Below, piece by piece: positions 1 to 64,000 of a DNA stretch of 64,000 bases. Origin of the DNA: Methylobacter sp. Lineage in GTDB: Bacteria > Pseudomonadota > Gammaproteobacteria > Methylococcales > Methylomonadaceae. The position numbers were made by a program, and so were the translations under genes. Position 1 is the first letter of the stretch, and each line of letters opens with the position of its first letter. The DNA lies in contig DATBQB010000017.1 in assembly GCA_036561025.1 (NCBI GenBank), positions 93,544-157,543 of the forward strand. Direction: 5' to 3'. The notes under the pieces were generated by a model. It worked only from the letters and a program-made list of their open reading frames with translations. It had not been told where the DNA came from and did no database searches.

Positions 1-2031
1 TCCCGGTGCGACCTGGATGATAGCGGCAAGCTCCGGAAATGCGCTTGCGCAAGCGGCGGTAAGCGCATCGTGATGCGGCCATTGGGAATTTTCGATGACA
101 GCCGTCAGCCACTGCCAGCTACCGCGTACCGGCTCTGTTTCCGGGTAAACCGGAAAATAACGCTGAGCCCGCCCTTCGTTATTAACCAAGGTGCCTTCGG
201 ATTCGGCGAAAGCCGCGGCTGGCAGCAACAACTCGGCATGCTCCGCGGTTTTATTTTTCAGGCTGTCTATGACGACCACATGCGCCGCAGCTTCAAAAAA
301 CAAATTCACATCTTGACCCGACGCCCGGCGGTAAAGATCGTTCTCAAGAATAATCACGCTATCGGCCGAACCGTTGCCGACTCGCTCGAAGGCTTGTTGC
401 AAACGTCTTCCACCCATTATTGCCAAGCCAAGGCTGTTACATTCAGGAACGGCAAACGTTAGTTGTTTGTCTTTTGACGCCAGCGCCTTGGCAACGTTGT
501 AGGCCGCCTGAATCACGGCAAGATTTGCACAACTGGTCCCCGATACAATCAACGGGCGTTTTGCGTGTTTCAGGCTGTCGGCGATAGTTGACGCCAAGGA
601 TTGTTCGGCATCGCTCAAAGCGCCAGGCGCGGGAGCCGAGTGATCAAGACCATGAGCGATTGCGAAGCCCAAACGGGCAATGTCTTCGGGGTTGCCTCGA
701 TAAGTATTAATAGCCGCATCGTCCAGCCGCGTCGCGCAAATGCTGGCAATGAACACCGGCGTTACGGCCTGTTTATCCAAATTTCTCACAGCGGCATCTT
801 GCCATGGCAATACATGCAGAGTGCCAGCCAGCTCGAACGATGCCTTACGCGCTGCCTGCCGCAGTGAAAGCGCCAGCCTTGGCGCGCTGTTGGTCACGTC
901 TTCGCCGAGAATCAATACCGCATCGGCTTGTTCGACTTCGCGTAGCGATGGAGAATGGATGCCGCCATCAAGCATCAGTTCGGCGATAGTATTAAGTAAG
1001 GTATGTTCCGTATCCTCCAAACCGAGGAAGAAGTTTTCCTCTCCAACCAGTGTACGCAAAGCGAAATTGGCTTCCAGAGAAGCGCGTGGAGAACCGATGC
1101 CTATCGCCGGCTTATCGGCTTGCAACAGGTTACGGAAATAGCTTTCCGCGGTATCGAGAGTGATATCAAGGTGTCCGTTAAGCAGCGGCTTTCGGATGCG
1201 TTCGGGACTGTTGACGAAACCGTATCCAAAGCGCCCTCTATCGCAAAGAAAATAGCCGTTGACCTGGCTGTTATAGCGATTGATGACGCGTCTGAGTTCT
1301 CCGTAGCGCTCTCCGGGAGCGGTGTTGCAACCCAAGCCGCAATGCACGCAAATCGACGGGGCGCTTTGTAAATCCCATTTGCGTACATAATGAGCACTGA
1401 AGGTTTTGTCGGTGAAAACTCCGGTCGGACAAACTTCGACCAGATTTCCGCTGAATTCGCTTTCCAGCGCGCCATCCTCAAAACGGCCGAAATAGACGTT
1501 GTTATGCATGCCCAAAACTTGAAGATCTTTGCCTCCAGCATACTCGTCATAGAAGCGCACGCACCGGTAACAGGCGATGCAGCGGTTCATTTCATGGTTG
1601 ATAAACGGGCCGAGATCCTGGTTATTATGGGTTCGTTTCAGGCCGCGGTAGCGGCGAAAAGTATGGCCGGTCATGACCGTCATGTCCTGCAAATGGCATT
1701 CGCCGCCTTCTTCGCACACCGGACAGTCGTGGGGATGGTTAGTCATCAGCAGCTCGATATTATCGCTGCGGAATTTCCGCGCCTGTTCTGCGTCCAATGA
1801 AATACGCATCGCATCGGCCACCGGCGTCATGCAGGCCATAACCAGCTTCCCCCGCTTGTCCTCCGCATCCTTGTACTGGATGATTGCGCATTGCCGACAA
1901 GCGCCAGCCGAGCCCATTGCCGGATGCCAGCAAAAATAGGGCAGATCCAGACCCAGCGATAAGCAGGCGGACAGCAGATTGCTGCCGCCCTGAACGTCAT
2001 AAGATTGTCCGTCGATTTCAATGCGGGGCAT
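1..2031 (-). CDS. nuoG: NADH-quinone oxidoreductase subunit G, 3' part runs off the window (absent from the ORF track because no stop lies in the window)
   Basis: Manual translation from ATG at 2031: MPRIEIDGQSYDVQGGSNLLSACL..., followed by Fe-S cysteine motifs (FCWHPAMGSAGACRQC; HDCPVCEEGGECHLQD). Start overlaps the nuoF stop (TGATG). Confidence 0.95.
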   Translation of the reverse strand, partial: MPRIEIDGQSYDVQGGSNLLSACLSLGLDLPYFCWHPAMGSAGACRQCAIIQYKDAEDKRGKLVMACMTPVADAMRISLDAEQARKFRSDNIELLMTNHPHDCPVCEEGGECHLQDMTVMTGHTFRRYRGLKRTHNNQDLGPFINHEMNRCIACYRCVRFYDEYAGGKDLQVLGMHNNVYFGRFEDGALESEFSGNLVEVCPTGVFTDKTFSAHYVRKWDLQSAPSICVHCGLGCNTAPGERYGELRRVINRYNSQVNGYFLCDRGRFGYGFVNSPERIRKPLLNGHLDITLDTAESYFRNLLQADKPAIGIGSPRASLEANFALRTLVGEENFFLGLEDTEHTLLNTIAELMLDGGIHSPSLREVEQADAVLILGEDVTNSAPRLALSLRQAARKASFELAGTLHVLPWQDAAVRNLDKQAVTPVFIASICATRLDDAAINTYRGNPEDIARLGFAIAHGLDHSAPAPGALSDAEQSLASTIADSLKHAKRPLIVSGTSCANLAVIQAAYNVAKALASKDKQLTFAVPECNSLGLAIMGGRRLQQAFERVGNGSADSVIILENDLYRRASGQDVNLFFEAAAHVVVIDSLKNKTAEHAELLLPAAAFAESEGTLVNNEGRAQRYFPVYPETEPVRGSWQWLTAVIENSQWPHHDALTAACASAFPELAAIIQVAPG

Positions 2032-3302
2032 CACACAGGCTCCATCGAGACGATATAGCGTTCAAAATCTTCGCGAAAATATTTAAGCGCGCTTTGCAAC
2101 GGTTCCACGGCTCCGGGAGCCAACGCGCAAAAGGTATTTCCGGGCCCCAGCATGCGGGTTAATCCTGCCAAGGTATCAAGGTCTTCGATGCGGCCTTTCC
2201 CGGCAATGATGTCTTTCAGTAAGGTTACCGTCCAGGGCAAACCGTCCCGGCACGGCGTACACCATCCGCAAGATTCCTGGGCAAAGAACTGTTCCAGATT
2301 CAGTACCATTTGCACCGGGCAAGTTTGGTCGTCAAGAACGATGATGGTTCCGGTACCCATTCGACTACCGGCTTTGGCTACAGCCTCAAAATCCATGACC
2401 ACATCCAGATGCTCGGGCAGCAAAAAATCGGTCGATGCACCGCCGGGCAAGAAGCCGCGCAGCTTGTAACCGTCGCGCATGCCGCCGGCATGTTGTTCGA
2501 TAATTTCGCGAATGGAGGTGCCCATCGGCAATTCCCATAAACCGGGATGTTTAACGCGGCCGCTGGCCCCGAATAGCTTGGTTCCCTTATCCGCGCCTCG
2601 CGCCAAGCCCTGATACCATTCGACGCCATAATGCAAAATGTGCGGCACGTTGCATAAGGTTTCGACGTTATTGACCACGGTCGGCTTGCCCCAAAGCCCG
2701 CTGACCAGCGGAAAAGGGGGTTTGGCTCTGGGCGTGGCCCGCTTTCCTTCCAACGCATTAATCAGAGCCGTTTCTTCGCCGCAAATGTAACGCCCTGCGC
2801 TGGTATGCAGAACTATCTCCAGGCAGAATTCAGAACCCAAAACATGCTCCCCCAGATAGCCTTTAGACCGGGCTTCCAGCAACGCATCAGCAAGACGCTG
2901 CTTGGCAAGGTGGTATTCCCCTCTCAGGAAGATGTAAGCGGTATTGGCCTGAATCGCATAGGACGCGATGATCAAGCCTTCGATTAGCTGATGCGGGTCC
3001 TGCTCTATCAGCAGCCTGTCCTTGAACGTTCCCGGTTCCATTTCATCGGCATTGGCAATCATGTAGCGGGTTTGCGGGGTATCCATAGGCACCATGCTCC
3101 ATTTGAGTCCTGTGCCGAATCCCGCTCCGCCGCGGCCGCGCAATCCGGCATCCTTTACCCATTGCTGCACGTCTTTCGGCTGCAACTCTGCGATTACCTT
3201 GCGCAACCCTTGATAACCGCCGGTGCTCTCGTAATCTGCCAGCGTCGCAAAGGCGCGGTCCGGTCGAATATTTTTAGTCAGCGGCTTATCCAAAGTTTCC
3301 AT
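2031..3302 (-). CDS. nuoF: NADH-quinone oxidoreductase subunit F
   Basis: GLRGRGGAGF, NADEMEPGTFKDR, YICGEETAL, ESCGWCTPCR and FCAL motifs; operon position. Confidence 0.97.
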   Translation of the reverse strand: METLDKPLTKNIRPDRAFATLADYESTGGYQGLRKVIAELQPKDVQQWVKDAGLRGRGGAGFGTGLKWSMVPMDTPQTRYMIANADEMEPGTFKDRLLIEQDPHQLIEGLIIASYAIQANTAYIFLRGEYHLAKQRLADALLEARSKGYLGEHVLGSEFCLEIVLHTSAGRYICGEETALINALEGKRATPRAKPPFPLVSGLWGKPTVVNNVETLCNVPHILHYGVEWYQGLARGADKGTKLFGASGRVKHPGLWELPMGTSIREIIEQHAGGMRDGYKLRGFLPGGASTDFLLPEHLDVVMDFEAVAKAGSRMGTGTIIVLDDQTCPVQMVLNLEQFFAQESCGWCTPCRDGLPWTVTLLKDIIAGKGRIEDLDTLAGLTRMLGPGNTFCALAPGAVEPLQSALKYFREDFERYIVSMEPV

Positions 3303-3308
3303 AGCGCG

Positions 3309-3788
3309 TTACCTTCCGAAAATCTCGTTAACTGCATTTTCGCCAAGGTCGAATCTCAACTGGTCGCCAACCATCGCGACCGGCGCATGATCGCAAGCGC
3401 CCAGGCACACAATCGGCAAAATAGTGTATTCGCCATCCGCAGACATTTCGCCCAACTCGACGTTCAAATGCCGACACAAACGCTCCTGCACCTGGTCGCT
3501 ACCCAGCATCCAGCAAGTAACGCTGTTGCAATAATGAATGACTGTTTTACCGACGGGCTGACGGTAAATCAGGTTGTAAAAAGTCGCCACCGCTTCCAGT
3601 TGCGCGGGCGATATTTCCAATAGCTCCGCCACGGCAACCAGACATTCGTCGGAAATCCAGCGGCGGTGTTTCTGAACGATTTTCAGCGCTTCGATAGAGA
3701 CCGCGGCTTTATCCGGATAATGACCTATCTCGGCGTTAATCTCCTCGATTTCAGCAGGACTTAAACCTTCAAAAATTGGCTCGTTCAT
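3309..3788 (-). CDS. nuoE: NADH-quinone oxidoreductase subunit E
   Basis: 2Fe-2S motifs CNSVTC and CLGACDHAP; operon position. Confidence 0.96.
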   Translation of the reverse strand: MNEPIFEGLSPAEIEEINAEIGHYPDKAAVSIEALKIVQKHRRWISDECLVAVAELLEISPAQLEAVATFYNLIYRQPVGKTVIHYCNSVTCWMLGSDQVQERLCRHLNVELGEMSADGEYTILPIVCLGACDHAPVAMVGDQLRFDLGENAVNEIFGR

Positions 3789-3789
3789 T

Positions 3790-5568
3790 TCAGCGGTCCA
3801 CGTCGGCCATCACAAAATCTATACTGGCTAATACCGCAACCAAGTCGGGAATCATCATTCCACGGCACATCATCGGAATCATTTGTAAATGCGGAAAAGA
3901 CGGTGTGCGGATACGGGTACGGTACGACATAGTGCCGCCATCGCTGGACAAATAGTAAGCGTTCAAACCTTTGGTGGCCTCGACGGTTACGCAGGATTCG
4001 CCGGCAGGAATCACCGGTCCCCAGCTTACATTCAGAAAATGCTGGATCAGGGTTTCTATATCATGCAGCGTTCTGTCTTTGGGCGGCGGCGTGGTCAACG
4101 GATGATGAGCTTTATACGGCCCTTCCGGCATGTTATCCAGGCATTGTCTGATGATGCGAAGACTCTGGCGCATCTCCTCGACCCGTACCGTGCAACGATC
4201 GTAACAATCGCCGTGACTCCCGGTAGGTATTTCAAATTCGTAATTTTCGTAGCCGGAATAAGGCCGTGCTTTGCGGTAATCCCATGCAAGGCCGGTGGCT
4301 CGCAGGTTTGGGCCGGTCGCGCTCCAATCGATGGCTTCCTCGGTGTTATACGCGCCAATCCCCTTTGTTCGGCGCTTGAGCGTACTGTTTTGCAACACCA
4401 GCTTGTCGTATTGATCCAGCCGGGCAGGCAAATAATCGATAAACTCGCGTATGCGTTTATCCCATCCTTTGGGCAAATCCATTACGACGCCGCCGATTCG
4501 AAAGTAACTGGCATGCATCCGCGCGCCGCTAATCGATTCCAGAATATCGAATACTTTTTCGCGATCGATAAACATATAAAAAATCGGCGACATTTGCCCC
4601 AAGTCCTGGGCATAAGTGCCGTAAAACAACAAGTGACTGGCGAGACGGTAGAGCTCGCAGATCATCACCCGGATGACTTGAGCGCGTTCCGGAACTTCGA
4701 TTCCGGCCAATTGCTCCACGGCAAGCACATAAGGCAGATTGTTCATCGAGCCGCCCAAATAATCGATCCGGTCCGTATAAGGGATATAGGTGTGCCAGGA
4801 CTGCCGTTCGCCCATCTTTTCCGCGCCGCGATGGTGATAACCGATGTCCGGCAGCGCATCGACAATCTCTTCTCCATCCAGTTGTAACGCAATGCGAAAC
4901 ACACCATGAACACTGGGGTGATTGGGGCCCATATTCAGGAACATGAAATCGCTGTCTTCGCTGTGCCGCCGCATGCCCCAATCCTCCGGCACGAAGCGCA
5001 AGGCGTCTTGTTCGATGTCCTGTTGCTCGTCGGAAAGACTAAAAGGTTCCATTTCGGTCGCTCGGGCATAATGATCTTTACGTAGCGGATAGCCCTGCCA
5101 AGTCGGCGGCATGATGATGCGCCGAAGATGCGGGTGACCTTCAAAAACGATGCCGAACATATCCCATACTTCGCGCTCGTACCAGTTGGCAGAGGGCCAA
5201 ATATTGCTGATCGTCGGAAGCGACAAGTCGGCTTCGGTCAATGCAACTTTGAGACGGATATCCTCGTTGCGTTCAAACGAGAGCAAATGATAGACAACGG
5301 TAAACTCACTGTCGGGAAGACCTTGCCGCTGAGCGCGCTGACGCTCGTCGATGGCCGTCAGGTCGAACAATAAACCATAGGGCGGAACGGCCTGCAATTT
5401 CAGATAGAAGAGAATAACGCGCAGGTTCTGCCGGGAAACCCAAAGCGTAGTTATGCCGTCGCGAGTCGACTGGATCGCAAAGCCGTTTGCGCCAATTTGC
5501 TCGGTCAGTTCGCGCACTATCCGAGGAGCGTCAGCAGGAATATCGATGTTGTCAGCGTTACTGTCCAA
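3790..5568 (-). CDS. nuoC: NADH-quinone oxidoreductase fused subunit C/D
   Basis: NuoC part ([21 protein letters not shown]) fused to NuoD part ([27 protein letters not shown]). Start moved to TTG at 5568, which follows an AAGGGG RBS. Confidence 0.95.
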
Positions 5569-5615
5569 TGAATTCCCCTTTGCACTTATTAACAGGTAAA
5601 TCAATTATCAAATAC

Positions 5616-5670
5616 TCACCACGAAGACACGAAGGACACGAAATTTTATTTCTTCGTGTCTTCGTGGTGA
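5616..5670. repeat. Perfect 19-bp inverted repeat between nuoB and nuoCD (CACGAA-ladder element, short copy)
   Basis: TCACCACGAAGACACGAAG (5616-5634) and CTTCGTGTCTTCGTGGTGA (5652-5670) are exact reverse complements. Confidence 0.9.
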
Positions 5671-5694
5671 ATAATAAATAAGTTACCGCTAGAG

Positions 5695-6333
5695 CTATAT
5701 CTCGTCTGGGCTTCTCAACTGCCGGGTATGCATTCTTTCTTCCGTCAGTAAATCGCGGTAACTGAGCTTGGGCGGCTTGATTACAGTTTGATCGCCAACA
5801 GTCCAGCTTAGCGGCCGCCTTTCTTTGCCTATCGCATCCTGCAACAGCATCAATCCTTGCTGCAAGGCCTCAGGCCTAGGCGGACAGCCCGGCACGTAAA
5901 CATCCACCGGTAAGAATTTGTCTACTCCTTGCACAACGCTGTAAATATCATACATACCGCCGGAGTTGGCGCAGGAACCCATGGATATGACCCAGCGCGG
6001 CTCCAACAGTTGATCGTAGAGCCGCTTGACTACCGGCGCCATTTTTCTAAAAACAGTACCGGAAATGACGATCAGATCCGCCTGACGCGGCGATCCCCTA
6101 ATCACTTCAGAACCAAAACGGGCAATGTCATGGCGACTGGTCAATGCGGTCGCCATCTCCACATAGCAGCAAGATAAACCGAAGTTAAAAGGCCAGACGG
6201 AATTGGACTGCCCCCAAGCGACCATATCCTCAAGTTTGGCGAACAGGAAATTGCGCCGTAGCGCTTCATCGTAAGTCTGCTGACCGTGTTGTGGGGTGGA
6301 ACCGGTTTCCGCTTTGGTTAAAGTCCAATGCAT
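5695..6333 (-). CDS. nuoB: NADH-quinone oxidoreductase subunit B
   Basis: [31 protein letters not shown] and E. coli-like C-terminus LRSPDEI. Likely start MHWTLTK at 6333. Confidence 0.96.
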
Positions 6334-6343
6334 AGTTTTCCCC

Positions 6344-6772
6344 CTATGATCCGATGTTGCGCTGCCTGCGGGTACGCCAATCAAGAGCCCCAATAGCCCA
6401 CAAGTAAATCAATGCAGCGATCAATACGCTTATAAATATCAATGCTTCGATAAAACCGGACCAACCGGATTCTTGTAATGCCACCGACCAGGCAAACAGG
6501 AACACGCTTTCCATATCGAAAATAACAAAAAAGATGGCAAGCAAGTAAAACTGAACGGAAAAGCGAATATGTACATCACCCGCAGCAACAATCCCTGATT
6601 CAAACGGTTCGTCGGCAGCTTTGGCACGATGTCTCTGGCCCAACAGGTATGCGCCACCTAACATGATGCCGGTGACCGCAACTACGGCTCCGAAATAAAT
6701 GATCAGTTGGAGCAGATTGGCAGCAAGAATAACTTCGGAGTTCTGCATATCAGAGAGCCTCAATTTATCCAT
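6344..6772 (-). CDS. nuoA: NADH-quinone oxidoreductase subunit A
   Basis: Three hydrophobic segments; PFESG and [15 protein letters not shown] motifs. Start may be 6748. Confidence 0.95.
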
Positions 6773-7160
6773 AAAAGATTAAAGATATGAACTCAACAAC
6801 GGAAGGTTTTTTAGTCTTACTTAGCCTTGTAAGTAACCTCTTTCAATCGAAAAATTTACCGACACACCGATGATGCTTTAAAGCTTAATTTTTAAAGGAT
6901 TATGAACCATTTTATTCATGAAGGGGAGAAAAAAATATTAGTACAAATGCCTATCTGATCAGGAAGCTGTTTCAGCCAATGACAAAAATTTTTTATGCGC
7001 AAGCTTTTTGGGAAGTAGCCGTATCATGCGCCCTCGCTATTTTCTATACGTAGTTTGCACAACTTGACGTTTTTACGACATTAAAAGCATCATGTTAAAA
7101 CGTTGGGCAGTTGTATGAAAGCGATGCAATAGTTGACTATTGTTTTGAGAGAGGTAAAGA

Positions 7161-7514
7161 ATGAAGGCACACACAATGCTAACAGCGCTCCTACTGGTGG
7201 TTTGCGGTTTGTATAGTGGGGCCAATTGGGCTCATGGTCATCTCGGCTTTTATTTTGGCGCACCGATTTATCCTTATTATCCGTATTCGTCCCCTTATTA
7301 TTATCCTTACCAATCCCCCTATTATTATCCACCGACGATAATCACTATTCCCGTTACACCGCCTACTTATATACAGCGGTCGCCGCAGCCTAGCCAACAA
7401 TATCCGTCCGGTTACTGGTATTACTGCAATAATCCCAAAGGTTATTACCCTTATGTCAAGCAATGCTCAGAAAGCTGGCAAGAAGTTGAGCCGGTACCGT
7501 CCACACCGCGTTAA
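7161..7514 (+). CDS. Exported Tyr/Pro-rich hypothetical protein
   Basis: Signal-peptide-like N-terminus, PYYPYSSPYYYP low-complexity run, C-terminal YWYYC...GYYPYVKQC; RBS GAGAGG upstream. Confidence 0.7.
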   Translation: MKAHTMLTALLLVVCGLYSGANWAHGHLGFYFGAPIYPYYPYSSPYYYPYQSPYYYPPTIITIPVTPPTYIQRSPQPSQQYPSGYWYYCNNPKGYYPYVKQCSESWQEVEPVPSTPR

Positions 7515-7525
7515 GGAGTCTTAAT

Positions 7526-8056
7526 ATGCCGCGTTTAATTCTAATGTTTTCGGCCATGGCGATACTGACGGTCACCGGCTGCGTCAGTTTGCCCAGCGGG
7601 CCCAGTGTTATGGTGCTGCCGGGTACCGGTCTATCTTTCGAACAGTTTAGTAACGATAATGTTATCTGCCAGCAATATGCTTCGCTCCAGGTTGGCGGCA
7701 CCAGCGCTAATGAAGCAGCGGTAAAAAGCGGAGTCACTAGCGCCGCAGTCGGCACGGCGCTAGGTGCGGCAGCCGGCGCTGCAATCGGTGGAGGAGAGGG
7801 TGCGGCCATTGGAGCCGGTAGCGGCTTGGTGGGCGGCAGCCTGGTTGGTGCCGGCGCCGCCAATACCTCGATGTACGAAGCGCAGGAGCGCTACGATGCG
7901 GCTTTTATTCAATGCATGTATGCCAAAGGCCATCAGGTTCCTGTGTCCGGGCAGTTCTCATATCAATCGTCCCGCCGTGCTGCGCCGCCAGCCTCGCAAA
8001 TTCCGCCGCCTCCGCCCGGATCGCCGACGCCGCCTCCTCCACGCCAACAGCCATAA
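7526..8056 (+). CDS. Glycine-zipper lipoprotein with Pro-rich tail
   Basis: Lipobox-like LTVTGC, glycine zipper GTALGAAAGAAIGGG...GAGSGLVGG, CQQYA and QCMYAKG motifs; RBS AAGGAG. Confidence 0.8.
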   Translation: MPRLILMFSAMAILTVTGCVSLPSGPSVMVLPGTGLSFEQFSNDNVICQQYASLQVGGTSANEAAVKSGVTSAAVGTALGAAAGAAIGGGEGAAIGAGSGLVGGSLVGAGAANTSMYEAQERYDAAFIQCMYAKGHQVPVSGQFSYQSSRRAAPPASQIPPPPPGSPTPPPPRQQP

Positions 8057-8095
8057 CCAGCAAGCTTATTTAACTGATGTTGCATCACTAAAGCA

Positions 8096-8263
8096 TAGTC
8101 CACGAAAAGCACAAAAGGCACGAAAAAAAACCGTGTACAGAAAGCATGTAACTGCAATTAAGAAGATAACAAATTCGGAGGTATTGTAGGGGCGACTTTT
8201 CTCCGTAAATAAAACATACGACTCTACTGTTTTTCGTGCCTTTCGTGGACTAATTTTTAGGTT
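8096..8263. repeat. Palindromic MITE-like element (CACGAA-ladder family), long copy
   Basis: Left arm TAGTCCACGAAAAGCACAAAAGGCACGAAAAA, right arm TTTTTCGTGCCTTTCGTGGACTAATTTTTAGGTT; arms homologous to 36288-36456. Confidence 0.8.
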
Positions 8264-8362
8264 GAACGCTGTTTAGATAATAATTCGTTGTTCAGTAACA
8301 TAGTCGGTAGCCCGAAATCATCAAACGTGCGAGGATAATCAAAGCCCAACATTTCATCAGGA

Positions 8363-9214
8363 ATGCTTATGAACCCAAACCACTTTTTAACGTCCGCTTA
8401 CGGCGTACGGATACCCCGGATTATTTACGGTACGGCCTGGAAGAAAGACCGCACGGCGGCATTGGTAGAACAGGCTATCGAACTGGGTTTTCGCGGCATC
8501 GATACCGCCTGCCAGCCCAAGCATTACAACGAAGCGGGTGTCGGCGACGGCATGGCCGCCTGCCTGCAGCGAGGGATAGATCGTAGCGAGCTTTATCTGC
8601 AAAGCAAATTCACGTCGCCCAGCGGCCAAGATCCGATGCAAATGCCTTATGACCCCAACGCCGAACTCGGCGAGCAAGTAGCGCAATCATTCCAGGCCTC
8701 ACTGAGAAATCTGCAAACCACTTATTTGGATTGCCTGGTGCTGCATTCGCCACTGGCAAACCTACACCACACTCTGGAAGTATGGCAGGCGATGGAGCAA
8801 ATCTTTCACAGCGGCGGCGTCAAACAACTGGGAATCAGCAATTGCTACGATCCCCAACAGTTTGAGCTATTGTATCAAAATGCGACTGTTAAACCGGCTG
8901 TTATCCAGAACCGTTTTTATGCGGAGACCCAGTACGACCGCGTCATCCGCGCTTTTTGCCGGGAGCATCGGATAATTTACCAAAGCTTCTGGACGCTGAC
9001 CGCGAATCCCAATGTTTTGGCTCATGCCACGCTGCAAACGTTGGCGGCGAAATACCGGTGTAGCGCTGCCCAGATATTTTTCCGCTACTTGAGCCAAATC
9101 GACATTATTCCGTTAACCGGCACCACATCGGAAAGCCACATGCGGGAAGACCTTGCGATTTTCGATTTTGAACTGGCTGCCGACGAACGAGATGCTGTAG
9201 AAGTGTTACTTTAA
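8363..9214 (+). CDS. Aldo/keto reductase family protein
   Basis: GFRGIDTA..Y, ELYLQSKF, YLDCLVLHSP, LGISN and PAVIQN motifs. Confidence 0.9.
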   Translation: MLMNPNHFLTSAYGVRIPRIIYGTAWKKDRTAALVEQAIELGFRGIDTACQPKHYNEAGVGDGMAACLQRGIDRSELYLQSKFTSPSGQDPMQMPYDPNAELGEQVAQSFQASLRNLQTTYLDCLVLHSPLANLHHTLEVWQAMEQIFHSGGVKQLGISNCYDPQQFELLYQNATVKPAVIQNRFYAETQYDRVIRAFCREHRIIYQSFWTLTANPNVLAHATLQTLAAKYRCSAAQIFFRYLSQIDIIPLTGTTSESHMREDLAIFDFELAADERDAVEVLL

Positions 9215-9216
9215 CT

Positions 9217-9744
9217 ATGATGACGTTGACGCTATCGATATCCAAAGCTGAAAAACAGGATGCCGGACAAATTGCTGCGCTGGTTAACTCGGCTTATCGC
9301 GGCGAGTCCAGTCAACAAGGTTGGACCTCGGAAGCTGATTTACTGACCGGGCTTAGAACCGAGGTGGAAGAAATCCTACGATTGATTTCAAGTGACGATT
9401 CGATGTTTTTGCTGTGTAAGGCTAAAGTAGATCTGATTGGGTCGGTGCATTTGCAGAAACAGGCAGAGCAGGTTTGCCTTAGCATGCTGGCAGTAAATCC
9501 GCCGTTACAGGGAAGAGGCATAGGCAAGCAATTGCTGCTTGCAGCAGAGCTGGCCGCACAGCAAACCTGGTCCGTCAATAAATCGGTTATGACCGTCATC
9601 TCATGCAGGAGCGAACTGATCGCGTTTTACGAGCGGCGCGGTTATCGGCGCACAGGAGTAAGCAAAAAGTTTCCGGTGAATCCGGAGCTATGGATGCCTA
9701 AAGTTGCAGGTTTGCGATTGGAAATATTAGAAAAAGCGCTGTAG
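9217..9744 (+). CDS. GNAT family N-acetyltransferase
   Basis: AVNPPLQGRGIGKQLL acetyl-CoA motif and FYERRGY. Confidence 0.9.
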   Translation: MMTLTLSISKAEKQDAGQIAALVNSAYRGESSQQGWTSEADLLTGLRTEVEEILRLISSDDSMFLLCKAKVDLIGSVHLQKQAEQVCLSMLAVNPPLQGRGIGKQLLLAAELAAQQTWSVNKSVMTVISCRSELIAFYERRGYRRTGVSKKFPVNPELWMPKVAGLRLEILEKAL

Positions 9745-9850
9745 ATTTGGAACTTAGCGCATCACTATGTAGGCCGACGTAATCTCTATCAGGCTACTGC
9801 CGGTTTTATCGTTGCCTGATGCCCCGGTGTCCGATAATAGCCGCTTTCAT

Positions 9851-9896
9851 ATTCAGCCTTGTCGGGCATAAACAGCATTGCCCGACAAGGCTGAAT
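9851..9896. terminator. Perfect 18-bp hairpin between convergent genes (bidirectional terminator or REP-derived)
   Basis: ATTCAGCCTTGTCGGGCA-N10-TGCCCGACAAGGCTGAAT. Confidence 0.7.
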
Positions 9897-9904
9897 TTAT
9901 TTGT

Positions 9905-10165
9905 CTAATGTATCGGAGAAGTTGTCGACCATTCTCGCATTGCTTGATCTCCTGGACGATCTATTTTAACTTTATTGCCTTCGATTGATCGTACCCAGCT
10001 TACCGGAATGTAATGATGCTGGCCTCTCTTATCTTTTTTCAGTTTAATCACATTCGCCCCCTCCATATGATCGACAGTGGCAAACTGTCCGTCTTGGGAG
10101 CAGACAACGGGCATCTCAGGTTTAATCTGTTCGGTATTAATCATAGTTTTCTCCTGTTGGTTCAA
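9905..10165 (-). CDS. DUF2171-like small protein
   Basis: VVCSQDGQFATVDHMEG..IKLKKD..GQHHYIPVSWV pattern. Confidence 0.75.
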   Translation of the reverse strand: MNQQEKTMINTEQIKPEMPVVCSQDGQFATVDHMEGANVIKLKKDKRGQHHYIPVSWVRSIEGNKVKIDRPGDQAMREWSTTSPIH

Positions 10166-10418
10166 TTTGAGCCAGTTCTATTGAAAATTGTTGATCGGCA
10201 TTCAGACACGGTTTGAAAACACTACCATTTTCGGACTTTAACTGGATTACTCGATTTTTATTAACGAATGAGTTCCCTGCATACTCCATTAAATCCCCCA
10301 GTCTGTATTTTAAATTTACATAGATAATTAAAATCGGTCTGTGCGACTTCGTACATAGGGTTTGGAGACTTTATAAAACCCGTTTTTAAAAGTTGAGTAC
10401 GCGTAATATTGACCCGCA

Positions 10419-10676
10419 TTCATGTTTTTATCTGCGCCGGTTTCGGAAAGTAGCGTTTCAGCTTCCGGCACATGGTTGATCCCGATACGCACAGTAACTT
10501 GGCGGTCTCTTTCCGGCTTTATTTAATATCTCAATCTGGTATCTTTGTGCTTGGCTTAGCTGTTTTTAGTTTCTCATACGCTTTCTCATCTTTGGTCGAA
10601 TTAAAAAAACCTGAATCTAATCAGCTAACCTTTTTCTTTTCCGATCAATGTCGATTACACTTATGAGTTGAATCTA
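10419..10676 (-). pseudogene. Decayed IS30-family transposase 5' fragment with candidate left end
   Basis: Minus-strand translation from 10577: MRN*KQLSQAQRYQIEILNKAGK, then frameshift, then ETAKLLCVSGSTMCRKLKRY, matching the IS30 N-terminal HTH pattern. Candidate terminal repeat TAGATTCAACTCATAAGTGTAA at 10676-10655. Confidence 0.65.
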
Positions 10677-11177
10677 AGAACCGTATTGAATTACTATGGA
10701 ACATAAAGACTATCTTCAAATATTTCCATCTGATGAACTTGAGCCCCCCATTGATGAAATTGATACAGGATTTAGTTCAAAATACATGCTGATTTTTTGC
10801 TAAACGCTATTTTCGTGCAGCTTTTAGGAGACTGTCCGATTACAACTCAATCAAAACATAACGCATTGAAACAATTGAAATATTATTTTTTAGTAAAACA
10901 GCAAAAAATCAATATCCTTCAAAATGGACTTACCTAATGCAAACAATTATCGACTTAACGGAGCTTGCTGAAGGTGACATTATGCTTAATTATTTTAAAA
11001 GAAAAATTATGACAAATGTTTTAGTGGTTCAAGTTGCTCAACCAAAATTATCTTTGCCGACCTTTCGGCATACCGCTACGCTACTTCATTCACCAATAAC
11101 TTCATGGATTACTCTACCTCCTCTGTCCTTCGGATTGCATCTTTTGCATTCACGCAGTCATCGTGCAGGATGACATT

Positions 11178-12584
11178 ATGAGTAACAGTCATGCCATTAT
11201 TCTTGCCGGCGGCAGCGGCAGTCGTCTCTGGCCGCTTTCGCGCACATTACGTCCCAAACAGTTGCTTCCGCTCGATGGCGAACGCACTTTGTTGCAACAA
11301 ACAGCAAATCGTTTGCTCAAGCATGTGAATGCCGAATGCTTGTTAACGGTGACTCATCAGGATCACAAGTTTGAGGTAAAGGGACAGTTGGCCGAAGTCG
11401 ATGCCCGGCTTCCTACTGCGGTATTGGCCGAACCTTGCGCGCGCAATACCCTGCCCGCGATTGCTTGGGCGGTATGGGAAATTTTTAAGCAGGATCCTGA
11501 CGGCACGGTCGGCGTTTTTCCTTCCGATCATGCAATTGGCGACGAACAAAGCTTTCTTTCGGCTTGGCGATCTGCCGAACTGGCGGCAGCAGACGGTTAT
11601 CTGGTATTGCTTGGCATCACGCCATCCGAACCGGCGACCGGTTACGGCTATATTCAACCTGGGGAATCCCTGAATATTCAGGCCGCAGTCAACCCGGTTT
11701 TGAGCGTGTCCCGTTTTGTCGAAAAACCGGCTCTGGAAAACGCAATAAAATTTGTCGAAAACGGTTACTTGTGGAATAGCGGTATGTTCGTATTCCGTGC
11801 CGGCGATTTTATGCAAATGCTGGAGCGGCATCAGCCTGAAATCCACCGGGCCATAACCTCCATGTCGGGAATGGCCGACGTGGAAGCGTCTTATGACAAA
11901 CTGCCGAATCTATCCATTGATTACGGTTTGGCCGAAAAAGCGAATAAAGTGGCGGTGGTGCCTGTGTCTATGGGCTGGAGCGATCTCGGCAGTTGGGAGT
12001 CTATTTATCAGCATCGCGACAAGGATGAAGCCGGCAATGTCGCCCAGGGCGATATTCTGGTGCATGACACTCAAGACAGCCTGCTATGGAGCTCGAACGG
12101 CCTGCTGGCTACTTTGGGCGTACGGAATATTGCGGTGATTCAGACCGCTGACGCGACATTAATTTGTGATCGAAACCGCACGGAAGACATCAAACAATTG
12201 GTCGCACTAGTACAGCAAACCCATCCTCATTTGACTGAAACGCATTTGACGGTACATCGTCCTTGGGGAATATACAGAGTGTTGGAAGAGGGACCTAATT
12301 TCAAGATCAAATGTATTATCGTCAATCCCGGAGCCAAGCTCTCCATGCAAATGCATAAACACCGCTCAGAGCACTGGGTTGTGGTATCCGGCGCAGCCAA
12401 AATCACTAATGGCCAACAGGAAATCAACTTGGAAGCCAACCAATCAACCTATATTCCCAAAACCCATCCGCATCGATTGGAAAACCCCGGCGACATTCCC
12501 TTGCAAATTATCGAGGTACAATGCGGCGAGTATGTGGGAGAAGACGATATTGTGCGTTTCGATGATACCTACGACAGAGCATAA
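11178..12584 (+). CDS. manC: Mannose-1-phosphate guanylyltransferase / mannose-6-phosphate isomerase
   Basis: [38 protein letters not shown] and C-terminal cupin HRPWG...HRSEHW. Confidence 0.95.
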
Positions 12585-12588
12585 CCCA

Positions 12589-13701
12589 ATGAATAAAATA
12601 GCATTAATTACCGGAATTACCGGGCAGGACGGTGCCTATCTGGCTGAGTTCCTGCTCCAAAAAGGCTACATAGTGCATGGCGTCAAGCGGCGATCATCAC
12701 TGTTCAATACCGACCGTATCGATCATCTCTATCAGGATCCGCACGTCAAGGATGCGCGTTTCTTTTTACATTTCGGCGACTTAACCGATGCGACCAACCT
12801 GATCCGCATTATCCAGCAAGTTCAGCCGGATGAAATTTACAATCTCGCCGCGATGAGCCATGTCGCGGTGAGCTTTGATACCCCCGAGTATACTGCCAAT
12901 GCCGACGGTATCGGTACGCTGCGTATTCTTGAGGCTATTCGCATTCTGGGTATGGAAAAGAAGACCCGTTTTTATCAGGCTTCTACCTCCGAGTTATACG
13001 GCTTGGTGCAGGAAACGCCGCAGAAAGAGACCACGCCGTTTTATCCGCGTTCTCCTTATGCCGTCGCCAAGCTTTATGGTTATTGGATCACTGTCAATTA
13101 CCGCGAGGCTTATGGCATGTATGCCTGTAACGGCATATTGTTTAACCACGAAAGTCCAATACGCGGCGAGACTTTTGTCACCCGCAAGATCACTCGTGCT
13201 TTGGCGCGGATAAAGCTGGGTTTACAAGATTGTCTTTATCTAGGCAATCTCGATGCCCTGCGCGATTGGGGGCATGCCAAAGACTATGTTGAGATGCAAT
13301 GGTTAATGTTGCAACAGGATCAGCCTGAAGATTTTGTTATCGCTACCGGCGAACAATATCGTGTGCGTGATTTTGTCAATACAGCGGCGAAAGAGCTGGG
13401 CATCTTTCTGTGTTGGGAAGGAAAAGGCGTTCAGGAAATTGGTATCGTGAGTCAAGCGGCGGCAGATCAACAGTTTTTAGTCGGTAAAACCATTATTCAA
13501 GTTGATCCGCGTTATTTCCGCCCCACCGAAGTGGAAACTTTGCTGGGCGATCCAAGTAAGGCAAAGGCGAAGTTGGGTTGGGCGCCCAAAATTACATTCA
13601 AGGAACTGGTAGAGGAAATGGCGCGTGAGGATTTAGCTCTTGCGCAGCGAGACCATTTTTGCCATACGGAAGGTTTCAAAACATATGCCCGGCATGAGTA
13701 A
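12589..13701 (+). CDS. gmd: GDP-mannose 4,6-dehydratase
   Basis: [32 protein letters not shown] and RDWGHAKDY. Start set at MNKIAL (12589), not the ORF-track 12379. Confidence 0.97.
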
Positions 13702-13748
13702 GCCTACTGAGTATTTGGTTTTTGGGCTAACTTGACGAGACTGAAAAT

Positions 13749-14678
13749 ATGAAAATTCGTGTTCTGCTGACGGGCGGAAGCGGCATGGTGGGCAGAAATT
13801 TTCTTGAGCATCCTGCTATCGGTGAATTCGATGTTCTTGCGCCGCAGAGTAGTGAACTCAATCTGCTGGATAACAGGGCGGTAGAGGCCTATCTGGCTGA
13901 AAAGAAGCCCGATCTCGTGATTCATGCAGCAGGCCGGGTCGGCGGCATTCAGGCCAATATGAGGGACCCCGTCCGCTTCCTGATGGACAATCTCGATATG
14001 GGCCGCAACATCGTTTGGGCTGCGCATCAGGCAGGCATTAAGCGCTTGATCAATCTGGGCAGCTCCTGCATGTATCCGCGCAATTACTCCGAACCGTTGT
14101 GCGAAGAAATGGTACTTAAAGGCGAGCTGGAACCTACCAACGAAGGCTATGCTCTAGCCAAGGTGGTGACGGTGAGGCTGTGCGAGTACATCATGCGAGA
14201 AGATGACACTTACCGATATAAGACGCTTATCCCATGCAATCTCTATGGCCGTCATGACAAGTTCGATCCGGCGCATTCGCATCTGGTGCCTGCGATTATC
14301 CATAAAGTCTATCAGGCGAAACAAAGTGGGCAGCAGGCTGTCGAGATATGGGGCGACGGAACTGCCCGGCGCGAATTCATGTATGCAGGCGATTTGGCTG
14401 ACGCGATGGTTCGCGCTATCACGGAGTTCGATTCCTTGCCGAATTTGATGAACGTGGGCTTGGGTTATGACTACACCATCAACGAATACTATCAAGCCGC
14501 AGCCGAGGTGATGGGGTATACCGGGGAGTTCGTTCACGACCTTAGCAAACCGGTCGGAATGGCGCGCAAACTGGTCAGCGTGGAGCGTCAGCAGGCATGG
14601 GGTTGGTCGGCGCGCCATGATTTGCGTGAAGGCATCGAAAAAACCTACAACTATTATTTGAAGGCATATCAGCAATGA
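13749..14678 (+). CDS. fcl: GDP-L-fucose synthase-family epimerase/reductase, here probably GDP-L-colitose synthase (ColC-like)
   Basis: TGGSGMVG, AAGRVGGIQAN, LGSSCMYP, EPTNEGYALAK and WGDGTARREF; directly upstream of a ColD-like gene. Confidence 0.9.
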   Translation: MKIRVLLTGGSGMVGRNFLEHPAIGEFDVLAPQSSELNLLDNRAVEAYLAEKKPDLVIHAAGRVGGIQANMRDPVRFLMDNLDMGRNIVWAAHQAGIKRLINLGSSCMYPRNYSEPLCEEMVLKGELEPTNEGYALAKVVTVRLCEYIMREDDTYRYKTLIPCNLYGRHDKFDPAHSHLVPAIIHKVYQAKQSGQQAVEIWGDGTARREFMYAGDLADAMVRAITEFDSLPNLMNVGLGYDYTINEYYQAAAEVMGYTGEFVHDLSKPVGMARKLVSVERQQAWGWSARHDLREGIEKTYNYYLKAYQQ

Positions 14679-15841
14679 GTTTCAAATTTCCATTAGCTGC
14701 CGCCTCTTGGGATAAAGAAGAGATCGTTGCGATGCAGCGCGTTATCGCATCCGGCATCTTCACCATGGGTGCTAACGTGCAAGCTTTCGAGCGCGACTTC
14801 GCACACTATGTCGGTAGTCGGCATTGCGTGATGGTGAACTCCGGCTCTTCGGCCAACCTGTTGATAGTGGCGGCATTGTTCTACACCAAGAATGACAAGC
14901 TGAAACTGCAACGCGGCGATGAAGTCATCGTGCCGGCGGTGTCGTGGAGCACCACCTATTATCCGCTGTATCAATACGGTTTGAAGATCAAGTTTGTCGA
15001 TATCGATTTGCACACCTTGAACTATGATCTCGACCAGCTGAAGCAAGCCGTCACTGATAAGACCCGCGCAATCATGGCTGTGAATCTGCTAGGCAATCCA
15101 AATGATTTCGAACGTATCCAACAGATCATCGGCAATCGTGACATCGTTTTGATCGAAGATAACTGCGAATCCATGGGAGCCACTTTCCAAGGCAAGCAAG
15201 CCGGAACCTTTGGCGTGATGGGCAGCTTCAGTTCATTCTTTAGTCACCATATCTCCACTATGGAGGGCGGCCTGATCGTTACGGATGACGAAGAGCTTTA
15301 CCAAATCCTGCTGTCGCTCCGTGCCCACGGCTGGACGCGCAATCTGCCCAAGCACAACCTTGTCTGTAGCGACAAAAGTGATGACCCGTTCGAGGAATCG
15401 TTCCGTTTCGTGCTGCCCGGTTACAACGTGCGTCCGTTGGAATTGGAGGGTGCGCTGGGTGTCGAGCAACTGAAGCGTTTGCCGAACATGGTGGAAGAGC
15501 GCCGCAAGAACGGCAAATTGCTGCAAACGGCGCTAGGCGATCATCCTGACATTCTTATCCAACGCGAGATCGGCGAAAGCAGTTGGTTCGGATTTAGTCT
15601 AGTGATTCGACCCGGCCGCCAACTGACGCGCAAAACGTTGGTGGCAAAACTGAATGAGCTGGGCTTTGAGTGTCGCCCTATCGTGACAGGTAATTTTGCC
15701 AAGAACGAGGTGGTAAAATATTTCGACTCGGAAGAACATGGTACGCTGAAAAATGCGGAGCACATCGACCAGAGCGGGCTATTTGTTGGCAACCATCATT
15801 ACCCGATACCTGAAGCCTTTGCGGCGCTTGCCAAATTGTAA
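14675..15841 (+). CDS. colD: GDP-4-keto-6-deoxy-D-mannose 3-dehydratase (ColD-like, PLP-dependent)
   Basis: DegT fold in which the Schiff-base Lys position is His (FSSFFSHHISTMEGG), the ColD signature; follows gmd and fcl. Confidence 0.85.
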   Translation: MSFKFPLAAASWDKEEIVAMQRVIASGIFTMGANVQAFERDFAHYVGSRHCVMVNSGSSANLLIVAALFYTKNDKLKLQRGDEVIVPAVSWSTTYYPLYQYGLKIKFVDIDLHTLNYDLDQLKQAVTDKTRAIMAVNLLGNPNDFERIQQIIGNRDIVLIEDNCESMGATFQGKQAGTFGVMGSFSSFFSHHISTMEGGLIVTDDEELYQILLSLRAHGWTRNLPKHNLVCSDKSDDPFEESFRFVLPGYNVRPLELEGALGVEQLKRLPNMVEERRKNGKLLQTALGDHPDILIQREIGESSWFGFSLVIRPGRQLTRKTLVAKLNELGFECRPIVTGNFAKNEVVKYFDSEEHGTLKNAEHIDQSGLFVGNHHYPIPEAFAALAKL

Positions 15842-15853
15842 AAGAGGAATTCA

Positions 15854-16627
15854 ATGAAAGCCGTCATTCTTGCTGGTGGATTAGGGACGCGAATCAGCGA
15901 AGAGACCTCTACGCGTCCGAAACCGATGATTGAGATCGCTGGACGCCCGATTCTTTGGCATATCATGAAAATATACTCAGCTCATGGTATCAACGAGTTC
16001 GTAGTGTGCTGTGGCTACAAAGGCTATGTCATCAAGGAATACTTTGCCAATTATTTTCTGCACATGTCTGATGTGACATTCGATATGCAGGGCAACAAGA
16101 TGGAAGTGCATCAACGCAACGCCGAGCCATGGAGAGTGACATTGGTAGATACCGGCGACGATACCATGACGGGTGGCCGTCTAAAACGTGTGGCGGACTA
16201 TATAAAGAACGAGTCCGAGTTTTGTTTTACTTATGGCGACGGCGTTGCAGATATTGATGTCGGCGCGCAGATTGCTTTTCACAAACAGCATGGCAAGATC
16301 GCTACCGTTACCGCTGTGCAACCTCCCGGACGCTATGGTGCGCTCAATATGGATGGAGATGCGGTGCGAGGTTTTATCGAGAAACCGCAGGGCGATGGTG
16401 GCTGGATCAACGGTGGGTTCTTTATCTTGTCGCCGCGCTGCCTGGAATTTATTGACGATGATGCAACTTCTTGGGAAGGGCCGGCGTTAAGCCGTCTGGC
16501 TTCACAAGGCGAGTTAATGGCATATCAGCATCGAGGATTTTGGCAGCCTATGGATACACTGCGCGATAAGAATCATTTGGAAAACCTGTGGCAGAGCAAT
16601 CAAGCACCGTGGAAGACGTGGAATTGA
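15854..16627 (+). CDS. rfbF: Glucose-1-phosphate cytidylyltransferase
   Basis: KAVILAGGLGTRISEET..RPKPM, TMTGGRLKR, WINGGFF and FWQPMDTLRDK. Confidence 0.96.
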   Translation: MKAVILAGGLGTRISEETSTRPKPMIEIAGRPILWHIMKIYSAHGINEFVVCCGYKGYVIKEYFANYFLHMSDVTFDMQGNKMEVHQRNAEPWRVTLVDTGDDTMTGGRLKRVADYIKNESEFCFTYGDGVADIDVGAQIAFHKQHGKIATVTAVQPPGRYGALNMDGDAVRGFIEKPQGDGGWINGGFFILSPRCLEFIDDDATSWEGPALSRLASQGELMAYQHRGFWQPMDTLRDKNHLENLWQSNQAPWKTWN

Positions 16628-17688
16628 ATAAAGATTTTTGGCGCGGGAAGCGCGTCTTTTTAACCGGGCATACCGGATTCAAAGGAGGTTGGCTGTCCCT
16701 ATGGTTGCAATTCATGGGCGCCGAAGTGCATGGTTATGCGCTCAACCCACCGACCGAGTTCAATCTTTTTACTGTGGCGGAAGTTGGCAAAGGCATGGCA
16801 AGCAGCATCATAGCGGACATCCGGGATGCCGATAAGCTGCGGGAATCCATGCAAACCGTAAATCCGGAAATCGTTTTCCATTTGGCGGCACAATCATTGG
16901 TGCGCCATTCCTATGCGCAACCTACAGAAACCTACGCAGTAAATGTGATGGGTACGGTACATTTACTTGAGGCCGTGCGCGCCACACCGAGCGTGAAAGC
17001 AGTAGTGAATGTCACTACCGATAAATGTTATGAAAATCGCGAATGGGCATGGGGTTACCGAGAAACAGAGGCGATGGGCGGATTTGATCCCTATTCCAGC
17101 AGCAAGGGCTGTGCAGAGTTGGTTACATCGGCTTATCGACAGTCATTTTTGGAGCAAAAAGGTATAGCGCTGGCTAGTGCAAGAGCGGGTAATGTGATTG
17201 GCGGCGGCGACTGGGCAACTGATCGTCTGTTGCCAGATTTTTTTCGCGCGATGGATGCGGGTGAAATACTCAATATTCGTTCACCCCAATCTACACGCCC
17301 TTGGCAGCATGTACTGGAGCCTCTGTCCGGGTATTTGACGCTGGCCGAACGGCTCTACGAAAACGGCATGCAGTTTGCGGAGGCATGGAACTTTGGCCCG
17401 CGCGATGAAGACGCCCGCTCGGTAAAGTGGATTCTGGAGCGATTGGCCGAAATACGTAAGGACGTCATTTGGCAATGCGACGAAACGCCACAACCGCACG
17501 AAGCACACTATCTAAAATTGGACAGCAGCAAGGCGCGCCATCAGTTGAGCTGGCATCCCCGCTGGAATTTGCAGACGGCATTACATAAAACTCTGGAATG
17601 GCATGAGGCGTGGAGTAATTCTGAAGACATGCTCTTAGTCACGCAGGCACAAATAACAGAATATCAATCTCTGGAACGATACGGCTAA
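16618..17688 (+). CDS. rfbG: CDP-glucose 4,6-dehydratase
   Basis: FWRGKRVFLTGHTGFKGGWL, VTTDKCYEN, DPYSSSK and RPWQHVLEPL; start near 16618-16624. Confidence 0.96.
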   Translation: MELNKDFWRGKRVFLTGHTGFKGGWLSLWLQFMGAEVHGYALNPPTEFNLFTVAEVGKGMASSIIADIRDADKLRESMQTVNPEIVFHLAAQSLVRHSYAQPTETYAVNVMGTVHLLEAVRATPSVKAVVNVTTDKCYENREWAWGYRETEAMGGFDPYSSSKGCAELVTSAYRQSFLEQKGIALASARAGNVIGGGDWATDRLLPDFFRAMDAGEILNIRSPQSTRPWQHVLEPLSGYLTLAERLYENGMQFAEAWNFGPRDEDARSVKWILERLAEIRKDVIWQCDETPQPHEAHYLKLDSSKARHQLSWHPRWNLQTALHKTLEWHEAWSNSEDMLLVTQAQITEYQSLERYG

Positions 17689-17690
17689 CT

Positions 17691-18251
17691 ATGTCGCGTT
17701 TTGATTTTACTCCAACCTCTCTGAAGGGATTGACGCTGGTACAGCGCAAAGTACTTGAAGACCATCGCGGTTTTTTGTCGCGTTTTTATTGTGCTGAAGA
17801 ATTTGGTGCGGCTGGCGTCGTAAAAGCTATCGCTCAAATCAATCACACACTCACACGCAGAAAAGGCGCAGTTCGCGGCCTGCATTTTCAATATCCACCG
17901 CATACCGAAACCAAGCTGGTAAGCTGCTTGCAAGGCGAAATATTCGATGTGGCCGTTGATTTGCGTCGTGATTCACCGACCTTTTTGCATTGGCATGGCG
18001 TGGTGCTCTCAGCACAGAATCGTCAAAGCCTGCTCATCCCTGAAGGATTTGCACACGGTTTTCAGGCATTGTCAGAAGATTGCGAGTTGATTTATTTGCA
18101 CACGGCTGCTTATTGCCCCGAATCGGAGGACGCCCTGAACGTTGCCGACCCAAAGCTCGGCATTGCTTGGCCACTTGTTATTACCGAAATTTCAGAGAGA
18201 GACTATAACCATAGAATGATTGAACAAAACTTTCAGGGAATTACTTTATGA
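17691..18251 (+). CDS. NDP-4-keto-6-deoxyhexose 3,5-epimerase (RmlC family)
   Basis: DHRGFLSR, VRGLHFQ, DVAVDLR..SPTF and IPEGFAHGFQ. Confidence 0.9.
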   Translation: MSRFDFTPTSLKGLTLVQRKVLEDHRGFLSRFYCAEEFGAAGVVKAIAQINHTLTRRKGAVRGLHFQYPPHTETKLVSCLQGEIFDVAVDLRRDSPTFLHWHGVVLSAQNRQSLLIPEGFAHGFQALSEDCELIYLHTAAYCPESEDALNVADPKLGIAWPLVITEISERDYNHRMIEQNFQGITL

Positions 18252-19474
18252 AATGTCGTCATTGCCAGGCTAAGCTAACGTTGTCGCTGATTGATTTGGG
18301 TACAGCGCCGCCATCCAACGCCTATCTCACCCAGCAAACATTGCATTCGCCTGAAAAATATTTTCCTTTGCGGGTACTGGTGTGTACCGAATGCTGGTTG
18401 GTACAAACCGAAGACTACGCTGGAGCAGACGAGTTATTCTCCGCCGATTATGCTTATTTCAGTTCGTTTTCGATGACTTGGTTAAAACATGCTGAGAAAT
18501 ATGTGGCGGATATGGCGCAACGTTTTGCCTTAGATAAAAATTCCCATATCGTTGAAGTGGCGGCGAATGATGGCTACTTACTGCAGTACGCAAAAGCACG
18601 TGGCATACCTTGCTTAGGTATAGAACCTACCACCAGCACAGCTGATGCCGCGCGCGCCAAAGGTATCGAAATCGTTGAAGCATTTTTCGGTGTGAAGTTG
18701 GCTCAGCAACTTGCAGCGCAAGGGAACCAGGCCGACCTGACAACCGCCAACAACGTATTAGCGCATGTTCCGGACATTAATGATTTCGTCGGAGGTTTTG
18801 CGATGTTACTTAAACCAGCAGGCGTGGCGACCTTTGAGTTCCCCCATCTGCTGCACTTGGTATCTGAAAACCAGTTCGACACCATTTATCATGAGCACTA
18901 CTCCTATCTTTCACTGACTGCGGTTAAGCGTATTTTTGAGCATAATGGCTTGAATGTCTTTGATATCGAGGAACTGCCTACACACGGCGGCAGCTTGCGT
19001 GTTTATGCACAGCGTAGCGATACAGGAGAGCGTGAAGCCAATTCGAATGTAGTCAAGATATTAGAGCGCGAGGCAGCGGTAGGTATCACTGCTTCAGCGT
19101 TTTATACAGGCTTTCAAGACAAGGCAGATCGGGTGAAAAATGATTTACTAACCTTCCTAATTGAGGCTAAGCAAGCAGGCAAAACAGTAGCCGGATATGG
19201 TGCGGCTGCAAAGGGGAATACGCTATTGAATTACGCGGGTGTTCGACCTGATTTGTTACCGTACGTGGTAGATCGCAATCCGGCTAAGCAAGACAAATTT
19301 TTACCGGGATGTCGTATCCCGATTGTTGCTGAAACGCATCTAAGACAAACAAAACCGGATTACATAGTAATCCTGCCCTGGAATTTGCGCGAAGAAATAA
19401 TGGTTCAATTAGCCTATATTCGTGACTGGGGCGGACAGTTTGTAACTGCAGTGCCAGTTTTGGAGATCAAATGA
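18248..19474 (+). CDS. NDP-sugar C-methyltransferase (class I SAM, Zn-binding N-terminus)
   Basis: CRHC...CTECWLVQ, EVAANDG, NNVLAHVPD, FDTIYHEHYSY, HGGSLR and GYGAAAKGNTLLN. Confidence 0.88.
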   Translation: MKCRHCQAKLTLSLIDLGTAPPSNAYLTQQTLHSPEKYFPLRVLVCTECWLVQTEDYAGADELFSADYAYFSSFSMTWLKHAEKYVADMAQRFALDKNSHIVEVAANDGYLLQYAKARGIPCLGIEPTTSTADAARAKGIEIVEAFFGVKLAQQLAAQGNQADLTTANNVLAHVPDINDFVGGFAMLLKPAGVATFEFPHLLHLVSENQFDTIYHEHYSYLSLTAVKRIFEHNGLNVFDIEELPTHGGSLRVYAQRSDTGEREANSNVVKILEREAAVGITASAFYTGFQDKADRVKNDLLTFLIEAKQAGKTVAGYGAAAKGNTLLNYAGVRPDLLPYVVDRNPAKQDKFLPGCRIPIVAETHLRQTKPDYIVILPWNLREEIMVQLAYIRDWGGQFVTAVPVLEIK

Positions 19475-20577
19475 AGTCACGCATTTTCTACACAAAGCCT
19501 TCCATTACCGAGAAGGAAGTTGCATACGCCACCGACGCTGCTCGTAATGGCTGGGGAGAGCGTTGTTATGAATATATAACCCGCTTTGAAGACAAATTTC
19601 GCGAGTTCACCGGAGCTAATTATGCGATTGCCACGTCAAGCTGCACGGGTGCGCTGCACATGGGCTTGGCCGCTTTAGGTGTGGGACAGGGCGATGAGGT
19701 CATTCTGGCGGATATTAATTGGATCGCATCGGCAGCCCCCATAACTTACCTCGGAGCTAAACCGGTATTTGTGGACATTTTGCCGGATTCCTGGTGTATT
19801 GATCCTGGCTTGGTAGAAGCCGCAATTACACCCAAGACGAAAGCGATTATTGCCGTCCACTTATATGGCAATCTTTGCGACATGGGGCGCTTGCTTGAAA
19901 TCGGAGCGAAGCATGGCATTCCAGTTATCGAAGATTCTGCCGAGGCGATCGGTTCGTACTGGAATGGACATCATGCAGGAACATTGGGTGCGTTTGGGGC
20001 GTTTTCCTTTCATGGCACCAAGACGTTGACAACTGGCGAAGGAGGAATGTTCATTACTCAGGATCGGGATCTTTTTGAAAAAGTGCTAACCTTGAGCAAT
20101 CACGGCCGCGCTGCCGGGCAAACCAAACAGTTTTGGGCGGACATGGTCGGTTTCAAGTACAAAATGTCCAATATCCAAGCGGCAATCGGATATGCGCAGA
20201 TGGAGCGTATCGGGGATCTCGTTGTGGCGAAACGGCATATTTTTAATTACTACAAAAACAACCTCCAGGGCTTGCCGTTAACCATGAATCCGGAATCGGC
20301 AGGCACGAGGAACGGGTACTGGATGCCTACCATCGTAATCAACGAAGGCGTTTCTTTTGACCGGGAAGAGTTACTTGCGGCGTTCAAAGCGGATAATATC
20401 GACGGGCGAGTCTTTTTCTGGCCGCTAAGCATGCTGCCCATGTTTACGGCAAAGTTGGAGAATGCAGTCAGTTATGGGCTTTATTCACGTGCGGCCAATC
20501 TTCCTTCGTATCATGACTTGACCGAGCCGGAGATGGATAGGGTCATTGAGCACGTCAGGCAACACCTCAGTGCATAA
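19471..20577 (+). CDS. DegT/DnrJ/EryC1/StrS sugar aminotransferase (perosamine-synthase-like)
   Basis: TSSCTGALH, IEDSAEA and FSFHGTKTLTTGEGG with the catalytic Lys. Confidence 0.92.
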   Translation: MKSRIFYTKPSITEKEVAYATDAARNGWGERCYEYITRFEDKFREFTGANYAIATSSCTGALHMGLAALGVGQGDEVILADINWIASAAPITYLGAKPVFVDILPDSWCIDPGLVEAAITPKTKAIIAVHLYGNLCDMGRLLEIGAKHGIPVIEDSAEAIGSYWNGHHAGTLGAFGAFSFHGTKTLTTGEGGMFITQDRDLFEKVLTLSNHGRAAGQTKQFWADMVGFKYKMSNIQAAIGYAQMERIGDLVVAKRHIFNYYKNNLQGLPLTMNPESAGTRNGYWMPTIVINEGVSFDREELLAAFKADNIDGRVFFWPLSMLPMFTAKLENAVSYGLYSRAANLPSYHDLTEPEMDRVIEHVRQHLSA

Positions 20578-20607
20578 TTCTGAAACCAGTTAATCCGCGA
20601 GGAAACT

Positions 20608-21456
20608 ATGAATCAAAACAGATTGCTTACTGAAAAGCAGATATCAGAATTTTGCCGCGATGGCGTGTTGATACTGAGAAATTTCTATAGCTTGGAACGC
20701 GATATATACCCGATTCAGAAAGCCGTACATGAAATTATCGGATTGATTATTGCAAAATATAAGCTTCCGATTGTCCGTCCGGAATTTACCCCGGAATCGT
20801 TCGATGCGGGATTTCAGCAGGTGATTTCGGCTAACAGGGCATACGGGGCGGAGATTTACGATGCCGTGAAGCAAATTCCTGCGTTCATCCGCCTTGTTGC
20901 CGATCCGGTGCATGAGCAATTATTTCGTGAGTTGCGTGTGGGTTCTTTGCCTGCGGTTGCTGCGGGTGGCTACGGCGTGCGTATTGATAATCCAAACGAA
21001 GACAAATTCCGCGCGAACTGGCATCAGGAATATCCAGCACAGTTGCGTAGTCTAGATGGATTGGTTTACTGGAGCCCGCTAGTTCGTGTCACTGAAGATA
21101 TGGGACCGGTTGAGTTTTGTCTAGGTTCGCAAGTCGAAGGACCGGTATCGGTGTTTACTCGGGAAAAAAACAGCCCAGAAAAGACGGGGGCATATTCTCT
21201 GACCCTCAAAGATGAGCAGAATTTGCTGAAGAAGTATTCGCATGTTAGCCCGCTCACGGCACCAGGAGATTTGGTCATCATAGACTTTTTGGTTTTACAT
21301 GCATCGGGGCACAATAGAAGCAATCGATCTAGATGGTCAATGCAATTGCGCTATTTTAATTATATGGAACCAACAGGACTTTCTCATGGATGGAAAGGTT
21401 CATATGCTGCTGGCATCGATTTTCGTCAGGTACACCCTGAACTCTGCGCGGACTAA
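20608..21456 (+). CDS. Phytanoyl-CoA dioxygenase (PhyH)-family Fe(II)/2-oxoglutarate oxygenase
   Basis: N-terminal EFCRDGVLILRNF, WHQE (HxE) and distal LHASGHN.S..SRWS. Confidence 0.75.
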   Translation: MNQNRLLTEKQISEFCRDGVLILRNFYSLERDIYPIQKAVHEIIGLIIAKYKLPIVRPEFTPESFDAGFQQVISANRAYGAEIYDAVKQIPAFIRLVADPVHEQLFRELRVGSLPAVAAGGYGVRIDNPNEDKFRANWHQEYPAQLRSLDGLVYWSPLVRVTEDMGPVEFCLGSQVEGPVSVFTREKNSPEKTGAYSLTLKDEQNLLKKYSHVSPLTAPGDLVIIDFLVLHASGHNRSNRSRWSMQLRYFNYMEPTGLSHGWKGSYAAGIDFRQVHPELCAD

Positions 21457-21459
21457 AAG

Positions 21460-22623
21460 ATGAAATTAAACTGTAATTTATGTAGTAATCCACTTACCGA
21501 TAAGATTTACGAATCAGGATCGGCAAGATCACTTACTTCTTTATGTACGTCATATATGGGCGCAACACAAGTTTACTTTTGTCATTGCTGCGGACATCTG
21601 CAAAGTGCGGAAATTGACAATATAGAGGGATATTACGACAGCGACTATGACATATTAGTTACAAGTGATGAAGAGGATCAGATTTACGAGGTTATCCATG
21701 GGCGGAATGTATATCGAACCGAGCATCAGGTTGAGACACTGCTTAACAAAGTGGCATTGTCGCAAGACGCCATGATATTGGATTATGGATGTGCGAAAAG
21801 CTCTACCATGCGTACGCTGTTGAACAAGAACAATGCAGTTCGACCTCATTTGTTTGATGTCAGTAACCGATACATCCCGTTTTGGGAGAAGTTTTTACCA
21901 GAAGATTGCTGGGCAACCTATTCCATGCCGGACAAATGGAATGGACAATTTGATGTAGTCACTTCATTTTTTTCTTTAGAACATATGGCGAGACCGCAGG
22001 ACGCATTGCGGCAAATCTTCCGTGTTCTTAGTCCGGTAGGAATTTTTTACGGGATTATTCCGAATGTGTTTTCCAACACGGCCGACATGATTGTGGTTGA
22101 TCACGTTAATCACTTTACAGAAGTTTCACTGAGTTATTTGCTGTGCAGCCAAGGATTTGATGTTATAGAGATTGATGAACGCGTACACAAGGGCGCATTG
22201 GTATTTGTTGCTAAGAAAGGGGCTACGTGCTCTGCCATGGACGTTTTGCCAGTGGAGAGCGAAGTAAAGACGACTTATCAGAGGGCGTATAAAATTGCGG
22301 AATATTGGAAAACGGCTGGTAGCAAGATAAGAGCTTTTGAGCAAACGATTGCTGGCGATAAACGGGTTGCGATTTACGGAGCCGGATTTTATGGAGCATT
22401 TGTTTCATCCAGCTTGGCGCATTCTGAACGAGTTGAATACATTGTCGACCAAAATCCATTTTTGCAAGGTCCCGGGTCGATTGGCATACCAATAGTTTCC
22501 CCAGCCAACTTGCCCAAAAGTATCGACACGGTTTTTGTTGGGCTGAATCCGGCGCATGCCAAAAGGCTGATTTCAGACATTGCTGAATTCAGAGACAGAG
22601 ACATAATTTTCTTTTATTTGTGA
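21460..22623 (+). CDS. Class I SAM-dependent methyltransferase with Cys-rich N-terminus
   Basis: CNLC...CHCCGHLQ, ILDYGCAKS, FDVVTSFFSLEH, DHVNHF and AIYGAGFYG. Confidence 0.8.
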   Translation: MKLNCNLCSNPLTDKIYESGSARSLTSLCTSYMGATQVYFCHCCGHLQSAEIDNIEGYYDSDYDILVTSDEEDQIYEVIHGRNVYRTEHQVETLLNKVALSQDAMILDYGCAKSSTMRTLLNKNNAVRPHLFDVSNRYIPFWEKFLPEDCWATYSMPDKWNGQFDVVTSFFSLEHMARPQDALRQIFRVLSPVGIFYGIIPNVFSNTADMIVVDHVNHFTEVSLSYLLCSQGFDVIEIDERVHKGALVFVAKKGATCSAMDVLPVESEVKTTYQRAYKIAEYWKTAGSKIRAFEQTIAGDKRVAIYGAGFYGAFVSSSLAHSERVEYIVDQNPFLQGPGSIGIPIVSPANLPKSIDTVFVGLNPAHAKRLISDIAEFRDRDIIFFYL

Positions 22624-22632
22624 ACACATATT

Positions 22633-23148
22633 ATGATTGTTGGAAATAATATCGTCTTGCGGGCGTGGTCGGAAAATGACCTTCAGGCACTACAGGCATT
22701 GCGTAATGACTTCCAGTTACAACAGCAACTTATGGCGCTTCCCAAAGCAAATTCTCTAGATCAGGTCAAAGAATGGTTAGCGAACAAAACTAAATCAGCG
22801 GATAGTCTGTTCTTTATCATTGCATGCAAACAATCTAACCAACTAGCTGGATATGTACAAGTCGTAGGGATTGATCTTGCCAATGGGTCGGGACGGCTAG
22901 GTATCTGCGTTATTCCGAGCGCTCAAGGTAAGGGATACGGTGGCGAGGCTATTACGTTGCTCGAAAGTTACCTGTGCGAAGTTTGGAGGTTGAGGAAACT
23001 TGTTTTGGAGGTGCTGTCGGAGAATGAACGCGCATTGCATCTATATGTGAAACTTGGATTTTCAGAGATTGGGCGTTTTCGTCGCCATTTTTTTATCAAC
23101 AATGAATATTGTGATGCGGTAATTATGGAAAAATTTCTTCGCTTATGA
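22633..23148 (+). CDS. GNAT (RimL-like) N-acyltransferase
   Basis: LRAWSEND, QGKGYGGEA and NERALHLYVKLGF. Confidence 0.85.
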   Translation: MIVGNNIVLRAWSENDLQALQALRNDFQLQQQLMALPKANSLDQVKEWLANKTKSADSLFFIIACKQSNQLAGYVQVVGIDLANGSGRLGICVIPSAQGKGYGGEAITLLESYLCEVWRLRKLVLEVLSENERALHLYVKLGFSEIGRFRRHFFINNEYCDAVIMEKFLRL

Positions 23149-23864
23149 AAGTGGTGATTTCGCAACCGATGTTTTTTCCATGGGTGGGTATGTTCGAGCA
23201 AATTCGGCTGTCCGATGTTTTTGTTTACTACGGAGATGTGCAATTTTCCAAAGGAAGTTTTACCAATCGTGTACAGATTAAAACTGCTCAAGGTGTTAAA
23301 TGGCTAACCGTTCCGCTGGAAAGCGTTTCGCTTGGACAGGCCATTGATGATGTAAAGATTAATGATTCGACTAATTGGCGAAGGCAACATTTAGATTTTC
23401 TCAAGCAAGCTTACGCGGGAACGCCCTATTATAAGCAGATGTTAGAATTGGTTGCGTCCGTATATAACCAGAAAGTTGAGTCGATCGGAACGTTGAGCCG
23501 CCTGTCTCTAGAAGTGTGTTGCGAATACTATGGCTTAGACGTGGGAAGGCGTTTCGTAGATGTGCGAGAACTAGAAATTGGGGGAGCAAGTAGCCAAAGG
23601 GTGCTTGATGTAGTTAAGGCGCTGAGTGGCGATATATATATTACTGGACTAGGTGCACGAAATTATCTTGACCATCAGTTGTTCGAGAAAGCAGGCGTTC
23701 GCGTTGAATATATGGGATATGAAAAGGTGGGTTATCCACAACTTCATGGCGAATTTACTCCCTACGTATCAATTTTGGATTTGATCGCAAATGTTGGAAA
23801 AGAAGGGGCCGAATATATTCGGTCTGGGACTATTTATTGGAAGGAATATTTGAGTCATGAATGA
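23145..23864 (+). CDS. WbqC-family protein
   Basis: ISQPMFFPWVG..EQIRLSDVFV..DVQF....NRVQIKT; YPQLHGEF and SILDLIAN. Confidence 0.88.
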   Translation: MKVVISQPMFFPWVGMFEQIRLSDVFVYYGDVQFSKGSFTNRVQIKTAQGVKWLTVPLESVSLGQAIDDVKINDSTNWRRQHLDFLKQAYAGTPYYKQMLELVASVYNQKVESIGTLSRLSLEVCCEYYGLDVGRRFVDVRELEIGGASSQRVLDVVKALSGDIYITGLGARNYLDHQLFEKAGVRVEYMGYEKVGYPQLHGEFTPYVSILDLIANVGKEGAEYIRSGTIYWKEYLSHE

Positions 23865-24591
23865 GATCGAAAAATTTAAGCGAGAGGTTCAAGAAAATAT
23901 CCATGGGTTATTAGAGGATGTTGATGTTCAGGCATTGTCTCGAATCTGGATGAGAGAAATCACGCGGCATAAATATGCATACAATTTTACTTGGATGGGG
24001 CGTCCGATAATTCAGTTTCCACAGGACATGGTTGCTATGCAGGAAATCATTTGGGCGACTAAACCCGATTTGATTATTGAAACCGGGATTGCTCATGGCG
24101 GTTCATTGATATATTACGCATCATTGCTTGAAATGATGGGGTTGGATGGATATGTTCTGGGAATTGATGTTGATATCCGTACCCATAATCGAACAGAAAT
24201 TGACGCGCATCCTATGCGTAAACGCATCGAGATGGTACAAGGATCTTCGATTGCGTCAGATACAGTGGCAGCGGTGTCCAAGCATGCTGAGGGGAAAAAG
24301 AGCGTCCTGGTAGTCCTTGATTCCAACCATACGCATGAGCACGTTTTAAAAGAATTGGAGTTTTACTCACCGTTCGTAACCAATGGTAATTACTTAGTTG
24401 TGTATGATACCTTGGTCGAAAATATGCCGGATGATTTAATTAAAGATCGCCCTTGGGGAAAGGGCAACAATCCGAAGACAGCCGTATGGGAGTTTCTGAA
24501 AACAACAGATCGATTTGAAATTGATAAATCAATCGAAGCTAAAATTTTGATTACTGTTGCACCGGATGGGTATTTAAAGCGTGTTCGATAA
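23857..24591 (+). CDS. CmcI/cephalosporin hydroxylase family protein (probable sugar O-methyltransferase)
   Basis: FTWMGRPIIQFPQD, KPDLIIETGIAHGGS, LDSNHTHEHVLKEL and GNNPKTAV. Confidence 0.88.
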   Translation: MNEIEKFKREVQENIHGLLEDVDVQALSRIWMREITRHKYAYNFTWMGRPIIQFPQDMVAMQEIIWATKPDLIIETGIAHGGSLIYYASLLEMMGLDGYVLGIDVDIRTHNRTEIDAHPMRKRIEMVQGSSIASDTVAAVSKHAEGKKSVLVVLDSNHTHEHVLKELEFYSPFVTNGNYLVVYDTLVENMPDDLIKDRPWGKGNNPKTAVWEFLKTTDRFEIDKSIEAKILITVAPDGYLKRVR

Positions 24592-24615
24592 GCGTGTTTT
24601 TTGATCGCAAGCAGT

Positions 24616-26145
24616 ATGGCGCTTAAGCGTAATATTATTGCCAACTATGTTGGTCAAGGCTGGTCTGCCATCATGGGACTGGCTTTTGTTCCTTTATATA
24701 TTCAATATCTTGGAATGGAAGCCTATGGACTCATTGGGCTTTTTGCAGTGATGCAAGCCTGGTTGACATTGCTTGATATGGGCATGACGCCCACCCTCAA
24801 CCGGGAAATGGCGCGATTTACCGCAGGTGCGCACAGCGCCCAATCGATCCATGATTTGTTGCGTAGTTTAGAGGCAATATGTATAAGTCTCGCTGTCATT
24901 ATCGCCCTGACTGTATGGGCGGCATCCGACTATTTGGCAAGCGAATGGCTTAAAGCAGATAAACTGCCCATCACCGTTGTTGCACATGCAATTTCTGTCA
25001 TGTCGCTGGTCGTCGCCTTGCGCTTTGTCGAGGGCATTTATCGCGGCTCGCTGTTCGGGTTGCAACGTCAAGTTTGGTATAATGGGGTTAATGCCTCTAT
25101 TGCAACACTACGACATGCTGGTGCAGTAGCTGTTTTAGCATGGATATCGCCTACTGTTGAAGCTTTTTTCTTTTGGCAGGCAGCCATCTCATTACTATCT
25201 ATCGCAATATTTGCCATGGGTGTTCATCGTGTATTGCCAAGGTCACCTTTGCCGCCGAGATTCACACGTAAAGCCATTGCGGATGTTTGGAAGTTTGCCA
25301 GTGGGATGATGGTCGTTACCTTTCTCGCTATACTCCTGACTCAGGTGGACAAAGTTATGCTTTCCCGCCTACTATCATTGGAGTCCTTTGGCTACTACAC
25401 ACTTGCGGCAACAGTTGCCGGTATGCTTTATATAATCATCGGGCCCATCACCACGGCATGTTATCCACGTCTAGTCGAACTTTCGACCCAAAAAAATCAG
25501 ATCCCGATAATATTTGCTTACCACCAAGGCGCACAATTGATTACGCTGTTGACTGCTCCTGCGATGATGCTACTGAGTTTTTTTTCTGAGGATGTCATGT
25601 TCATATGGTCGGGGAATGTAAATCTTGCTGAGCATACTGCGCCTATCCTGTCGATTTTTGTGCTTGGGGTGTTTTTAAATGGATTGATGCACATGCCCGC
25701 TCAACTACAGCTTGCGTATGGGTGGGTTAGCCTTGGTATCAAGACAAACATCGTGGCTGTAGCTGTACTTATTCCAGCAATATTATGGGTTGTCCCACGG
25801 TACGGCGCCATAGGCGCCGCTTGGATTTGGGTGGTTTTGAATGCGGGTTATGTCTTGATCGCTATACAATTCATGCATCACAGACTTCTCACTAGCGAAA
25901 AGTGGAGATGGTATTTTGATGATGTGTTTTTACCCGCAAGTGGGTCAATTGGTATCATGTTGCTTGCCAAACAATTTCAGCCGACAATCTATCAGAATCG
26001 GTGGAACGAATTTTTCTTTTTATCGATTGTGGGGATACTTGCACTAGTGACATCAACTCTATTAGCTGGCCGGATTCGGTCTAGGTTGTTTGCATTCATG
26101 ATTAACAATCACTTAGGGAAGCCGTATTTTAGGGTTAGAAAATGA
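24616..26145 (+). CDS. wzx: Wzx-type oligosaccharide flippase
   Basis: Polytopic membrane protein; YIQYLGMEAYG, LLDMG, TQVDKVMLSRLL..FGYY pattern of polysaccharide-specific transporters. Confidence 0.82.
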   Translation: MALKRNIIANYVGQGWSAIMGLAFVPLYIQYLGMEAYGLIGLFAVMQAWLTLLDMGMTPTLNREMARFTAGAHSAQSIHDLLRSLEAICISLAVIIALTVWAASDYLASEWLKADKLPITVVAHAISVMSLVVALRFVEGIYRGSLFGLQRQVWYNGVNASIATLRHAGAVAVLAWISPTVEAFFFWQAAISLLSIAIFAMGVHRVLPRSPLPPRFTRKAIADVWKFASGMMVVTFLAILLTQVDKVMLSRLLSLESFGYYTLAATVAGMLYIIIGPITTACYPRLVELSTQKNQIPIIFAYHQGAQLITLLTAPAMMLLSFFSEDVMFIWSGNVNLAEHTAPILSIFVLGVFLNGLMHMPAQLQLAYGWVSLGIKTNIVAVAVLIPAILWVVPRYGAIGAAWIWVVLNAGYVLIAIQFMHHRLLTSEKWRWYFDDVFLPASGSIGIMLLAKQFQPTIYQNRWNEFFFLSIVGILALVTSTLLAGRIRSRLFAFMINNHLGKPYFRVRK

Positions 26146-27047
26146 ACCAAGCTAATCAGGAAAGAAAAATAATAGTTAGTATCGGCATGCCCGTTTACAA
26201 CGGTGAAAAATACATTCGGGATGCGCTTGATTCACTGCTTAACCAATCAATTACTGAGTTCGAGTTAATTATTTCCGATAATGCATCCACAGATAATACA
26301 GAAACGATTTGCCGAGGATATGCCGAAGAGGATGCACGAATTAAATATTTTCGCCAATCAGTAAATTTAGGTGCGGCTGCTAATTTTCAATTCGTTCTGA
26401 ATAAAGCTTGCGGGAGGTATTTCATGTGGGCTGCTTGTGACGATAAATGGAGTGGGGATTGGATACAAGACATGCTTGAAAGTCTTCAAGATACTGGAGC
26501 TGAGATGGCTTTTGGGAAAGTGGTTCATATTGATTCCAATGGGGCGTTAATCGACCACCCAGCAAATTATGCAAGTTTTAGTTTTATGGGGAGTGCGTTA
26601 ATTAGAAGGGTGAATTTTTATCTTGGTTACGAAGCACTTGGCAAAGCTAATGTAATTGGATGCTTGTATGATATGGCAATGCGTGGCGAGTTGAATATCA
26701 TGTTAATGGAATGTATTTCTGGGCAATGTAAATTTGACTACACGCTTATATACAACTCCCTGAAATGCGGTGAGCTTGTGGAGGCCAAGCAGGGCTATCT
26801 TTATAAAAGACTTCATGATGAGAGCGAGGGTTCTCAAAACAGCGTCAAGGGGGGCAATATATTTTGGAGTTTAAGGGGGATTTCTAGAAAGGTATGGCCA
26901 TTTTTACCTGGATTGATTGGGGACTACTTAAGCCATTCTTCTGTAATTGAGAAAGCAATACTGATACTGCTGCTGCCTGTCAAATCGTGCATGGCATACC
27001 TTTTTGGACTAAGACAGATCATTTTAAGGATTAAAAATGTGGAGTAA
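26142..27047 (+). CDS. Glycosyltransferase family 2
   Basis: VSIGMPVYNGEKY, ISDNASTD and WAACDD. Confidence 0.9.
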   Translation: MNQANQERKIIVSIGMPVYNGEKYIRDALDSLLNQSITEFELIISDNASTDNTETICRGYAEEDARIKYFRQSVNLGAAANFQFVLNKACGRYFMWAACDDKWSGDWIQDMLESLQDTGAEMAFGKVVHIDSNGALIDHPANYASFSFMGSALIRRVNFYLGYEALGKANVIGCLYDMAMRGELNIMLMECISGQCKFDYTLIYNSLKCGELVEAKQGYLYKRLHDESEGSQNSVKGGNIFWSLRGISRKVWPFLPGLIGDYLSHSSVIEKAILILLLPVKSCMAYLFGLRQIILRIKNVE

Positions 27048-27070
27048 CGATATGGACCGAACTGAGATAA

Positions 27071-27970
27071 TTGCTCGGAGTGGAGTTGCGCTTGATTATT
27101 TTTAAAGTTCTCGGTGGTGTCGGTAACCAGATGTTCCAGTATGCAGCAGGCCGTGCTTTGTCGTTGAAGTACGAGCAACCGTTGTGGTTGGATGTCTCTG
27201 GGTTTGCCGATTATGGATTGCACCAAGGATTTGAGCTTCAGCGAATCTTTAATTGCACGGCAGAAATTGTTAATGAAACAGACATGCGCCGGATTTTGGG
27301 TTGGCAGTTCTCGCCATGTATCCGACGAGTTTTATCTCGGCCAAACATGAAGGCGTTTCGTAGCAGAGCGTTTGTCGTTGAACCGTACTTCCACTACTGG
27401 CCGGGAATAAAAAGTGTACCCTGCGATTGCTATCTTATGGGCTACTGGCAGAGTGAAAAATATTTTCTGGAAGTAGCCTCTCAGATTCGCAAGGATTTTT
27501 CTTTCCGATTACCCTTGGAAAACCAAAATGTCGAATTAGCCAAACAAATAAACCAAGTGAACGCGGTGAGTTTGCATGTGCGGCGCGGCGATTATGCCAA
27601 CATTCCGAAAACCACAGCAACGCATGGATTGTGTTCGCTCGATTATTATCGAGCATCGATTCGACTTGTTGCCGAACAAGTCCAGCAACCGCATTTTTTT
27701 GTTTTTTCCGATGACATCGCTTGGGTAAAAAATAACCTAAAAATCGAGTTTCCTCATCAGTATGTTGACCACAATCATGATGCAGAAAGCTATAACGATA
27801 TGAGATTGATGAGTATGTGCCAGCACCATATCATTGCCAATAGCACATTTAGCTGGTGGGGAGCTTGGCTCAATCCGAGTGTTAACAAAATCGTGGTTGC
27901 ACCAAGCCGTTGGTTCGCCAATCAAACAGATGTACCGGACTTATTGCCGCAGGACTGGATAAAGCAGTGA
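27071..27970 (+). CDS. GT11 alpha-1,2-fucosyl/colitosyltransferase
   Basis: GGVGNQMFQYA, GYWQSEKYF, SLHVRRGDY, FSDDIAW and NSTFSWWGA. Confidence 0.92.
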   Translation: MLGVELRLIIFKVLGGVGNQMFQYAAGRALSLKYEQPLWLDVSGFADYGLHQGFELQRIFNCTAEIVNETDMRRILGWQFSPCIRRVLSRPNMKAFRSRAFVVEPYFHYWPGIKSVPCDCYLMGYWQSEKYFLEVASQIRKDFSFRLPLENQNVELAKQINQVNAVSLHVRRGDYANIPKTTATHGLCSLDYYRASIRLVAEQVQQPHFFVFSDDIAWVKNNLKIEFPHQYVDHNHDAESYNDMRLMSMCQHHIIANSTFSWWGAWLNPSVNKIVVAPSRWFANQTDVPDLLPQDWIKQ

Positions 27971-28910
27971 AATCCAATTCATCAACAAACACACTTGTAA
28001 TCGGCGGTGCAGGTTATATCGGTGCGCAGCTCGTACCGCAACTTGTCGCTACCGGGCGGCGCGTGACAGTGTTGGGCAGGAGCTTAACACCTCGATATAA
28101 GTTACCAGTGGCTGTCGGTTATGTGGCGAGAGATTTTGCGCAGCATGATTTAATCAACCGGCTGCTGGATACACATCAGGAAGTGGTTCACTTGGCTTAT
28201 GCCACTGTGCCAAATACTTCCTTTGAGAATCCATTGGCGGATCTGCTGCAAAACTTGCCGCCTACGGTACAGCTATTTTCTGAAGCGGCAGACAGGGGAG
28301 TGAAGCTGGTGTTGGTGTCGTCAGGCGGAACAATATATGGCGAAGCAACCAAATTACCCATACGAGAAGATCACCCCACCAAGCCCTTTTCTCCTTACGG
28401 TGTCACCAAGTTGACACTGGAAAACTATGCGCATTTGTATGCAGTAACGCGTGGATTGCAGTTCATCTGCGTCCGTCCGGCGAATGCGTTTGGCATAGGG
28501 CAACGGCCATTCGTGGGGCAGGGCTTCATTTCTACAGCGATGGCTTCGGCGATGCGTGGGCAGCCCATTAGGATATTTGGCCAAAATGGAACCATACGTG
28601 ATTATCTTTATGTCAGTGAGCTTGCAGCTGGCATTGTTAGCGCCCTGAAAAAAGGGCATCTATCGGAAACTTATAGCCTTGGTTCTGGAGTAGGACTTTC
28701 CAATCTTGATGTGATTAAAGGTATAACCCCCTTGATAAAAGAATTGGAATGTGAGGTGTGTGTCGAGTTTCTTCCGAACGTGCCTTTGATGTCAAAGCCA
28801 ATGTGCTGGACTCGACAAAATTACAGACACACACGGATTGGAAACCGAAAGTCGAATTCAAAGATGGGCTGTGCCGCATCTTTGAGTGGTTAAAAAACTA
28901 CCATGACTGA
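27967..28910 (+). pseudogene. NAD-dependent epimerase/dehydratase with a one-base frameshift near 28776 (pseudogene or sequencing error)
   Basis: GGAGYIG, SSGGTIYG and YGVTK motifs. After LP at 28771-28776 the expected C-terminus (ERAFDVKANVLDSTKLQTHTDWKPKVEFKDGL...NYHD*) is in another frame and ends at TGA 28908-28910, overlapping the next ATG. Confidence 0.8.
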
Positions 28911-29808
28911 ACCATTACCAGATCAAGCACAAGGAGGAGACCCGCCTTTAGTAACGGTCGCCATGCCAGTGTATAACGCGGGGAAATATTTGAGATTAGC
29001 CGTTCTTTCTATCGTCAGGCAGACCTTCACGAGTTGGGAGTTGCTGATTATTGACGACGGATCAACGGATAATGCGGTACAAAATATTACGGACATCAAT
29101 GATGCGCGAATCAAAATCTTGCAGGATGGCGATAATCGTGGATTGGCTGCTCGACTCAACGAGGCTGCTGATATGGCCCGAGGCCGATATTTTGCTCGCA
29201 TGGATCAGGATGATGTTTCATTCCCAGAGCGCTTTGCACGGCAAATTGCAGTATTGCAAAATTACCCCGAACTTGATTTGGTTGCCACTAGGGCAATTAC
29301 GATTGATGAGAACGACCAAGCAATAGGGTTGTTTCCCTTTGCAATTTCTCATCAAGAAATATGCGCTAGGCCCTGGAAGGGATTCTATTTTCCGCATCCG
29401 ACCTGGATGGGTAGAATCGAATGGTTTCATAAGCATCGCTACACTGTACCTGGACCCTTCTTCTGTGAAGATCAAGAATTACTATTACGAAGTTATCGCG
29501 ACAGCCGATTGGGTACCCTGACTGAACTTCTGTTCGCCTATCGCATACAAGGTAAAGTAGATTGGCAAAAATTGGCGAAAACGCGTCGTACTGTTTTTAT
29601 GATCCAAGTGCGACATTTTGTCGACTTGAACCAGTGGCACTTTGTATTGCTGGCAACAGCGGCTTTTATCGGTAAAATAAGTAGCGATTTATTGAAAAAG
29701 ATCATCGGGGGTACCTTCCATCCCGGATGTGATATCGCAAACGATGCCATAGCGCTTGAGTGGCAGAAAATTTTTGAAAGTCTAGCAACGGAACCCAAAG
29801 CACCGTGA
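28903..29808 (+). CDS. Glycosyltransferase family 2
   Basis: VTVAMPVYNAG, IDDGSTD and ARMDQDD. Confidence 0.9.
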   Translation: MTEPLPDQAQGGDPPLVTVAMPVYNAGKYLRLAVLSIVRQTFTSWELLIIDDGSTDNAVQNITDINDARIKILQDGDNRGLAARLNEAADMARGRYFARMDQDDVSFPERFARQIAVLQNYPELDLVATRAITIDENDQAIGLFPFAISHQEICARPWKGFYFPHPTWMGRIEWFHKHRYTVPGPFFCEDQELLLRSYRDSRLGTLTELLFAYRIQGKVDWQKLAKTRRTVFMIQVRHFVDLNQWHFVLLATAAFIGKISSDLLKKIIGGTFHPGCDIANDAIALEWQKIFESLATEPKAP

Positions 29809-30938
29809 AAAAACTTTGCTACGTCGCCACCATTCCCGCTGTGGTAAATTCCTTTTTGCGCAGTCACATCCAAGCTGCGGCGGAAAAGTATGAAGTAACG
29901 GTGATCTGTAATAGCGTAGATCCTCACTTGCTTGATGGTCTCAAAGCTCGACTCATTTTGTTACCCATTGAACGTAAACCCTCGCCTTGGAGAGACATGT
30001 TAGTCTTGTTCCAACTATTCAACTTGTTTCATCATGAGCGATTCGATATTGTGCACTCCCATATGCCCAAGACTGCACTACTCGGGATGTTGGCTGCATG
30101 GTTGGCAGGTATAAAGATACGCATTAACACATTCCACGGAGAGGTATGGGCAACGCGAAGCGGCTGGCGACGTACAGCACTCAAACTGTTCGATCGGTTA
30201 GTCGGATTACTTGCAACAGATATTCTAGTGGTTAGCCCTTCTCAGTTAAATTTCTTGGTGAACGAGGGAATATTATCGCCGGGTAATGCAAAAGTGATTG
30301 GCGCGGGTTCGATTTGTGGCGTGGATTCATTATATTTCCATCCCGATGCAGAAACCAGACGAACAGTCCGCCATGACTTGGGAATCGCGCAAGAGGCTAA
30401 GGTAATTTTGTTTGTTGGACGGTTAAACCGCGACAAGGGAATGCTGGATTTGGCTGCTGCTTTCGATACAATTGCCAGGCATCATCTGGATGTAGTGCTC
30501 TTGCTGGTAGGTGCCGAAGAAGACGTGCCTTTCAGCCGAATTCAGGAGATATGCTCCGAGGAGCATGACCGTCTGCACTATGTAAACTTTACATCTACGC
30601 CAGAACGCTACATGATGGCAGCGGATATTTTTTGTCTGCCAAGTTACCGAGAAGGATTTGGCATGACCATTATTGAGGCGGCTGCCTGTGGAGTCCCCAC
30701 CGTGGCTACTTGCATTTATGGCATTACTGACGCAGTGGAAGACGGCAAAACAGGATTGTTGTTTTCGGCTGGTGATGTCGCAGGTCTTACACAGTCTTTG
30801 CTAAAACTGATAGATGATCAATATTTGCGGCAAAAGCTGGGGGTGGCGGCGCGAGTGCGTGCACTAGAGTTATTTCCGAGCCACAAAATTTCCAAGGGGA
30901 TGCTTGATCTTTATGGCGAGCTATTAGCTGAGCGTTGA
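29805..30938 (+). CDS. Glycosyltransferase family 4
   Basis: HSHMPK, FVGRLNRDKG and PSYREGFGMTIIEAAACG (EX7E). Confidence 0.92.
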   Translation: MKKLCYVATIPAVVNSFLRSHIQAAAEKYEVTVICNSVDPHLLDGLKARLILLPIERKPSPWRDMLVLFQLFNLFHHERFDIVHSHMPKTALLGMLAAWLAGIKIRINTFHGEVWATRSGWRRTALKLFDRLVGLLATDILVVSPSQLNFLVNEGILSPGNAKVIGAGSICGVDSLYFHPDAETRRTVRHDLGIAQEAKVILFVGRLNRDKGMLDLAAAFDTIARHHLDVVLLLVGAEEDVPFSRIQEICSEEHDRLHYVNFTSTPERYMMAADIFCLPSYREGFGMTIIEAAACGVPTVATCIYGITDAVEDGKTGLLFSAGDVAGLTQSLLKLIDDQYLRQKLGVAARVRALELFPSHKISKGMLDLYGELLAER

Positions 30939-30971
30939 TGAACGTCGTGATTAATAAATGAGAGAGATACA

Positions 30972-31958
30972 TTGCATAGCACATTTACCCCAAGGTCAAA
31001 GACGGTGCTTGTTAGCGGAGCCAATGGTTTTATAGGTAAACAGCTTTGTGCTGAGTTGCTTCGTCAAGGGCAATCCATTCGCGCGGCATTGCGATTGGGA
31101 CGCACAGACAATTTACCAATCGAAAATGCCGAAACCGTATCAATCGGCGCTATAGACGGTGAAACGGATTGGACGGATGCCTTGCTCGGTATAAAAACAG
31201 TCATTCATCTTGCTGCGCGAGTGCATGTAATGAAAGATAACGCCGCCGATCCGCTAGGCGAGTTGCGCAAGGTAAATGTTGAAGGCACTTGGAATCTTGC
31301 CCGGCAGGCAGCCGCAGCAGGCGTACAGCGATTCATTTTTATCAGCTCTATCAAGGTGAATGGCGAATCTACGCTTTTGGGGCAGCCTTATACTGCTGAT
31401 GACCCGCCTATGCCGACTGATCCTTACGGCATTTCCAAGCTTGAAGCGGAAGATGCATTACGGCAACTGGCTGATGAGACCGGTATGGAAGTGGTGATTA
31501 TCCGCCCACCTCTGGTTTACGGACCAGATGCGAAAGGCAATTTTCATAACATGATGAGCTGGCTACTTAAGGGAGTGCCGTTGCCTTTGGGCGCGATTCA
31601 TAATAAGCGCAGTTTTGTTGCTTTGGATAATTTGATCGATTTGATCATAACCTGCATCGATCATCCCGCCGCTGCCAACCAGACATTTTTGGCCGGAGAT
31701 GGTGAGGATTTGTCTACTACCGAATTATTACAACGATTGGGCAAAGCATTGGGCAAGCCGGCCAAACTGCTCCCCATGCCTGTCTGGGCATTAAAAATCG
31801 GCGCCATATTGTTAGGTAAGCGCGATATGGCTCAACGTTTGTGTAATTCGCTTCAAACTGATATTAGCAAAGCATGTGACCTGTTGGGCTGGCTCCCGCC
31901 TGTGCGTGTCGATGATGCTTTGAAGAAAACTGCAGCGGATTTTTTACACAAATCATGA
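30972..31958 (+). CDS. NAD-dependent epimerase/4-reductase (WbpV-like)
   Basis: SGANGFIG, HLAARVHVM, FISSIKVNGE, YGISK, RPPLVYG and NKRS; located before wbpL/wbpM-like genes. Confidence 0.85.
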   Translation: MHSTFTPRSKTVLVSGANGFIGKQLCAELLRQGQSIRAALRLGRTDNLPIENAETVSIGAIDGETDWTDALLGIKTVIHLAARVHVMKDNAADPLGELRKVNVEGTWNLARQAAAAGVQRFIFISSIKVNGESTLLGQPYTADDPPMPTDPYGISKLEAEDALRQLADETGMEVVIIRPPLVYGPDAKGNFHNMMSWLLKGVPLPLGAIHNKRSFVALDNLIDLIITCIDHPAAANQTFLAGDGEDLSTTELLQRLGKALGKPAKLLPMPVWALKIGAILLGKRDMAQRLCNSLQTDISKACDLLGWLPPVRVDDALKKTAADFLHKS

Positions 31959-32074
31959 TTTAGTGTCGGATGGGCAACAACGAGCGGAAAAGCAATTATA
32001 ATCACGCTGCCTCTACCTACTCCGCACAATACTCCCTACCTTCTTCCACTAACCAACATTTATTAGAGGTACAA

Positions 32075-33109
32075 ATGATTTTTTGGTGGTCTCTTTTGCT
32101 AACAAGTGCGGTGTCATGGACGCTTACCGGTTTTTTGCGTCGTTACGCCTTGTCAAAGAACTTAATCGACATTCCTAATGAACGCAGCTCGCACTCGGCG
32201 CCAACGCCTCGGGGCGGCGGGGTCGCTATTGTAACTTCATTTTTGGCGGTTTTACCGGTTTTAAACTGGCTTGGTTTGCTCTCTTCCCCTGTCTGTTTGG
32301 CCTTAGGAGGCGCCGGAGGCGCCGTTGCGGTAACCGGTTTTCTTGATGATCATGGACATATTGCCGCGCGCTGGCGCTTATTGATGCATTTTGCCGCGGC
32401 CGCTTGGGGCCTTTATTGGCTTGGCGGTTTTCCTCCTCTCCCTGTTTTTGGTTATTTGCTGGATTTGGGGTGGCTCGGGTATGTAGGTGCTGCGTTCTAT
32501 ATAGTCTGGCTGCTTAATCTTTACAATTTCATGGATGGCATTGATGGCCTTGCCGGCATTGAGGCGATCACGGTCTGTTGCAGCGGCGCTTTGGCGATAT
32601 GGCTTGTTGCGCCGGGTTCAACCGCATGGATGCTGCCGGTTCTTTTGGCCGCAGCCGTTTTAGGATTTCTTTTTTGGAATTTTCCGCCGGCCCGTATTTT
32701 TATGGGCGATGCCGGCAGCGGTTTTTTAGGCATTATGCTGGCGTTGCTTTCGGTGCAAGCGGCATGGGTTGAGCCTCGGTTATTATGGGTATGGTTAATT
32801 TTGCTGGGAGTGTTCATCGTCGATGCAACCGTGACCTTGTGCCGCCGCGTACTGCGAGGCGAAAAGTTTTATGAGGCCCATCGTAGCCATGCCTATCAAT
32901 ATGCATCCCGCATCATGGGCGCTCATCGGCCCGTCACCTTAGCAATAGGCGCGATTAATATTTTTTGGCTGATGCCTGTTGCGGGCTTGGTTGCATTAAA
33001 AAAATTGGACGGTATTGCGGGACTGATGGTGGCGTATTTGCCGTTATTGTTGTTGGCATATCGTTACAAGGCCGGAGACCGGCTGGCTCAAACCGGCTAT
33101 GCCGAGTGA
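32075..33109 (+). CDS. Undecaprenyl-phosphate N-acetylhexosamine-1-phosphate transferase (WbpL/MraY-like)
   Basis: RSSH..PTPRGGG, GFLDD, NLYNFMDGIDG, FMGDAGS and AHRSHAYQ. Start at MIFWW (32075) after an AGAGGT RBS. Confidence 0.9.
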   Translation: MIFWWSLLLTSAVSWTLTGFLRRYALSKNLIDIPNERSSHSAPTPRGGGVAIVTSFLAVLPVLNWLGLLSSPVCLALGGAGGAVAVTGFLDDHGHIAARWRLLMHFAAAAWGLYWLGGFPPLPVFGYLLDLGWLGYVGAAFYIVWLLNLYNFMDGIDGLAGIEAITVCCSGALAIWLVAPGSTAWMLPVLLAAAVLGFLFWNFPPARIFMGDAGSGFLGIMLALLSVQAAWVEPRLLWVWLILLGVFIVDATVTLCRRVLRGEKFYEAHRSHAYQYASRIMGAHRPVTLAIGAINIFWLMPVAGLVALKKLDGIAGLMVAYLPLLLLAYRYKAGDRLAQTGYAE

Positions 33110-33177
33110 GCTTGCTGAATCGGGTATAATAAAGCCGGTTATTAATGAAAGTTGCTATAGAAAAATAGGGATAATTA

Positions 33178-35301
33178 ATGAGGTCACGCTTAGCGAACTG
33201 GTTCATTGGCCTTGCGCGTCAAAAAAAGGCCTTTATTTTAATTAGCGCCGATATTCTTTTTGCGATATTTGCTCTTTGGGCGGCTCTTTCTTTGCGTTGG
33301 GGATGGCTGTATATCCCTAAAGGCGATGAATGGTACCTGTTTGCTGCGGCGCCTGCCATCGCAGTGCCTATTTTTGTTAAGCTGGGTTTGTACCGCGCCA
33401 TTATTCGTTATATAGAGGTTCGGGCGTTATGGACCATTATTCAGGCAACTACGCTTTATGCGCTGGTTTTTGCGTTTGTGTTGTACGAGTCCGGCATCAA
33501 AGGCGTTCCACGGACAGTGTTGCCGTTAAATTGGTTGAATATGATGCTTCTGGTTGGAGGCAGTCGTTTTTTTGCGCGTTGGTGGTTAGGAGAGGTCTAT
33601 TTAAACCTGGGAGGAGGCCGGGAGATAAAAAGTCCCAGCAAAAAAAACGTGGTCATTTATGGGGCGGGAAACGCCGGCGTACAGTTGGCTTCCGCATTAG
33701 GCTATGGACGTGAATTCAGGCCGGCCGCTTTCATTGATGATGACGTACGGCTGCATAAACAAAAAGTCAACGGTCTTAGAATTTATCCACTCAGTTCGTT
33801 GAGGTACTTGATAGAGAGACATCAGATTTCAGACGTCCTGCTGGCTATGCCCTCGGCTAACCGGGCGCGTAAAAGTGAAATTATCCGGCTGTTGGAGCCT
33901 TTTGCCGTTCACGTGATGTCTATGCCCGATTTGTCTGATATTGCCCAAGGCAAAGTCACCGTTGATGCCTTACAGGAGATTGATATTGCCGACCTGTTGG
34001 GCCGCGACGCTGTAGCGCCGGACCAATCGCTGCTGCATGCCAATATTGCCGGTAAGGTGGTGATGGTAACCGGTGCAGGAGGCTCTATCGGTTCCGAACT
34101 TTGCCGGCAAATTATCCGCTTGCAGCCGAGCACGCTGATTCTTTTTGAAATCAGTGAATTTGCACTTTATGCGATAGAAAAAGAGTTGCAGCATCTGCTA
34201 TCCAAACGCCGCACCAGTTCCCGACCGGCTGACGGCATACACACCATCCCTGGCGATCGCCGCGCCAGTTCCCGACTGGCTGGCGGCATACACACCATCC
34301 CTGGCGATATAGAAAATACTGAGGAAATAACGCTTATTCCGGTATTAGGTTCTATCGTGGATGGTGTCCGTGTTGAAAAGGTGTGCAAGACATTCAGGGT
34401 GCAAACGATTTATCATGCGGCAGCTTATAAACATGTACCGATGGTTGAAAGAAATCCGGGCGAAGCAATCTGGAATAATGTCTTTGGAACTTTGCGTACT
34501 GCACAAGCGGCGATAAACACAAACGTTGAAACCTTTGTGCTCATTTCAACGGATAAAGCCGTCAGACCCACCAATACGATGGGAGCAACCAAGCGTTTTG
34601 CCGAATTAATTTTGCAGGGATTAAGTTTAAACACTGCCAATAATCCTACTCGTTTTACTATGGTACGGTTTGGCAATGTATTAGGCTCCTCCGGATCCGT
34701 TGTGCCGTTGTTTAAAGAGCAGATCGCAAGAGGCGGCCCGGTAACGGTTACCGACCCAAGAATCATCCGTTATTTTATGACCATACCTGAAGCCTCGCAA
34801 TTGGTCATTCAGGCCGGAGCAATGGGGCTCGGCGGCGATGTATTTGTGCTGGAAATGGGCAAACCAGTCCGCATTGTTGATTTAGCCAAGCGGATGATTC
34901 ATTTGAGCGGCCTGGAAATCAAAGATGACGAGCATCCCGACGGCGACATCGAAATTAGTTATACCGGGTTAAGGCCTGGAGAAAAACTGTATGAAGAACT
35001 GTTGATTGGCGATAATGTTTCAGAAACCGATCATGCGCGGATTATGCGAGCCCAGGAACACATTATTCCCTGGATTGAGCTGGAAAAAATGCTGGCGGCA
35101 TTGGAACTGGCAACAAAAAACGATGATTTTGAGCAGATTAGAGAAGTTTTAGCGGATGCCGTTGCCGGTTTCGTACCGCAATGTGAAATTGAAGATTTGT
35201 TATGGAAAGAAAGTAGGCGGCTTGTGAATAGGTATACCAATGGAAGTTCTTTTGAAACCGGAAGCTCTGCGGATGAATACAGGGCGTTTCCAGAACCATG
35301 A
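33178..35301 (+). CDS. Membrane-bound UDP-GlcNAc 4,6-dehydratase (WbpM/CapD/PglF family)
   Basis: N-terminal TM helices, IYGAGNAG, VTGAGGSIGSEL, YHAAAYKHVP, STDKAVRP, RFGNVLGSSGSV and GLRPGEKLYEEL. Confidence 0.93.
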   Translation: MRSRLANWFIGLARQKKAFILISADILFAIFALWAALSLRWGWLYIPKGDEWYLFAAAPAIAVPIFVKLGLYRAIIRYIEVRALWTIIQATTLYALVFAFVLYESGIKGVPRTVLPLNWLNMMLLVGGSRFFARWWLGEVYLNLGGGREIKSPSKKNVVIYGAGNAGVQLASALGYGREFRPAAFIDDDVRLHKQKVNGLRIYPLSSLRYLIERHQISDVLLAMPSANRARKSEIIRLLEPFAVHVMSMPDLSDIAQGKVTVDALQEIDIADLLGRDAVAPDQSLLHANIAGKVVMVTGAGGSIGSELCRQIIRLQPSTLILFEISEFALYAIEKELQHLLSKRRTSSRPADGIHTIPGDRRASSRLAGGIHTIPGDIENTEEITLIPVLGSIVDGVRVEKVCKTFRVQTIYHAAAYKHVPMVERNPGEAIWNNVFGTLRTAQAAINTNVETFVLISTDKAVRPTNTMGATKRFAELILQGLSLNTANNPTRFTMVRFGNVLGSSGSVVPLFKEQIARGGPVTVTDPRIIRYFMTIPEASQLVIQAGAMGLGGDVFVLEMGKPVRIVDLAKRMIHLSGLEIKDDEHPDGDIEISYTGLRPGEKLYEELLIGDNVSETDHARIMRAQEHIIPWIELEKMLAALELATKNDDFEQIREVLADAVAGFVPQCEIEDLLWKESRRLVNRYTNGSSFETGSSADEYRAFPEP
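34207..34308 (+). repeat. Two tandem 51-bp units, in frame inside the wbpM-like gene
   Basis: 34207-34257 and 34258-34308 differ at 3 positions; they encode RRTSSRPADGIHTIPGD and RRASSRLAGGIHTIPGD. Confidence 0.95.
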
Positions 35302-35363
35302 CAACATTTTATGTATCTTGAAATGATGCCACTTAGGCGATTATTCACAGGCGGATTGTAAAA

Positions 35364-36281
35364 ATGGATAAATTAACCAGCATGAATGTCTTTGTTCGCG
35401 TGGCAAAAGCCGGAAGCTTTGCCGGAGGCGCACGCGACCTGGATATTTCCAGAGCCATGGCCACCAAGCACATCATGCATCTTGAGAGTGTACTGGGTAC
35501 GCGACTATTCAATCGAACCACCCGCAGCTTAAGCCTGACGGATGTGGGGGCGTCCTATTTGGAACGATGCCAGCAAGTGCTGCTTGAGGTTGAGGAGATG
35601 GAAGCGGCTGTAACGCATTTACAGACTGAGCCCAGAGGCGTTTTAAGAATCAGTGCGCCGCCGGTAATCGGTGCGACTCATATTGCCAGCGCCGTATCGG
35701 CATTTTTGAAAATGCATGCCGATTTGACTGTTGAGATGATATTGCAGAGCAGTCCCGGCGATTTGATCGATGAGGGAATTGATGTCGCTATTTCTTTGGG
35801 GACGTTGGATGATACCAGCATGTTTGCACGGAAATTAGCCAGCTCGTCGTTGGTTGTTTGCGGATCACCTGAATATTTTGCGCAATACGGCATTCCCCAG
35901 ACGCCTGAAGATTTGGAAGATCACAGCTGCCTGGTTAATTGGGCTATCGCACCGAGGAATAAATGGTTGTTCAAAGGCGAAGCGGGATATACCGGGATAA
36001 CCGTTTCAGGGCGGATGCAGGCAAATGTTGCGGACCCGATACGCATAGCTGCAATTAACGGCTTGGGGCTGGTGATGTTGCCCACTTACATTGTCGGCAG
36101 GGATATTGAAAAGGGCAAACTGAAAGTTGTACTGGAAAATTACACCTCGCCGCCTTTGGATGTCCATGCTGTATATCCGCATCGAAAATATTTGTCAGCC
36201 AAGGTCAGAAGTTTTATGGACTTTTTGCAGGAATGGCTGGAGCCTCGGGTTAGCCTGACGGGAATTGAATCAGAGAATTAA
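35364..36281 (+). CDS. LysR-family transcriptional regulator (CrgA/DmlR-like)
   Basis: HTH with GSF..., LGTRLFNRTTRSLSLT; substrate-binding domain ending KVRSFMDFL. Confidence 0.93.
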   Translation: MDKLTSMNVFVRVAKAGSFAGGARDLDISRAMATKHIMHLESVLGTRLFNRTTRSLSLTDVGASYLERCQQVLLEVEEMEAAVTHLQTEPRGVLRISAPPVIGATHIASAVSAFLKMHADLTVEMILQSSPGDLIDEGIDVAISLGTLDDTSMFARKLASSSLVVCGSPEYFAQYGIPQTPEDLEDHSCLVNWAIAPRNKWLFKGEAGYTGITVSGRMQANVADPIRIAAINGLGLVMLPTYIVGRDIEKGKLKVVLENYTSPPLDVHAVYPHRKYLSAKVRSFMDFLQEWLEPRVSLTGIESEN

Positions 36282-36287
36282 TGGTCA

Positions 36288-36456
36288 AACCTAGAAAAAT
36301 CATTTCATCCACGAAAAACACAAAAAGCACGAAAATATTCAAAAAGATACCAATCTGTAGACCGTCACCCAAAGAGTGAATAGCTAAATCAACACAACAT
36401 ACTGATTTGTTTCGTGTCTTTCGTGCTTTTCGTGGACTAACTGCGGTTTTTAGGTT
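36288..36456. repeat. Palindromic MITE-like element (CACGAA-ladder family), long copy with AACCTA...TAGGTT ends
   Basis: Left AACCTAGAAAAA...TCCACGAAAAACACAAAAAGCACGAAAA, right TTTCGTGTCTTTCGTGCTTTTCGTGGACTAA...TTTTTAGGTT. Confidence 0.8.
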
Positions 36457-36619
36457 AAAGCATTTTTGGCGGTCACTGCCTGGAATTGTGTCTATAGCTA
36501 TCAGCGGGCTAAAAGCTTAAGCTAATCGGTAGAGGTTCAATACCAACGCCCGCCAAGAAAAATGCCCCCTTCCAGTCATGCCGAATGCAATTTTGATAAC
36601 AATGTCATAAGCCGATTTC

Positions 36620-36647
36620 TTGACCGTGGACGAAGGGATGCGATAAT
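36620..36647 (+). promoter_or_regulatory. Candidate sigma-70 promoter upstream of the rhodanese gene
   Basis: TTGACC-N16-GATAAT. Confidence 0.4.
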
Positions 36648-36759
36648 AAGCGATCATAAACCGGACGGATTGCGGTTTTATTGCGCTTTTATGAGATAAT
36701 AAGCACGTTCATAAAAGTAACGCACGATGCGGCCAAAGACGCACCTAGAGATTAATACA

Positions 36760-37152
36760 ATGATAGAAAATTTAGATCCGCAACAAGCATGGGATTTGTT
36801 ACAAAATAACTCCGATGCGGTCTTGGTGGATGTAAGAACAAAAATTGAACATTCCTTTGTAGGACACCCTCCAGGCGCAATATCTATTCCTTGGAAGGAA
36901 GCTCCCGATTGGCAAGTTAATCCACAGTTTGTTGCCGAAATTAAAAAAATCGTAATTGACCGCAATGCGCCCATATTATTGCTCTGCCGAAGCGGCCAAC
37001 GCTCTCTGGATGCCGCAAAAGCGCTGGAAGAGGCAGGTTATCAGTTGCTGATTAATATTGTCGACGGTTTTGAAGGCGCGCTGGATGAGCATAAGCATCG
37101 GGGCAACCTTGGCGGCTGGCGTTTTCAGGGCCTGCCTTGGGAGCAGAGTTAA
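36760..37152 (+). CDS. Rhodanese-like domain protein
   Basis: LVDVRT..E...GHPPGA and active-site loop LCRSGQRS; likely start MIENL. Confidence 0.9.
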   Translation: MIENLDPQQAWDLLQNNSDAVLVDVRTKIEHSFVGHPPGAISIPWKEAPDWQVNPQFVAEIKKIVIDRNAPILLLCRSGQRSLDAAKALEEAGYQLLINIVDGFEGALDEHKHRGNLGGWRFQGLPWEQS

Positions 37153-37177
37153 GTTTGTAGCCAAATAATTGGACCAA

Positions 37178-37306
37178 GCAGGGTGCGTCCAACAAAATCT
37201 AAACAGCAGTCATGACGGTACGCCGCTCTTTCTCCCCCCCGCAACAAACCCATTTGGGTGCACATGCACTCATCATGCTTTAAAGGATGCGCCGAGCACA
37301 TCCTAC
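37178..37306. repeat. Degenerate REP/REPIN-like doublet
   Basis: GCAGGGTGCGTC at the left and GGATGCGCCGAGCACATCCTAC at the right (reverse complement begins GTAGGATGTGC), intergenic. Confidence 0.4.
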
Positions 37307-37338
37307 ATTTGTTTATTTAAACCTTAGAGTACATAAAA

Positions 37339-39150
37339 GTGATCGAAAAATTAAGAAATATTGCAATTATTGCCCACGTTGACCATGGTAAAACGACCCT
37401 GGTCGATAAATTATTGCAACAGTCCGGCACGTTTGCCGCTCATACTAAAGTGACTGAGCGCATTATGGACTCCAATGATATTGAAAAAGAGCGCGGTATT
37501 ACCATCCTGGCCAAAAATACGGCGCTGGATTGGAACGGCTATCATATCAATATCGTCGACACCCCAGGCCATGCCGATTTTGGCGGCGAAGTGGAGCGGG
37601 TACTGTCGATGGTCGACTCGGTATTGCTGCTGGTTGACGCGGTGGACGGCCCGATGCCGCAAACCCGTTTTGTTACCCAAAAAGCGTTTGCTTTAGGCTT
37701 AAACCCGATTGTGGTTATCAACAAAATCGACCGACCAGGTGCACGTCCGGACTGGGTTGTCGATCAAACTTTCGATTTATTCGATCGCTTAGGCGCAACT
37801 GACGAACAACTGGATTTTCCTATTGTTTATGCCTCAGCAATCAATGGCTATGCCGGATTGGAACACACCATCACCGGCGGCGATATGACCCCGCTGTTTG
37901 AGACGATTGTGTCCAAAGTTAGCCCTCCGCCGGTTGATATGGACGGACCTTTCCAAATGCAAGTGTCCAGCCTGGACTACAACACGTACACCGGCGTTAT
38001 CGGTATTGGCCGGATTCAGCGAGGCACCGTAAAGCCCAACATGCCGCTGGTTATTGTTAACCGGGAAGGCGTTGAGCGTAAGGGCCGCATGTTGCAGGTA
38101 TACGGTTTTCACGGCCTGGATCGTGTTGAAGTTCCAGAAGCACGCGCTGGCGACATCATTGCCTTTGCCGGTATTGAGAAGCTGGAAATATCGGACACCA
38201 TATGTCATCCCGATGCTATAGAAGCGATGCCGCCTTTATCGGTTGATGAGCCAACGGTATCGATGACTTTTCAGGTCAATAACTCGCCGTTTGCTGGACG
38301 CGAAGGTAAATTCGTCACTACGCGTCAAATTCGCGACCGACTGGATAAAGAATTGCAACACAACGTTGCGCTGAAAGTTGAAGACACCGCAGACCCGGAT
38401 AAATTCAAGGTATCAGGCCGTGGCGAGCTGCATTTATCGGTCTTGATTGAAAACATGCGTCGCGAAGGCTTTGAAATGGGCGTGTCGCGTCCAGAAGTTA
38501 TTATTAAAGAAATTGACGGTAAAAAGTGCGAGCCTTTTGAAATGGTCACCATTGAAGTGGAAGAAATCCACCAAGGGGCGATCATGGAAAAACTGGGCGA
38601 ACGTAAAGGCGATTTAACCAATATGGTTCCCGACGGCAAAGGACGTATTCGTCTGGAATATATGATGCCATCACGCGGCCTGATCGGTTTCCAAACCGAG
38701 TTCATGACCGCTACTTCCGGTTCAGGTCTGTTATACCACGTGTTCGATCATTACGGCCCGATGAAAGCCGGTGAAGTGGGCAGTCGTCAACGTGGTGTGA
38801 TGATTTCAATGGTTGCCGGCAAAGCCGTGACCTATTCATTGCATCCGCTGCAAGAACGCGGCGATTTATTATTGGTCAATGGCGATGAAGTCTACGAAGG
38901 GATGCTGGTTGGCCTGCACTCACGTACTAATGATTTAACGGTTAACCCGACCAAACCCAAACCGCTGACGAACATTCGTGCAGCAGGCACCGATGAGAGT
39001 TTGGTGCTGGCGAGAATTCAAAAAATGACTCTGGAGCAAGCGCTGGAATTTATTGCCGAAGATGAATTGGTTGAAGTTACGCCAAAATCGATACGCTTAC
39101 GCAAAAAGTTGTTAACCGAAAATGAGCGCAAAAGAGCGGCCAAGGGGTAA
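37339..39150 (+). CDS. typA: Translational GTPase TypA/BipA
   Basis: [43 protein letters not shown] and [10 protein letters not shown]. Confidence 0.98.
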
Positions 39151-39281
39151 GTTAAAGACGTAATTGCTTGCTGGCTTGCCCGTCTCAGGCAAGCCATCTC
39201 TTGATTCAGACGACACTCTGATACCGGCAGGAATGCCGGTACCAACTCCTGCATTGCTCAGTATGATTCCAGCAACGCTAT

Positions 39282-40640
39282 CTAATTCACCGCTGTCAGA
39301 CGCGGCTTTACCGGCTCGCCATTAATTTCAAAATCCATTTTGATACGTTTTGCGGCAGCTTTCATTTCCGTCTTGCTCTTAAAAGGTCCTGCAATAACCT
39401 GATAGGCATCGTCTTTCTGGATTTTACGCGCGGGTATGATCGGCCCCTGATGATTTAGCATAGTTGCCAATTGCTGCGCCTTTGTTTCATCATTAAAACT
39501 GGCCACCCTAATAGACCAGTCGCTATCTTTTAATTCCTCAACGACGGGCTGATCATAGAACTGCCCGGGATGACTCAACTGTACTGCATTAGCCGATATT
39601 TCCGACTCACTAAGGCTTTGCATGAGTATCGGTGTGGGAATGCCGTCTGAACGCTGAAGTATGCGTTCGACTTTATCCCAATCGACAGTCACGCTTTGTT
39701 TAGCGCTGATTTCACGTAATTGCTTTACGACCTGCTTTTTCAGCTTGGCTTTGTCCTTGGCCCATTTTGCTAAAGGCTCATGTGCTTCAAGGTATAGCAT
39801 GTCCTGATGCCAGGCTGTCAGATAGGGTTGATGAATGATACGCACCGGCATACCGACCGTCGCCTTTTTAAACAATACTTCAATGTCCTCCGGGTAAAGC
39901 TGCACACAGCCATGACTAATCTGCATGCCTATACCGTAGGGTTTATTGGTACCGTGGATTAAATAACCGGGAATCCCCAAACGCATTGCATAAAGTCCTA
40001 ACGGGTTATCAGGCCCCGCACCCACTACGTTGGGCAATGAATCGCCTTTTTCGGCGTGTTCGCGATGAATAGACTCGGGAACATGCCAGCTTGGATTGGC
40101 GTCTTTGGCGACGATACTGGTCAGCCCCATCGGCGTGTTCCATCCCTGACGGCCAATACCGACCGGATACGTATAGACTTTGTCAGGCTGTCTCTTGGGA
40201 TAATAAAATAGCCGCATATTCGCTAGATTCAGGGCTATGCCTTTATGAGGCGAATCGGGGAGTATAAACTGCAAAGGCAACAGAATGCGGCTGCCCGGCT
40301 TGGGTGTCCAGGGAGAAACTGCGGAGTTGGCTATGCTAATGTCGTTATAGCCAAGCCCGTAATGCCGGGCAATATCCGGCAGAGCATCATTCTCGCGGGT
40401 GTTGATCGCGGCAATCGTACCGACCATATTTTCACCGTCAGACAGTTCGAATTCATGGGTGACTATGGTTTCCGATTTAGGTTCAGGGAGCTCAACGGTT
40501 AGCGTTTTTTCTTCCTCGGAGAAAAGTGGCGACAGAGTCTGACAGCCGCTAAGCAGAATTAATCCAAACGCCAAACTAAGTGACAGGGCTGATTTTTTAA
40601 TTTTGAACAGGTCAATTCTAACGGTTTCTTGGCTGATCAT
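39282..40640 (-). CDS. L,D-transpeptidase (ErfK/YcfS family) lipoprotein with a C-terminal SPOR-like domain
   Basis: Lipobox LLSGC, YPVGIGR, GPDNPLG and IHGT...SHGCVQL; C-terminal WSIRVASF...YQVIAGPF. Confidence 0.88.
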   Translation of the reverse strand: MISQETVRIDLFKIKKSALSLSLAFGLILLSGCQTLSPLFSEEEKTLTVELPEPKSETIVTHEFELSDGENMVGTIAAINTRENDALPDIARHYGLGYNDISIANSAVSPWTPKPGSRILLPLQFILPDSPHKGIALNLANMRLFYYPKRQPDKVYTYPVGIGRQGWNTPMGLTSIVAKDANPSWHVPESIHREHAEKGDSLPNVVGAGPDNPLGLYAMRLGIPGYLIHGTNKPYGIGMQISHGCVQLYPEDIEVLFKKATVGMPVRIIHQPYLTAWHQDMLYLEAHEPLAKWAKDKAKLKKQVVKQLREISAKQSVTVDWDKVERILQRSDGIPTPILMQSLSESEISANAVQLSHPGQFYDQPVVEELKDSDWSIRVASFNDETKAQQLATMLNHQGPIIPARKIQKDDAYQVIAGPFKSKTEMKAAAKRIKMDFEINGEPVKPRLTAVN

Positions 40641-40819
40641 ATAGTTAAGCGCGAGTAGAGTTACAAGCGCTAAGTATATCGAAGGAGGGATTAAGATATA
40701 CCTAAGAAAACATTAAGAAATGATTAAAAACCCCGCTTTGAAGAACTGTTATTTTCACCCTACTGGCGCAGAAGTATCAACAGATCAATGTTGATTAGCC
40801 CGCGGTATGGTGCAGCTAA

Positions 40820-41182
40820 TTAGTCATTAACCGGCTGGTCAGAAGTCAACGCATTCCATCCGATTACAATTCTATATACCAGCAGTATTAAGGTTGCAAT
40901 CAAGACAAAAATTCCGATACCAAACTCAAATGTCAATCCGGACAATGCCAAGCCAGCCAGAGCCATCCAAACGGTCTTGATCTGCCAGTCAAAATGAGAT
41001 TCCAGAAAAGTTCCTTTGACGTCGTCCTTCTTCATGAAGTTGATAACCGCACCCACCAACAAAGGTAGCCCGGCGAATGCAAAGGCCAGTACTTGACACA
41101 GGTACACGGTCGCTGCGAGTCTCTTTAATGAGCGCAGTCTTTCACTATCAATTTGATCAATCGGTCTTTCATTCATAAACAC
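40820..41182 (-). CDS. DUF4870-like membrane protein
   Basis: ESHFDWQIKT and YRIVIGW motifs with hydrophobic segments. Confidence 0.75.
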   Translation of the reverse strand: MFMNERPIDQIDSERLRSLKRLAATVYLCQVLAFAFAGLPLLVGAVINFMKKDDVKGTFLESHFDWQIKTVWMALAGLALSGLTFEFGIGIFVLIATLILLVYRIVIGWNALTSDQPVND

Positions 41183-41298
41183 ACCTGCCTATTGGATTTT
41201 TGATAACCGCGAACCATATTATGGTCCGTATTGTTCAGAATAAACCTTATTACGACAAAATCAACTGAAACCAAACTCATTTTATGATTTAGATAACC

Positions 41299-41772
41299 TT
41301 AAAATCCAAGTTCGGACAGACCAGGGTGATCTTCGGGCCTTGGCCCCAGCGGCCAATGAAATTTCCGCTCCGTCTCATTAATCGGCATGTCGTTTATGCT
41401 GGCTATGCGGCGCTTCATCAAGCCGTTCGTGTCGAATTCCCAATTTTCATTGCCGTACGAACGAAACCAGTTGCCGGAGTCATCATGCCATTCGTAGGCA
41501 AAACGCACCGCAATACGCGCTTCGTGAAAGACCCATAACTCTTTTATAAGGCGATAATCCAGTTCTTTAGCCCACTTTTGCTTTAGAAACTGCACAATCT
41601 GGTCGCGACCGGTAAGAAACTGGACACGGTTACGCCATTGGCTATCAACGGTATAAGCCTGCGCTATTTTTTCCGGGTCATGGGTATTCCATGCGTTTTC
41701 AGCGGCACGTACTTTTTGTGCTGCCGTTTCGGCAGTAAATGGCGGTAACGGTGGGCGGATATTTTCAGTCAT
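41299..41772 (-). CDS. DUF1348 / NTF2-like protein
   Basis: [29 protein letters not shown] and [10 protein letters not shown]. Confidence 0.88.
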
Positions 41773-41837
41773 TTTCTATCCTCTGTATTTTTGACGACGA
41801 TTTCCGGCAGTGCAGAGAATGCAGGCTCTACCTACTT

Positions 41838-42647
41838 TTATTGCAGTACGAATTTAAGCCCGATTAGCATAAGAACACAAGCTAAAATAGGCCGTAAAAA
41901 TTTTTCGGGAATCTTTGCACTCAGATGGCTGCCAATCCAGATGCCGGGCAAAGAACCGATCAACAGGCTACCCAATAACACCAGATCCACGTTACCCAGG
42001 CTGAGATGGCCCAGCCCTGCAACGGCGGTAAGCGGAATAGCATGAGCCAGATCAGTGCCGACAATTTTCAACGTGGTCATTCTAGGATAAAGAAACAACA
42101 GCGCGACAGTACCCAGTGCGCCAGCCCCCACCGACGATAATGTCACCAATACACCCAGAACCGCGCCAATCAGCACGGTGGCAGGTATTTGCAGATGCTT
42201 GAAGCGGCCGGCATTTTCTGGAGTGCTATGCTCATCATCAATAGGCTGAAGCTTGGCCGCCCGGCTTAATAATATGCTGCGCACTATCAGCGAGAAAGAG
42301 GTCAACACCAGCGCGACGCCTAGCGTAAAAGTGATCGCTCCTGTGGTTTCTTTGCCGACTTCCATAAGGTGCTTGAGTACAAACAAAGTAATAATGGCAA
42401 AAGGTATGCTGCCCAAGCCCAACCAGCCGACGATTTTCCAGTCAACCGAGCTGTGTTTGTTGTGATGTACCCACACGCCCCCGGTTTTAGTGATTGCGGC
42501 AAACAGAAGGTCCGTGCCCACCGCGACGGCAGGTTTGAATCCGAACAGGAAAACCAGCAATGGCGTCATCAGCGATCCTCCTCCAACGCCAGTCAACCCC
42601 ACCAATAATCCTACCGAAAGACCGGAAAAAGCGTATGCCCAATTCAT
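41838..42647 (-). CDS. TauE/SafE-family sulfite exporter-like membrane protein
   Basis: GLTGVGGGSLMTP, AVGTDL and SSVGAGALG...VGTDLAHA repeats. Confidence 0.9.
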   Translation of the reverse strand: MNWAYAFSGLSVGLLVGLTGVGGGSLMTPLLVFLFGFKPAVAVGTDLLFAAITKTGGVWVHHNKHSSVDWKIVGWLGLGSIPFAIITLFVLKHLMEVGKETTGAITFTLGVALVLTSFSLIVRSILLSRAAKLQPIDDEHSTPENAGRFKHLQIPATVLIGAVLGVLVTLSSVGAGALGTVALLFLYPRMTTLKIVGTDLAHAIPLTAVAGLGHLSLGNVDLVLLGSLLIGSLPGIWIGSHLSAKIPEKFLRPILACVLMLIGLKFVLQ

Positions 42648-43003
42648 ATAAACTAACCTTATATTTAATGCGTCTAAAAACTGAGCATTATAACAGGCGA
42701 GTATTTGTATGTTGCTCTATGATTTATCAGCGCGTTCAATTTTCCCCAACGTATTCGCATGTTAATTAAAACGGATACGCTAATTCAGGCTCATTTTCCG
42801 TTAGAAATACAGGACTTCTTCAGATTCATTCGACATTGAGAGAGGCTGCGATTGGAAACCGAACATCAATCAGTTTATGATTGCGTATTCAGTGCAAGAT
42901 ATCTGACTTTATTCAACGGCGCTTTACACGGATTTTTTATACTCTCCTAAAAACGCACAAAACGAACATCGTCAAAAAACATTTTTCTATTTAAGAGGAT
43001 ACT

Positions 43004-45673
43004 ATGCGGAACCAGAAGCTTTTACCGGCGCTAATTGGAGCGATACTTGTAACCGCTATTGTTTTATATGTTGCTTTCTATTTCGTATTTCTCGATCTGT
43101 TTGTTGACCTATGGTGGTACGAATCATTAAAACTTGAAGCTTATTTTTGGCTTAGACTGCTCTACAAGTTCTTTCTTTCAGGCGGGGTAACGCTGGCGTT
43201 TTTTGCTATTTTCTTTTTTCATTTCTGGATCGCCTCACGCTATTTAGGTGTTAATCCGCCTGACGAGCTTTTTAATAACATAGATAAACGCCGACGCTTC
43301 CAACGCTTTGCCGACACCTTTATGACAGGCTCGGCGGCCATTTACACACCGATATCCCTGATTTTGGCGATATTTATCGCCATCCCTTTCTATAGCCAAT
43401 GGGAAACGACGCTGCTGTACTTTTTCGGCAGCGATTCGGGCGTAACCGAATCGGTTTACGGCAAGGATGTCAGCTTTTACATGCTGTTCTACCCGACTTA
43501 TATGCTGATCCAACAGGAAATGCTGATCACCGCCTCGCTGATCTTTTGCTTGGTCGGCATTTTATATTGGCTGGAACATATTTTCATACCGGATGAAAAC
43601 TCTGAGTTCCCGTTGGGCGCCAAGATTCATCTGACTGTGCTGATCGGCTTTGTAGTTGCGTTTGTGGTCTGGGGCTTCATGTTGGATCGCTTTACGCTAC
43701 TTTATACCGATAAACACGAACCGGTATTTTACGGGCCCGGTTTCGTAGAATTGCGCTATCACTTGCCGCTAATCTGGCTGGAAATTATTACTTTCGTCGC
43801 GACGGCGATAACAGCAGGCCTGTTCATTTTTTCCGAAAAACACCGGGTAAAAGCGCCTTTTTTAATATCGCTGACTGTCTTTCTGTGTGCACTGGGTTTG
43901 CCGAAAGTTCAATTTATCCCCGATTTAATCCAAAAATATATCGTCAACCCGAACCCGGTCAAATCCAATAAGCCGTTTATAAAGTACAACATTGATGCGA
44001 CGCTGGATGCTTACGACTTGAAGAATATCAACATGGTTGACATGACGATTAAGCTGGATGCATCTAAAGACATTGAAACATGGAGTACGCAAAAACATTT
44101 TGAGAATATCCCGGTATGGGACAGGGAATTTATCATCGACAGCTATAAACAGCTACAGGAGATAAGACCTTATTACAAAATCTTATCTGTTGATGAAGAT
44201 CGCTATTTCATTCTTGACCATACCAGACAAGTCAATCTGGCAGCCAGGGAAGTTAATATCTCAAAGCTCCCCCCTGAGGCGCAAAATTGGGAAAACACCC
44301 ATTTGCGTTATACCCATGGTTATGGAGCCGTCGTCACTCCCGCAGCACAGGATGCCAATAATCCTCTTGTCTGGTATTTACGTGATTTAAACATGCACTC
44401 CGACGTCGGCTTCAGCGTTGAACACCCTGACATTTACTACGGACTGGAACATTTCGACTATGCGATAGTTCCCAATAAACTAAACGTAGTTGGAATTGCC
44501 GGCTCCTCTGATCCCAGTATTGCGGAAGCTTACCACGGTGAAGGAGGCGTTCCCATTCCATCTTTGTTTAGAAAAGCATTGTTTTCTTTTTATTTCAAAG
44601 ACGAAAAAATATTTTTTTCAACCAATATCACTACGCAGAGTAAAGTCAAAATCCGCAGAAATATAACCGAGCGCATTAATAGACTGACCCCTTTCCTGCA
44701 TCTGGATAAAGATCCTTATCTGGTTATAACCAAGGACCGGTTTTACTGGATACAGGACGCTTATACATTATCTAGTAAATATCCAATATCCAAACCTGGA
44801 GACGATGATTTCCTGGAAGGGCATCAAGATTTCAACTATATCCGCAATTCAGTAAAGATTGTTGTAGATGCGTTCGATGGCGATGTTGACTTTTATATTT
44901 CAAATCCATCGGATCCCATTATTCAGGCATACAGTAATGCATATCCGGGATTATTTAAAAATCTGGATGAAATGTCCGTGGAGTTAAAGAAGCACTTACG
45001 CTATCCCCGCGATCTTTATTATCTGCAAATGAAAGTGTATGCCAAATATCATCAACAAATCCCTGAGTTATTCTACGAACAGGCCGAAACCTGGGCACAA
45101 GCCAATGTTCGTGCTCAACCGGTATTGCCTTATTATCAGACCATGGACTTTGGCAACTGTAATGACACCGAAGAATTTGTATTGATTAACCCGATGACGC
45201 CGGTTAACAGAGCCAATCTGAGCATGATAGGCGTTGCAGGGTCGCTCGATAAAACAAATTGCGGACTGGATTACAAGCCCGGCATTACTGTTTACAAATT
45301 TGGCAAGGATGTTCAGGTTAACGGGCCGGCACAGGTCGAGGCATTGATTAACCAAGACCCGGAAATATCGGCACAGTTTACCCTGTGGGGCCAATATGGT
45401 TCCGTTGTTGAAATGGGGCGCATGATTATTCTGCCGATGGGCAATACTGTTCTGTATGTACAACCCATTTATCTGGCCTCAACTAAAACCAAAATACCCG
45501 AATTGACCCGGGTCATTGTTTCTATTGGTAATAAGGTGGTTATGGATAAGACTTTATGGTCGGCTTTTAACCGCTTAAAACAGATTTATCTCCAAAACGC
45601 CGCCGAAAGTGATGGTACGGAAACCCCTAAAGCCATTATAAATGGCCAGGAAAAAACTAAAGAATCAAAGTAG
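43004..45673 (+). CDS. UPF0182 family membrane protein
   Basis: N-terminal TM bundle, HLRYTHGYG, YIRNSVKIVVDAFDG, HLRYPRDL and VLYVQPIY. Confidence 0.88.
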   Translation: MRNQKLLPALIGAILVTAIVLYVAFYFVFLDLFVDLWWYESLKLEAYFWLRLLYKFFLSGGVTLAFFAIFFFHFWIASRYLGVNPPDELFNNIDKRRRFQRFADTFMTGSAAIYTPISLILAIFIAIPFYSQWETTLLYFFGSDSGVTESVYGKDVSFYMLFYPTYMLIQQEMLITASLIFCLVGILYWLEHIFIPDENSEFPLGAKIHLTVLIGFVVAFVVWGFMLDRFTLLYTDKHEPVFYGPGFVELRYHLPLIWLEIITFVATAITAGLFIFSEKHRVKAPFLISLTVFLCALGLPKVQFIPDLIQKYIVNPNPVKSNKPFIKYNIDATLDAYDLKNINMVDMTIKLDASKDIETWSTQKHFENIPVWDREFIIDSYKQLQEIRPYYKILSVDEDRYFILDHTRQVNLAAREVNISKLPPEAQNWENTHLRYTHGYGAVVTPAAQDANNPLVWYLRDLNMHSDVGFSVEHPDIYYGLEHFDYAIVPNKLNVVGIAGSSDPSIAEAYHGEGGVPIPSLFRKALFSFYFKDEKIFFSTNITTQSKVKIRRNITERINRLTPFLHLDKDPYLVITKDRFYWIQDAYTLSSKYPISKPGDDDFLEGHQDFNYIRNSVKIVVDAFDGDVDFYISNPSDPIIQAYSNAYPGLFKNLDEMSVELKKHLRYPRDLYYLQMKVYAKYHQQIPELFYEQAETWAQANVRAQPVLPYYQTMDFGNCNDTEEFVLINPMTPVNRANLSMIGVAGSLDKTNCGLDYKPGITVYKFGKDVQVNGPAQVEALINQDPEISAQFTLWGQYGSVVEMGRMIILPMGNTVLYVQPIYLASTKTKIPELTRVIVSIGNKVVMDKTLWSAFNRLKQIYLQNAAESDGTETPKAIINGQEKTKESK

Positions 45674-45681
45674 CAGCTCAA

Positions 45682-45707
45682 GACCAGCGGCGTTATATCC
45701 GCTGGTC
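45682..45707. terminator. Hairpin between the convergent UPF0182 and rsd genes
   Basis: GACCAGCGG-N8-CCGCTGGTC followed by GTTTTA. Confidence 0.65.
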
Positions 45708-45731
45708 GTTTTATTGCTCAAGACAAAACGC

Positions 45732-46175
45732 CTATTGCAGCATCAGCTCGCAAAGGCGGTCTTCCAAATCGATTCTTTTTGCCAGACTTTCACCCAAGGC
45801 AGATAAGTCCTGTTTCAGATCGTCAAGAACAGTTGTCGCGCCACTTTCATATTTATCGTTAAACGATATCGCCGCTTCCGTGGTAGATGACAACTCAGGG
45901 TAAATTTCTTTGGCGGCCGACAATGCAGAGTCTTGACCGTCAGCGTCTCTGAACAGACATTCGCAAACGCCAAAATGACCAAGAGAAACATAGTCAATCA
46001 GTATTTCAGAAAACCGGGCCAGTTTCTTTCTAACTGTCGGGTTAGCCGAAAAAGGCATAAGCTCGGCCACATGACAGTACAAAGACCAAACCTCTTGTCT
46101 TTCATTTTGTAGTTCGGCTATCAGCTGATAAGCCTGTTGCTTTCTTTCCGGATTAAGTTGAACTGCAATCGACAT
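45732..46175 (-). CDS. rsd: Rsd/AlgQ-family anti-sigma-70 regulator
   Basis: LIDYVSLGHF, FNDKY and LSALGESLAKRIDLEDRL. Confidence 0.85.
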   Translation of the reverse strand: MSIAVQLNPERKQQAYQLIAELQNERQEVWSLYCHVAELMPFSANPTVRKKLARFSEILIDYVSLGHFGVCECLFRDADGQDSALSAAKEIYPELSSTTEAAISFNDKYESGATTVLDDLKQDLSALGESLAKRIDLEDRLCELMLQ

Positions 46176-46260
46176 AACACCCCCTATGTTTAGTTAGTGA
46201 CTTTAATTTATGTCGATTATCACGAAAGCGCAACAATTAATTAAAATATAAGGTAATTTT

Positions 46261-47094
46261 ATAAATATTTCAGTTATTATTCCCAGCTATAATCGCCGCG
46301 AGCTGCTAAAACGCGCACTATTTTCCGTGTATTCCCAATCCTTATTACCGGCAGAAGTTGCGGTAATTGATGACGGATCCACCGATGGCACGGAACAAAT
46401 GCTCCGCCAAGAATTTCCTCAGGTAAGCCATTACTATCAGCAAAACCTTGGCGTCAGCGCAGCACGCAATCTCGGCATACAAAAGACATCCGGGGACTGG
46501 CTGGCTTTTCTGGATTCCGATGATGAATGGTTGCCTGAAAAACTGGCCAGCCAGAAAGCGAAATTGGAAGCCAACCCTGAACACAGGATTTGCCACACCG
46601 AAGAAAACTGGATACGCAATGGGACCCAGGTTGGCGTGCCTACAAAATACGTCAAAACAGGCGGCTGGATATTTACCGACTGCTTACCGCTCTGCGCTAT
46701 ATCACCGTCCACCGTATTGATACACCGCTCGGTATTTGCAGACGTCGGCCTGTTTGACACCCAACTGCCTGCTTGTGAAGACTATGACCTATGGCTCAGA
46801 ATCAGCGCATATTACCCGGTTCTATTGGTCGAACAACCGCAAATAAACAAGCATGGCGGCCATGAAGACCAGTTGTCTATGGCGTTCTGGGGAATGGATC
46901 GATTCCGGATCAGCGCTTTGCAAAAAATCATTGATGGGGGTCAATTATCCGGGCAAAACCGGCAGGCGGCGGTAAATATGCTGGTAAAGAAAGCCACTAC
47001 TTATCTTAACGGCGCGACAAAACGTGGCAAAGTCGACGAAGCAAACTATTACCAACAGCTCATCAAACGCTATTCAATAGAAGAAATTATTTGA
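46261..47094 (+). CDS. Glycosyltransferase family 2 whose reading frame extends to an ATA codon
   Basis: The frame upstream of the ORF-track start gives (I)NISVIIPSYNRRELLKRALFSV; then IDDGSTD, FLDSDD and CEDYDLW. An in-frame TAA lies at 46249. Confidence 0.8.
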   Translation: MNISVIIPSYNRRELLKRALFSVYSQSLLPAEVAVIDDGSTDGTEQMLRQEFPQVSHYYQQNLGVSAARNLGIQKTSGDWLAFLDSDDEWLPEKLASQKAKLEANPEHRICHTEENWIRNGTQVGVPTKYVKTGGWIFTDCLPLCAISPSTVLIHRSVFADVGLFDTQLPACEDYDLWLRISAYYPVLLVEQPQINKHGGHEDQLSMAFWGMDRFRISALQKIIDGGQLSGQNRQAAVNMLVKKATTYLNGATKRGKVDEANYYQQLIKRYSIEEII

Positions 47095-47725
47095 TTCTAA
47101 AACTACAGTTGCAATCGCCCTTGGCCATGCAACTTAACTGCTCAACTTCTTTATCCAACAACGAGGACATAAGCGCCAGATCGAACTCGCATATCTCATG
47201 ATGTTTCTGGGCCAGATCGTGATAAATACAATTATAAGCCTGCATCTGCGGGCTTTCAGTTTCGGATTCCGGGCCTACTTTTACCTGAAAACCAAAATCT
47301 GTCATGACTATGGCCAGCTCATAGATACGTTCGTTTAGGCTTTTCCCTTCGAATTTGCCGCGCAGCTTATCTGCGAGCTTGCTGCCCAGCTTTTGCATAT
47401 AGGCTTTAAAACGTTCGTCGCCTATTTCCTGTTGCAAATCGCCAAGAATTAACGCTGAAAACCAAGCATACTGTTTCGGAAAATAGTTATTGCCTTTGTC
47501 GGTTATGACGTAGATAGTCACAGGACGTCCGGCTGTTTTATTGAATGTGCTTTTTTTGATATAGCCATCCCGCTCAAGAACAACAAAGTGCTGTTGGACA
47601 CCCGTTCTTGAAATATCCAGCGCTTTAGCCAACTCATCAACGCTCAACCCTTTCCTGTTTTCTAACAAATGTTCAAGTATTTGATGTTGGCGGGAACTTA
47701 TCTTTTGAAGCATTAGCGGATTCAT
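47087..47725 (-). CDS. SufR-like winged-HTH regulator with C-terminal Cys cluster
   Basis: HTH (LSVDELAKALDISRTGVQQH, GRP...Y..T..G) plus NC-X12-C...C...DCNC, resembling the Fe-S-binding SufR C-terminus. Confidence 0.75.
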   Translation of the reverse strand: MNPLMLQKISSRQHQILEHLLENRKGLSVDELAKALDISRTGVQQHFVVLERDGYIKKSTFNKTAGRPVTIYVITDKGNNYFPKQYAWFSALILGDLQQEIGDERFKAYMQKLGSKLADKLRGKFEGKSLNERIYELAIVMTDFGFQVKVGPESETESPQMQAYNCIYHDLAQKHHEICEFDLALMSSLLDKEVEQLSCMAKGDCNCSFRIK

Positions 47726-47835
47726 CCTCTTGTCATGACTTTATTGCTAAGTATACAATAATAATTTGTTATGACATATTTAACTTGTAAAAGTTTTATA
47801 TAGCAAAAAATCGTCTGTTGTTATAAACTTCTATA

Positions 47836-47851
47836 TGAGCAAGTTTGCTCA
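47836..47851. promoter_or_regulatory. Candidate operator in the divergent regulator/globin promoter
   Basis: TGAGCAA-GT-TTGCTCA palindrome 35 bp upstream of the globin start. Confidence 0.4.
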
Positions 47852-47886
47852 AATAAGAATAATGACACTATACAATACTGGAGACA

Positions 47887-48282
47887 ATGATGAGCGATTC
47901 ACAAGAAACAAATTCAGGCCAATCACTATATGAAAAACTCGGCGGCGAAGCGGCTGTTAATGCTGCGGTAGATATTTTTTATCGTAAGGTATTGGCAGAT
48001 CACCGTATTAACCGTTTTTTCGACAATTCCGACATGGAAAAACAAGCCGCCAAACAAAAAGCCTTTTTGACGATGGCATTCGGCGGTCCAAATAACTATA
48101 ACGGTCAAGATATGCGTAATGCTCATGCACATCTGGTCAAAATGGGCTTAAATGCAAGTCATTTTGATGCTGTCATGGAGCACCTTGGCGCAACATTAAC
48201 CGAGTTAAATGTACCGGCAGAACTGATCGGCCAAGCTGCTGCTATTGCGGAAAGTACACGCAACGACGTATTGGGCAAATAA
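47887..48282 (+). CDS. glbN: Group I truncated hemoglobin (trHbN)
   Basis: SLYEKLGG, IFY (B9-B10), QKAFL..AFGGP..Y.G, proximal AH and HFDAV. Confidence 0.9.
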   Translation: MMSDSQETNSGQSLYEKLGGEAAVNAAVDIFYRKVLADHRINRFFDNSDMEKQAAKQKAFLTMAFGGPNNYNGQDMRNAHAHLVKMGLNASHFDAVMEHLGATLTELNVPAELIGQAAAIAESTRNDVLGK

Positions 48283-48294
48283 CTGAAATACCAG

Positions 48295-49281
48295 GTGGAG
48301 ACCATGCGAAGCATAACTATTGGCGAATCAACATTTTCCTGTCAACCGGATGAGACTGTATTGGAAACCCTGTTAAGGGAAAACATACAAGTACCTAATG
48401 GTTGTCGCCAAGGACTTTGCCAAGCCTGCCTAATGCGCAGTATTGACAACCCTCCACCTGTCTCAGCCCAAGTCGGCCTTAAAGATACCTTGCAAAAGCA
48501 GAACTACTTTCTGGCTTGCGTTTGCCATCCTGAGCAGGATATGACCGTTGCTTTGCCCAACCAGCAAGGCGCTTCAATTGAAGCTGTCGTTATCAAAAAA
48601 CAACTGTTAACGCCCGATATCGTACAGTTGGTTTTGGAATACCAAACCGAGTTTAATTTTTTCGCAGGTCAATTCGTTAATTTAAAACGGCCCGATGGCT
48701 TAATCCGCAGCTATTCGATTGCGAATATCCCGCATCATAAAAAGATCCTCGAGTTTCATATTCGTCGCTTACCGAACGGTCAGTTCAGCAGCTGGGTCTA
48801 TGATGAATTGGAGTTAGGCACTCAATTAACCATCTCGGAAGCGCAAGGTTCTTGCCATTATCTACCGGGACGTGCAGAACAGCCCTTATTGCTGATCGGA
48901 ACCGGCAGCGGTCTGGCACCGCTTCACGGCATTATTGCCGATGCTTTGGCGCAAGAACACTCAGGGCCTATTCACTTGTTCCATGGCAGCCGCGATCTTA
49001 ACGGTCTGTATTTCATTGACGAAATGCGTGAACTTGCTGAGGAGTTTGATAATTTTTATTACACTTCCTGTCTTTCCGGAGAAGAGATTGAATCGGATCA
49101 CGTTCGAGGCCGCGCTCATGACATTGCCTTATCATCCATTGAAACTCTGAGCGGATGGCGCGTTTTCCTGTGCGGACACCCGGAAATGGTCAATCAAACC
49201 AAAAGAATGGCATTTATGAAAGGCGCGTCTATGGCTGATATTTACGTAGATGCTTTCCATGTGGCGCAGGAAAAGAAATAA
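48295..49281 (+). CDS. 2Fe-2S ferredoxin-FAD/NAD(P)H oxidoreductase
   Basis: GCRQGLCQAC...LAC, RSYSIAN, GTGSGLAP and VFLCGHPEMV. Confidence 0.92.
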   Translation: METMRSITIGESTFSCQPDETVLETLLRENIQVPNGCRQGLCQACLMRSIDNPPPVSAQVGLKDTLQKQNYFLACVCHPEQDMTVALPNQQGASIEAVVIKKQLLTPDIVQLVLEYQTEFNFFAGQFVNLKRPDGLIRSYSIANIPHHKKILEFHIRRLPNGQFSSWVYDELELGTQLTISEAQGSCHYLPGRAEQPLLLIGTGSGLAPLHGIIADALAQEHSGPIHLFHGSRDLNGLYFIDEMRELAEEFDNFYYTSCLSGEEIESDHVRGRAHDIALSSIETLSGWRVFLCGHPEMVNQTKRMAFMKGASMADIYVDAFHVAQEKK

Positions 49282-49290
49282 ACAAACTTG

Positions 49291-49325
49291 TAAAAAAGGC
49301 AATGTTGCTTAGCGCAAGCAACATT
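49291..49325 (-). terminator. Hairpin with a minus-strand U-tract between the reductase and phosphorylase genes
   Basis: AATGTTGCTT-AGCGC-AAGCAACATT; on the minus strand it is followed by GCCTTTTTT. Confidence 0.45.
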
Positions 49326-49332
49326 CGCCCTT

Positions 49333-50157
49333 ATGAATAAATCAAACCCACCCCAAATTTTTATCTACGCCGCGCTGCCCTGCGAGGCCAAGCCGCTGGT
49401 CGAGCATTTCGGATTAAAAAAAGCGACTACGATCCAACCGTTCGCAGTTTACCTCAATCAGGACATCTGCCTGACGGTAACCGGACTGGGAAAAAGCGCG
49501 ATGGCTGCCGGAGTGGCTTACACACAGGCATTATTTGCTGAAACTGAGCACCCGGTTCTGCTTAATATCGGTATCGCCGGGCATAAAGACCATGCTGTGG
49601 GTGGCTTGTTTTTAATCGACAAAATCACCGATGCTGACAACCTGAAAAGCTATTATCCGCCGCTGGTTTTCACGCCGCCTTGCCCCACTGCAAATATCCA
49701 AACGGTATCAAGGCCGCAGCTTAACTATGACCGGCACACTCTTTGCGATATGGAAGCGTCTGCCTTTTATGAAACTGCGGTACGATTTTCGACAGGTGAA
49801 TTAATTCAATGCCTGAAAGTTATTTCGGATAATGAATCATTGCCGGCCGAAAACATCCAGCCCAAGCAGGTTGCTTCACTAATAGCCGCGCATGTCGAAA
49901 CGATTAATCTCTTATTGGCAGAGTTAAGCCGTCTGGCGAAGCTGATAACTGCGCCGGAACCCAAACTGTTTGAACAACTGACGCAGCGCTACCATTTTAC
50001 GGTCAGCGAACAGGGACAGCTAAAAAACCAGCTGTCCCGTTGGGCGGCCTTAACTCACAACCAAGCCCTTGAATTTGATGAAACCCGGCTGCATAAAGGC
50101 AAAGATGTTTTACTGTGGCTGGATCAACAAATCAGTAAAATCGAGTTTTGTTTGTGA
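49333..50157 (+). CDS. Purine/MTA nucleoside phosphorylase-superfamily protein
   Basis: ALPCEAKPL, TGLGK, LNIGIAG, CDMEASAF and LKVISDN. Confidence 0.7.
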   Translation: MNKSNPPQIFIYAALPCEAKPLVEHFGLKKATTIQPFAVYLNQDICLTVTGLGKSAMAAGVAYTQALFAETEHPVLLNIGIAGHKDHAVGGLFLIDKITDADNLKSYYPPLVFTPPCPTANIQTVSRPQLNYDRHTLCDMEASAFYETAVRFSTGELIQCLKVISDNESLPAENIQPKQVASLIAAHVETINLLLAELSRLAKLITAPEPKLFEQLTQRYHFTVSEQGQLKNQLSRWAALTHNQALEFDETRLHKGKDVLLWLDQQISKIEFCL

Positions 50158-50174
50158 TCGTGTTTTTCTAGCCG

Positions 50175-50537
50175 TTAAAAGAATATAAATGGCTGCTTAG
50201 TGACAGCAACTATCGCGATATAAACAAAGCAGGCAAGCGCACCGGCAAAAGCTTTCCAACGCAGGTCGCCCTGACTCTTGATAGCGACAATACCCAAACC
50301 GACATATGCCACCAGAGCTATCAGTTTAGCGATAATCCAGCCGTACTCGCCCGACAACCATGAACCTTGAAAAACCAGCGTAAAGCCGGTAATCAGCAAC
50401 AAACTGTTGATGATATGCGGCCCGATTTTTATCCATGTAAGCTCCATCATTTCCGGGCGCTTTTCCGCCAGATAAACCCTGCCGACAAAGCTGGAGATGG
50501 ACAATAAAATAAAGATCATGTGAAAAAACTTAATCAT
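50175..50537 (-). CDS. SirB2-family membrane protein
   Basis: Four TM segments, KIGPHIINSLLLITG and WIIAKL. Confidence 0.8.
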   Translation of the reverse strand: MIKFFHMIFILLSISSFVGRVYLAEKRPEMMELTWIKIGPHIINSLLLITGFTLVFQGSWLSGEYGWIIAKLIALVAYVGLGIVAIKSQGDLRWKAFAGALACFVYIAIVAVTKQPFIFF

Positions 50538-51502
50538 GCTGTGCTCCTAAGGTTAAAAATATTTTCATTACTCGATAAATAAGTCTGTTGCCGATGTTGC
50601 AGCAATATTCGCCGGAAAACCAACGGATCTTTTTGCTGGGTTATTTCGCCCGGACGAGGATAGCATTGATATTCCAGACGGGATAACCAAAACCGTAACG
50701 CCGCGGCTCTCAGCGCGATCGGCCAGTGCTGTTTTTCCAACGGTTCCAACGGCCTCAAGCTTTCATAAGCCGCTAACAATGCGGTAAATTTTTCGGCATT
50801 AACTATGCCGTTATCACAACACCAATCATTAGCCGTTATCGCAATATCTAACAGCAAAGTATCGGTGCAGGCGCTATTAAAATCCAACAACCCGCTGAGC
50901 TGATCGTTCACAAACAACACATTATCCCTGAACAGGTCGGCGTGAATAACGCCTCGCGGTACATTAACCGGGCTGTTTTTAGCTTGAAAAACCAGCTCAT
51001 CATTAACCAGCTCGCGATCCGTTGCCGATAAATGCGCGTTGATGTTATGAAACACCGTTTTGCACCAGCTTAAATCGTTACCGCTTTGTATCGGGAAAAC
51101 ATAGTCCTGCGTACAACGGTGCAAACTTGCCAACTGCAAGCCGATTTCCTGGCAATGTAAAACGGATGGCGATGCTACTGCTGCACCGGATAAACATTTA
51201 AATACCGCAGCCGGTTTGCCGTTAAGCTGGCGCAACGGATTGCCCTGCCGGTCGTTCTGAGGACTGGGACAAAGCAGATTGTTTTTGCCCAGATGCGACA
51301 ATAAGCTCAAAAAGTGCGGCAACTCATCGACAGTCAGCGACTCGAATAATGTTAAGACGTAACTGCCCTGCCGGGTAGTTACGAAATAATTGGTATTGTC
51401 TATGCCGTCCGTTATTCCTTCAAAACCGACGACTTCACCGAGGGTGTAAGCGCTAAAGAATTGATCGAGTTGCGGGCGTGTAATACGAGTAAATACGGAC
51501 AC
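50534..51502 (-). CDS. thrB: Homoserine kinase, type II (APH-like)
   Basis: Start GTG SVFTRI at 51502; GITDGIDNTNYF, GVIHADLFRDNVLF and ALRFWLSRL. Confidence 0.9.
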   Translation of the reverse strand: MSVFTRITRPQLDQFFSAYTLGEVVGFEGITDGIDNTNYFVTTRQGSYVLTLFESLTVDELPHFLSLLSHLGKNNLLCPSPQNDRQGNPLRQLNGKPAAVFKCLSGAAVASPSVLHCQEIGLQLASLHRCTQDYVFPIQSGNDLSWCKTVFHNINAHLSATDRELVNDELVFQAKNSPVNVPRGVIHADLFRDNVLFVNDQLSGLLDFNSACTDTLLLDIAITANDWCCDNGIVNAEKFTALLAAYESLRPLEPLEKQHWPIALRAAALRFWLSRLEYQCYPRPGEITQQKDPLVFRRILLQHRQQTYLSSNENIFNLRSTA

Positions 51503-51515
51503 TGACTTTAAGCGG

Positions 51516-51857
51516 CTACCATTCCAGCAAGTTCCACATTTGAACCCCGTTTTCTCTATCCAGATCGCTGCGGCGTACATCCATTTTGCCGTCGCCATTG
51601 GTATCGAGAAAATAATACGGAGGACCGACAGCCGGTACGACTTTTATCATATAAAGCCTGCCTCCGCGGCGGTATTCCTGAATGGTGTCTTTACCTTTAC
51701 GAATAATGGTGATGTCCGGCTCCATAGTTTCACCGCTTTGCACCGGCAAAGGCGGTTCCGGCGCTTCCGGCACAGCCTCAAGCTTTGGCGGTTTTTCATC
51801 GTCATCGGCGGCATAGACCGAAAAGGCGAGCAAACTCAGTAAGATAAAATGTCGCAT
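51516..51857 (-). CDS. DUF2782 exported protein
   Basis: Signal peptide; EPDITI...QEYRRGGRLYMIKVVP..GPPYY..D..GDG. Confidence 0.85.
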   Translation of the reverse strand: MRHFILLSLLAFSVYAADDDEKPPKLEAVPEAPEPPLPVQSGETMEPDITIIRKGKDTIQEYRRGGRLYMIKVVPAVGPPYYFLDTNGDGKMDVRRSDLDRENGVQMWNLLEW

Positions 51858-52218
51858 AAAGTGACTCTTTTAAAAATAGAAACTGCGGCTATCTTATTAC
51901 AGTTTTTACCGGCTTGCTTAACTAAAATAACCTGACAATTGATGCTATCAATGTCGGATTCCGTCTTACTGCTCCCGCTTAACCGGATTAACAAAACCCT
52001 ACTAACTTTCCTCCCCGACATGACTTCAGCCTTTTTTAAAAGGGCCCTGAGCCTGGTATTGCCGAAACTATGCGGTATTTTTCCGCTTTTCTTTCTCACT
52101 GAACAAGATATGGCTAACTGCGTTATTTAACTCAACAAAGTGCGGCATCTGACTCGCTATTATTAAAAATAAATCTCAATAAACAAGCGATAGTCAGCAT
52201 TGGCAAGGCTTTGGTGGC

Positions 52219-52235
52219 TTGGCACGCGCTTTGCG
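52219..52235 (+). promoter_or_regulatory. Sigma-54 (-24/-12) promoter
   Basis: TTGGCACGCGCTTTGCG matches TGGCAC-N5-TTGC with exact GG-N10-GC spacing, 38 bp upstream of the likely start. Confidence 0.75.
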
Positions 52236-52272
52236 ATGCGATATGGACATCCATAACTATCAAAATGAAAAA

Positions 52273-54504
52273 ATGAGAAAATACGTATTAATATTGGGAG
52301 CAAGTTATTTAGGCTGCGGAATTGCCGCAGAGCCAGTGACAACGGCCAGCAAACAAAACCAGAAGAAAGAGAGCGCGAAAAAGACAGAAGAACTTCTGGT
52401 TCTGGACATGCTGACTATCAAAGCGCAAAAGTCCAATATCGATCAGCCGTTCGGTTCCTATCTTGACCATTCCAAAATAGCTCTTGCCAGAACCGCTACT
52501 AGCGATACCGCCCAAATGTTTAAAGGCACTCCGGGCATGAGCTTTTCCGGTGGCGGCGGCATTTCCAGCCGCCCTATTATCCACGGCATGGCGGATGATC
52601 GTTTACGTGTTCAAGTCGATGGCATGAATCTGATTTCGGCTTGCGCTAATCATATGAATCCTGCGCTGTCTTATGTCGCTCCATCCAGCGTGATGAGCGC
52701 TCAAGTGCTTGCCGGAATTACCCCGGTCAGCATGGGCGGCGACAGTATCGGCGGCACTATCCGCGTTAATTCAGCCGATCCCGAATTTGCCGAAGCCGGC
52801 GCGGCGCCGTTGTTAAAAGGGCAAGCCTCAACCTTTTACCGCACCAACGGCGACGCGCGAGGAGGCAATATTTCAGCCTCGATAGCAAACGAATATGCCG
52901 AGCTTAAGTACACGGGCTCAACAGTGCAGTCGCGTAATTACAAAGCCGGCGGAAATTTCACCACCTTAAATACCAAAAACGGCAATGATGTGGTGGCCTC
53001 TTCGGCCTATAAATCCGAAAACCAATCACTATCGCTGGCCTTGCGCAACGACGACCATCTTGCCGTTATCAAAGTCGGCCAGCAAAACATCCCTTATCAA
53101 GCCTTCCCCAACGTGCGGATGGACATGACCGGCGACGACAGCTGGTTTGCCAATATCTTTACTAAAAGCCAGTTTCAGTGGGGAAATATCGAAACTCGCG
53201 CTTATCATGAAGATGCCCGGCACAAGATGAATTTCCTGGAAGATAAAATGACTACGCCAACCCGTAGCATGCCGATGGATACGCATGGCGTTAACCAAGG
53301 CCTGTCGGTAAAAGCCAATATCGATATAACCGACAAGCATTTGCTTACCGTGGGCAGCGAGTATCAGCGTTATCGTTTAGACGACTGGTGGGATCCGATC
53401 GGCCCCAACGCGATGATAATGATGCAAGGGCCGGGGCCATTCTGGAACATCAACTCAGGAAAGCGCGACCGCGTCGATCTTTTTGCCGAATGGGAAGGCC
53501 GCTGGAACCGGCAATGGCTGACTCAACTCGGCGCACGCGTCGGCGCAGTGGAAATGAATGCCGGCGATGTATTGGACTACGGCGTAATCACACCCGAAGC
53601 GCGAATTGTTAACAGCCAGAACAAGAAGCAAACCGACATTAATATCGATTGGACCGCGCTAACCCGCTATACCCCGAACGACATGCAGACTTACGAATTA
53701 GGCGCTGCCAGAAAAACCCGTTCTCCTAATCTTTACGAGCGCTTTGCCTGGTCTCGCGGACGTACTATGGGAATGATGACCATGCCTATGTCTATGTTCA
53801 TGAACAATTGGGTGGGTGACGGTAACGGCTATGTCGGCGACATAAACCTTAAGCCGGAAGTCGCGCACACTCTTAGCGCCACCGCCAATTGGCATGACGC
53901 CAATCAGGAAGACTGGGAAACCAAAATCACACCCTTTTACACCCACGTCGAAAACTATATCGACGCGAAACTCTGCCAACCGGCCAATGGCGTGACATGC
54001 GCCAGTCCATCAAGCGGTTTTAATTTACTGCAACTGGCTAACTTCGATGCACACCTGTTCGGCGTCGATGTTTCCGGGTCCAAGCGCTTATTCGAAGACG
54101 CCAAATACGGCAGCTTCTTTGGTAAAACGGTTTTAAATTATGTCCGAGGACAAAACAACGACACCGGCGGCAACCTGTATCAGCAAATGCCATTCAATGC
54201 GACGGTAGCGCTCGAACATCAGCGCGGCGGCTGGTCCAATACCATCGAAACGCAAATAGTCGCGCCTAAAACAGACGTACAAGCCGTCCGATTGGAACCT
54301 AAAACCGCAGGCTACGCATTGCTTAACCTGCGCAGCAGTTATACCTGGAAGCATTTACGGATCGACGGCGGCATAGACAATCTTCTTGATAAGAATTATG
54401 CCCTTCCTTTAGGCGGCACTTATATAGGAGAGGTGAGCAGGCCTGGAACTGCGGTTCCTGGTATGGGGCGTTCTTTCAATGTTGGCATGACGGTAAATTA
54501 TTAA
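52273..54504 (+). CDS. TonB-dependent receptor, OprC-like copper receptor
   Basis: Plug with CANHM (CxxxM), barrel HKM (HxM), Met-rich loops, NLLDKNY and a C-terminal GRSFNVGMTVNY strand. Start MRKY at 52273 because the ORF-track start lies inside the promoter. Confidence 0.85.
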   Translation: MRKYVLILGASYLGCGIAAEPVTTASKQNQKKESAKKTEELLVLDMLTIKAQKSNIDQPFGSYLDHSKIALARTATSDTAQMFKGTPGMSFSGGGGISSRPIIHGMADDRLRVQVDGMNLISACANHMNPALSYVAPSSVMSAQVLAGITPVSMGGDSIGGTIRVNSADPEFAEAGAAPLLKGQASTFYRTNGDARGGNISASIANEYAELKYTGSTVQSRNYKAGGNFTTLNTKNGNDVVASSAYKSENQSLSLALRNDDHLAVIKVGQQNIPYQAFPNVRMDMTGDDSWFANIFTKSQFQWGNIETRAYHEDARHKMNFLEDKMTTPTRSMPMDTHGVNQGLSVKANIDITDKHLLTVGSEYQRYRLDDWWDPIGPNAMIMMQGPGPFWNINSGKRDRVDLFAEWEGRWNRQWLTQLGARVGAVEMNAGDVLDYGVITPEARIVNSQNKKQTDINIDWTALTRYTPNDMQTYELGAARKTRSPNLYERFAWSRGRTMGMMTMPMSMFMNNWVGDGNGYVGDINLKPEVAHTLSATANWHDANQEDWETKITPFYTHVENYIDAKLCQPANGVTCASPSSGFNLLQLANFDAHLFGVDVSGSKRLFEDAKYGSFFGKTVLNYVRGQNNDTGGNLYQQMPFNATVALEHQRGGWSNTIETQIVAPKTDVQAVRLEPKTAGYALLNLRSSYTWKHLRIDGGIDNLLDKNYALPLGGTYIGEVSRPGTAVPGMGRSFNVGMTVNY

Positions 54505-54678
54505 TAGCCGCCATTCTGAGGCACAAGGATAAAACCGACCCGGTCTCCGCCGTACCTCTTCAGTGACAAAATGCCAATTGGCGGGTGTAGCCTTTAAACT
54601 ATACTCGTCAATTGGCTTCAACTTCATGACCTCTGCGTGTCTTAGCATACATCAGGGTCTTCCCCTTGGTAATGCTAG

Positions 54679-54740
54679 TTCTCAAGCTCCAGCTTGGGAA
54701 TTCAATGAAGGAAGCTCTAGCTTTCCGTCTCGCGAAGCTA
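54679..54740. repeat. Truncated short palindromic repeat (TTCYCAAGCT-CC-AGCTTGGGAA ... GGAAGCTCTAGC)
   Basis: 10-bp arms with one mismatch at 54679-54700, then a second AGCT..AGCT unit; resembles interspersed repeats I recall from related genomes (not verified). Confidence 0.45.
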
Positions 54741-54890
54741 CAACAAAGTAAATAAACATTAGCTGTTGATTTTAATCGGCTAAACAAGCACCTTTGCCTA
54801 ATCTCAGAATGCCCTCACCGCAATTAACCCTTTTGAAAACTCACCGAATCTATTGCCAAATAATCATGAAATTATTTTTCGTGGACAAGC

Positions 54891-54965
54891 ATGAGTTATA
54901 AAATCACTTGTTATAACTCATATTTACCAATATTATGAGCTATAGACAAAGGATATATAACTCAT
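54891..54965. promoter_or_regulatory. Twin palindromic operators upstream of fic
   Basis: ATGAGTTATA-N11-TATAACTCAT (54891-54921) and ATGAGCTATA-N11-TATAACTCAT (54935-54965); the second overlaps the start codon. Confidence 0.75.
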
Positions 54966-56067
54966 GACGTGGAACTGGCAACAGCCTGACTGGCCTAATT
55001 TTAGCTACGACAAATCCCTGCTTGATGATTTCGAGAAACAATTGCTGCTGGGCGCCGGTTTTGCGTTCGGTGCATTCAAACACCTTAATGAAGAGGACAA
55101 GCAGCAACTAACCGTCGAGCTCATCAGCAACGAAGCGTTAAAAACATCGGAAATCGAAGGCGAATATCTTGATCGCGACAGCCTTCAGTCGTCTATTCGC
55201 CGTCAATTCGGTTTGACCGCTGACAGCCGCAAAATTCCTCCTGCCGAGCAAGGCATCGCGGAAATGATGGTTGATGTATATCGAGGCTTTGAAGCTCCAC
55301 TCTCCCACGCTATGCTGTTCAAATGGCATAAAATGCTGACCACTGGCCGTCGCGATTTAAACGACATAGGCGGATACCGTACACATAGCGAACCGATGCA
55401 AATCGTATCCGGCGCTATCTATGCGCCCAAAGTACATTTTGAAGCGCCGCCGTCATCGCAAATGCTACCGGAAATGGAGCGGTTCATTAACTGGTTTAAC
55501 GCCACCGCATCGAACGGAAAAACGCCGTTGCCAGCTTTATTGCGCGCCGCTATTGCCCATCTTTATTTTGTCAGCATCCATCCGTTCGAAGACGGCAATG
55601 GCCGAATCGGACGGGCAATTGCCGAAAAAGCGCTCGCTCAATGCCTAGGCCAACCCACGCTAATTGCCATTGCCTACACAATTGAACGCAACAAAAAAGC
55701 CTATTACAGCGCACTTGAACAGGCCAACAAGCAGAACGAGATAACAGCTTGGCTAATCTATTTTGCGGAAACAATCATAAACGCCCAAAGCTATACCGCA
55801 ACGTGGATCGATTTTTTGATCAAGAAAGCTAAATTCTATGACCGCTTACGCGGGCAAATGAATCCGCGCCAGGAGAAAGCTTTAGCGAGAATGTTCCGCG
55901 AAGGCCCGGACGGATTCGTTGGAGGATTGAGTGCGGAAAAATACATCGGCATCACCGGCGCGCCCAGGGCTACTGCTACCCGCGATTTGCAGGATTTGGT
56001 AAGCAAAGAGGCTTTAGTTCGGCATGGCGAGCGTAAGCACACCCGATATTCTCTTAATCTCGAATGA
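54964..56067 (+). CDS. Class II Fic-domain protein (DUF4172-type N-terminus, C-terminal wHTH)
   Basis: HPFEDGNGRIGR catalytic motif, N-terminal inhibitory TSEIEG [(S/T)xxxE(G/N)], WNWQQPDWPNF start and C-terminal RATATRDLQDLV. Confidence 0.92.
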   Translation: MTWNWQQPDWPNFSYDKSLLDDFEKQLLLGAGFAFGAFKHLNEEDKQQLTVELISNEALKTSEIEGEYLDRDSLQSSIRRQFGLTADSRKIPPAEQGIAEMMVDVYRGFEAPLSHAMLFKWHKMLTTGRRDLNDIGGYRTHSEPMQIVSGAIYAPKVHFEAPPSSQMLPEMERFINWFNATASNGKTPLPALLRAAIAHLYFVSIHPFEDGNGRIGRAIAEKALAQCLGQPTLIAIAYTIERNKKAYYSALEQANKQNEITAWLIYFAETIINAQSYTATWIDFLIKKAKFYDRLRGQMNPRQEKALARMFREGPDGFVGGLSAEKYIGITGAPRATATRDLQDLVSKEALVRHGERKHTRYSLNLE

Positions 56068-56310
56068 GCTTATAAAAATAAGCGTTTATGATGCTGACTA
56101 AGTAAACGCCCTTGGCGTTATTGCCTGACTCGCGGATTCTGCATGACGCTATCTATTAAATATGCAAAGAAGAGACGTTGATTCCAGCCGTTAGCCATTT
56201 ACATCAAAAGACAATATACTGGAAAGATCGATATAGTCTTGATTTGCTCGAGCTGACTGCTCCAGCCTTTTTGTCTATGCCCACTCAGTAACATATCCAA
56301 GGATTCAAGC

Positions 56311-59300
56311 ATGTCTAAACTCGCTCTGCGACTTATTGAAGAAAATATGCAAACCCGTGCGCCCTTTCTGGATCTTGGAAATTGCGAACTTACCGAAGTA
56401 CCCAAGGAAATTGCGGCCTTGGTTTGGCTGGAGCAGTTGTCGTTTTCCAGAACTCGAACAGAATGGGACGGCACAAATTGGCATAGTCAGCTTACAACAA
56501 ATGTCGGTCCTGCAAATAACATCGAGCGCCTTATAAGACGAGGTTCGACATTCAATCCTTTTCATAATTTAAAGAACTTAAAACAGCTTTGGCTGAACGG
56601 AGATTCATCCAGACAATTTTCCCTAAGCAGTATTGCTCCTTTAGATGGACTGGTAAATCTTGAGGGACTTGATGTTTCAGCTACTCGAATATCTGGCTTA
56701 TTGAGCTTGGCAAGAATGACGAATCTTCGTACTTTGGATATTTCAAAAACACGAGTCACTAAATTGGACCATTTAGCTAGGCTTGAAAAACTCCAAGTAC
56801 TCAAAGCTCAGCAAACTCAAGTATCCAATTTGCGTCCGTTAGTTAGATTAGTAAATTTACAACAACTTAATTTTAACTTTACTGAAATCAAAGACTTGAC
56901 ACCAATATATAGACTAACAAATCTACAAATCATTAAATTTAAGATGACGCGTATTGCTGAGCTAGCTCCATTAGCTGGACTGTTTAAGCTGCAAGAAATT
57001 GATCTTAGTCGAACAAAGGTAATGGATTTATCACCATTAGCTGGATTGACTAGTCTGCAATGGCTTGATGTATCACAGACACCTGTTATCAACTTATCTC
57101 CATTGGCTGATTTATATGAACTGAAAGAACTTCAGGCTTCTCATACCAAAGTATCAGATTTATCTGGATTAGTTGGACTCTCAAACTTACGTCGACTTGA
57201 CCTTTCAGAAACACAAATAGCTGATTTAGCGCCTTTGTTGCCGCTGATAACACATGGCGTTCCAGTGAAAAGCAGTCGGTTATGGGGTGCGATGTGGTGG
57301 TTTGTGGATGAGGAAATTATCAACATTAGTGGCTGTCCTCTTACTAATCCACCGCTCGAAACAGCACAACAAGGCAATGAAGCCATCCTCCGCTATTTTG
57401 ACGAACAGCGTCGTGTCGGCACAATCAAAGTTCGGGAGGCAAAACTACTCATAGTCGGTCAAGGCAAAGCAGGTAAAACAACACTCAAGAAGAAACTACA
57501 AGATCAAAATGCCGAGATGCCAGAACTCGACGATACCACGAGAGGCATTGAAATTACCCGCCTGGACGAGAGAATGCCGCAGACTGGAGAACCTTTGCGC
57601 ATTAACGTCTGGGATTTTGGCGGGCAAGACATCCAACATTATGCTCATCAATTTTTTTTAACAGGCAATTCGCTTTATGCCCTTGTTACTAACGAGCGCA
57701 TCCAAGACTCAGTACATCTGCCTTATTGGCTTAACATCATCGAGATGCTAGGTAAAAAAAGTCCCATCCTCTTGATTCAGAACAAAGATGGCGGGCATTG
57801 CCAACCTTTGCGAGATGAGGCTGCGATTCGGGCGCGATTCAGCAATATTCACAACCGTATGTTTCAAACTGACTTTTCAAAAGCTGCCACAGAACCTGAG
57901 TTCGCCGATTTGCGCAGGGAAATCGTACACCAAGCGGCCCAACTACCCCATGTCGAACGCGAATATTTGGCTTCTTTTGCGGAACTGCGCGGCAAGTTGG
58001 AAAACAAAGCCGATCACGGCATCCATTATCTGAATTGGAAAGATTTTCTTACTATGATGCCGGAATTGTCCGAAGATCTGATGCGCGACTACGCCAATGC
58101 ACTGACTTTTCTGGGAGTTTGTCAATATTTCCCAGATGACGCGCACTTATCTCAGTTTGTGTTTCTACGCTCGAAATGGATCATAGACGCTTTGTTCGCG
58201 CTGTTGCTACATCCGTCTTTAGAGGAGAAACGTGGTCATTTCAACGAGAACGATACTTTCGATATTTGGAAAGGTCTTGAATATCAGGGAATGCACGCGC
58301 TATTGGTGCGGATGATGGAAGAATTTGAGCTATGCTACCGGGTTGAAGGTGACGGGCATAACTATATCTTGCCGCAACGTTTGCCTAGCGAAAAGCTTAC
58401 TTACGGCTGGGACGAACTCGGTGATACACCTGTGGAGTATAAATACAAATTTATGCCCAAGGGTATTCTTACTCGTTTGATTTGTCGTCTACATCCGCGT
58501 ATCGAAACCAACCCGGAGCGCGGGCAGCGAGTATGGTGTGACGCAGTGATTTTCGCATTGCCCGACGGCAAAGGCAGGGTGTTTGCGCGCGAAGTTTACA
58601 GTGAGAATACCATCGAACTACGTGCAACAGGGGACAAGCGAGCCGAAATGCTGAATGAGGTCATCCGGAAAATGGACGACATCAACCACGATGCCAAATA
58701 TGACAACCTGCAAGTGGAGAAACTGGTGCCTTGTCCGTGCGAAGAATGTGTACAGGCAGAATCGCCGGGTTTCCATGATTACGATGTCCTGCAAAAACGC
58801 ATTGAGAAAGATAAAGACACATCGGAATGCAAGAAGAGCGGAGAGGACGTGTCGATAAGTGAGATATTCGGCAAGTCTGGTGTGAAGCGACCGGAATCGA
58901 GCCAGAGAGATAGATTTAATAAAAAGTTACGGGGGGATATTATGCCAACGACATCATTGAAAGTTTTTATTTCCTATTCTCATGCTCAGCGAGATTACTT
59001 TCCGATTTTCAAGAAAGATCTCAATGAATACACTAGGCTTTCAGGGTTAGACATTCAGATATTCGATGACAATGAAATCCCTATCGGCTCGTTCTGGGAC
59101 GAATTACTCCAAAACAGGGTTGCTAATTGCGACGTTATGATTCTTCTGGTCAGCCAAGAGTTCATGAATTCGCAGTATATCCAGGAAAAGGAGTTCGGCG
59201 CAGCAATAGAGCGGTTGAAAAATGGGCACGAGTTACTGGTTGCGCCGGTTTATTTTGCACCTTGTAAGTTTAACTCGGAGGAGGAACTGGCTCGGCTACA

Positions 59301-59496
59301 GTTTTTCAAACCCCATGGAGAGGATTTTGATGAATCAAAAAAAGCTGAAAACTTTTCATATATTGATTTAGTGAAATTCCGACAAAACGACGGGCAGCCC
59401 ATCCCTAACTCTAACCGCCAGCATTACATGATGGCATTCATGAAAAAGCTGGAGCCGGAATTGCGGAAGCTGGCAGATAGCATTAATTCACAATGA
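56311..59496 (+). CDS. Roco protein: LRR - Roc GTPase - COR - Cys-rich segment - TIR
   Basis: 22-aa LRRs (e.g. LAGLTSLQWLDVSQTPVINLSP), G1 GQGKAGKT, switch I TTRGIEI, G3 WDFGGQ, COR-like region (KWIIDALF, MEEFELCY, FMPKGILTRLI), CPCEEC, and TIR KVFISYSH...LLVSQEF..S.YI.EKEF. Confidence 0.9.
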   Translation: MSKLALRLIEENMQTRAPFLDLGNCELTEVPKEIAALVWLEQLSFSRTRTEWDGTNWHSQLTTNVGPANNIERLIRRGSTFNPFHNLKNLKQLWLNGDSSRQFSLSSIAPLDGLVNLEGLDVSATRISGLLSLARMTNLRTLDISKTRVTKLDHLARLEKLQVLKAQQTQVSNLRPLVRLVNLQQLNFNFTEIKDLTPIYRLTNLQIIKFKMTRIAELAPLAGLFKLQEIDLSRTKVMDLSPLAGLTSLQWLDVSQTPVINLSPLADLYELKELQASHTKVSDLSGLVGLSNLRRLDLSETQIADLAPLLPLITHGVPVKSSRLWGAMWWFVDEEIINISGCPLTNPPLETAQQGNEAILRYFDEQRRVGTIKVREAKLLIVGQGKAGKTTLKKKLQDQNAEMPELDDTTRGIEITRLDERMPQTGEPLRINVWDFGGQDIQHYAHQFFLTGNSLYALVTNERIQDSVHLPYWLNIIEMLGKKSPILLIQNKDGGHCQPLRDEAAIRARFSNIHNRMFQTDFSKAATEPEFADLRREIVHQAAQLPHVEREYLASFAELRGKLENKADHGIHYLNWKDFLTMMPELSEDLMRDYANALTFLGVCQYFPDDAHLSQFVFLRSKWIIDALFALLLHPSLEEKRGHFNENDTFDIWKGLEYQGMHALLVRMMEEFELCYRVEGDGHNYILPQRLPSEKLTYGWDELGDTPVEYKYKFMPKGILTRLICRLHPRIETNPERGQRVWCDAVIFALPDGKGRVFAREVYSENTIELRATGDKRAEMLNEVIRKMDDINHDAKYDNLQVEKLVPCPCEECVQAESPGFHDYDVLQKRIEKDKDTSECKKSGEDVSISEIFGKSGVKRPESSQRDRFNKKLRGDIMPTTSLKVFISYSHAQRDYFPIFKKDLNEYTRLSGLDIQIFDDNEIPIGSFWDELLQNRVANCDVMILLVSQEFMNSQYIQEKEFGAAIERLKNGHELLVAPVYFAPCKFNSEEELARLQFFKPHGEDFDESKKAENFSYIDLVKFRQNDGQPIPNSNRQHYMMAFMKKLEPELRKLADSINSQ

Positions 59497-59514
59497 ACTT
59501 TGAATCAATAACTC

Positions 59515-59602
59515 GGTAGGATGGGTAAAGGCTGTAACCGAAACTCATCATAATCGTCAATCACCAATGTGACAGGTTTCGCGTTGCTCTACCCATCCTA
59601 CC
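59515..59602. repeat. GTAG-type REP doublet (REPIN-like)
   Basis: GGTAGGATGGGTA ... TACCCATCCTACC are perfect 13-bp terminal inverted repeats, between convergent genes. Confidence 0.75.
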
Positions 59603-59636
59603 AAGCTGCTGATGACGAATTAATTACCTCCCTTTT

Positions 59637-60044
59637 TTAGATCACCCAATCTTCCAACTTTAACCTGTCAATACGTTCAAACTCACGCACGTTATGCGTG
59701 ACAAGCGTAGCGTCACGAGAAAGTGCATGGCAGGCAATCCAAAGGTCATTAGCGCCTATCGGGGTACCTGCTTCTTTTAACCGGGTAAATTGCGCGGCGT
59801 AGTGCTCGCATAAGCTATGGTTGGTATTGTAGTGGACGGGGATCAGCTGGGTAAGCTGATCAAGCTGGAGCAATACCTGGGCCTTGCGCGTGCTACGCTC
59901 GGCACCTTTGAGTAGCTCGGCATAGGTGATAAAAGACATGCACAATACGTCATCTTTATCCAGGGCATTGATAGTTTCGGCGACGGATGGTGGTTTGTTT
60001 TTGATCAGATAAATCAGAATGTTGGTATCCAGCATATAGATCAT
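59637..60044 (-). CDS. vapC: PIN-domain toxin VapC
   Basis: YMLDTNILIY, ELLKGA, IGANDLWIACHA and LVTHNVREF. Confidence 0.93.
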   Translation of the reverse strand: MIYMLDTNILIYLIKNKPPSVAETINALDKDDVLCMSFITYAELLKGAERSTRKAQVLLQLDQLTQLIPVHYNTNHSLCEHYAAQFTRLKEAGTPIGANDLWIACHALSRDATLVTHNVREFERIDRLKLEDWVI

Positions 60045-60295
60045 AAAGACTCGCGATCCTGCATGGCGGGCTGTTGCCGGTAGTTTTGCTCAAGCTGATT
60101 AGCAAAATCTTCATCAAAGGCATTGAGCGCTGCCAATACGGCTGCACCACGGTCAACGGGTAAAGGGTGAATAACCAGATCGCCATTCGCGTTGCGGCTG
60201 ATTTCAACCTGGGTCGCATCAATGCGAAATTCTTGCGGAATCCGCACTGCCTGGCTGTTGCCGTTTTTAAAGATGCGTGTGGTTAAGGTTGACAT
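60041..60295 (-). CDS. vapB: AbrB/SpoVT-type antitoxin VapB
   Basis: IFKNGNSQAVRIPQEFR; ATGA overlap with vapC. Confidence 0.92.
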   Translation of the reverse strand: MSTLTTRIFKNGNSQAVRIPQEFRIDATQVEISRNANGDLVIHPLPVDRGAAVLAALNAFDEDFANQLEQNYRQQPAMQDRESL

Positions 60296-60420
60296 AGACT
60301 GCCCTCATGGTGTGTACATTGATGTGTGTATCATATTTTTAGGTGGATAAACTTGCAAATTATTATTGCGCGAATCCACCGGGGCAACGGAGTAGAGACG
60401 CGATGCCTCCAGATTTTAAT

Positions 60421-61122
60421 TTACTCCCCACCCACCAACCGATACCCCACGCCCGCCTCAGTCAACAAGTAACGCGGCTGGGCCGGATCGGCTTCAAGCT
60501 TCCTACGCAGTTGTCCCATGTAAATCCGCACATAATGGCCGTGCTCCACGTAGGCAGGCCCCCAAACGTCCAGCAACAACTGCCGGTGCGTCAGCACCTT
60601 GCCCGCATGACGGATCAACACCGTCAGCAGCCGGTATTCGATCGGGGTCAGATGAATTTCCTGTTCGCCGATATGCACACTGCGACGGGATAAATCAACC
60701 TGTAAATCGCCAACGCTAAACAGCGTTTCGACGCTGTCTCCTGCAAGCTGTGCGGCGTGGCGTAGCGATACGCGGATGCGCGCCAGCAGTTCGCCTATGC
60801 TGAACGGTTTGGTCAGGTAATCGTCCGCTCCGGCATCCAGCGCGGCAATCTTGTTGCTTTCCTGGCTTCGGGCCGACAGTACGATGATCGGCACTGCGGA
60901 CCATTCGCGAACCTTGCGGATCACCGCTATGCCGTCCATACCCGGCAAGCCCAGGTCGAGGATGACCAACTCCGGCTTGCGGGTACCGATTTCCACTATG
61001 CCCCGTTCGCCGGTTCCCGCCTCAATCACCTGAAATCCCTGCACGCTCAGGCTGGTGCGCAAAAAACGGCAGATTTGCGGATCATCCTCGACGACCACAA
61101 TGACCGGTTTGGCGCTATTCAT
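60421..61122 (-). CDS. kdpE: Response regulator KdpE
   Basis: VEDD, ILDLGLP, GADDYLTKPF, HLTPIEY, GKVLTHRQLL..VWG and LRRKLEADPAQPRY. Confidence 0.93.
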   Translation of the reverse strand: MNSAKPVIVVVEDDPQICRFLRTSLSVQGFQVIEAGTGERGIVEIGTRKPELVILDLGLPGMDGIAVIRKVREWSAVPIIVLSARSQESNKIAALDAGADDYLTKPFSIGELLARIRVSLRHAAQLAGDSVETLFSVGDLQVDLSRRSVHIGEQEIHLTPIEYRLLTVLIRHAGKVLTHRQLLLDVWGPAYVEHGHYVRIYMGQLRRKLEADPAQPRYLLTEAGVGYRLVGGE

Positions 61123-63859
61123 CTTGCAACTGCTCCGCTGCCAGTTGCGGCGGCGCTTCGTCTACCGGCAGCAGGAAAAAGAATTGCGCTCCGCCGCCTT
61201 GCCGGTTAGCGGCGCCGATAACGCCACCATGCGCCATAATGATGGCCTTGCAAATGGCCAAGCCCAGACCGACGCCGCTTTGCGTGCCTTCCCGATGTAC
61301 CCGGTAGAATTTATCGAACAGTTTTTCCTCTTCTCCCGGCGGTATGCCGGGACCGCGATCCGCTACGGTTACCTTTAGCATATGGGCGGAGAGTTCGGCG
61401 ATGATGTCGATGGGACTACCCGGCGGCGTATATTTGCAGGCATTTTCCAACAGATTGACCAGCACCTGTTCGATCAGCACCGCATCGACACGCACCAAAC
61501 AGAGCTCATCCGGCAGTTTGGCGTTGACGGCGCGCCCTTTAAGCCGCTTGCGCATTCGCGTCAACGTTCCGCCGATGATTTCGTCCAATAGATACCATTG
61601 CCGGTTCAGCGATGCCTGTCCTGCATCCAGGCGAGCCATATCCAGAATATTATTGGTCAGGTTCGACATCCGTAGCGCTTCGTCATAGATGGTCAGGCTC
61701 AACTCTTGCCGATCCTGCGGGGCAAGCTGGGCGTCTTCTTCCACCAGCGTACTGGCCGCGCCGACGATGGATGCCAACGGTGTGCGTAAATCATGGGAAA
61801 TCGCGCTGAGCAAGGAATTACGCAAGCTCTCGGATTCCATGCGTAATTGAGTCTGTTGCGCCTCATCGGCGAAACGCACCCGTTCAACGGTTTGGGCAAT
61901 CTGGCTGATAAAGGTATCCAACAGCCGGCGCTGTTCGGGTAGAAACACCCGGCGCAGATTGACGGCGCGCAACACCAGCACACCGATCACGCCGCGGAAA
62001 CCGGACATAGGAAAAAACACTGCGTCGGCTCCGGGTAAGGTATCGGTGCCTTGTCCGGCTATCTGGCCGTGGTCAAAAACCCACTGCGCCACGCTGAGAT
62101 CGCAATTACGCAGGGATTCCGGGACCGGCGGATCTGAAGGATAAACTATCCGACCGTCGTCGTCTGGAAACAGCAAGACGCTGGCCCCGCCGAACTCATC
62201 CTGAATATGTCGCGCGGCGATTCTGGCAGTTTCCGCTACGGTACGACTGGCCGCCAGATCTTCACTCAATGCGTAAAGTACATTAGCGCGCCGCTCCCGA
62301 TGTGAGGCGACCTTCGCCTGAGAACGCATATTGCTGGTCAGATGGCTGATAATCAACCCCACCAATAGCATAATGAGGAACGTCACCAAATACTGGACAT
62401 CCGCGACCGCAAAGGTATGAACCGGATTTACGAACAGAAAGTCGAACGCGGCAACGCTCAGCACCGAAGTCAAAACAGAGGCTTCGCGACCGAAGCGGGC
62501 GGCCATAAAAACCACGCCCAACAAATAAACCATGACCAGATTAGCTAATTCGAATTTCCCGGACATTACCCAGGCAACTAAACTCGTGCAGCCTGTCATA
62601 GCTACCGCCCAACCCCAATTTAACCAACGCCGTTTGGCGCGACCCCAGGGATAATTGGGACGAAGCACTTTTACCCCCGCCATTGCTTTAGGCGCTTTTT
62701 TTTCTAAAGTATCTTCGCCACGCGGGCTGCCCAGCAAATAGACGTTGATATTATGCGCTTCGGTGATCAGAGTATCGACGACCGAGCCCAGCAACCAGCG
62801 CTTCCAACCACGGCGACGGGGTTTGCCCAACACGATTTTAGTGACATTGCGGCTTTTGGCAAAACCCAGGATTTCTTTACTCATATCGGGGCCTGACAAA
62901 GTCACCGTTTCTGCGCCCAACTGTTCGGCAAAGCGCAATATCCGCAGCACCTCATCGCGACGTTCGGCAGGCAAGCGCTGCAGCTCCGGCGTTTCCACGT
63001 AAGCCACGATCCAATGTGCATGTAGACTGGCAGCAAGCCGCTTCGCGGCACGCACCAGCCGCTCGGCGATAGCATTGGCGCCTATGCAGACCAATATCCG
63101 ATCGCCGACCGGCCAAACATCGCTGATCGCATGGTCGTCCCGGTAGTCTTGCATTTGCGCGTCGACCCGGTCGGCAGTCAGGCGTAAGGACAATTCCCGT
63201 AAGGCAATCAGATTGCCTTTGCGGAAGAAATTGCGCATTGCCCGTTCCGCTTGTTGCGGAACATAAACCTTACCTTCCTTGAGCCGCATTAATAACTCAT
63301 CAGGCGGCAAATCAATCAATTCGACCTCATCCGCCAGCTCGAATACCGTATCCGGCACAGTTTCCCTAACCTGTACCCCGGTTACCTGGCTGACATCGTC
63401 GTTGAGGCTTTCCAAATGCTGGACGTTGAGCGTGCTGTAAACATCGATACCGGCATTCAGCAATTCTTCTACATCCTGCCAGCGCTTAGGATGACGGCAA
63501 CCGATGGCGTTGCTGTGCGCCAATTCGTCCACCAAGACCAGAGACGGGCGGCGTTTCAGGGTACCGTCCAGATCGAATTCGCGCAGCACCGTACCACGGT
63601 GTTTGACCAGCTTGGGCGGCAGCACATCCAGGCCTTGTAATACCGCGACGGTTTCTTGCCGGTCATGGGTTTCCACCAGTCCGACCACCACGTCGATGCC
63701 TTCAGCCCGTTTGGCTTTGGCGGCAAGTAACATAGCGTAGGTTTTTCCAACACCCGCTGCCGCGCCGAAAAATACTTTGAGTCGTCCGCGTTGTCGCTGG
63801 TTTTCCTCGCGTTCTACGCGAGCAAGTAGCGCATCAGGGTCTGGTCTGGTATCGATCAT
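61115..63859 (-). CDS. kdpD: Sensor histidine kinase KdpD
   Basis: RGRLKVFFGAAAGVGKTYAML, DELAHSN, KRWQDV, Usp domain, four TM helices, GAF, SHDLRTPL and HATPase G-boxes. Confidence 0.96.
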   Translation of the reverse strand: MIDTRPDPDALLARVEREENQRQRGRLKVFFGAAAGVGKTYAMLLAAKAKRAEGIDVVVGLVETHDRQETVAVLQGLDVLPPKLVKHRGTVLREFDLDGTLKRRPSLVLVDELAHSNAIGCRHPKRWQDVEELLNAGIDVYSTLNVQHLESLNDDVSQVTGVQVRETVPDTVFELADEVELIDLPPDELLMRLKEGKVYVPQQAERAMRNFFRKGNLIALRELSLRLTADRVDAQMQDYRDDHAISDVWPVGDRILVCIGANAIAERLVRAAKRLAASLHAHWIVAYVETPELQRLPAERRDEVLRILRFAEQLGAETVTLSGPDMSKEILGFAKSRNVTKIVLGKPRRRGWKRWLLGSVVDTLITEAHNINVYLLGSPRGEDTLEKKAPKAMAGVKVLRPNYPWGRAKRRWLNWGWAVAMTGCTSLVAWVMSGKFELANLVMVYLLGVVFMAARFGREASVLTSVLSVAAFDFLFVNPVHTFAVADVQYLVTFLIMLLVGLIISHLTSNMRSQAKVASHRERRANVLYALSEDLAASRTVAETARIAARHIQDEFGGASVLLFPDDDGRIVYPSDPPVPESLRNCDLSVAQWVFDHGQIAGQGTDTLPGADAVFFPMSGFRGVIGVLVLRAVNLRRVFLPEQRRLLDTFISQIAQTVERVRFADEAQQTQLRMESESLRNSLLSAISHDLRTPLASIVGAASTLVEEDAQLAPQDRQELSLTIYDEALRMSNLTNNILDMARLDAGQASLNRQWYLLDEIIGGTLTRMRKRLKGRAVNAKLPDELCLVRVDAVLIEQVLVNLLENACKYTPPGSPIDIIAELSAHMLKVTVADRGPGIPPGEEEKLFDKFYRVHREGTQSGVGLGLAICKAIIMAHGGVIGAANRQGGGAQFFFLLPVDEAPPQLAAEQLQDE

Positions 63860-64000
63860 AATTGAGTCCGGTCGTTGCTAAAAATAATGTGTAGATCATT
63901 ATTTCGTTAGTTCTCAAGCTAAAAATGTGGGCATTCGGTTTGTAAGCCTGTTCTGAGCCTTGTCGAAGGGCTCCCCTGTTTCGTAAGGCGTCCTCTACCT

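Follow-up and report, generated by a model that had tools for sequence, protein, structure and literature searches.

Here we report a divergently organised regulator-globin locus of Methylobacter sp. (Methylococcales), located in a 64,000-nucleotide stretch of contig DATBQB010000017.1 that is referred to below as the window. A SufR-like regulator gene on the minus strand and a globin-reductase operon on the plus strand are separated by a 161-bp intergenic region, and the locus comprises the following features:

47087-47725, minus strand: SufR-like (COG2345-type) regulator, 212-aa open reading frame with an N-terminal winged helix-turn-helix (wHTH) domain
47768-47776, no strand assigned: conserved (A/G)TTATGACA element upstream of the dyad, forming the right arm of a looser inverted repeat
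47782-47811, no strand assigned: candidate operator formed by 30 bp of AT-rich sequence, which spans roughly -54 to -25 in the globin promoter and overlaps its -35 element
47801-47829, plus strand: predicted sigma-70 promoter of the globin operon, with -35 TAGCAA (47801-47806), a 17-nt spacer, and -10 TAAACT (47824-47829)
47836-47851, plus strand: perfect 7-2-7 palindrome TGAGCAA-GT-TTGCTCA, starting 7 nt after the -10 element, at the predicted transcript start
47890-48282, plus strand: group I truncated haemoglobin (trHb) of the trHbN/GlbN type, 130 aa, PF01152
48304-49281, plus strand: reductase with a plant-type 2Fe-2S ferredoxin and an FNR-like FAD/NAD(P)H module, 325 aa, three Pfam domains
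49301-49325, no strand assigned: hairpin 3' of the reductase, 11-bp stem

The initial annotation had read the operon as a trHbN gene followed by a 2Fe-2S/FAD/NAD reductase gene, and the domain content of both products agrees with this. The globin matches PF01152 (E 7.6e-21, 75 bits), as expected of a 2-on-2 globin, and the known structures closest to it belong to group-1 trHbs, with 3aq5 at E 9e-36 and cyanoglobins at E 1e-34. Its Tyr B10 (Y32), Gln E7 (Q53), Gln E11 (Q57), and His F8 (H80) align with Tetrahymena residues 25, 46, 50, and 73, and a distal pocket of Tyr B10, Gln E7, and Gln E11 is linked to NO dioxygenation. The reductase carries the Pfam domains Fer2, FAD_binding_6, and NAD_binding_1 in that order, a 2Fe-2S motif (C37-x4-C42-x2-C45-x29-C75), an FAD motif (RSYSIA), and an NAD(P)H motif (GTGSGLAP), and its PDB relatives include 5ogx, 7c3a, 4wqm, and 1krh. 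The succession CX4CX2C...C, RxYS, and GTGxAP places it with class I-type ferredoxin-FNR proteins (BenC/MmoC/T4moF-like), but it reaches none of the NCBIfam equivalog cut-offs and so corresponds to no named enzyme. Although its reading frame is open from GTG 48295, the position of the ribosome-binding sites (GGAG at 47880-47883 for the globin) and ortholog alignments place the probable start of the globin at 47890 and that of the reductase at ATG 48304, so that the gap is likely 21 nt rather than the 12 bp given earlier. Termination of the plus-strand operon at the downstream hairpin is uncertain because the T-run lies on its minus-strand side only.

For the regulator, a Shine-Dalgarno sequence abuts the first ATG of the 47087-47725 frame, which makes M5 at 47713 the more likely start and yields a 208-aa protein, as annotated in its relatives. 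In the protein, a wHTH domain carrying a GRP AT-hook is followed by a dimerisation helix and then by a V4R/TRAPPC3-like sensor domain, which contains C166, C179, D182, and C207. The SufR equivalog model TIGR02702 aligns with it over the full length at 81.9 bits (E 5e-23; 81.4 bits in the genome-wide search), and ten further representatives of the regulator score 52-105 bits against this model, the curated cut-off of which is 178.8 bits. This full-length alignment, together with the hallmark residues of the COG2345 family, bears out its description as SufR-like. Judged by sequence, however, it is a member of the SufR-like COG2345 family (2123 representative clusters at E 1e-10) and not a true SufR, because its score of 82 bits falls far short of the 179-bit cut-off and because the suf operon of this genome has a regulator of its own from the Rrf2 family: sufB (C57:45409-46785) lies directly downstream of a TIGR02944 Rrf2 SUF regulator gene, and the globin locus is on C17.

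The hallmarks of COG2345 proteins are a central GRP AT-hook in the wing, three cysteines plus a metal-binding residue (Glu, His, Asn, Asp, or Cys) that is kept at the fourth position in >96% of the members, and an RRH motif in helix alpha-3, in which R50 and H52 are conserved in most members and the positions vary (bioRxiv 10.64898/2025.12.26.696629). In the present regulator, G66-R67-P68 is invariant in 24 aligned orthologues and in 30/30 locus-derived regulators, and the GRP motif was found in 123 of the 128 full-length top homologues. The spacing of the predicted ligands, C166-x12-C179-x2-D182-x24-C207, does not vary among the 24 orthologues, where the conserved set includes C166, H169, C179, D182, C199 (23/24 sequences), and C207. 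The cysteine signature proposed initially, NC-X12-C...DCNC, stands as regards the second Cys of DCNC (C207), while C205 shows no conservation in the 24-sequence alignment. Among the 128 homologues, the fourth-ligand position is occupied by Asp in 97 and by Glu in 15, and the last ligand Cys is mostly found at x27 across the family. The recognition helix reads ISRTGVQQH, with an invariant H46 and Gln at both Arg positions of RRH, as placed without a direct alignment to Mycobacterium tuberculosis (Mtb) SufR; likewise, the likeness to SufR and ArnR is drawn from the HMM match and from residue spacings quoted from papers. The [4Fe-4S] cluster of Mtb SufR is held, according to cryo-EM, by C179-x12-C192-x2-E195-x24-C220. 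Because an E195D substitution abolished the Mtb cluster, Asp is no more than a putative fourth [4Fe-4S] ligand in the present regulator.

The intergenic region contains all of the elements ascribed to it at the outset, namely a divergent 161-bp promoter region, the palindrome, and a looser inverted repeat, the 9-nt arms of which (47731-39 and 47768-76) are 89% complementary. The predicted globin promoter follows a register common to 68 distinct orthologous intergenic regions, with TTGCAT or TTGTAT as the -35 element, a 17-nt spacer, and TATTAT, TACACT, or TAAACT as the -10 element. The AT-rich block overlapping the -35 element has a mean information content of 0.94 bit per column across 31 promoter clusters, as compared with 0.19-0.29 in its flanks. 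It contains the palindrome AACTT-GTAA-AAGTT (47782-47795), and its family consensus is a 15+15 dyad, the right half of which is degenerate in Methylobacter. An equivalent block precedes the non-homologous targets of paralogous regulators, which are located upstream of multicopper-oxidase and HPP-CBS genes. The block occurs once in the window (0.04 expected). When the 4.75-Mb genome was scanned with a 42-nt profile built from this block in Methylobacter promoters, the locus was the sole hit and no further operator-like site emerged; AACTT-N4-AAGTT, the short palindrome, is present at 12 places in the genome that show no evident pattern. Since both SufR and ArnR bind through AT-rich footprints of ~30 bp, a similar mode would suit this dyad, which we propose as the best operator candidate. 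Many genera retain the adjacent element at 47768-47776 in the form ATTATGACA or ATTATGCCATAA, and in the promoter scan it serves as the -35 of a minus-strand promoter; it may belong to the promoter of the regulator itself, for which there are two mutually incompatible candidates, or constitute a second site.

The perfect palindrome, noted initially within the promoter region, is unlikely to be an operator: it coincides with the predicted start of the transcript and has the behaviour of a stem-loop in the 5' end of the RNA. TGAGCAA-GT-TTGCTCA occurs once in the window. A hairpin is found at its position in nearly all of the 68 orthologous leaders, with stem sequences that differ by clade. The stems show two-sided changes and 72 G-U pairs among 491, they fold with a mean z of -2.1 relative to shuffles, and the sense strand is the more stable one in 47 cases vs 19 for the antisense. 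These observations come from folding each leader singly, from comparison with shuffles and between strands, and from a list of two-sided changes; loop lengths differ between leaders, and the 3' arms are out of register in the MAFFT alignment. Searches against Rfam gave no match for the globin leader hairpin or for the long leaders of the multicopper-oxidase genes linked to the paralogues. The palindrome most likely specifies a 5'-terminal stem-loop of the globin mRNA.

Conservation of the neighbourhood, suggested earlier as a check on the regulatory link, is extensive. The globin gene adjoins the regulator gene in 28/30 regulator loci in one survey, and among Methylococcales the pairing is kept in 68/80 loci, down to 43% regulator identity. 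Globin orthologues with 60-83% identity are present in 68 of 400 sampled Gammaproteobacteria, the reductase directly follows the globin in 21 of the 28 loci outside Methylococcales, and the reductases linked to the SufR-like regulator form a single clade (support 95/96). Many of these other gammaproteobacterial modules have NsrR-type boxes: the ATGYAT-N5-ATRCAT core with at most one mismatch was found in 15/27 orthologous operon loci vs 0.3% of shuffles, and NsrR-like genes are divergent to the operon in three genomes (G425, G004, and G150). The same core was detected in 0/81 regions linked to the SufR-like regulator, and its best match in the intergenic region of the window has 4 mismatches, which is the chance level. 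The genome itself encodes no NsrR at E 1e-25, its Rrf2 proteins being IscR and the SUF regulator only, and Hmp was not found in it. Both types of control coexist in some relatives, as in several Methylobacter genomes the module is adjoined back to back by another globin-reductase pair, which has an NsrR box, and in M. tundripaludum an NsrR-type copy lies a few kilobases from the SufR-like-linked operon. To speak of a repurposed SufR-like regulator in the place of NsrR is thus justified, since orthologous operons elsewhere have NsrR boxes and this locus does not, the regulator lies away from suf, and its link to the globin is conserved. The replacement of NsrR by a SufR-like regulator at the globin-reductase operon is real and conserved, and it has partial precedents, which are considered below.

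Expression of both modules could be followed in the sister species M. tundripaludum (strain 21/22) using published RNA-seq data from wild-type cultures sampled under oxygen depletion (Table S5 of PMC6977074), with values assigned to genes by gene order, lengths, and annotation rather than by sequence. From ammonium to nitrate, the regulator rises from 29 to 535, the globin from 2098 to 5216 (~2.5-fold from an already high basal level), and the reductase from 400 to 1263, while the NsrR-linked globin increases from 94 to 11439. Across six conditions, the levels of the regulator and the globin correlate positively. In a tundrenone mutant grown on ammonium, the SufR-like-linked globin is up 4-fold and the NsrR-linked copy barely moves. 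The different responses of the two globins argue that the signal is not identical to that of NsrR.

With moderate confidence, we favour a model in which the locus is an NO-dioxygenase-type two-gene module, trHbN plus an NAD(P)H:2Fe-2S/FAD reductase, controlled by the divergent COG2345 regulator through the AT-rich dyad and a 4Fe-4S cluster. The globin and the reductase would in effect be a flavohaemoglobin split into two proteins. The regulator would act as a dimer with one [4Fe-4S] cluster per subunit on C166, C179, D182, and C207, and the holo-dimer would bind the dyad at -54 to -25 via the AT-hook of its wing (GRP) and its HTH. When bound, it would occlude the -35 element of the globin promoter and also restrain its own back-to-back promoter; nitrosylation of the cluster or oxidative damage to it would free the DNA, so that the regulator, globin, and reductase rise together. 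The stem-loop at the 5' end of the mRNA may support its high steady-state level.

An alternative is that the signal is O2 tension, oxidative stress, or Fe-S status, and that the globin buffers O2 or delivers it to pMMO or oxidases or scavenges it at the oxic-anoxic interface. This would fit the very high basal expression of the globin (1475-2098 units in strain 21/22), the presence of a group I trHb among the top 10 transcripts of Methyloprofundus, the increase of other trHb groups under suboxia in methanotrophs, and the coexistence of a separate NsrR-run paralogue with a different response profile. Cyanobacterial SufR, moreover, responds to redox and iron status. We nevertheless regard this account as unlikely, if still to be taken seriously, because the characterised COG2345 clusters (DNA-bound Mtb SufR and ArnR) are slow with O2 and fast with NO, the orthologous operon elsewhere is a target with NsrR boxes (15/27 loci), and the B10, E7, and E11 residues are the conserved ones also seen in the closest group-1 trHb structures. 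The regulator and globin also rise under nitrate and hypoxia, the condition that fires the NsrR target.

As to the mode of action, the dyad is centred at about -39.5 and its position relative to the -35 element would also suit a class II activator, as would the positive correlation of regulator and globin levels across the six conditions. In that case a larger amount of regulator, or a change in the state of its cluster, would turn the globin promoter on. Activation appears improbable, however, since all characterised family members (SufR and ArnR) are holo-repressors, the promoter has workable -35 and -10 elements at 17-nt spacing along with high basal expression, and co-induction of divergent genes is what derepression from a shared operator predicts. 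The sensor domain might instead hold Zn or a thiol-disulfide switch, as in the MopR/PoxR zinc site or MsvR: the AF2 model of the regulator (pLDDT 84.7) has the zinc-containing phenol-sensor domains of MopR/PoxR/DmpR as its top Foldseek matches (E 4e-5), with a TRAPP core at rank 10, there are weak Pfam/NCBIfam matches to MetOD1, V4R, and MsvR, and C199 and H169 are additional conserved residues. We give this little credence, given that the ligand spacing corresponds residue for residue to the cryo-EM [4Fe-4S] site of Mtb SufR and that a metal-binding residue is so widely kept at the fourth position of COG2345 members. The same TRAPPC3 likeness of the sensor domain was noted for ArnR (PMC12343034). 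Finally, the JGI automatic annotation of its relatives, 'suf operon transcriptional repressor', would make the protein an ordinary SufR for Fe-S biogenesis that stands beside the globin by chance. Such a coincidence is very hard to reconcile with a score of 81.9 bits against a cut-off of 178.8, with the location of sufB on another contig downstream of its TIGR02944 regulator, with the lack of a second match to the long operator profile in the 4.75-Mb genome, and with globin synteny conserved across Methylococcales.

The known targets within the COG2345 family are those of SufR itself and of ArnR only (December 2025 preprint, bioRxiv 10.64898/2025.12.26.696629), and the earlier statement that no example of this arrangement had been characterised is too strong in view of two systems. 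ArnR of Corynebacterium is a COG2345 [4Fe-4S] NO sensor that represses the flavohaemoglobin gene hmp (PMC12343034). Like the regulator studied here, ArnR of C. glutamicum combines a wHTH with a C-terminal Cys-rich sensor domain of the SufR-like family and belongs to an organism without NsrR. Its ~30-bp AT-rich footprint (PMC12343034; bioRxiv 10.64898/2025.12.26.696629), its target gene for a haemoglobin-type NO dioxygenase, and its action as a [4Fe-4S] holo-repressor sensing NO rather than O2 are likenesses to the properties predicted for our regulator. Unlike it, ArnR is actinobacterial, is encoded downstream of narKGHJI, and targets a fused flavohaemoglobin as well as nitrate reductase, whereas our regulator comes from a proteobacterium, has a divergent genetic linkage, and seems to act locally. 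Compared by published description, ArnR has three conserved Cys at 179/193/223 vs x12/x27 spacing here. The second system, described by Rodionov et al. 2005 according to PMC3820574, is a glbN-ferredoxin-reductase bicistron of Legionella pneumophila under NsrR, with the same order of a group I trHb and a ferredoxin-reductase-type protein. It differs in that the regulator is the Rrf2-family NsrR and an ATGYAT-N5-ATRCAT box lies over the promoter, where the present locus has a COG2345 regulator and the AT-rich candidate operator.

SufR of cyanobacteria and actinobacteria (Mtb Rv1460) shares with our regulator the domain architecture, the GRP AT-hook, and the spacing of Cys and acidic ligands, and its autoregulated holo-repressor logic and the NO sensitivity of the Mtb cluster are further likenesses to the model proposed here. 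It controls sufBCDS and sits at the suf operon, whereas the present protein falls far below the equivalog cut-off, lies away from suf, carries Asp instead of Glu as its putative fourth ligand, and reads QQH where SufR has RRH in helix 3. Hmp under NsrR/NorR resembles the module in its globin and FNR-like reductase chemistry and, under the proposed model, in its induction via an Fe-based NO sensor, but it is a single polypeptide with a 3-on-3 globin and without a 2Fe-2S domain. Comparative evidence strongly supports the locus as a third COG2345 target, and the first one from Proteobacteria. The locus identifies a likely control for a group I trHb that is among the most abundant transcripts in a relative, together with a dedicated reductase, which trHbN research has long been without in model species.

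Methanotrophs live at oxic-anoxic interfaces, and published studies describe NO emission by Methylobacter cultures under O2 limitation or from nitrate. More tentatively, methanotrophs of the Methylomonadaceae type may have divided the handling of NO and O2 between two parallel haemoglobin-reductase modules with two different Fe-S sensors, of which the NsrR-run one would provide an emergency NO response and the COG2345-run one would be highly expressed and finely tuned to another cue, such as low NO, hydroxylamine-derived NO, hypoxia, or redox. If this possible division holds, the genome studied here keeps the COG2345-run module only, its regulator would be the first COG2345 protein of Proteobacteria for which a regulon other than suf is defined, and the paralogues at the multicopper-oxidase and HPP-CBS genes would make up a small family of N-oxide/redox switches with one AT-hook operator design. 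M. tundripaludum offers a natural control, in which two Fe-S sensors act on like operons and can be compared in one cell.

The regulator gene stands divergent to a globin–reductase pair, and the closest named proteins, at 96% identity, are from Methylobacter sp., the genus from which the window comes. The features considered here are as follows.

47087–47725, minus strand: regulator ORF, 212 aa, with an N-terminus that matches many wHTH families
47782–47811: candidate operator dyad, with AACTT-GTAA-AAGTT as left half and center and a right half that is degenerate in the window
47836–47851: palindrome TGAGCAA-GT-TTGCTCA
47890–48282, plus strand, after a 161-bp spacer: globin, 130 aa, Bac_globin domain
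48304–49281, plus strand, directly after the globin: reductase with Fer2, FAD_binding_6 and NAD_binding_1 domains and the motifs CX4CX2C...C, RSYSIA and GTGSGLAP

Positions of the RBS and ortholog alignments suggest starts at 47713 for the regulator, 47890 for the globin and 48304 for the reductase. The closest solved relatives of the globin are group-1 truncated hemoglobins, namely Tetrahymena 3aq5 (E 9e-36), whose alignment locates Tyr B10, Gln E7, Gln E11 and His F8, and the cyanoglobins. The reductase resembles those of carbazole, toluene and benzoate oxygenases. The regulator gene and a convergent gene for a family-2 glycosyltransferase (46327–47094) overlap by 8 bp (47087–47094) at their 3' ends. 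A strong 11-bp hairpin (49301–49325) separates the reductase from the gene that follows on the plus strand, which is PNP_UDP_1 nucleosidase-like (49333–50157); since the hairpin's T-run is on the minus-strand side only, it looks like a terminator of antisense transcription and not that of the globin operon.

The SufR-like COG2345 family was defined from a cryo-EM structure of DNA-bound M. tuberculosis SufR (December 2025 preprint, 10.64898/2025.12.26.696629), and its hallmarks are a wHTH with a GRP AT-hook in the wing, an RRH motif in helix 3 and a dimerization helix; the sensor domain of that SufR holds a [4Fe-4S] cluster by C179, C192, E195 and C220, and the protein reads flanking A/T tracts across roughly 30–37 bp. 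Among 24 aligned orthologs of our regulator, G66-R67-P68, H46, C166, H169, C179, D182 and C207 are invariant and C199 is kept in 23, and C166, C179, D182 and C207 are spaced (x12, x2, x24) exactly as the M. tuberculosis ligands are. Of the DCNC motif in the initial annotation, the second cysteine is this invariant C207, while the first varies. An exhaustive profile search gave 4817 matches at E 1e-3 and 192 at 1e-30; GRP is present in 123 of the 128 full-length top representatives, whose fourth-ligand position is Asp in 97 and Glu in 15. The cyanobacterial SufR model TIGR02702 aligns over the full length of the regulator (E 5e-23) but at 81.9 bits against a cut-off of 178.8, which was reached by none of the ten family representatives scored. 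The regulator is therefore a member of the SufR-like family, as first annotated, and not a SufR. Its C-terminus matches MetOD1/V4R weakly, and the best structural matches of its AlphaFold model (pLDDT 84.7) are the V4R-type sensor domains of MopR, PoxR and DmpR; the TRAPP core is matched lower in the list, and the same distant likeness was reported for ArnR, the [4Fe-4S] NO sensor of Corynebacterium glutamicum (PMC12343034).

The regulator–globin neighborhood is conserved within the Methylococcales, where 67 of 151 sampled genomes encode the regulator. In the 30 best regulator loci the globin–reductase pair is divergent in 26, convergent in two and absent from two, and the globin adjoins the regulator in 68 of the 80 named loci of the species collection, all from Methylococcales (Methylobacter, Methylovulum, Crenothrix, Methyloglobulus, Methylomicrobium and others). 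When 49 reductases were placed in a maximum-likelihood tree, the divergently linked ones fell on one side of a branch with support 95/96, with the two from convergent loci as their sister group. One ancient association accounts for these counts and this tree.

Both repeats proposed initially, the palindrome and a looser 9-nt inverted repeat at 47731–47776, are present in the spacer. We aligned 68 distinct orthologous intergenic regions by a shared predicted promoter (-35 TTGCAT/TTGTAT/TAGCAA, 17-nt spacer, -10 TATTAT/TACACT/TAAACT). Across 31 clusters less than 70% identical to each other, positions -55 to -27 carry a mean of 0.94 bit per column, compared with 0.19–0.29 in the flanks, and have as consensus an AT-rich dyad of 15+15 (AACTTwTA..ATATA / TATAT..TAwAAGTT) that overlaps the -35. 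The design ATATATA-TTGnAT-AAG recurs before unlike genes divergent to paralogous regulators, in some loci for a two-domain multicopper oxidase together with a cupredoxin/beta-propeller protein and in others for an HPP-CBS membrane protein, which argues for a putative operator of the regulator family and not mere inherited promoter sequence. Such a long AT-rich site fits the AT-hook mode of DNA binding by SufR and ArnR.

The palindrome, in contrast, is unlikely to be the operator, because its stem differs from genus to genus while the recognition helix and AT-hook are invariant. It starts where transcription is predicted to begin, 7 nt past the -10. Nearly all of the 68 leaders have a hairpin here, with a stem that varies by clade (GAGCAA/TTGCTY, GGGCAA/TTGCTC, GAGTAA/TTACTC, GTAAGC/GCTTAC, GGTAGG/CCTACC, GTAGCCAA/TTGGTTAC). 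The differences include two-sided changes, G-U pairs make up 72 of 491, the mean z is -2.1 against shuffles, and sense folds better than antisense in 47 versus 19, counts that overstate the case given the kinship among leaders. We take it to be a 5'-terminal mRNA stem-loop that probably stabilizes a very abundant message. In Methyloprofundus, a group I trHb is within the ten most transcribed genes.

Elsewhere the same operon appears to be under NsrR. Of 400 sampled Gammaproteobacteria, 68 have globins 60–83% identical to that of the window and just six have the regulator, and in 21 of 28 loci of other orders the orthologous reductase directly follows the globin. We searched for ATGYAT-N5-ATRCAT, which we take to be the core of the gammaproteobacterial NsrR box.

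NsrR box core upstream of globin operons, at up to one and up to two mismatches
27 loci not linked to a SufR-like gene: 15; 22
Shuffled controls of those 27 loci: 0.3%; 4.3%
81 SufR-like-linked intergenic regions: 0; 6 (about 7%, equal to their own shuffles)

In the window's intergenic region the best match has four mismatches, which is chance level. An NsrR-like gene is divergent to the operon in genome G425 (best Rrf2 match the NsrR model, 144.7 bits), in G004 and in M. tundripaludum SV96 (G150), in agreement with the NsrR-controlled glbN-ferredoxin-reductase bicistron of Legionella described in Gardner's review (PMC3820574, citing Rodionov et al. 2005). SV96 carries both versions within a few kilobases (L172, G150:C1:2281800-2288600): nsrR and, divergent to it, glb2-red2 come first, followed after a single unrelated ORF by red1-glb1 and, again divergent, the SufR-like gene. 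Two such operons also lie a few kilobases apart in Methylobacter loci L034, L045, L046, L049, L050 and L107, and the NsrR-side operon of two-operon loci has an NsrR-like gene and a perfect box, AAGATGCATTAAGAATACATCTT. The window's genome retains the SufR-like version only, and the proposal of SufR-like in place of NsrR control is a fair one in that the NsrR gene and box are both absent here. Some other Gammaproteobacteria have trHbN domains joined, two or three at a time, in a single stop-free open frame of 272–402 aa (G481:C38:13351-14499, G491:C6:18740-19504, G218:C3:129744-130499, G235:C108:15517-16290, G415:C36:23144-23914), which look like di- and tri-globin fusions; in the four of these loci inspected (L142, L145, L150, L157) they have no adjacent reductase.

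Expression values for M. tundripaludum 21/22 come from Yu et al. 2020 (PMC6977074, Table S5), where the genes run Rrf2, hemoglobin, reductase, two others, reductase, hemoglobin, "ArsR family" regulator, glycosyltransferase, and were assigned through their order, lengths and annotations, which match the SV96 layout, rather than by sequence.

Values of replicate 1 for the wild type on ammonium; the wild type on nitrate; the TunJ mutant on ammonium
SufR-like regulator: 29; 535; 290
glb1: 2098; 5216; 8413
red1: 400; 1263; 1199
glb2 (NsrR side): 94; 11439; 234

The regulator and glb1-red1 co-vary from a high basal level, matching the prediction of a shared operator, with a response profile that differs from that of the NsrR module. 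The glycosyltransferase signal climbs alongside the regulator, from 30 to 279, which may reflect read-through or antisense reads from an unstranded library.

We consider it reasonably probable that the holo-[4Fe-4S] regulator would sit on the dyad and repress the globin operon, and that NO or a related oxidant would take it off, so that a split NO dioxygenase is made. This reading, the best supported, is modeled on the ArnR precedent, in which a [4Fe-4S] cluster reacts slowly with O2, di-nitrosylation abolishes DNA binding, and hmp and narK are repressed (PMC12343034). The main rival keeps the same parts with O2, redox or Fe-S status as the signal and a globin that handles O2; it draws on the high basal glb1 level and the coexisting NsrR-run copy, and we hold it possible but rather unlikely. 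Activation from a class II position is improbable, given the ArnR precedent, and a Zn- or thiol-based sensor, set beside the exact cluster-ligand spacing, more improbable still.

That the regulator is a genuine SufR is hardly credible. It is single-copy in the host genome (100% complete by markers), whose sufB lies on another contig, immediately 3' of an Rrf2 protein that passes TIGR02944, "SUF system regulator" (154.7 bits, cut-off 110.65); our regulator is not the suf regulator. The sole further Rrf2 protein of this genome is IscR, and neither NsrR nor flavohemoglobin was found in it. A bona fide NorR (722 bits) is encoded outside the window (contig C34, G000:C34:48037-52678), and some 2.5 kb away is a 394-aa open frame that has an FNR-like reductase domain; this may be the hcp-hcr cluster that, according to Yu et al. 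2020 (PMC6977074), is the Methylobacter NO reductase. The initial annotation knew of no characterized example, and for the exact arrangement our full-text searches agree, having turned up no paper on a trHbN-reductase operon with a COG2345 regulator, nor on a Proteobacteria COG2345 target besides suf. Precedents exist, however, for the trHbN-reductase module and its NsrR control, and for a COG2345 regulator of a hemoglobin gene in one actinobacterium; according to the December 2025 preprint (10.64898/2025.12.26.696629), ArnR is the sole non-SufR member with known targets.

In Methylomicrobium and relatives, paralogous SufR-like regulators are divergent to a two-domain multicopper oxidase and a 604-aa cupredoxin/beta-propeller protein (intergenic regions in loci L010, L066, L071, L076, L086 and L087, e.g., L076:3595-3971). 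The oxidase mRNA leaders, of 200–300 nt, have a conserved long-range stem, ACTGGAGCTTC ... GGAGTTCCAGT, around a CCGGCTGCTCACCGG hairpin and match no Rfam family at gathering score; they may represent a leader type or riboswitch not yet described. Another paralogue, in a Methylovulum MAG (L099:2683-3867) and in locus L111, has as its divergent neighbor a CBS-domain membrane protein of the HPP family, preceded by the same AT-rich block overlapping the -35. In cyanobacteria and plastids, proteins of the HPP family transport nitrite, a hint that N-oxides may be a common theme of the regulator family.

Follow-up and report, generated by a model that had tools for sequence, protein, structure and literature searches.

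Gene and domain architecture

The window analyzed here, a stretch of 64,000 nucleotides from a Methylobacter genome, contains on its forward strand a gene whose product joins LRRs, a Roc GTPase domain, a COR domain and a TIR domain in one chain, hereafter the Roco-TIR protein (Table 1). The start of this reading frame is backed by an AGGA that precedes it by about 10 nt and by the conservation of the N-terminus in homologues. The gene lies between an SoFic-like Fic gene and a VapBC pair, from which it is separated by spacers of 243 bp (Fic side) and 140 bp.

The domains listed in an initial annotation, made from the sequence alone, were recovered by two routes. Searches against Pfam matched the LRRs, Roc, COR-A, COR-B and TIR_2 with E-values from 1e-12 to 1e-28, and a full-length AlphaFold2 (AF2) model was obtained with a mean pLDDT of 84.3. 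The top Foldseek match of this model was the LRR-Roc-COR structure of CtRoco (6hlu_A, E 3e-50), and CtRoco was also matched by phmmer over residues 159-810 (E 7e-81). A Ras-like Roc domain is directly followed by COR-A and COR-B in one polypeptide, all above the Pfam cut-offs, which assigns the protein to the Roco family. No STAND family domain (NACHT, NB-ARC or AAA_16) was detected in the protein by the Pfam scan, and the switch is of the Roc-COR type. Neither a signal peptide nor a TM segment was found in the protein, its N-terminus is not hydrophobic, and the highest mean Kyte-Doolittle value over 19 residues (1.44) falls within COR-A. The layout of a Toll-like receptor, with extracellular LRRs, a TM helix and a cytoplasmic TIR, was considered and set aside on these grounds.

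Table 1. Features of the Roco-TIR gene and its neighbours (positions in the window)
Feature	Position	Strand	Residues, evidence and remarks
DUF4172-Fic protein, SoFic-like	54964-56067	+	Pfam; PADLOC SoFic E 4.6e-42; upstream neighbour
Roco-TIR plus VapBC segment	56066-60434	.	genus-wide DNA search, flank mapping
LRR-Roc-COR-TIR gene	56311-59496	+	1061 aa plus stop; ORF list, translation, Pfam domains
N-cap plus LRR solenoid, putative ligand sensor	56311-57246	+	aa 1-312; Pfam LRR_4/LRR_14; pLDDT 91-97
Ten regular 22-aa LRR units	56584-57243	+	aa 92-311; repeat register
LRR-to-Roc hinge, conserved CPLTNPP...QGNEAILRYF motif	57247-57435	+	aa 313-375; alignment; dN/dS 0.41
Roc nucleotide-binding domain	57436-57900	+	aa 376-530; Pfam Roc 378-492, E 1e-18; dN/dS 0.018
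G1	57457-57480	+	GQGKAGKT, residues 383-390
Non-canonical G4, N491-K-D-G494	57781-57792	+	aligns to N-K-I-D of CtRoco
COR-A	57901-58395	+	aa 531-695; Pfam 555-690, E 8e-23
COR-B	58396-58866	+	aa 696-852; Pfam 708-852, E 3e-21
CxCxxC...C motif, candidate Zn(Cys)4 site	58732-58830	+	C808, C810, C813, C840; COR-B end
Flexible linker	58867-58950	+	aa 853-880; pLDDT <50 at 864-880; low conservation
TIR domain	58951-59340	+	aa 881-1010; Pfam TIR_2 885-1006
Candidate catalytic Glu961	59191-59193	+	7UXR alignment
C-terminal tail, long helix aa 1034-1060	59341-59493	+	AF2 helix
VapC (PIN)	59637-60044	-	Pfam; downstream neighbour
VapB (MazE/AbrB-type)	60041-60295	-	Pfam; downstream neighbour

A Roc-COR module with a non-canonical G4 motif

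For the Roc domain, phmmer matched MbRoco2 (4wnr, E 2.5e-20) and CtRoco (E 1e-19). G1 to G3 are intact, as first read: the G1 stretch, T410 and DFGGQ (435-439) are invariant or nearly so among 43 homologues. The unusual G4 was likewise borne out, with NKDG aligned to the NKID of CtRoco and thus a Gly at the guanine-reading Asp position; the N/TKxD motif of a canonical guanine-specific Ras-like GTPase is lacking. The close clade keeps NKDG or NMDG at this site and other clades have NEKGG or NEKQD, while motifs of the canonical type are rare (NKID in 1/43 homologues, NKRD in one further row of the alignment). Nucleotide specificity is uncertain because the G4 lacks the guanine-reading Asp, and to judge from the motif, nucleotide binding could be weak or altered.

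Both halves of the COR domain announced in the initial annotation were found in Pfam. COR-A matched 3dpt, 3dpu and 4wnr in Foldseek, with TM-scores by target of 0.79-0.83 (3dpu 0.79), and COR-B corresponds to the half of COR that mediates dimerisation in CtRoco (PMC6337361). What had been called a Cys-rich linker between COR and TIR turned out not to be a linker. The four cysteines lie within the Pfam COR-B match, in a region modelled with a pLDDT of 85-93 as a strand-turn-helix that leads into a short strand; they are at least 90% conserved among TIR-bearing homologues, and equally so in Roco relatives without a TIR. The Cys4 motif is part of COR-B and not peculiar to the TIR-bearing proteins.

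Rapidly evolving repeats and an exchangeable effector

The estimate of about ten LRRs of 22 residues proved accurate, since ten regular units start at residues 92, 114 and so on up to 290, with one or two irregular units N-terminal to them; Pfam LRR_4 matched four stretches of the protein (E 5.6e-28). Their description as internalin-like holds for the repeat type (NCBIfam InlA, E 8e-32) but not further: the scores of internalin models fall far short of their cut-offs, and the InlA match therefore denotes the repeat type only. This likeness would also suit a secreted host-interaction factor, in which internalin-like LRRs and a TIR mimic eukaryotic TLR/MyD88 signalling, and some bacterial TIR proteins do interfere with host TLR signalling. 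We disfavour such a role as extremely improbable, given those low internalin scores, the absence of a signal peptide or TM segment, the intracellular nature of Roc-COR modules, and nearest homologues that occur in free-living methanotrophs, Saprospiraceae and cyanobacteria.

The LRR region and the Roc-COR module have evolved at very different rates. Identity to the closest homologue was 73% in the former and 95% in the latter, and dN/dS was 0.37 for the LRRs versus 0.018 for Roc and 0.018-0.046 for Roc-COR (values from one pair, with dS near-saturated in some domains). Gaps in the LRRs of relatives often span whole multiples of 22 residues (44, 66, 88, 110). The LRRs evolve at 10-20 times the rate of Roc-COR and show insertions and deletions of repeat units, although a dN/dS below 1 denotes fast evolution and does not demonstrate positive selection.

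The C-terminal domain has the TIR fold by Pfam (TIR_2, E 1.3e-12, 48.8 bits versus a cut-off of 28) and matched the solved TIR 7UXR (E 4e-4); its best match in PADLOC was the ThsB-type TIR (E 8e-11). A TIR-only model (pLDDT 67), which leaves out residues 984-1028, had TIR domains as its top Foldseek matches, at weak scores (E about 1e-3, TM 0.4-0.5). Among homologues, F886, S888, D920 and S948 are invariant and E961 is at least 90% conserved. The glutamate assigned to the catalytic position in the initial annotation is this E961. In the alignment to 7UXR, where the query carries an insertion of one residue, it falls on the second Glu of W-T-E-Y-E-L, the canonical WxxxE catalytic position of TIR NADases. 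The distribution of TIR types is incongruent with the Roc-COR tree, where well-supported branches force at least six changes, and the C-terminal tail changes together with the TIR module from one Roc-COR lineage to another. This pattern shows that the TIR module has been exchanged between lineages. As effectors, relatives bear EAD11, EAD1 or TIRs of other types.

Genomic context and distribution

In a DNA search of 30 congeneric genomes, the segment holding the Roco-TIR and VapBC genes had no match; VapBC shares this congener-unique segment with the Roco-TIR gene, and no Roco-TIR ortholog was found in 24 congeneric species. The surrounding region, about 51965-60414, is a variable hotspot that holds TA pairs, Fic or nothing in other congeners. 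Specifically, in two of them (G044, G019) kdpE follows immediately on the left conserved block, and in another (G010) a TonB receptor is followed by 274 bp and then kdpE. In three more (G015, G018, G006), a Fic gene with 85-87% DNA identity to the SoFic-like one occupies the same site without a Roco gene and is followed by a Kup transporter. Across six loci, i.e., the window and five homologue loci, we found no conserved partner gene; contexts were unrelated, TA genes were close by in 3/5 (window, L002, L007), and Fic was absent beside all five homologues examined. No small membrane ORF was found in the two spacers flanking the Roco-TIR gene.

These comparisons identify Fic as a neighbour of the Roco-TIR gene and not a conserved partner, and any defence-island argument from it is guilt by association, as Fic is resident at the site in congeners without the Roco gene. 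They also bear on whether Fic, Roco-TIR and VapBC form one three-gene system in which Fic, an AMPylase, would either modify the Roc GTPase or control the downstream gene. The Fic and Roco-TIR genes are adjacent on the same strand, and small GTPases are known AMPylation targets of Fic enzymes. However, Fic is found without the Roco gene in the three congeners and the Roco gene without Fic at the homologue loci, the Fic protein fits the stand-alone SoFic model, and the spacer between them is 243 bp, all of which makes a joint system very unlikely.

The same comparisons apply to a signalling role akin to that of Thoeris, in which the TIR would make a cyclic-ADPR-type signal for an effector encoded by a separate gene at another place in the genome and NAD+ would not be depleted. 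The window TIR is, like ThsB, a bacterial TIR of the TIR_2/ThsB type, and the best PADLOC models, those of ThsB, describe signal-producing rather than NAD-depleting TIRs, which counts against NAD+ depletion. Moreover, the genome encodes three SIR2_2 proteins unlinked to the Roco-TIR gene. These, however, are encoded on other contigs or at a distance of at least 75 kb, and their matches are to Dsr1 or are confined to the SIR2 part of ThsA; no neighbour is conserved at the six loci, no small membrane ORF flanks the gene, and the Roco-TIR gene moves as a single unit without a conserved partner. We regard signalling of this kind as unlikely. As for Thoeris itself, where ThsB stands beside a ThsA-type effector, the neighbours here are Fic and VapBC, and no ThsA-type partner is adjacent. 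A bSEFIR-like TIR/SEFIR-STAND-TPR protein is encoded in the same genome.

Prior description of the architecture

LRR-AP-GTPase-COR proteins with a C-terminal TIR were described as predicted conflict systems by Kaur, Iyer, Burroughs and Aravind (eLife 2021, PMC8195603), who gave TIR as one of at least 24 C-terminal effector domains, noted the rapid evolution of the N-terminal LRRs and tied such systems to multicellular or aggregating bacteria. In the Figure 6 source data of that paper, the string 'cor+tir' occurs 581 times. Listed there with exactly this architecture are a Methylosarcina fibrata protein (WP_083918254.1, 954 aa) that appears to be our homologue P0014 (60% identical), as matched by organism and length, and a Methylomonas koyamae protein (OAI12102.1, A1507_19115, 1065 aa) that appears to be our homologue P0050, as matched by organism, length and locus tag. 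The LRR-Roc-COR-TIR architecture is thus not new: the 2021 catalogue already lists it among predicted immune proteins of bacteria. Prior description, which the initial annotation had named as an objection to its own reading, therefore applies in part, i.e., to the extent of a computational catalogue (PMC8195603).

The window gene has the domain order given in that catalogue and is a further member: it shows the LRR-GTPase-COR-TIR order of AP-GTPase-COR counter-invader systems, with fast-evolving repeats and effectors that vary among relatives. The passages of Kaur et al. considered here do not mention the NKDG G4, the COR-B Cys4 motif, TIR swapping or the hotspot context. PADLOC-DB v2.0.0 holds no model of the whole protein, and only its TIR-domain models match (residues 871-988). 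In the literature searched, we found no experimental paper on any LRR-Roc-COR-TIR protein.

Proposed function and mode of action

We favour, with modest confidence, the reading that the Roco-TIR protein is a cytoplasmic, single-chain member of the LRR-Roc(AP-GTPase)-COR-effector group that senses phages or other invading elements and responds with abortive infection through NAD+ depletion. The sensor, switch and TIR-effector scheme put forward in the initial annotation is in keeping with the domains, the location of this accessory gene in a variable hotspot beside a SoFic-like defence gene and VapBC, the hypervariable LRRs, the swappable effector and the conserved Glu; its mechanism is what we infer. 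The LRR solenoid would bind an invader-derived or invader-modified molecule, and binding would alter the nucleotide state and the COR-B-mediated self-association of Roc-COR. The TIR domains, tethered about 28 residues past COR-B, would thereby be brought together into composite active sites and hydrolyse NAD+, so that growth of the infected cell would stop.

CtRoco from Chlorobaculum (Chlorobium) tepidum (PDB 6HLU, 3DPU, 8R4B) is the biochemical model of a nucleotide-dependent monomer-dimer cycle through COR-B: with GTP bound the protein is a monomer, and free of nucleotide it forms a dimer held together by COR-B (PMC6337361). By analogy, the resting state of the Roco-TIR protein may be a GTP-bound monomer and the active one a COR-B-mediated dimer or higher oligomer. 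Since the TIR hangs directly on COR-B, the CtRoco cycle leads us to expect TIR proximity in the GTP-free and not in the GTP state. The two proteins share the LRR-Roc-COR core at about 25% identity, but CtRoco has a canonical G4 and no TIR match to it was obtained in our searches.

What CtRoco and other prokaryotic Rocos do in the cell is unknown (PMC6337361), which leaves room for non-immune signalling or regulated cell death, with the Roco part as a housekeeping-type switch (stress, development, kin discrimination) and the TIR as an adaptor or NAD-linked regulator. The link of such systems to multicellular or aggregating bacteria (PMC8195603) and the scaffold role possible for TIR domains would fit this. 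On the other hand, the gene sits in a strain-variable hotspot and was not found in the 24 congeneric species, the catalytic-position Glu is conserved, and hypervariable LRRs with effector swapping are marks of conflict genes rather than of conserved signalling. A non-immune role accordingly seems to us a doubtful prospect.

The G4 variant admits an elaboration of the favoured NAD+-depleting sensor, which we put forward as a long shot. Replacement of the G4 Asp, together with retention of NKDG in a domain where purifying selection is very strong (dN/dS 0.018 for Roc), suggests that the switch of this clade might be no conventional GTPase and might bind another nucleotide, or GTP only weakly. 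The protein might then guard the nucleotide pool besides sensing a ligand: nucleotide loss would favour COR-B dimers, stabilised by Zn(Cys)4 beside the TIR tether, and the NADase would fire. If true, this would make the protein a simple bacterial model for how Roc-COR gates an enzymatic output, the open question of LRRK2.

A test of an LRR-Roc-COR-TIR protein would probe the 2021 prediction that Roc-COR modules are bacterial immune switches. Being compact, soluble and encoded by one gene, with a predicted output that is easy to assay (NAD+ loss), the Roco-TIR protein could provide a simple read-out of how the nucleotide and dimer cycle of Roc-COR controls a fused enzyme. This bears on LRRK2, in which the same module gates the kinase. 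The G4 variant, the Cys4 at the COR-B end, the short flexible TIR tether and the natural swaps of LRR units and TIR modules are details usable for mutants and comparisons.

Comparison with related architectures

Among experimentally studied cell-death systems, the Runella Roc-COR-CHAT protein (Johnson et al., bioRxiv 10.1101/2021.06.07.447441) likewise combines Roc-COR with a C-terminal enzymatic effector. That effector is a gasdermin-activating CHAT protease acting on the product of a separate gasdermin gene, whereas the effector here is a TIR without a conserved partner gene. TIR-STAND NLR-like proteins (bSEFIR, Avs/bNACHT-type with TIR) follow the same logic of a repeat sensor, an NTPase switch and a TIR, but the switch of the Roco-TIR protein is a Ras-like Roc plus COR instead of a STAND ATPase, and its sensor, switch and effector are arranged in that order from N to C. 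Finally, the LRR-Roc-COR core has the same fold as those of LRRK1/LRRK2 and DAPK1 (Foldseek E 1e-24 to 5e-31) at about 16-18% identity. These proteins also place an enzymatic output domain after COR, although it is a kinase and not a TIR, and they are much larger, with ANK/ARM/WD40 additions.

Domain architecture and predicted fold

The ORF list and the translation of the window gave a single long ORF for the Roco-TIR protein (1061 aa), with an AGGA ~10 nt 5' of its ATG. The start codon is sound, as the N-terminus agrees with the homologue consensus. A promoter and terminator scan of 54700-60500 returned the same counts as in shuffles. The proposed order LRR-Roc-COR-TIR was upheld by the Pfam matches and by the full-length AlphaFold model together with its fold matches. 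This model, built from an alignment of 43 homologues, reached a mean pLDDT of 84.3 (91-97 in the LRR solenoid), with long low-confidence stretches only at 864-880 and 989-1014. Its top fold match was the LRR-Roc-COR crystal structure of the Chlorobaculum tepidum Roco protein, CtRoco (6hlu, E 3e-50), followed by LRRK1 and LRRK2; TM by target was 0.79-0.83 for RocCOR and COR fragments. The CtRoco sequence also matched residues 159-810 (E 7e-81).

Features of the Roco-TIR gene and its surroundings
Feature	Position	Strand	Evidence or remark
Roco-TIR gene	56311-59496	+	Single long ORF
LRR_4	Four stretches		Pfam E 5.6e-28
Roc	Residues 378-492		Pfam E 1e-18
COR-A	Residues 555-690		Pfam E 8e-23
COR-B	Residues 708-852		Pfam E 3e-21
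TIR_2	Residues 885-1006		Pfam E 1.3e-12
E961 codon	59191-59193		TIR glutamate
Met878 codon	58942-58944		In-frame ATG at linker/TIR boundary
DUF4172-Fic protein	54964-56067	+	Matches SoFic, a single-gene defence model of PADLOC, over profile positions 49-346 of 361 (E 4.6e-42)
VapC/VapB pair	Downstream of Roco-TIR gene		Convergent
Variable hotspot	~51965-60414		Between conserved block and kdpE

The initial annotation had counted about ten 22-aa LRRs, and we found ten regular 22-residue units (starts at 92, 114, ... 290) after one or two irregular ones. Internalin models matched these repeats strongly, yet far under the model cut-offs, and the likeness is limited to the repeat type. No hydrophobic segment of transmembrane quality and no signal peptide were detected in the protein, which is therefore predicted to be cytoplasmic; on this ground the reading as a secreted host factor was rejected, its chance being negligible.

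The TIR glutamate singled out from the sequence is E961, conserved in at least 90% of homologues. Once one inserted residue in the query is allowed for, it lines up with the second Glu of W-T-E-Y-E-L in 7UXR, a bacterial TIR of solved structure; we take this Glu to mark the canonical catalytic position of TIR NADases. Further TIR hallmarks (F886, S888, D920, and S948) are invariant among homologues. A TIR-only AlphaFold model from six sequences was mediocre (pLDDT 67; the 45 residues 984-1028 unmodelled), and its Foldseek matches to B. cereus TIR, TLR1, RPS4, ThsB, SARM1, and SPARTA were weak (E ~1e-3). Met878 is shared with the closest homologue only and is absent from other members with the same TIR type (TIR_A; loci L004 and L007), which makes a conserved internal start unlikely.

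A fast-evolving sensor and an exchangeable effector on a conserved core

The protein search returned 383 matches. The closest (83-55% identity) came from the Methylococcales methanotrophs Methylumidiphilus, Methylosarcina, Methylosoma, and Methylovulum, followed by Saprospiraceae/Haliscomenobacter, Methylomonas, and Nostoc. Judged by these names, the host is probably a Methylococcales methanotroph. Relative to the closest homologue, P0002, identity was 93-95% in Roc, COR-A, and COR-B, 73% in the LRRs, and 71% in the TIR. Among less close members of the query's Roc-COR clade, LRR identity fell to 39-50%, and many gaps correspond to whole 22-residue units (44, 66, 88, 110). Nei-Gojobori dN/dS against P0002, from this one pair and with dS near saturation in places, was 0.37 for the LRRs, 0.41 for the hinge, 0.018 for Roc (very strong purifying selection), 0.03-0.05 for COR, and 0.13 for the TIR. 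These comparisons show that the sensor part evolves fast, with positive selection not proven. Synonymous divergence from P0002 (L002:8001-11198) also differed widely between parts of the gene, with dS at 0.43 for the LRRs, 1.06 for Roc, 1.19 for the TIR, and 1.83 for the tail. These values hint at a recombinant, mosaic history and not at uniform divergence.

The TIR and C-terminal tail together behave as an exchangeable module. Methylomonas proteins share just 26-44% identity with the query in Roc-COR and 66-68% in the TIR, and the Methylosoma protein P0016 is ~77% identical in Roc-COR and just 27% in the TIR. On a Roc-COR tree built by quick search, in which some long branches were flagged, the TIR type of the window requires at least six changes forced by well-supported branches. 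Other close relatives carry EAD11 or EAD1 adaptor domains at the C-terminal end. In the metagenome protein P0042 (988 aa; Roc-COR 63% identical), which is a sensor-less or differently sensed variant, an N-terminal TIR and DUF4062 take the place of the LRRs, and Pfam reports two TIR_2 stretches.

Within the core, motifs G1-G3, described initially as intact, are invariant or nearly so across the 43 homologues (GQGKAGKT, T410, DFGGQ). The non-canonical G4 is likewise real: in the HMMER alignment NKDG falls on NKID of CtRoco, so that Gly494 takes the place of the guanine-reading Asp. Among the 43 sequences the close clade retains NK(M)DG and other clades have NEKGG or NEKQD, with NKID in a single sequence and NKRD in one more. 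Judged by its conservation, the NKDG variant is not decay, and which nucleotide Roc would bind is uncertain given this G4.

The Cys-rich segment had been placed in a linker. Its cysteines are indeed conserved (C808, C810, C813, and C840, in at least 90% of homologues), but the segment lies inside the Pfam COR-B match, at its end. These four residues are conserved to the same degree in 24 Roco relatives, the majority of which carry no TIR. In this bacterial Roco group the Cys4 motif belongs to the end of COR-B and is not a TIR-specific linker, and it is a plausible candidate Zn(Cys)4 site. With COR-B and the Cys segment as query, phmmer gave chance-level matches only in the PDB.

Relation to described systems

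Kaur, Iyer, Burroughs, and Aravind (eLife 2021, PMC8195603) predicted a prokaryotic conflict system around an AP-GTPase (= Roc) and COR, with fast-evolving LRRs at the N-terminus and, at the C-terminus, at least 24 alternative domains including TIR. Among its listed proteins are one of 954 aa from Methylosarcina fibrata (WP_083918254.1) and one of 1065 aa from Methylomonas koyamae (A1507_19115), which correspond to our homologues P0014 and P0050 in organism and length, and for P0050 in locus tag, a match by record and not by sequence. The possibility that the architecture had already been described, raised in the initial annotation, therefore holds for computational prediction but not for experiment: experiments on a bacterial Roco-TIR protein did not turn up in the literature searched, which covered few subscription journals and so does not prove absence. 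As for existing catalogues, only TIR-domain models of PADLOC-DB v2 touch the protein, and no model covers the whole of it. The Roco-TIR protein is a further member of a described, computationally predicted architecture; it is of value as a suitable test case and for its clade-specific G4 and Cys4 features.

Genomic context

No Roco-TIR ortholog was found by protein search in 24 species of the same genus. When 46000-64000 was searched as DNA against 30 congeners, 56066-60434 (Roco-TIR and VapBC) was unmatched in all of them. In two genomes (G044 and G019) the hotspot is empty, and the conserved block on its left, which stops near 51962, directly meets kdpE (from ~60425). Elsewhere it holds a TonB receptor alone, then 274 bp and kdpE (G010), the same Fic gene with a Kup K+ transporter after it (G015 and G018), or two toxin-antitoxin pairs alongside a remnant of Fic (G020). 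The Roco-TIR gene is therefore accessory cargo of a strain-variable hotspot. GC rises from ~0.45 to 0.55-0.59 at kdpE/kdpD (60400-64000), though this is a conserved flank with 83-90% identity in most congeners.

The adjacency of Fic, Roco-TIR, and VapBC could suggest one Fic-coupled system. However, the Fic gene is missing beside five homologues and occurs at the same site without the Roco gene in G015, G018, and G006 (85-87% DNA identity), and we regard such coupling as very unlikely. The neighbourhoods of these five homologues have no gene in common with one another or with the window, so Roco-TIR is a single-gene unit without Fic as a conserved partner. No conserved partner or small membrane gene was detected in the flanks or in the homologous loci.

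One of the five homologues adjoins a HigBA-like pair. Another homologue, P0008 from a Proteobacteria MAG (L007:7338-14059), lies within a trp operon, preceded by trpE and trpG and followed closely by trpD and, farther on, by trpC, with MazE, HicB-like, and ParE genes interspersed; this operon is colonised by defence and toxin-antitoxin cargo. A plasmid search retrieved distant Roco proteins only (~23-32% identity for matches containing Roc-COR), mainly on cyanobacterial and Bacteroidota plasmids.

Proposed mode of action

TIR NADases require self-association. We propose that the LRRs would bind an invader cue and thereby shift the nucleotide state and self-association of Roc-COR; the TIRs, tethered ~28 residues past COR-B, would then be brought together and cleave NAD+, aborting infection. 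The sensor/switch/TIR-effector logic of the initial annotation is reasonable, in line with the published prediction, and partly supported, and we rate the whole sequence of events as slightly better than an even bet. With GTP, CtRoco is found mainly as a monomer; its nucleotide-free form is a dimer made by the C-terminal half of COR (PMC6337361). As the TIR is attached to the dimerising COR-B, this precedent suggests that the GTP-bound monomer may be the off state.

In Runella, the gasdermin protease has a Roc-COR-CHAT architecture (bioRxiv 10.1101/2021.06.07.447441), so one Roc-COR protein is already linked to an experimentally studied cell-death system. Set beside the hotspot location, a non-immune signalling or cell-death role of the Roco-TIR protein is improbable. 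Doubtful to the same degree is a Thoeris-like signalling TIR. The search for a ThsA-type receiver elsewhere in the genome yielded three SIR2_2 proteins, all unlinked to Roco-TIR, that match Dsr1, or ThsA in its SIR2 part only, or none of the PADLOC models.

The same contig carries a Dsr1-like SIR2 defence gene seemingly split in two adjacent ORFs (G000:C17 ~72811-75003; L022:3-2193, - strand), of 300 aa (Dsr1 profile 8-296) and at least 432 aa (profile 337-730), which may be a frameshifted or a two-gene form. It also encodes a second TIR protein of 936 aa (G000:C17:216648-219458, - strand; L021:2649-5459), with TIR/SEFIR-AAA_16 (STAND)-TPR architecture and a PADLOC bSEFIR match (E 2.7e-44), adjoining an IS200-like transposase gene. 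Together with Roco-TIR, this bSEFIR-type protein gives the genome both a STAND-switched and a Roc-switched putative TIR sensor.
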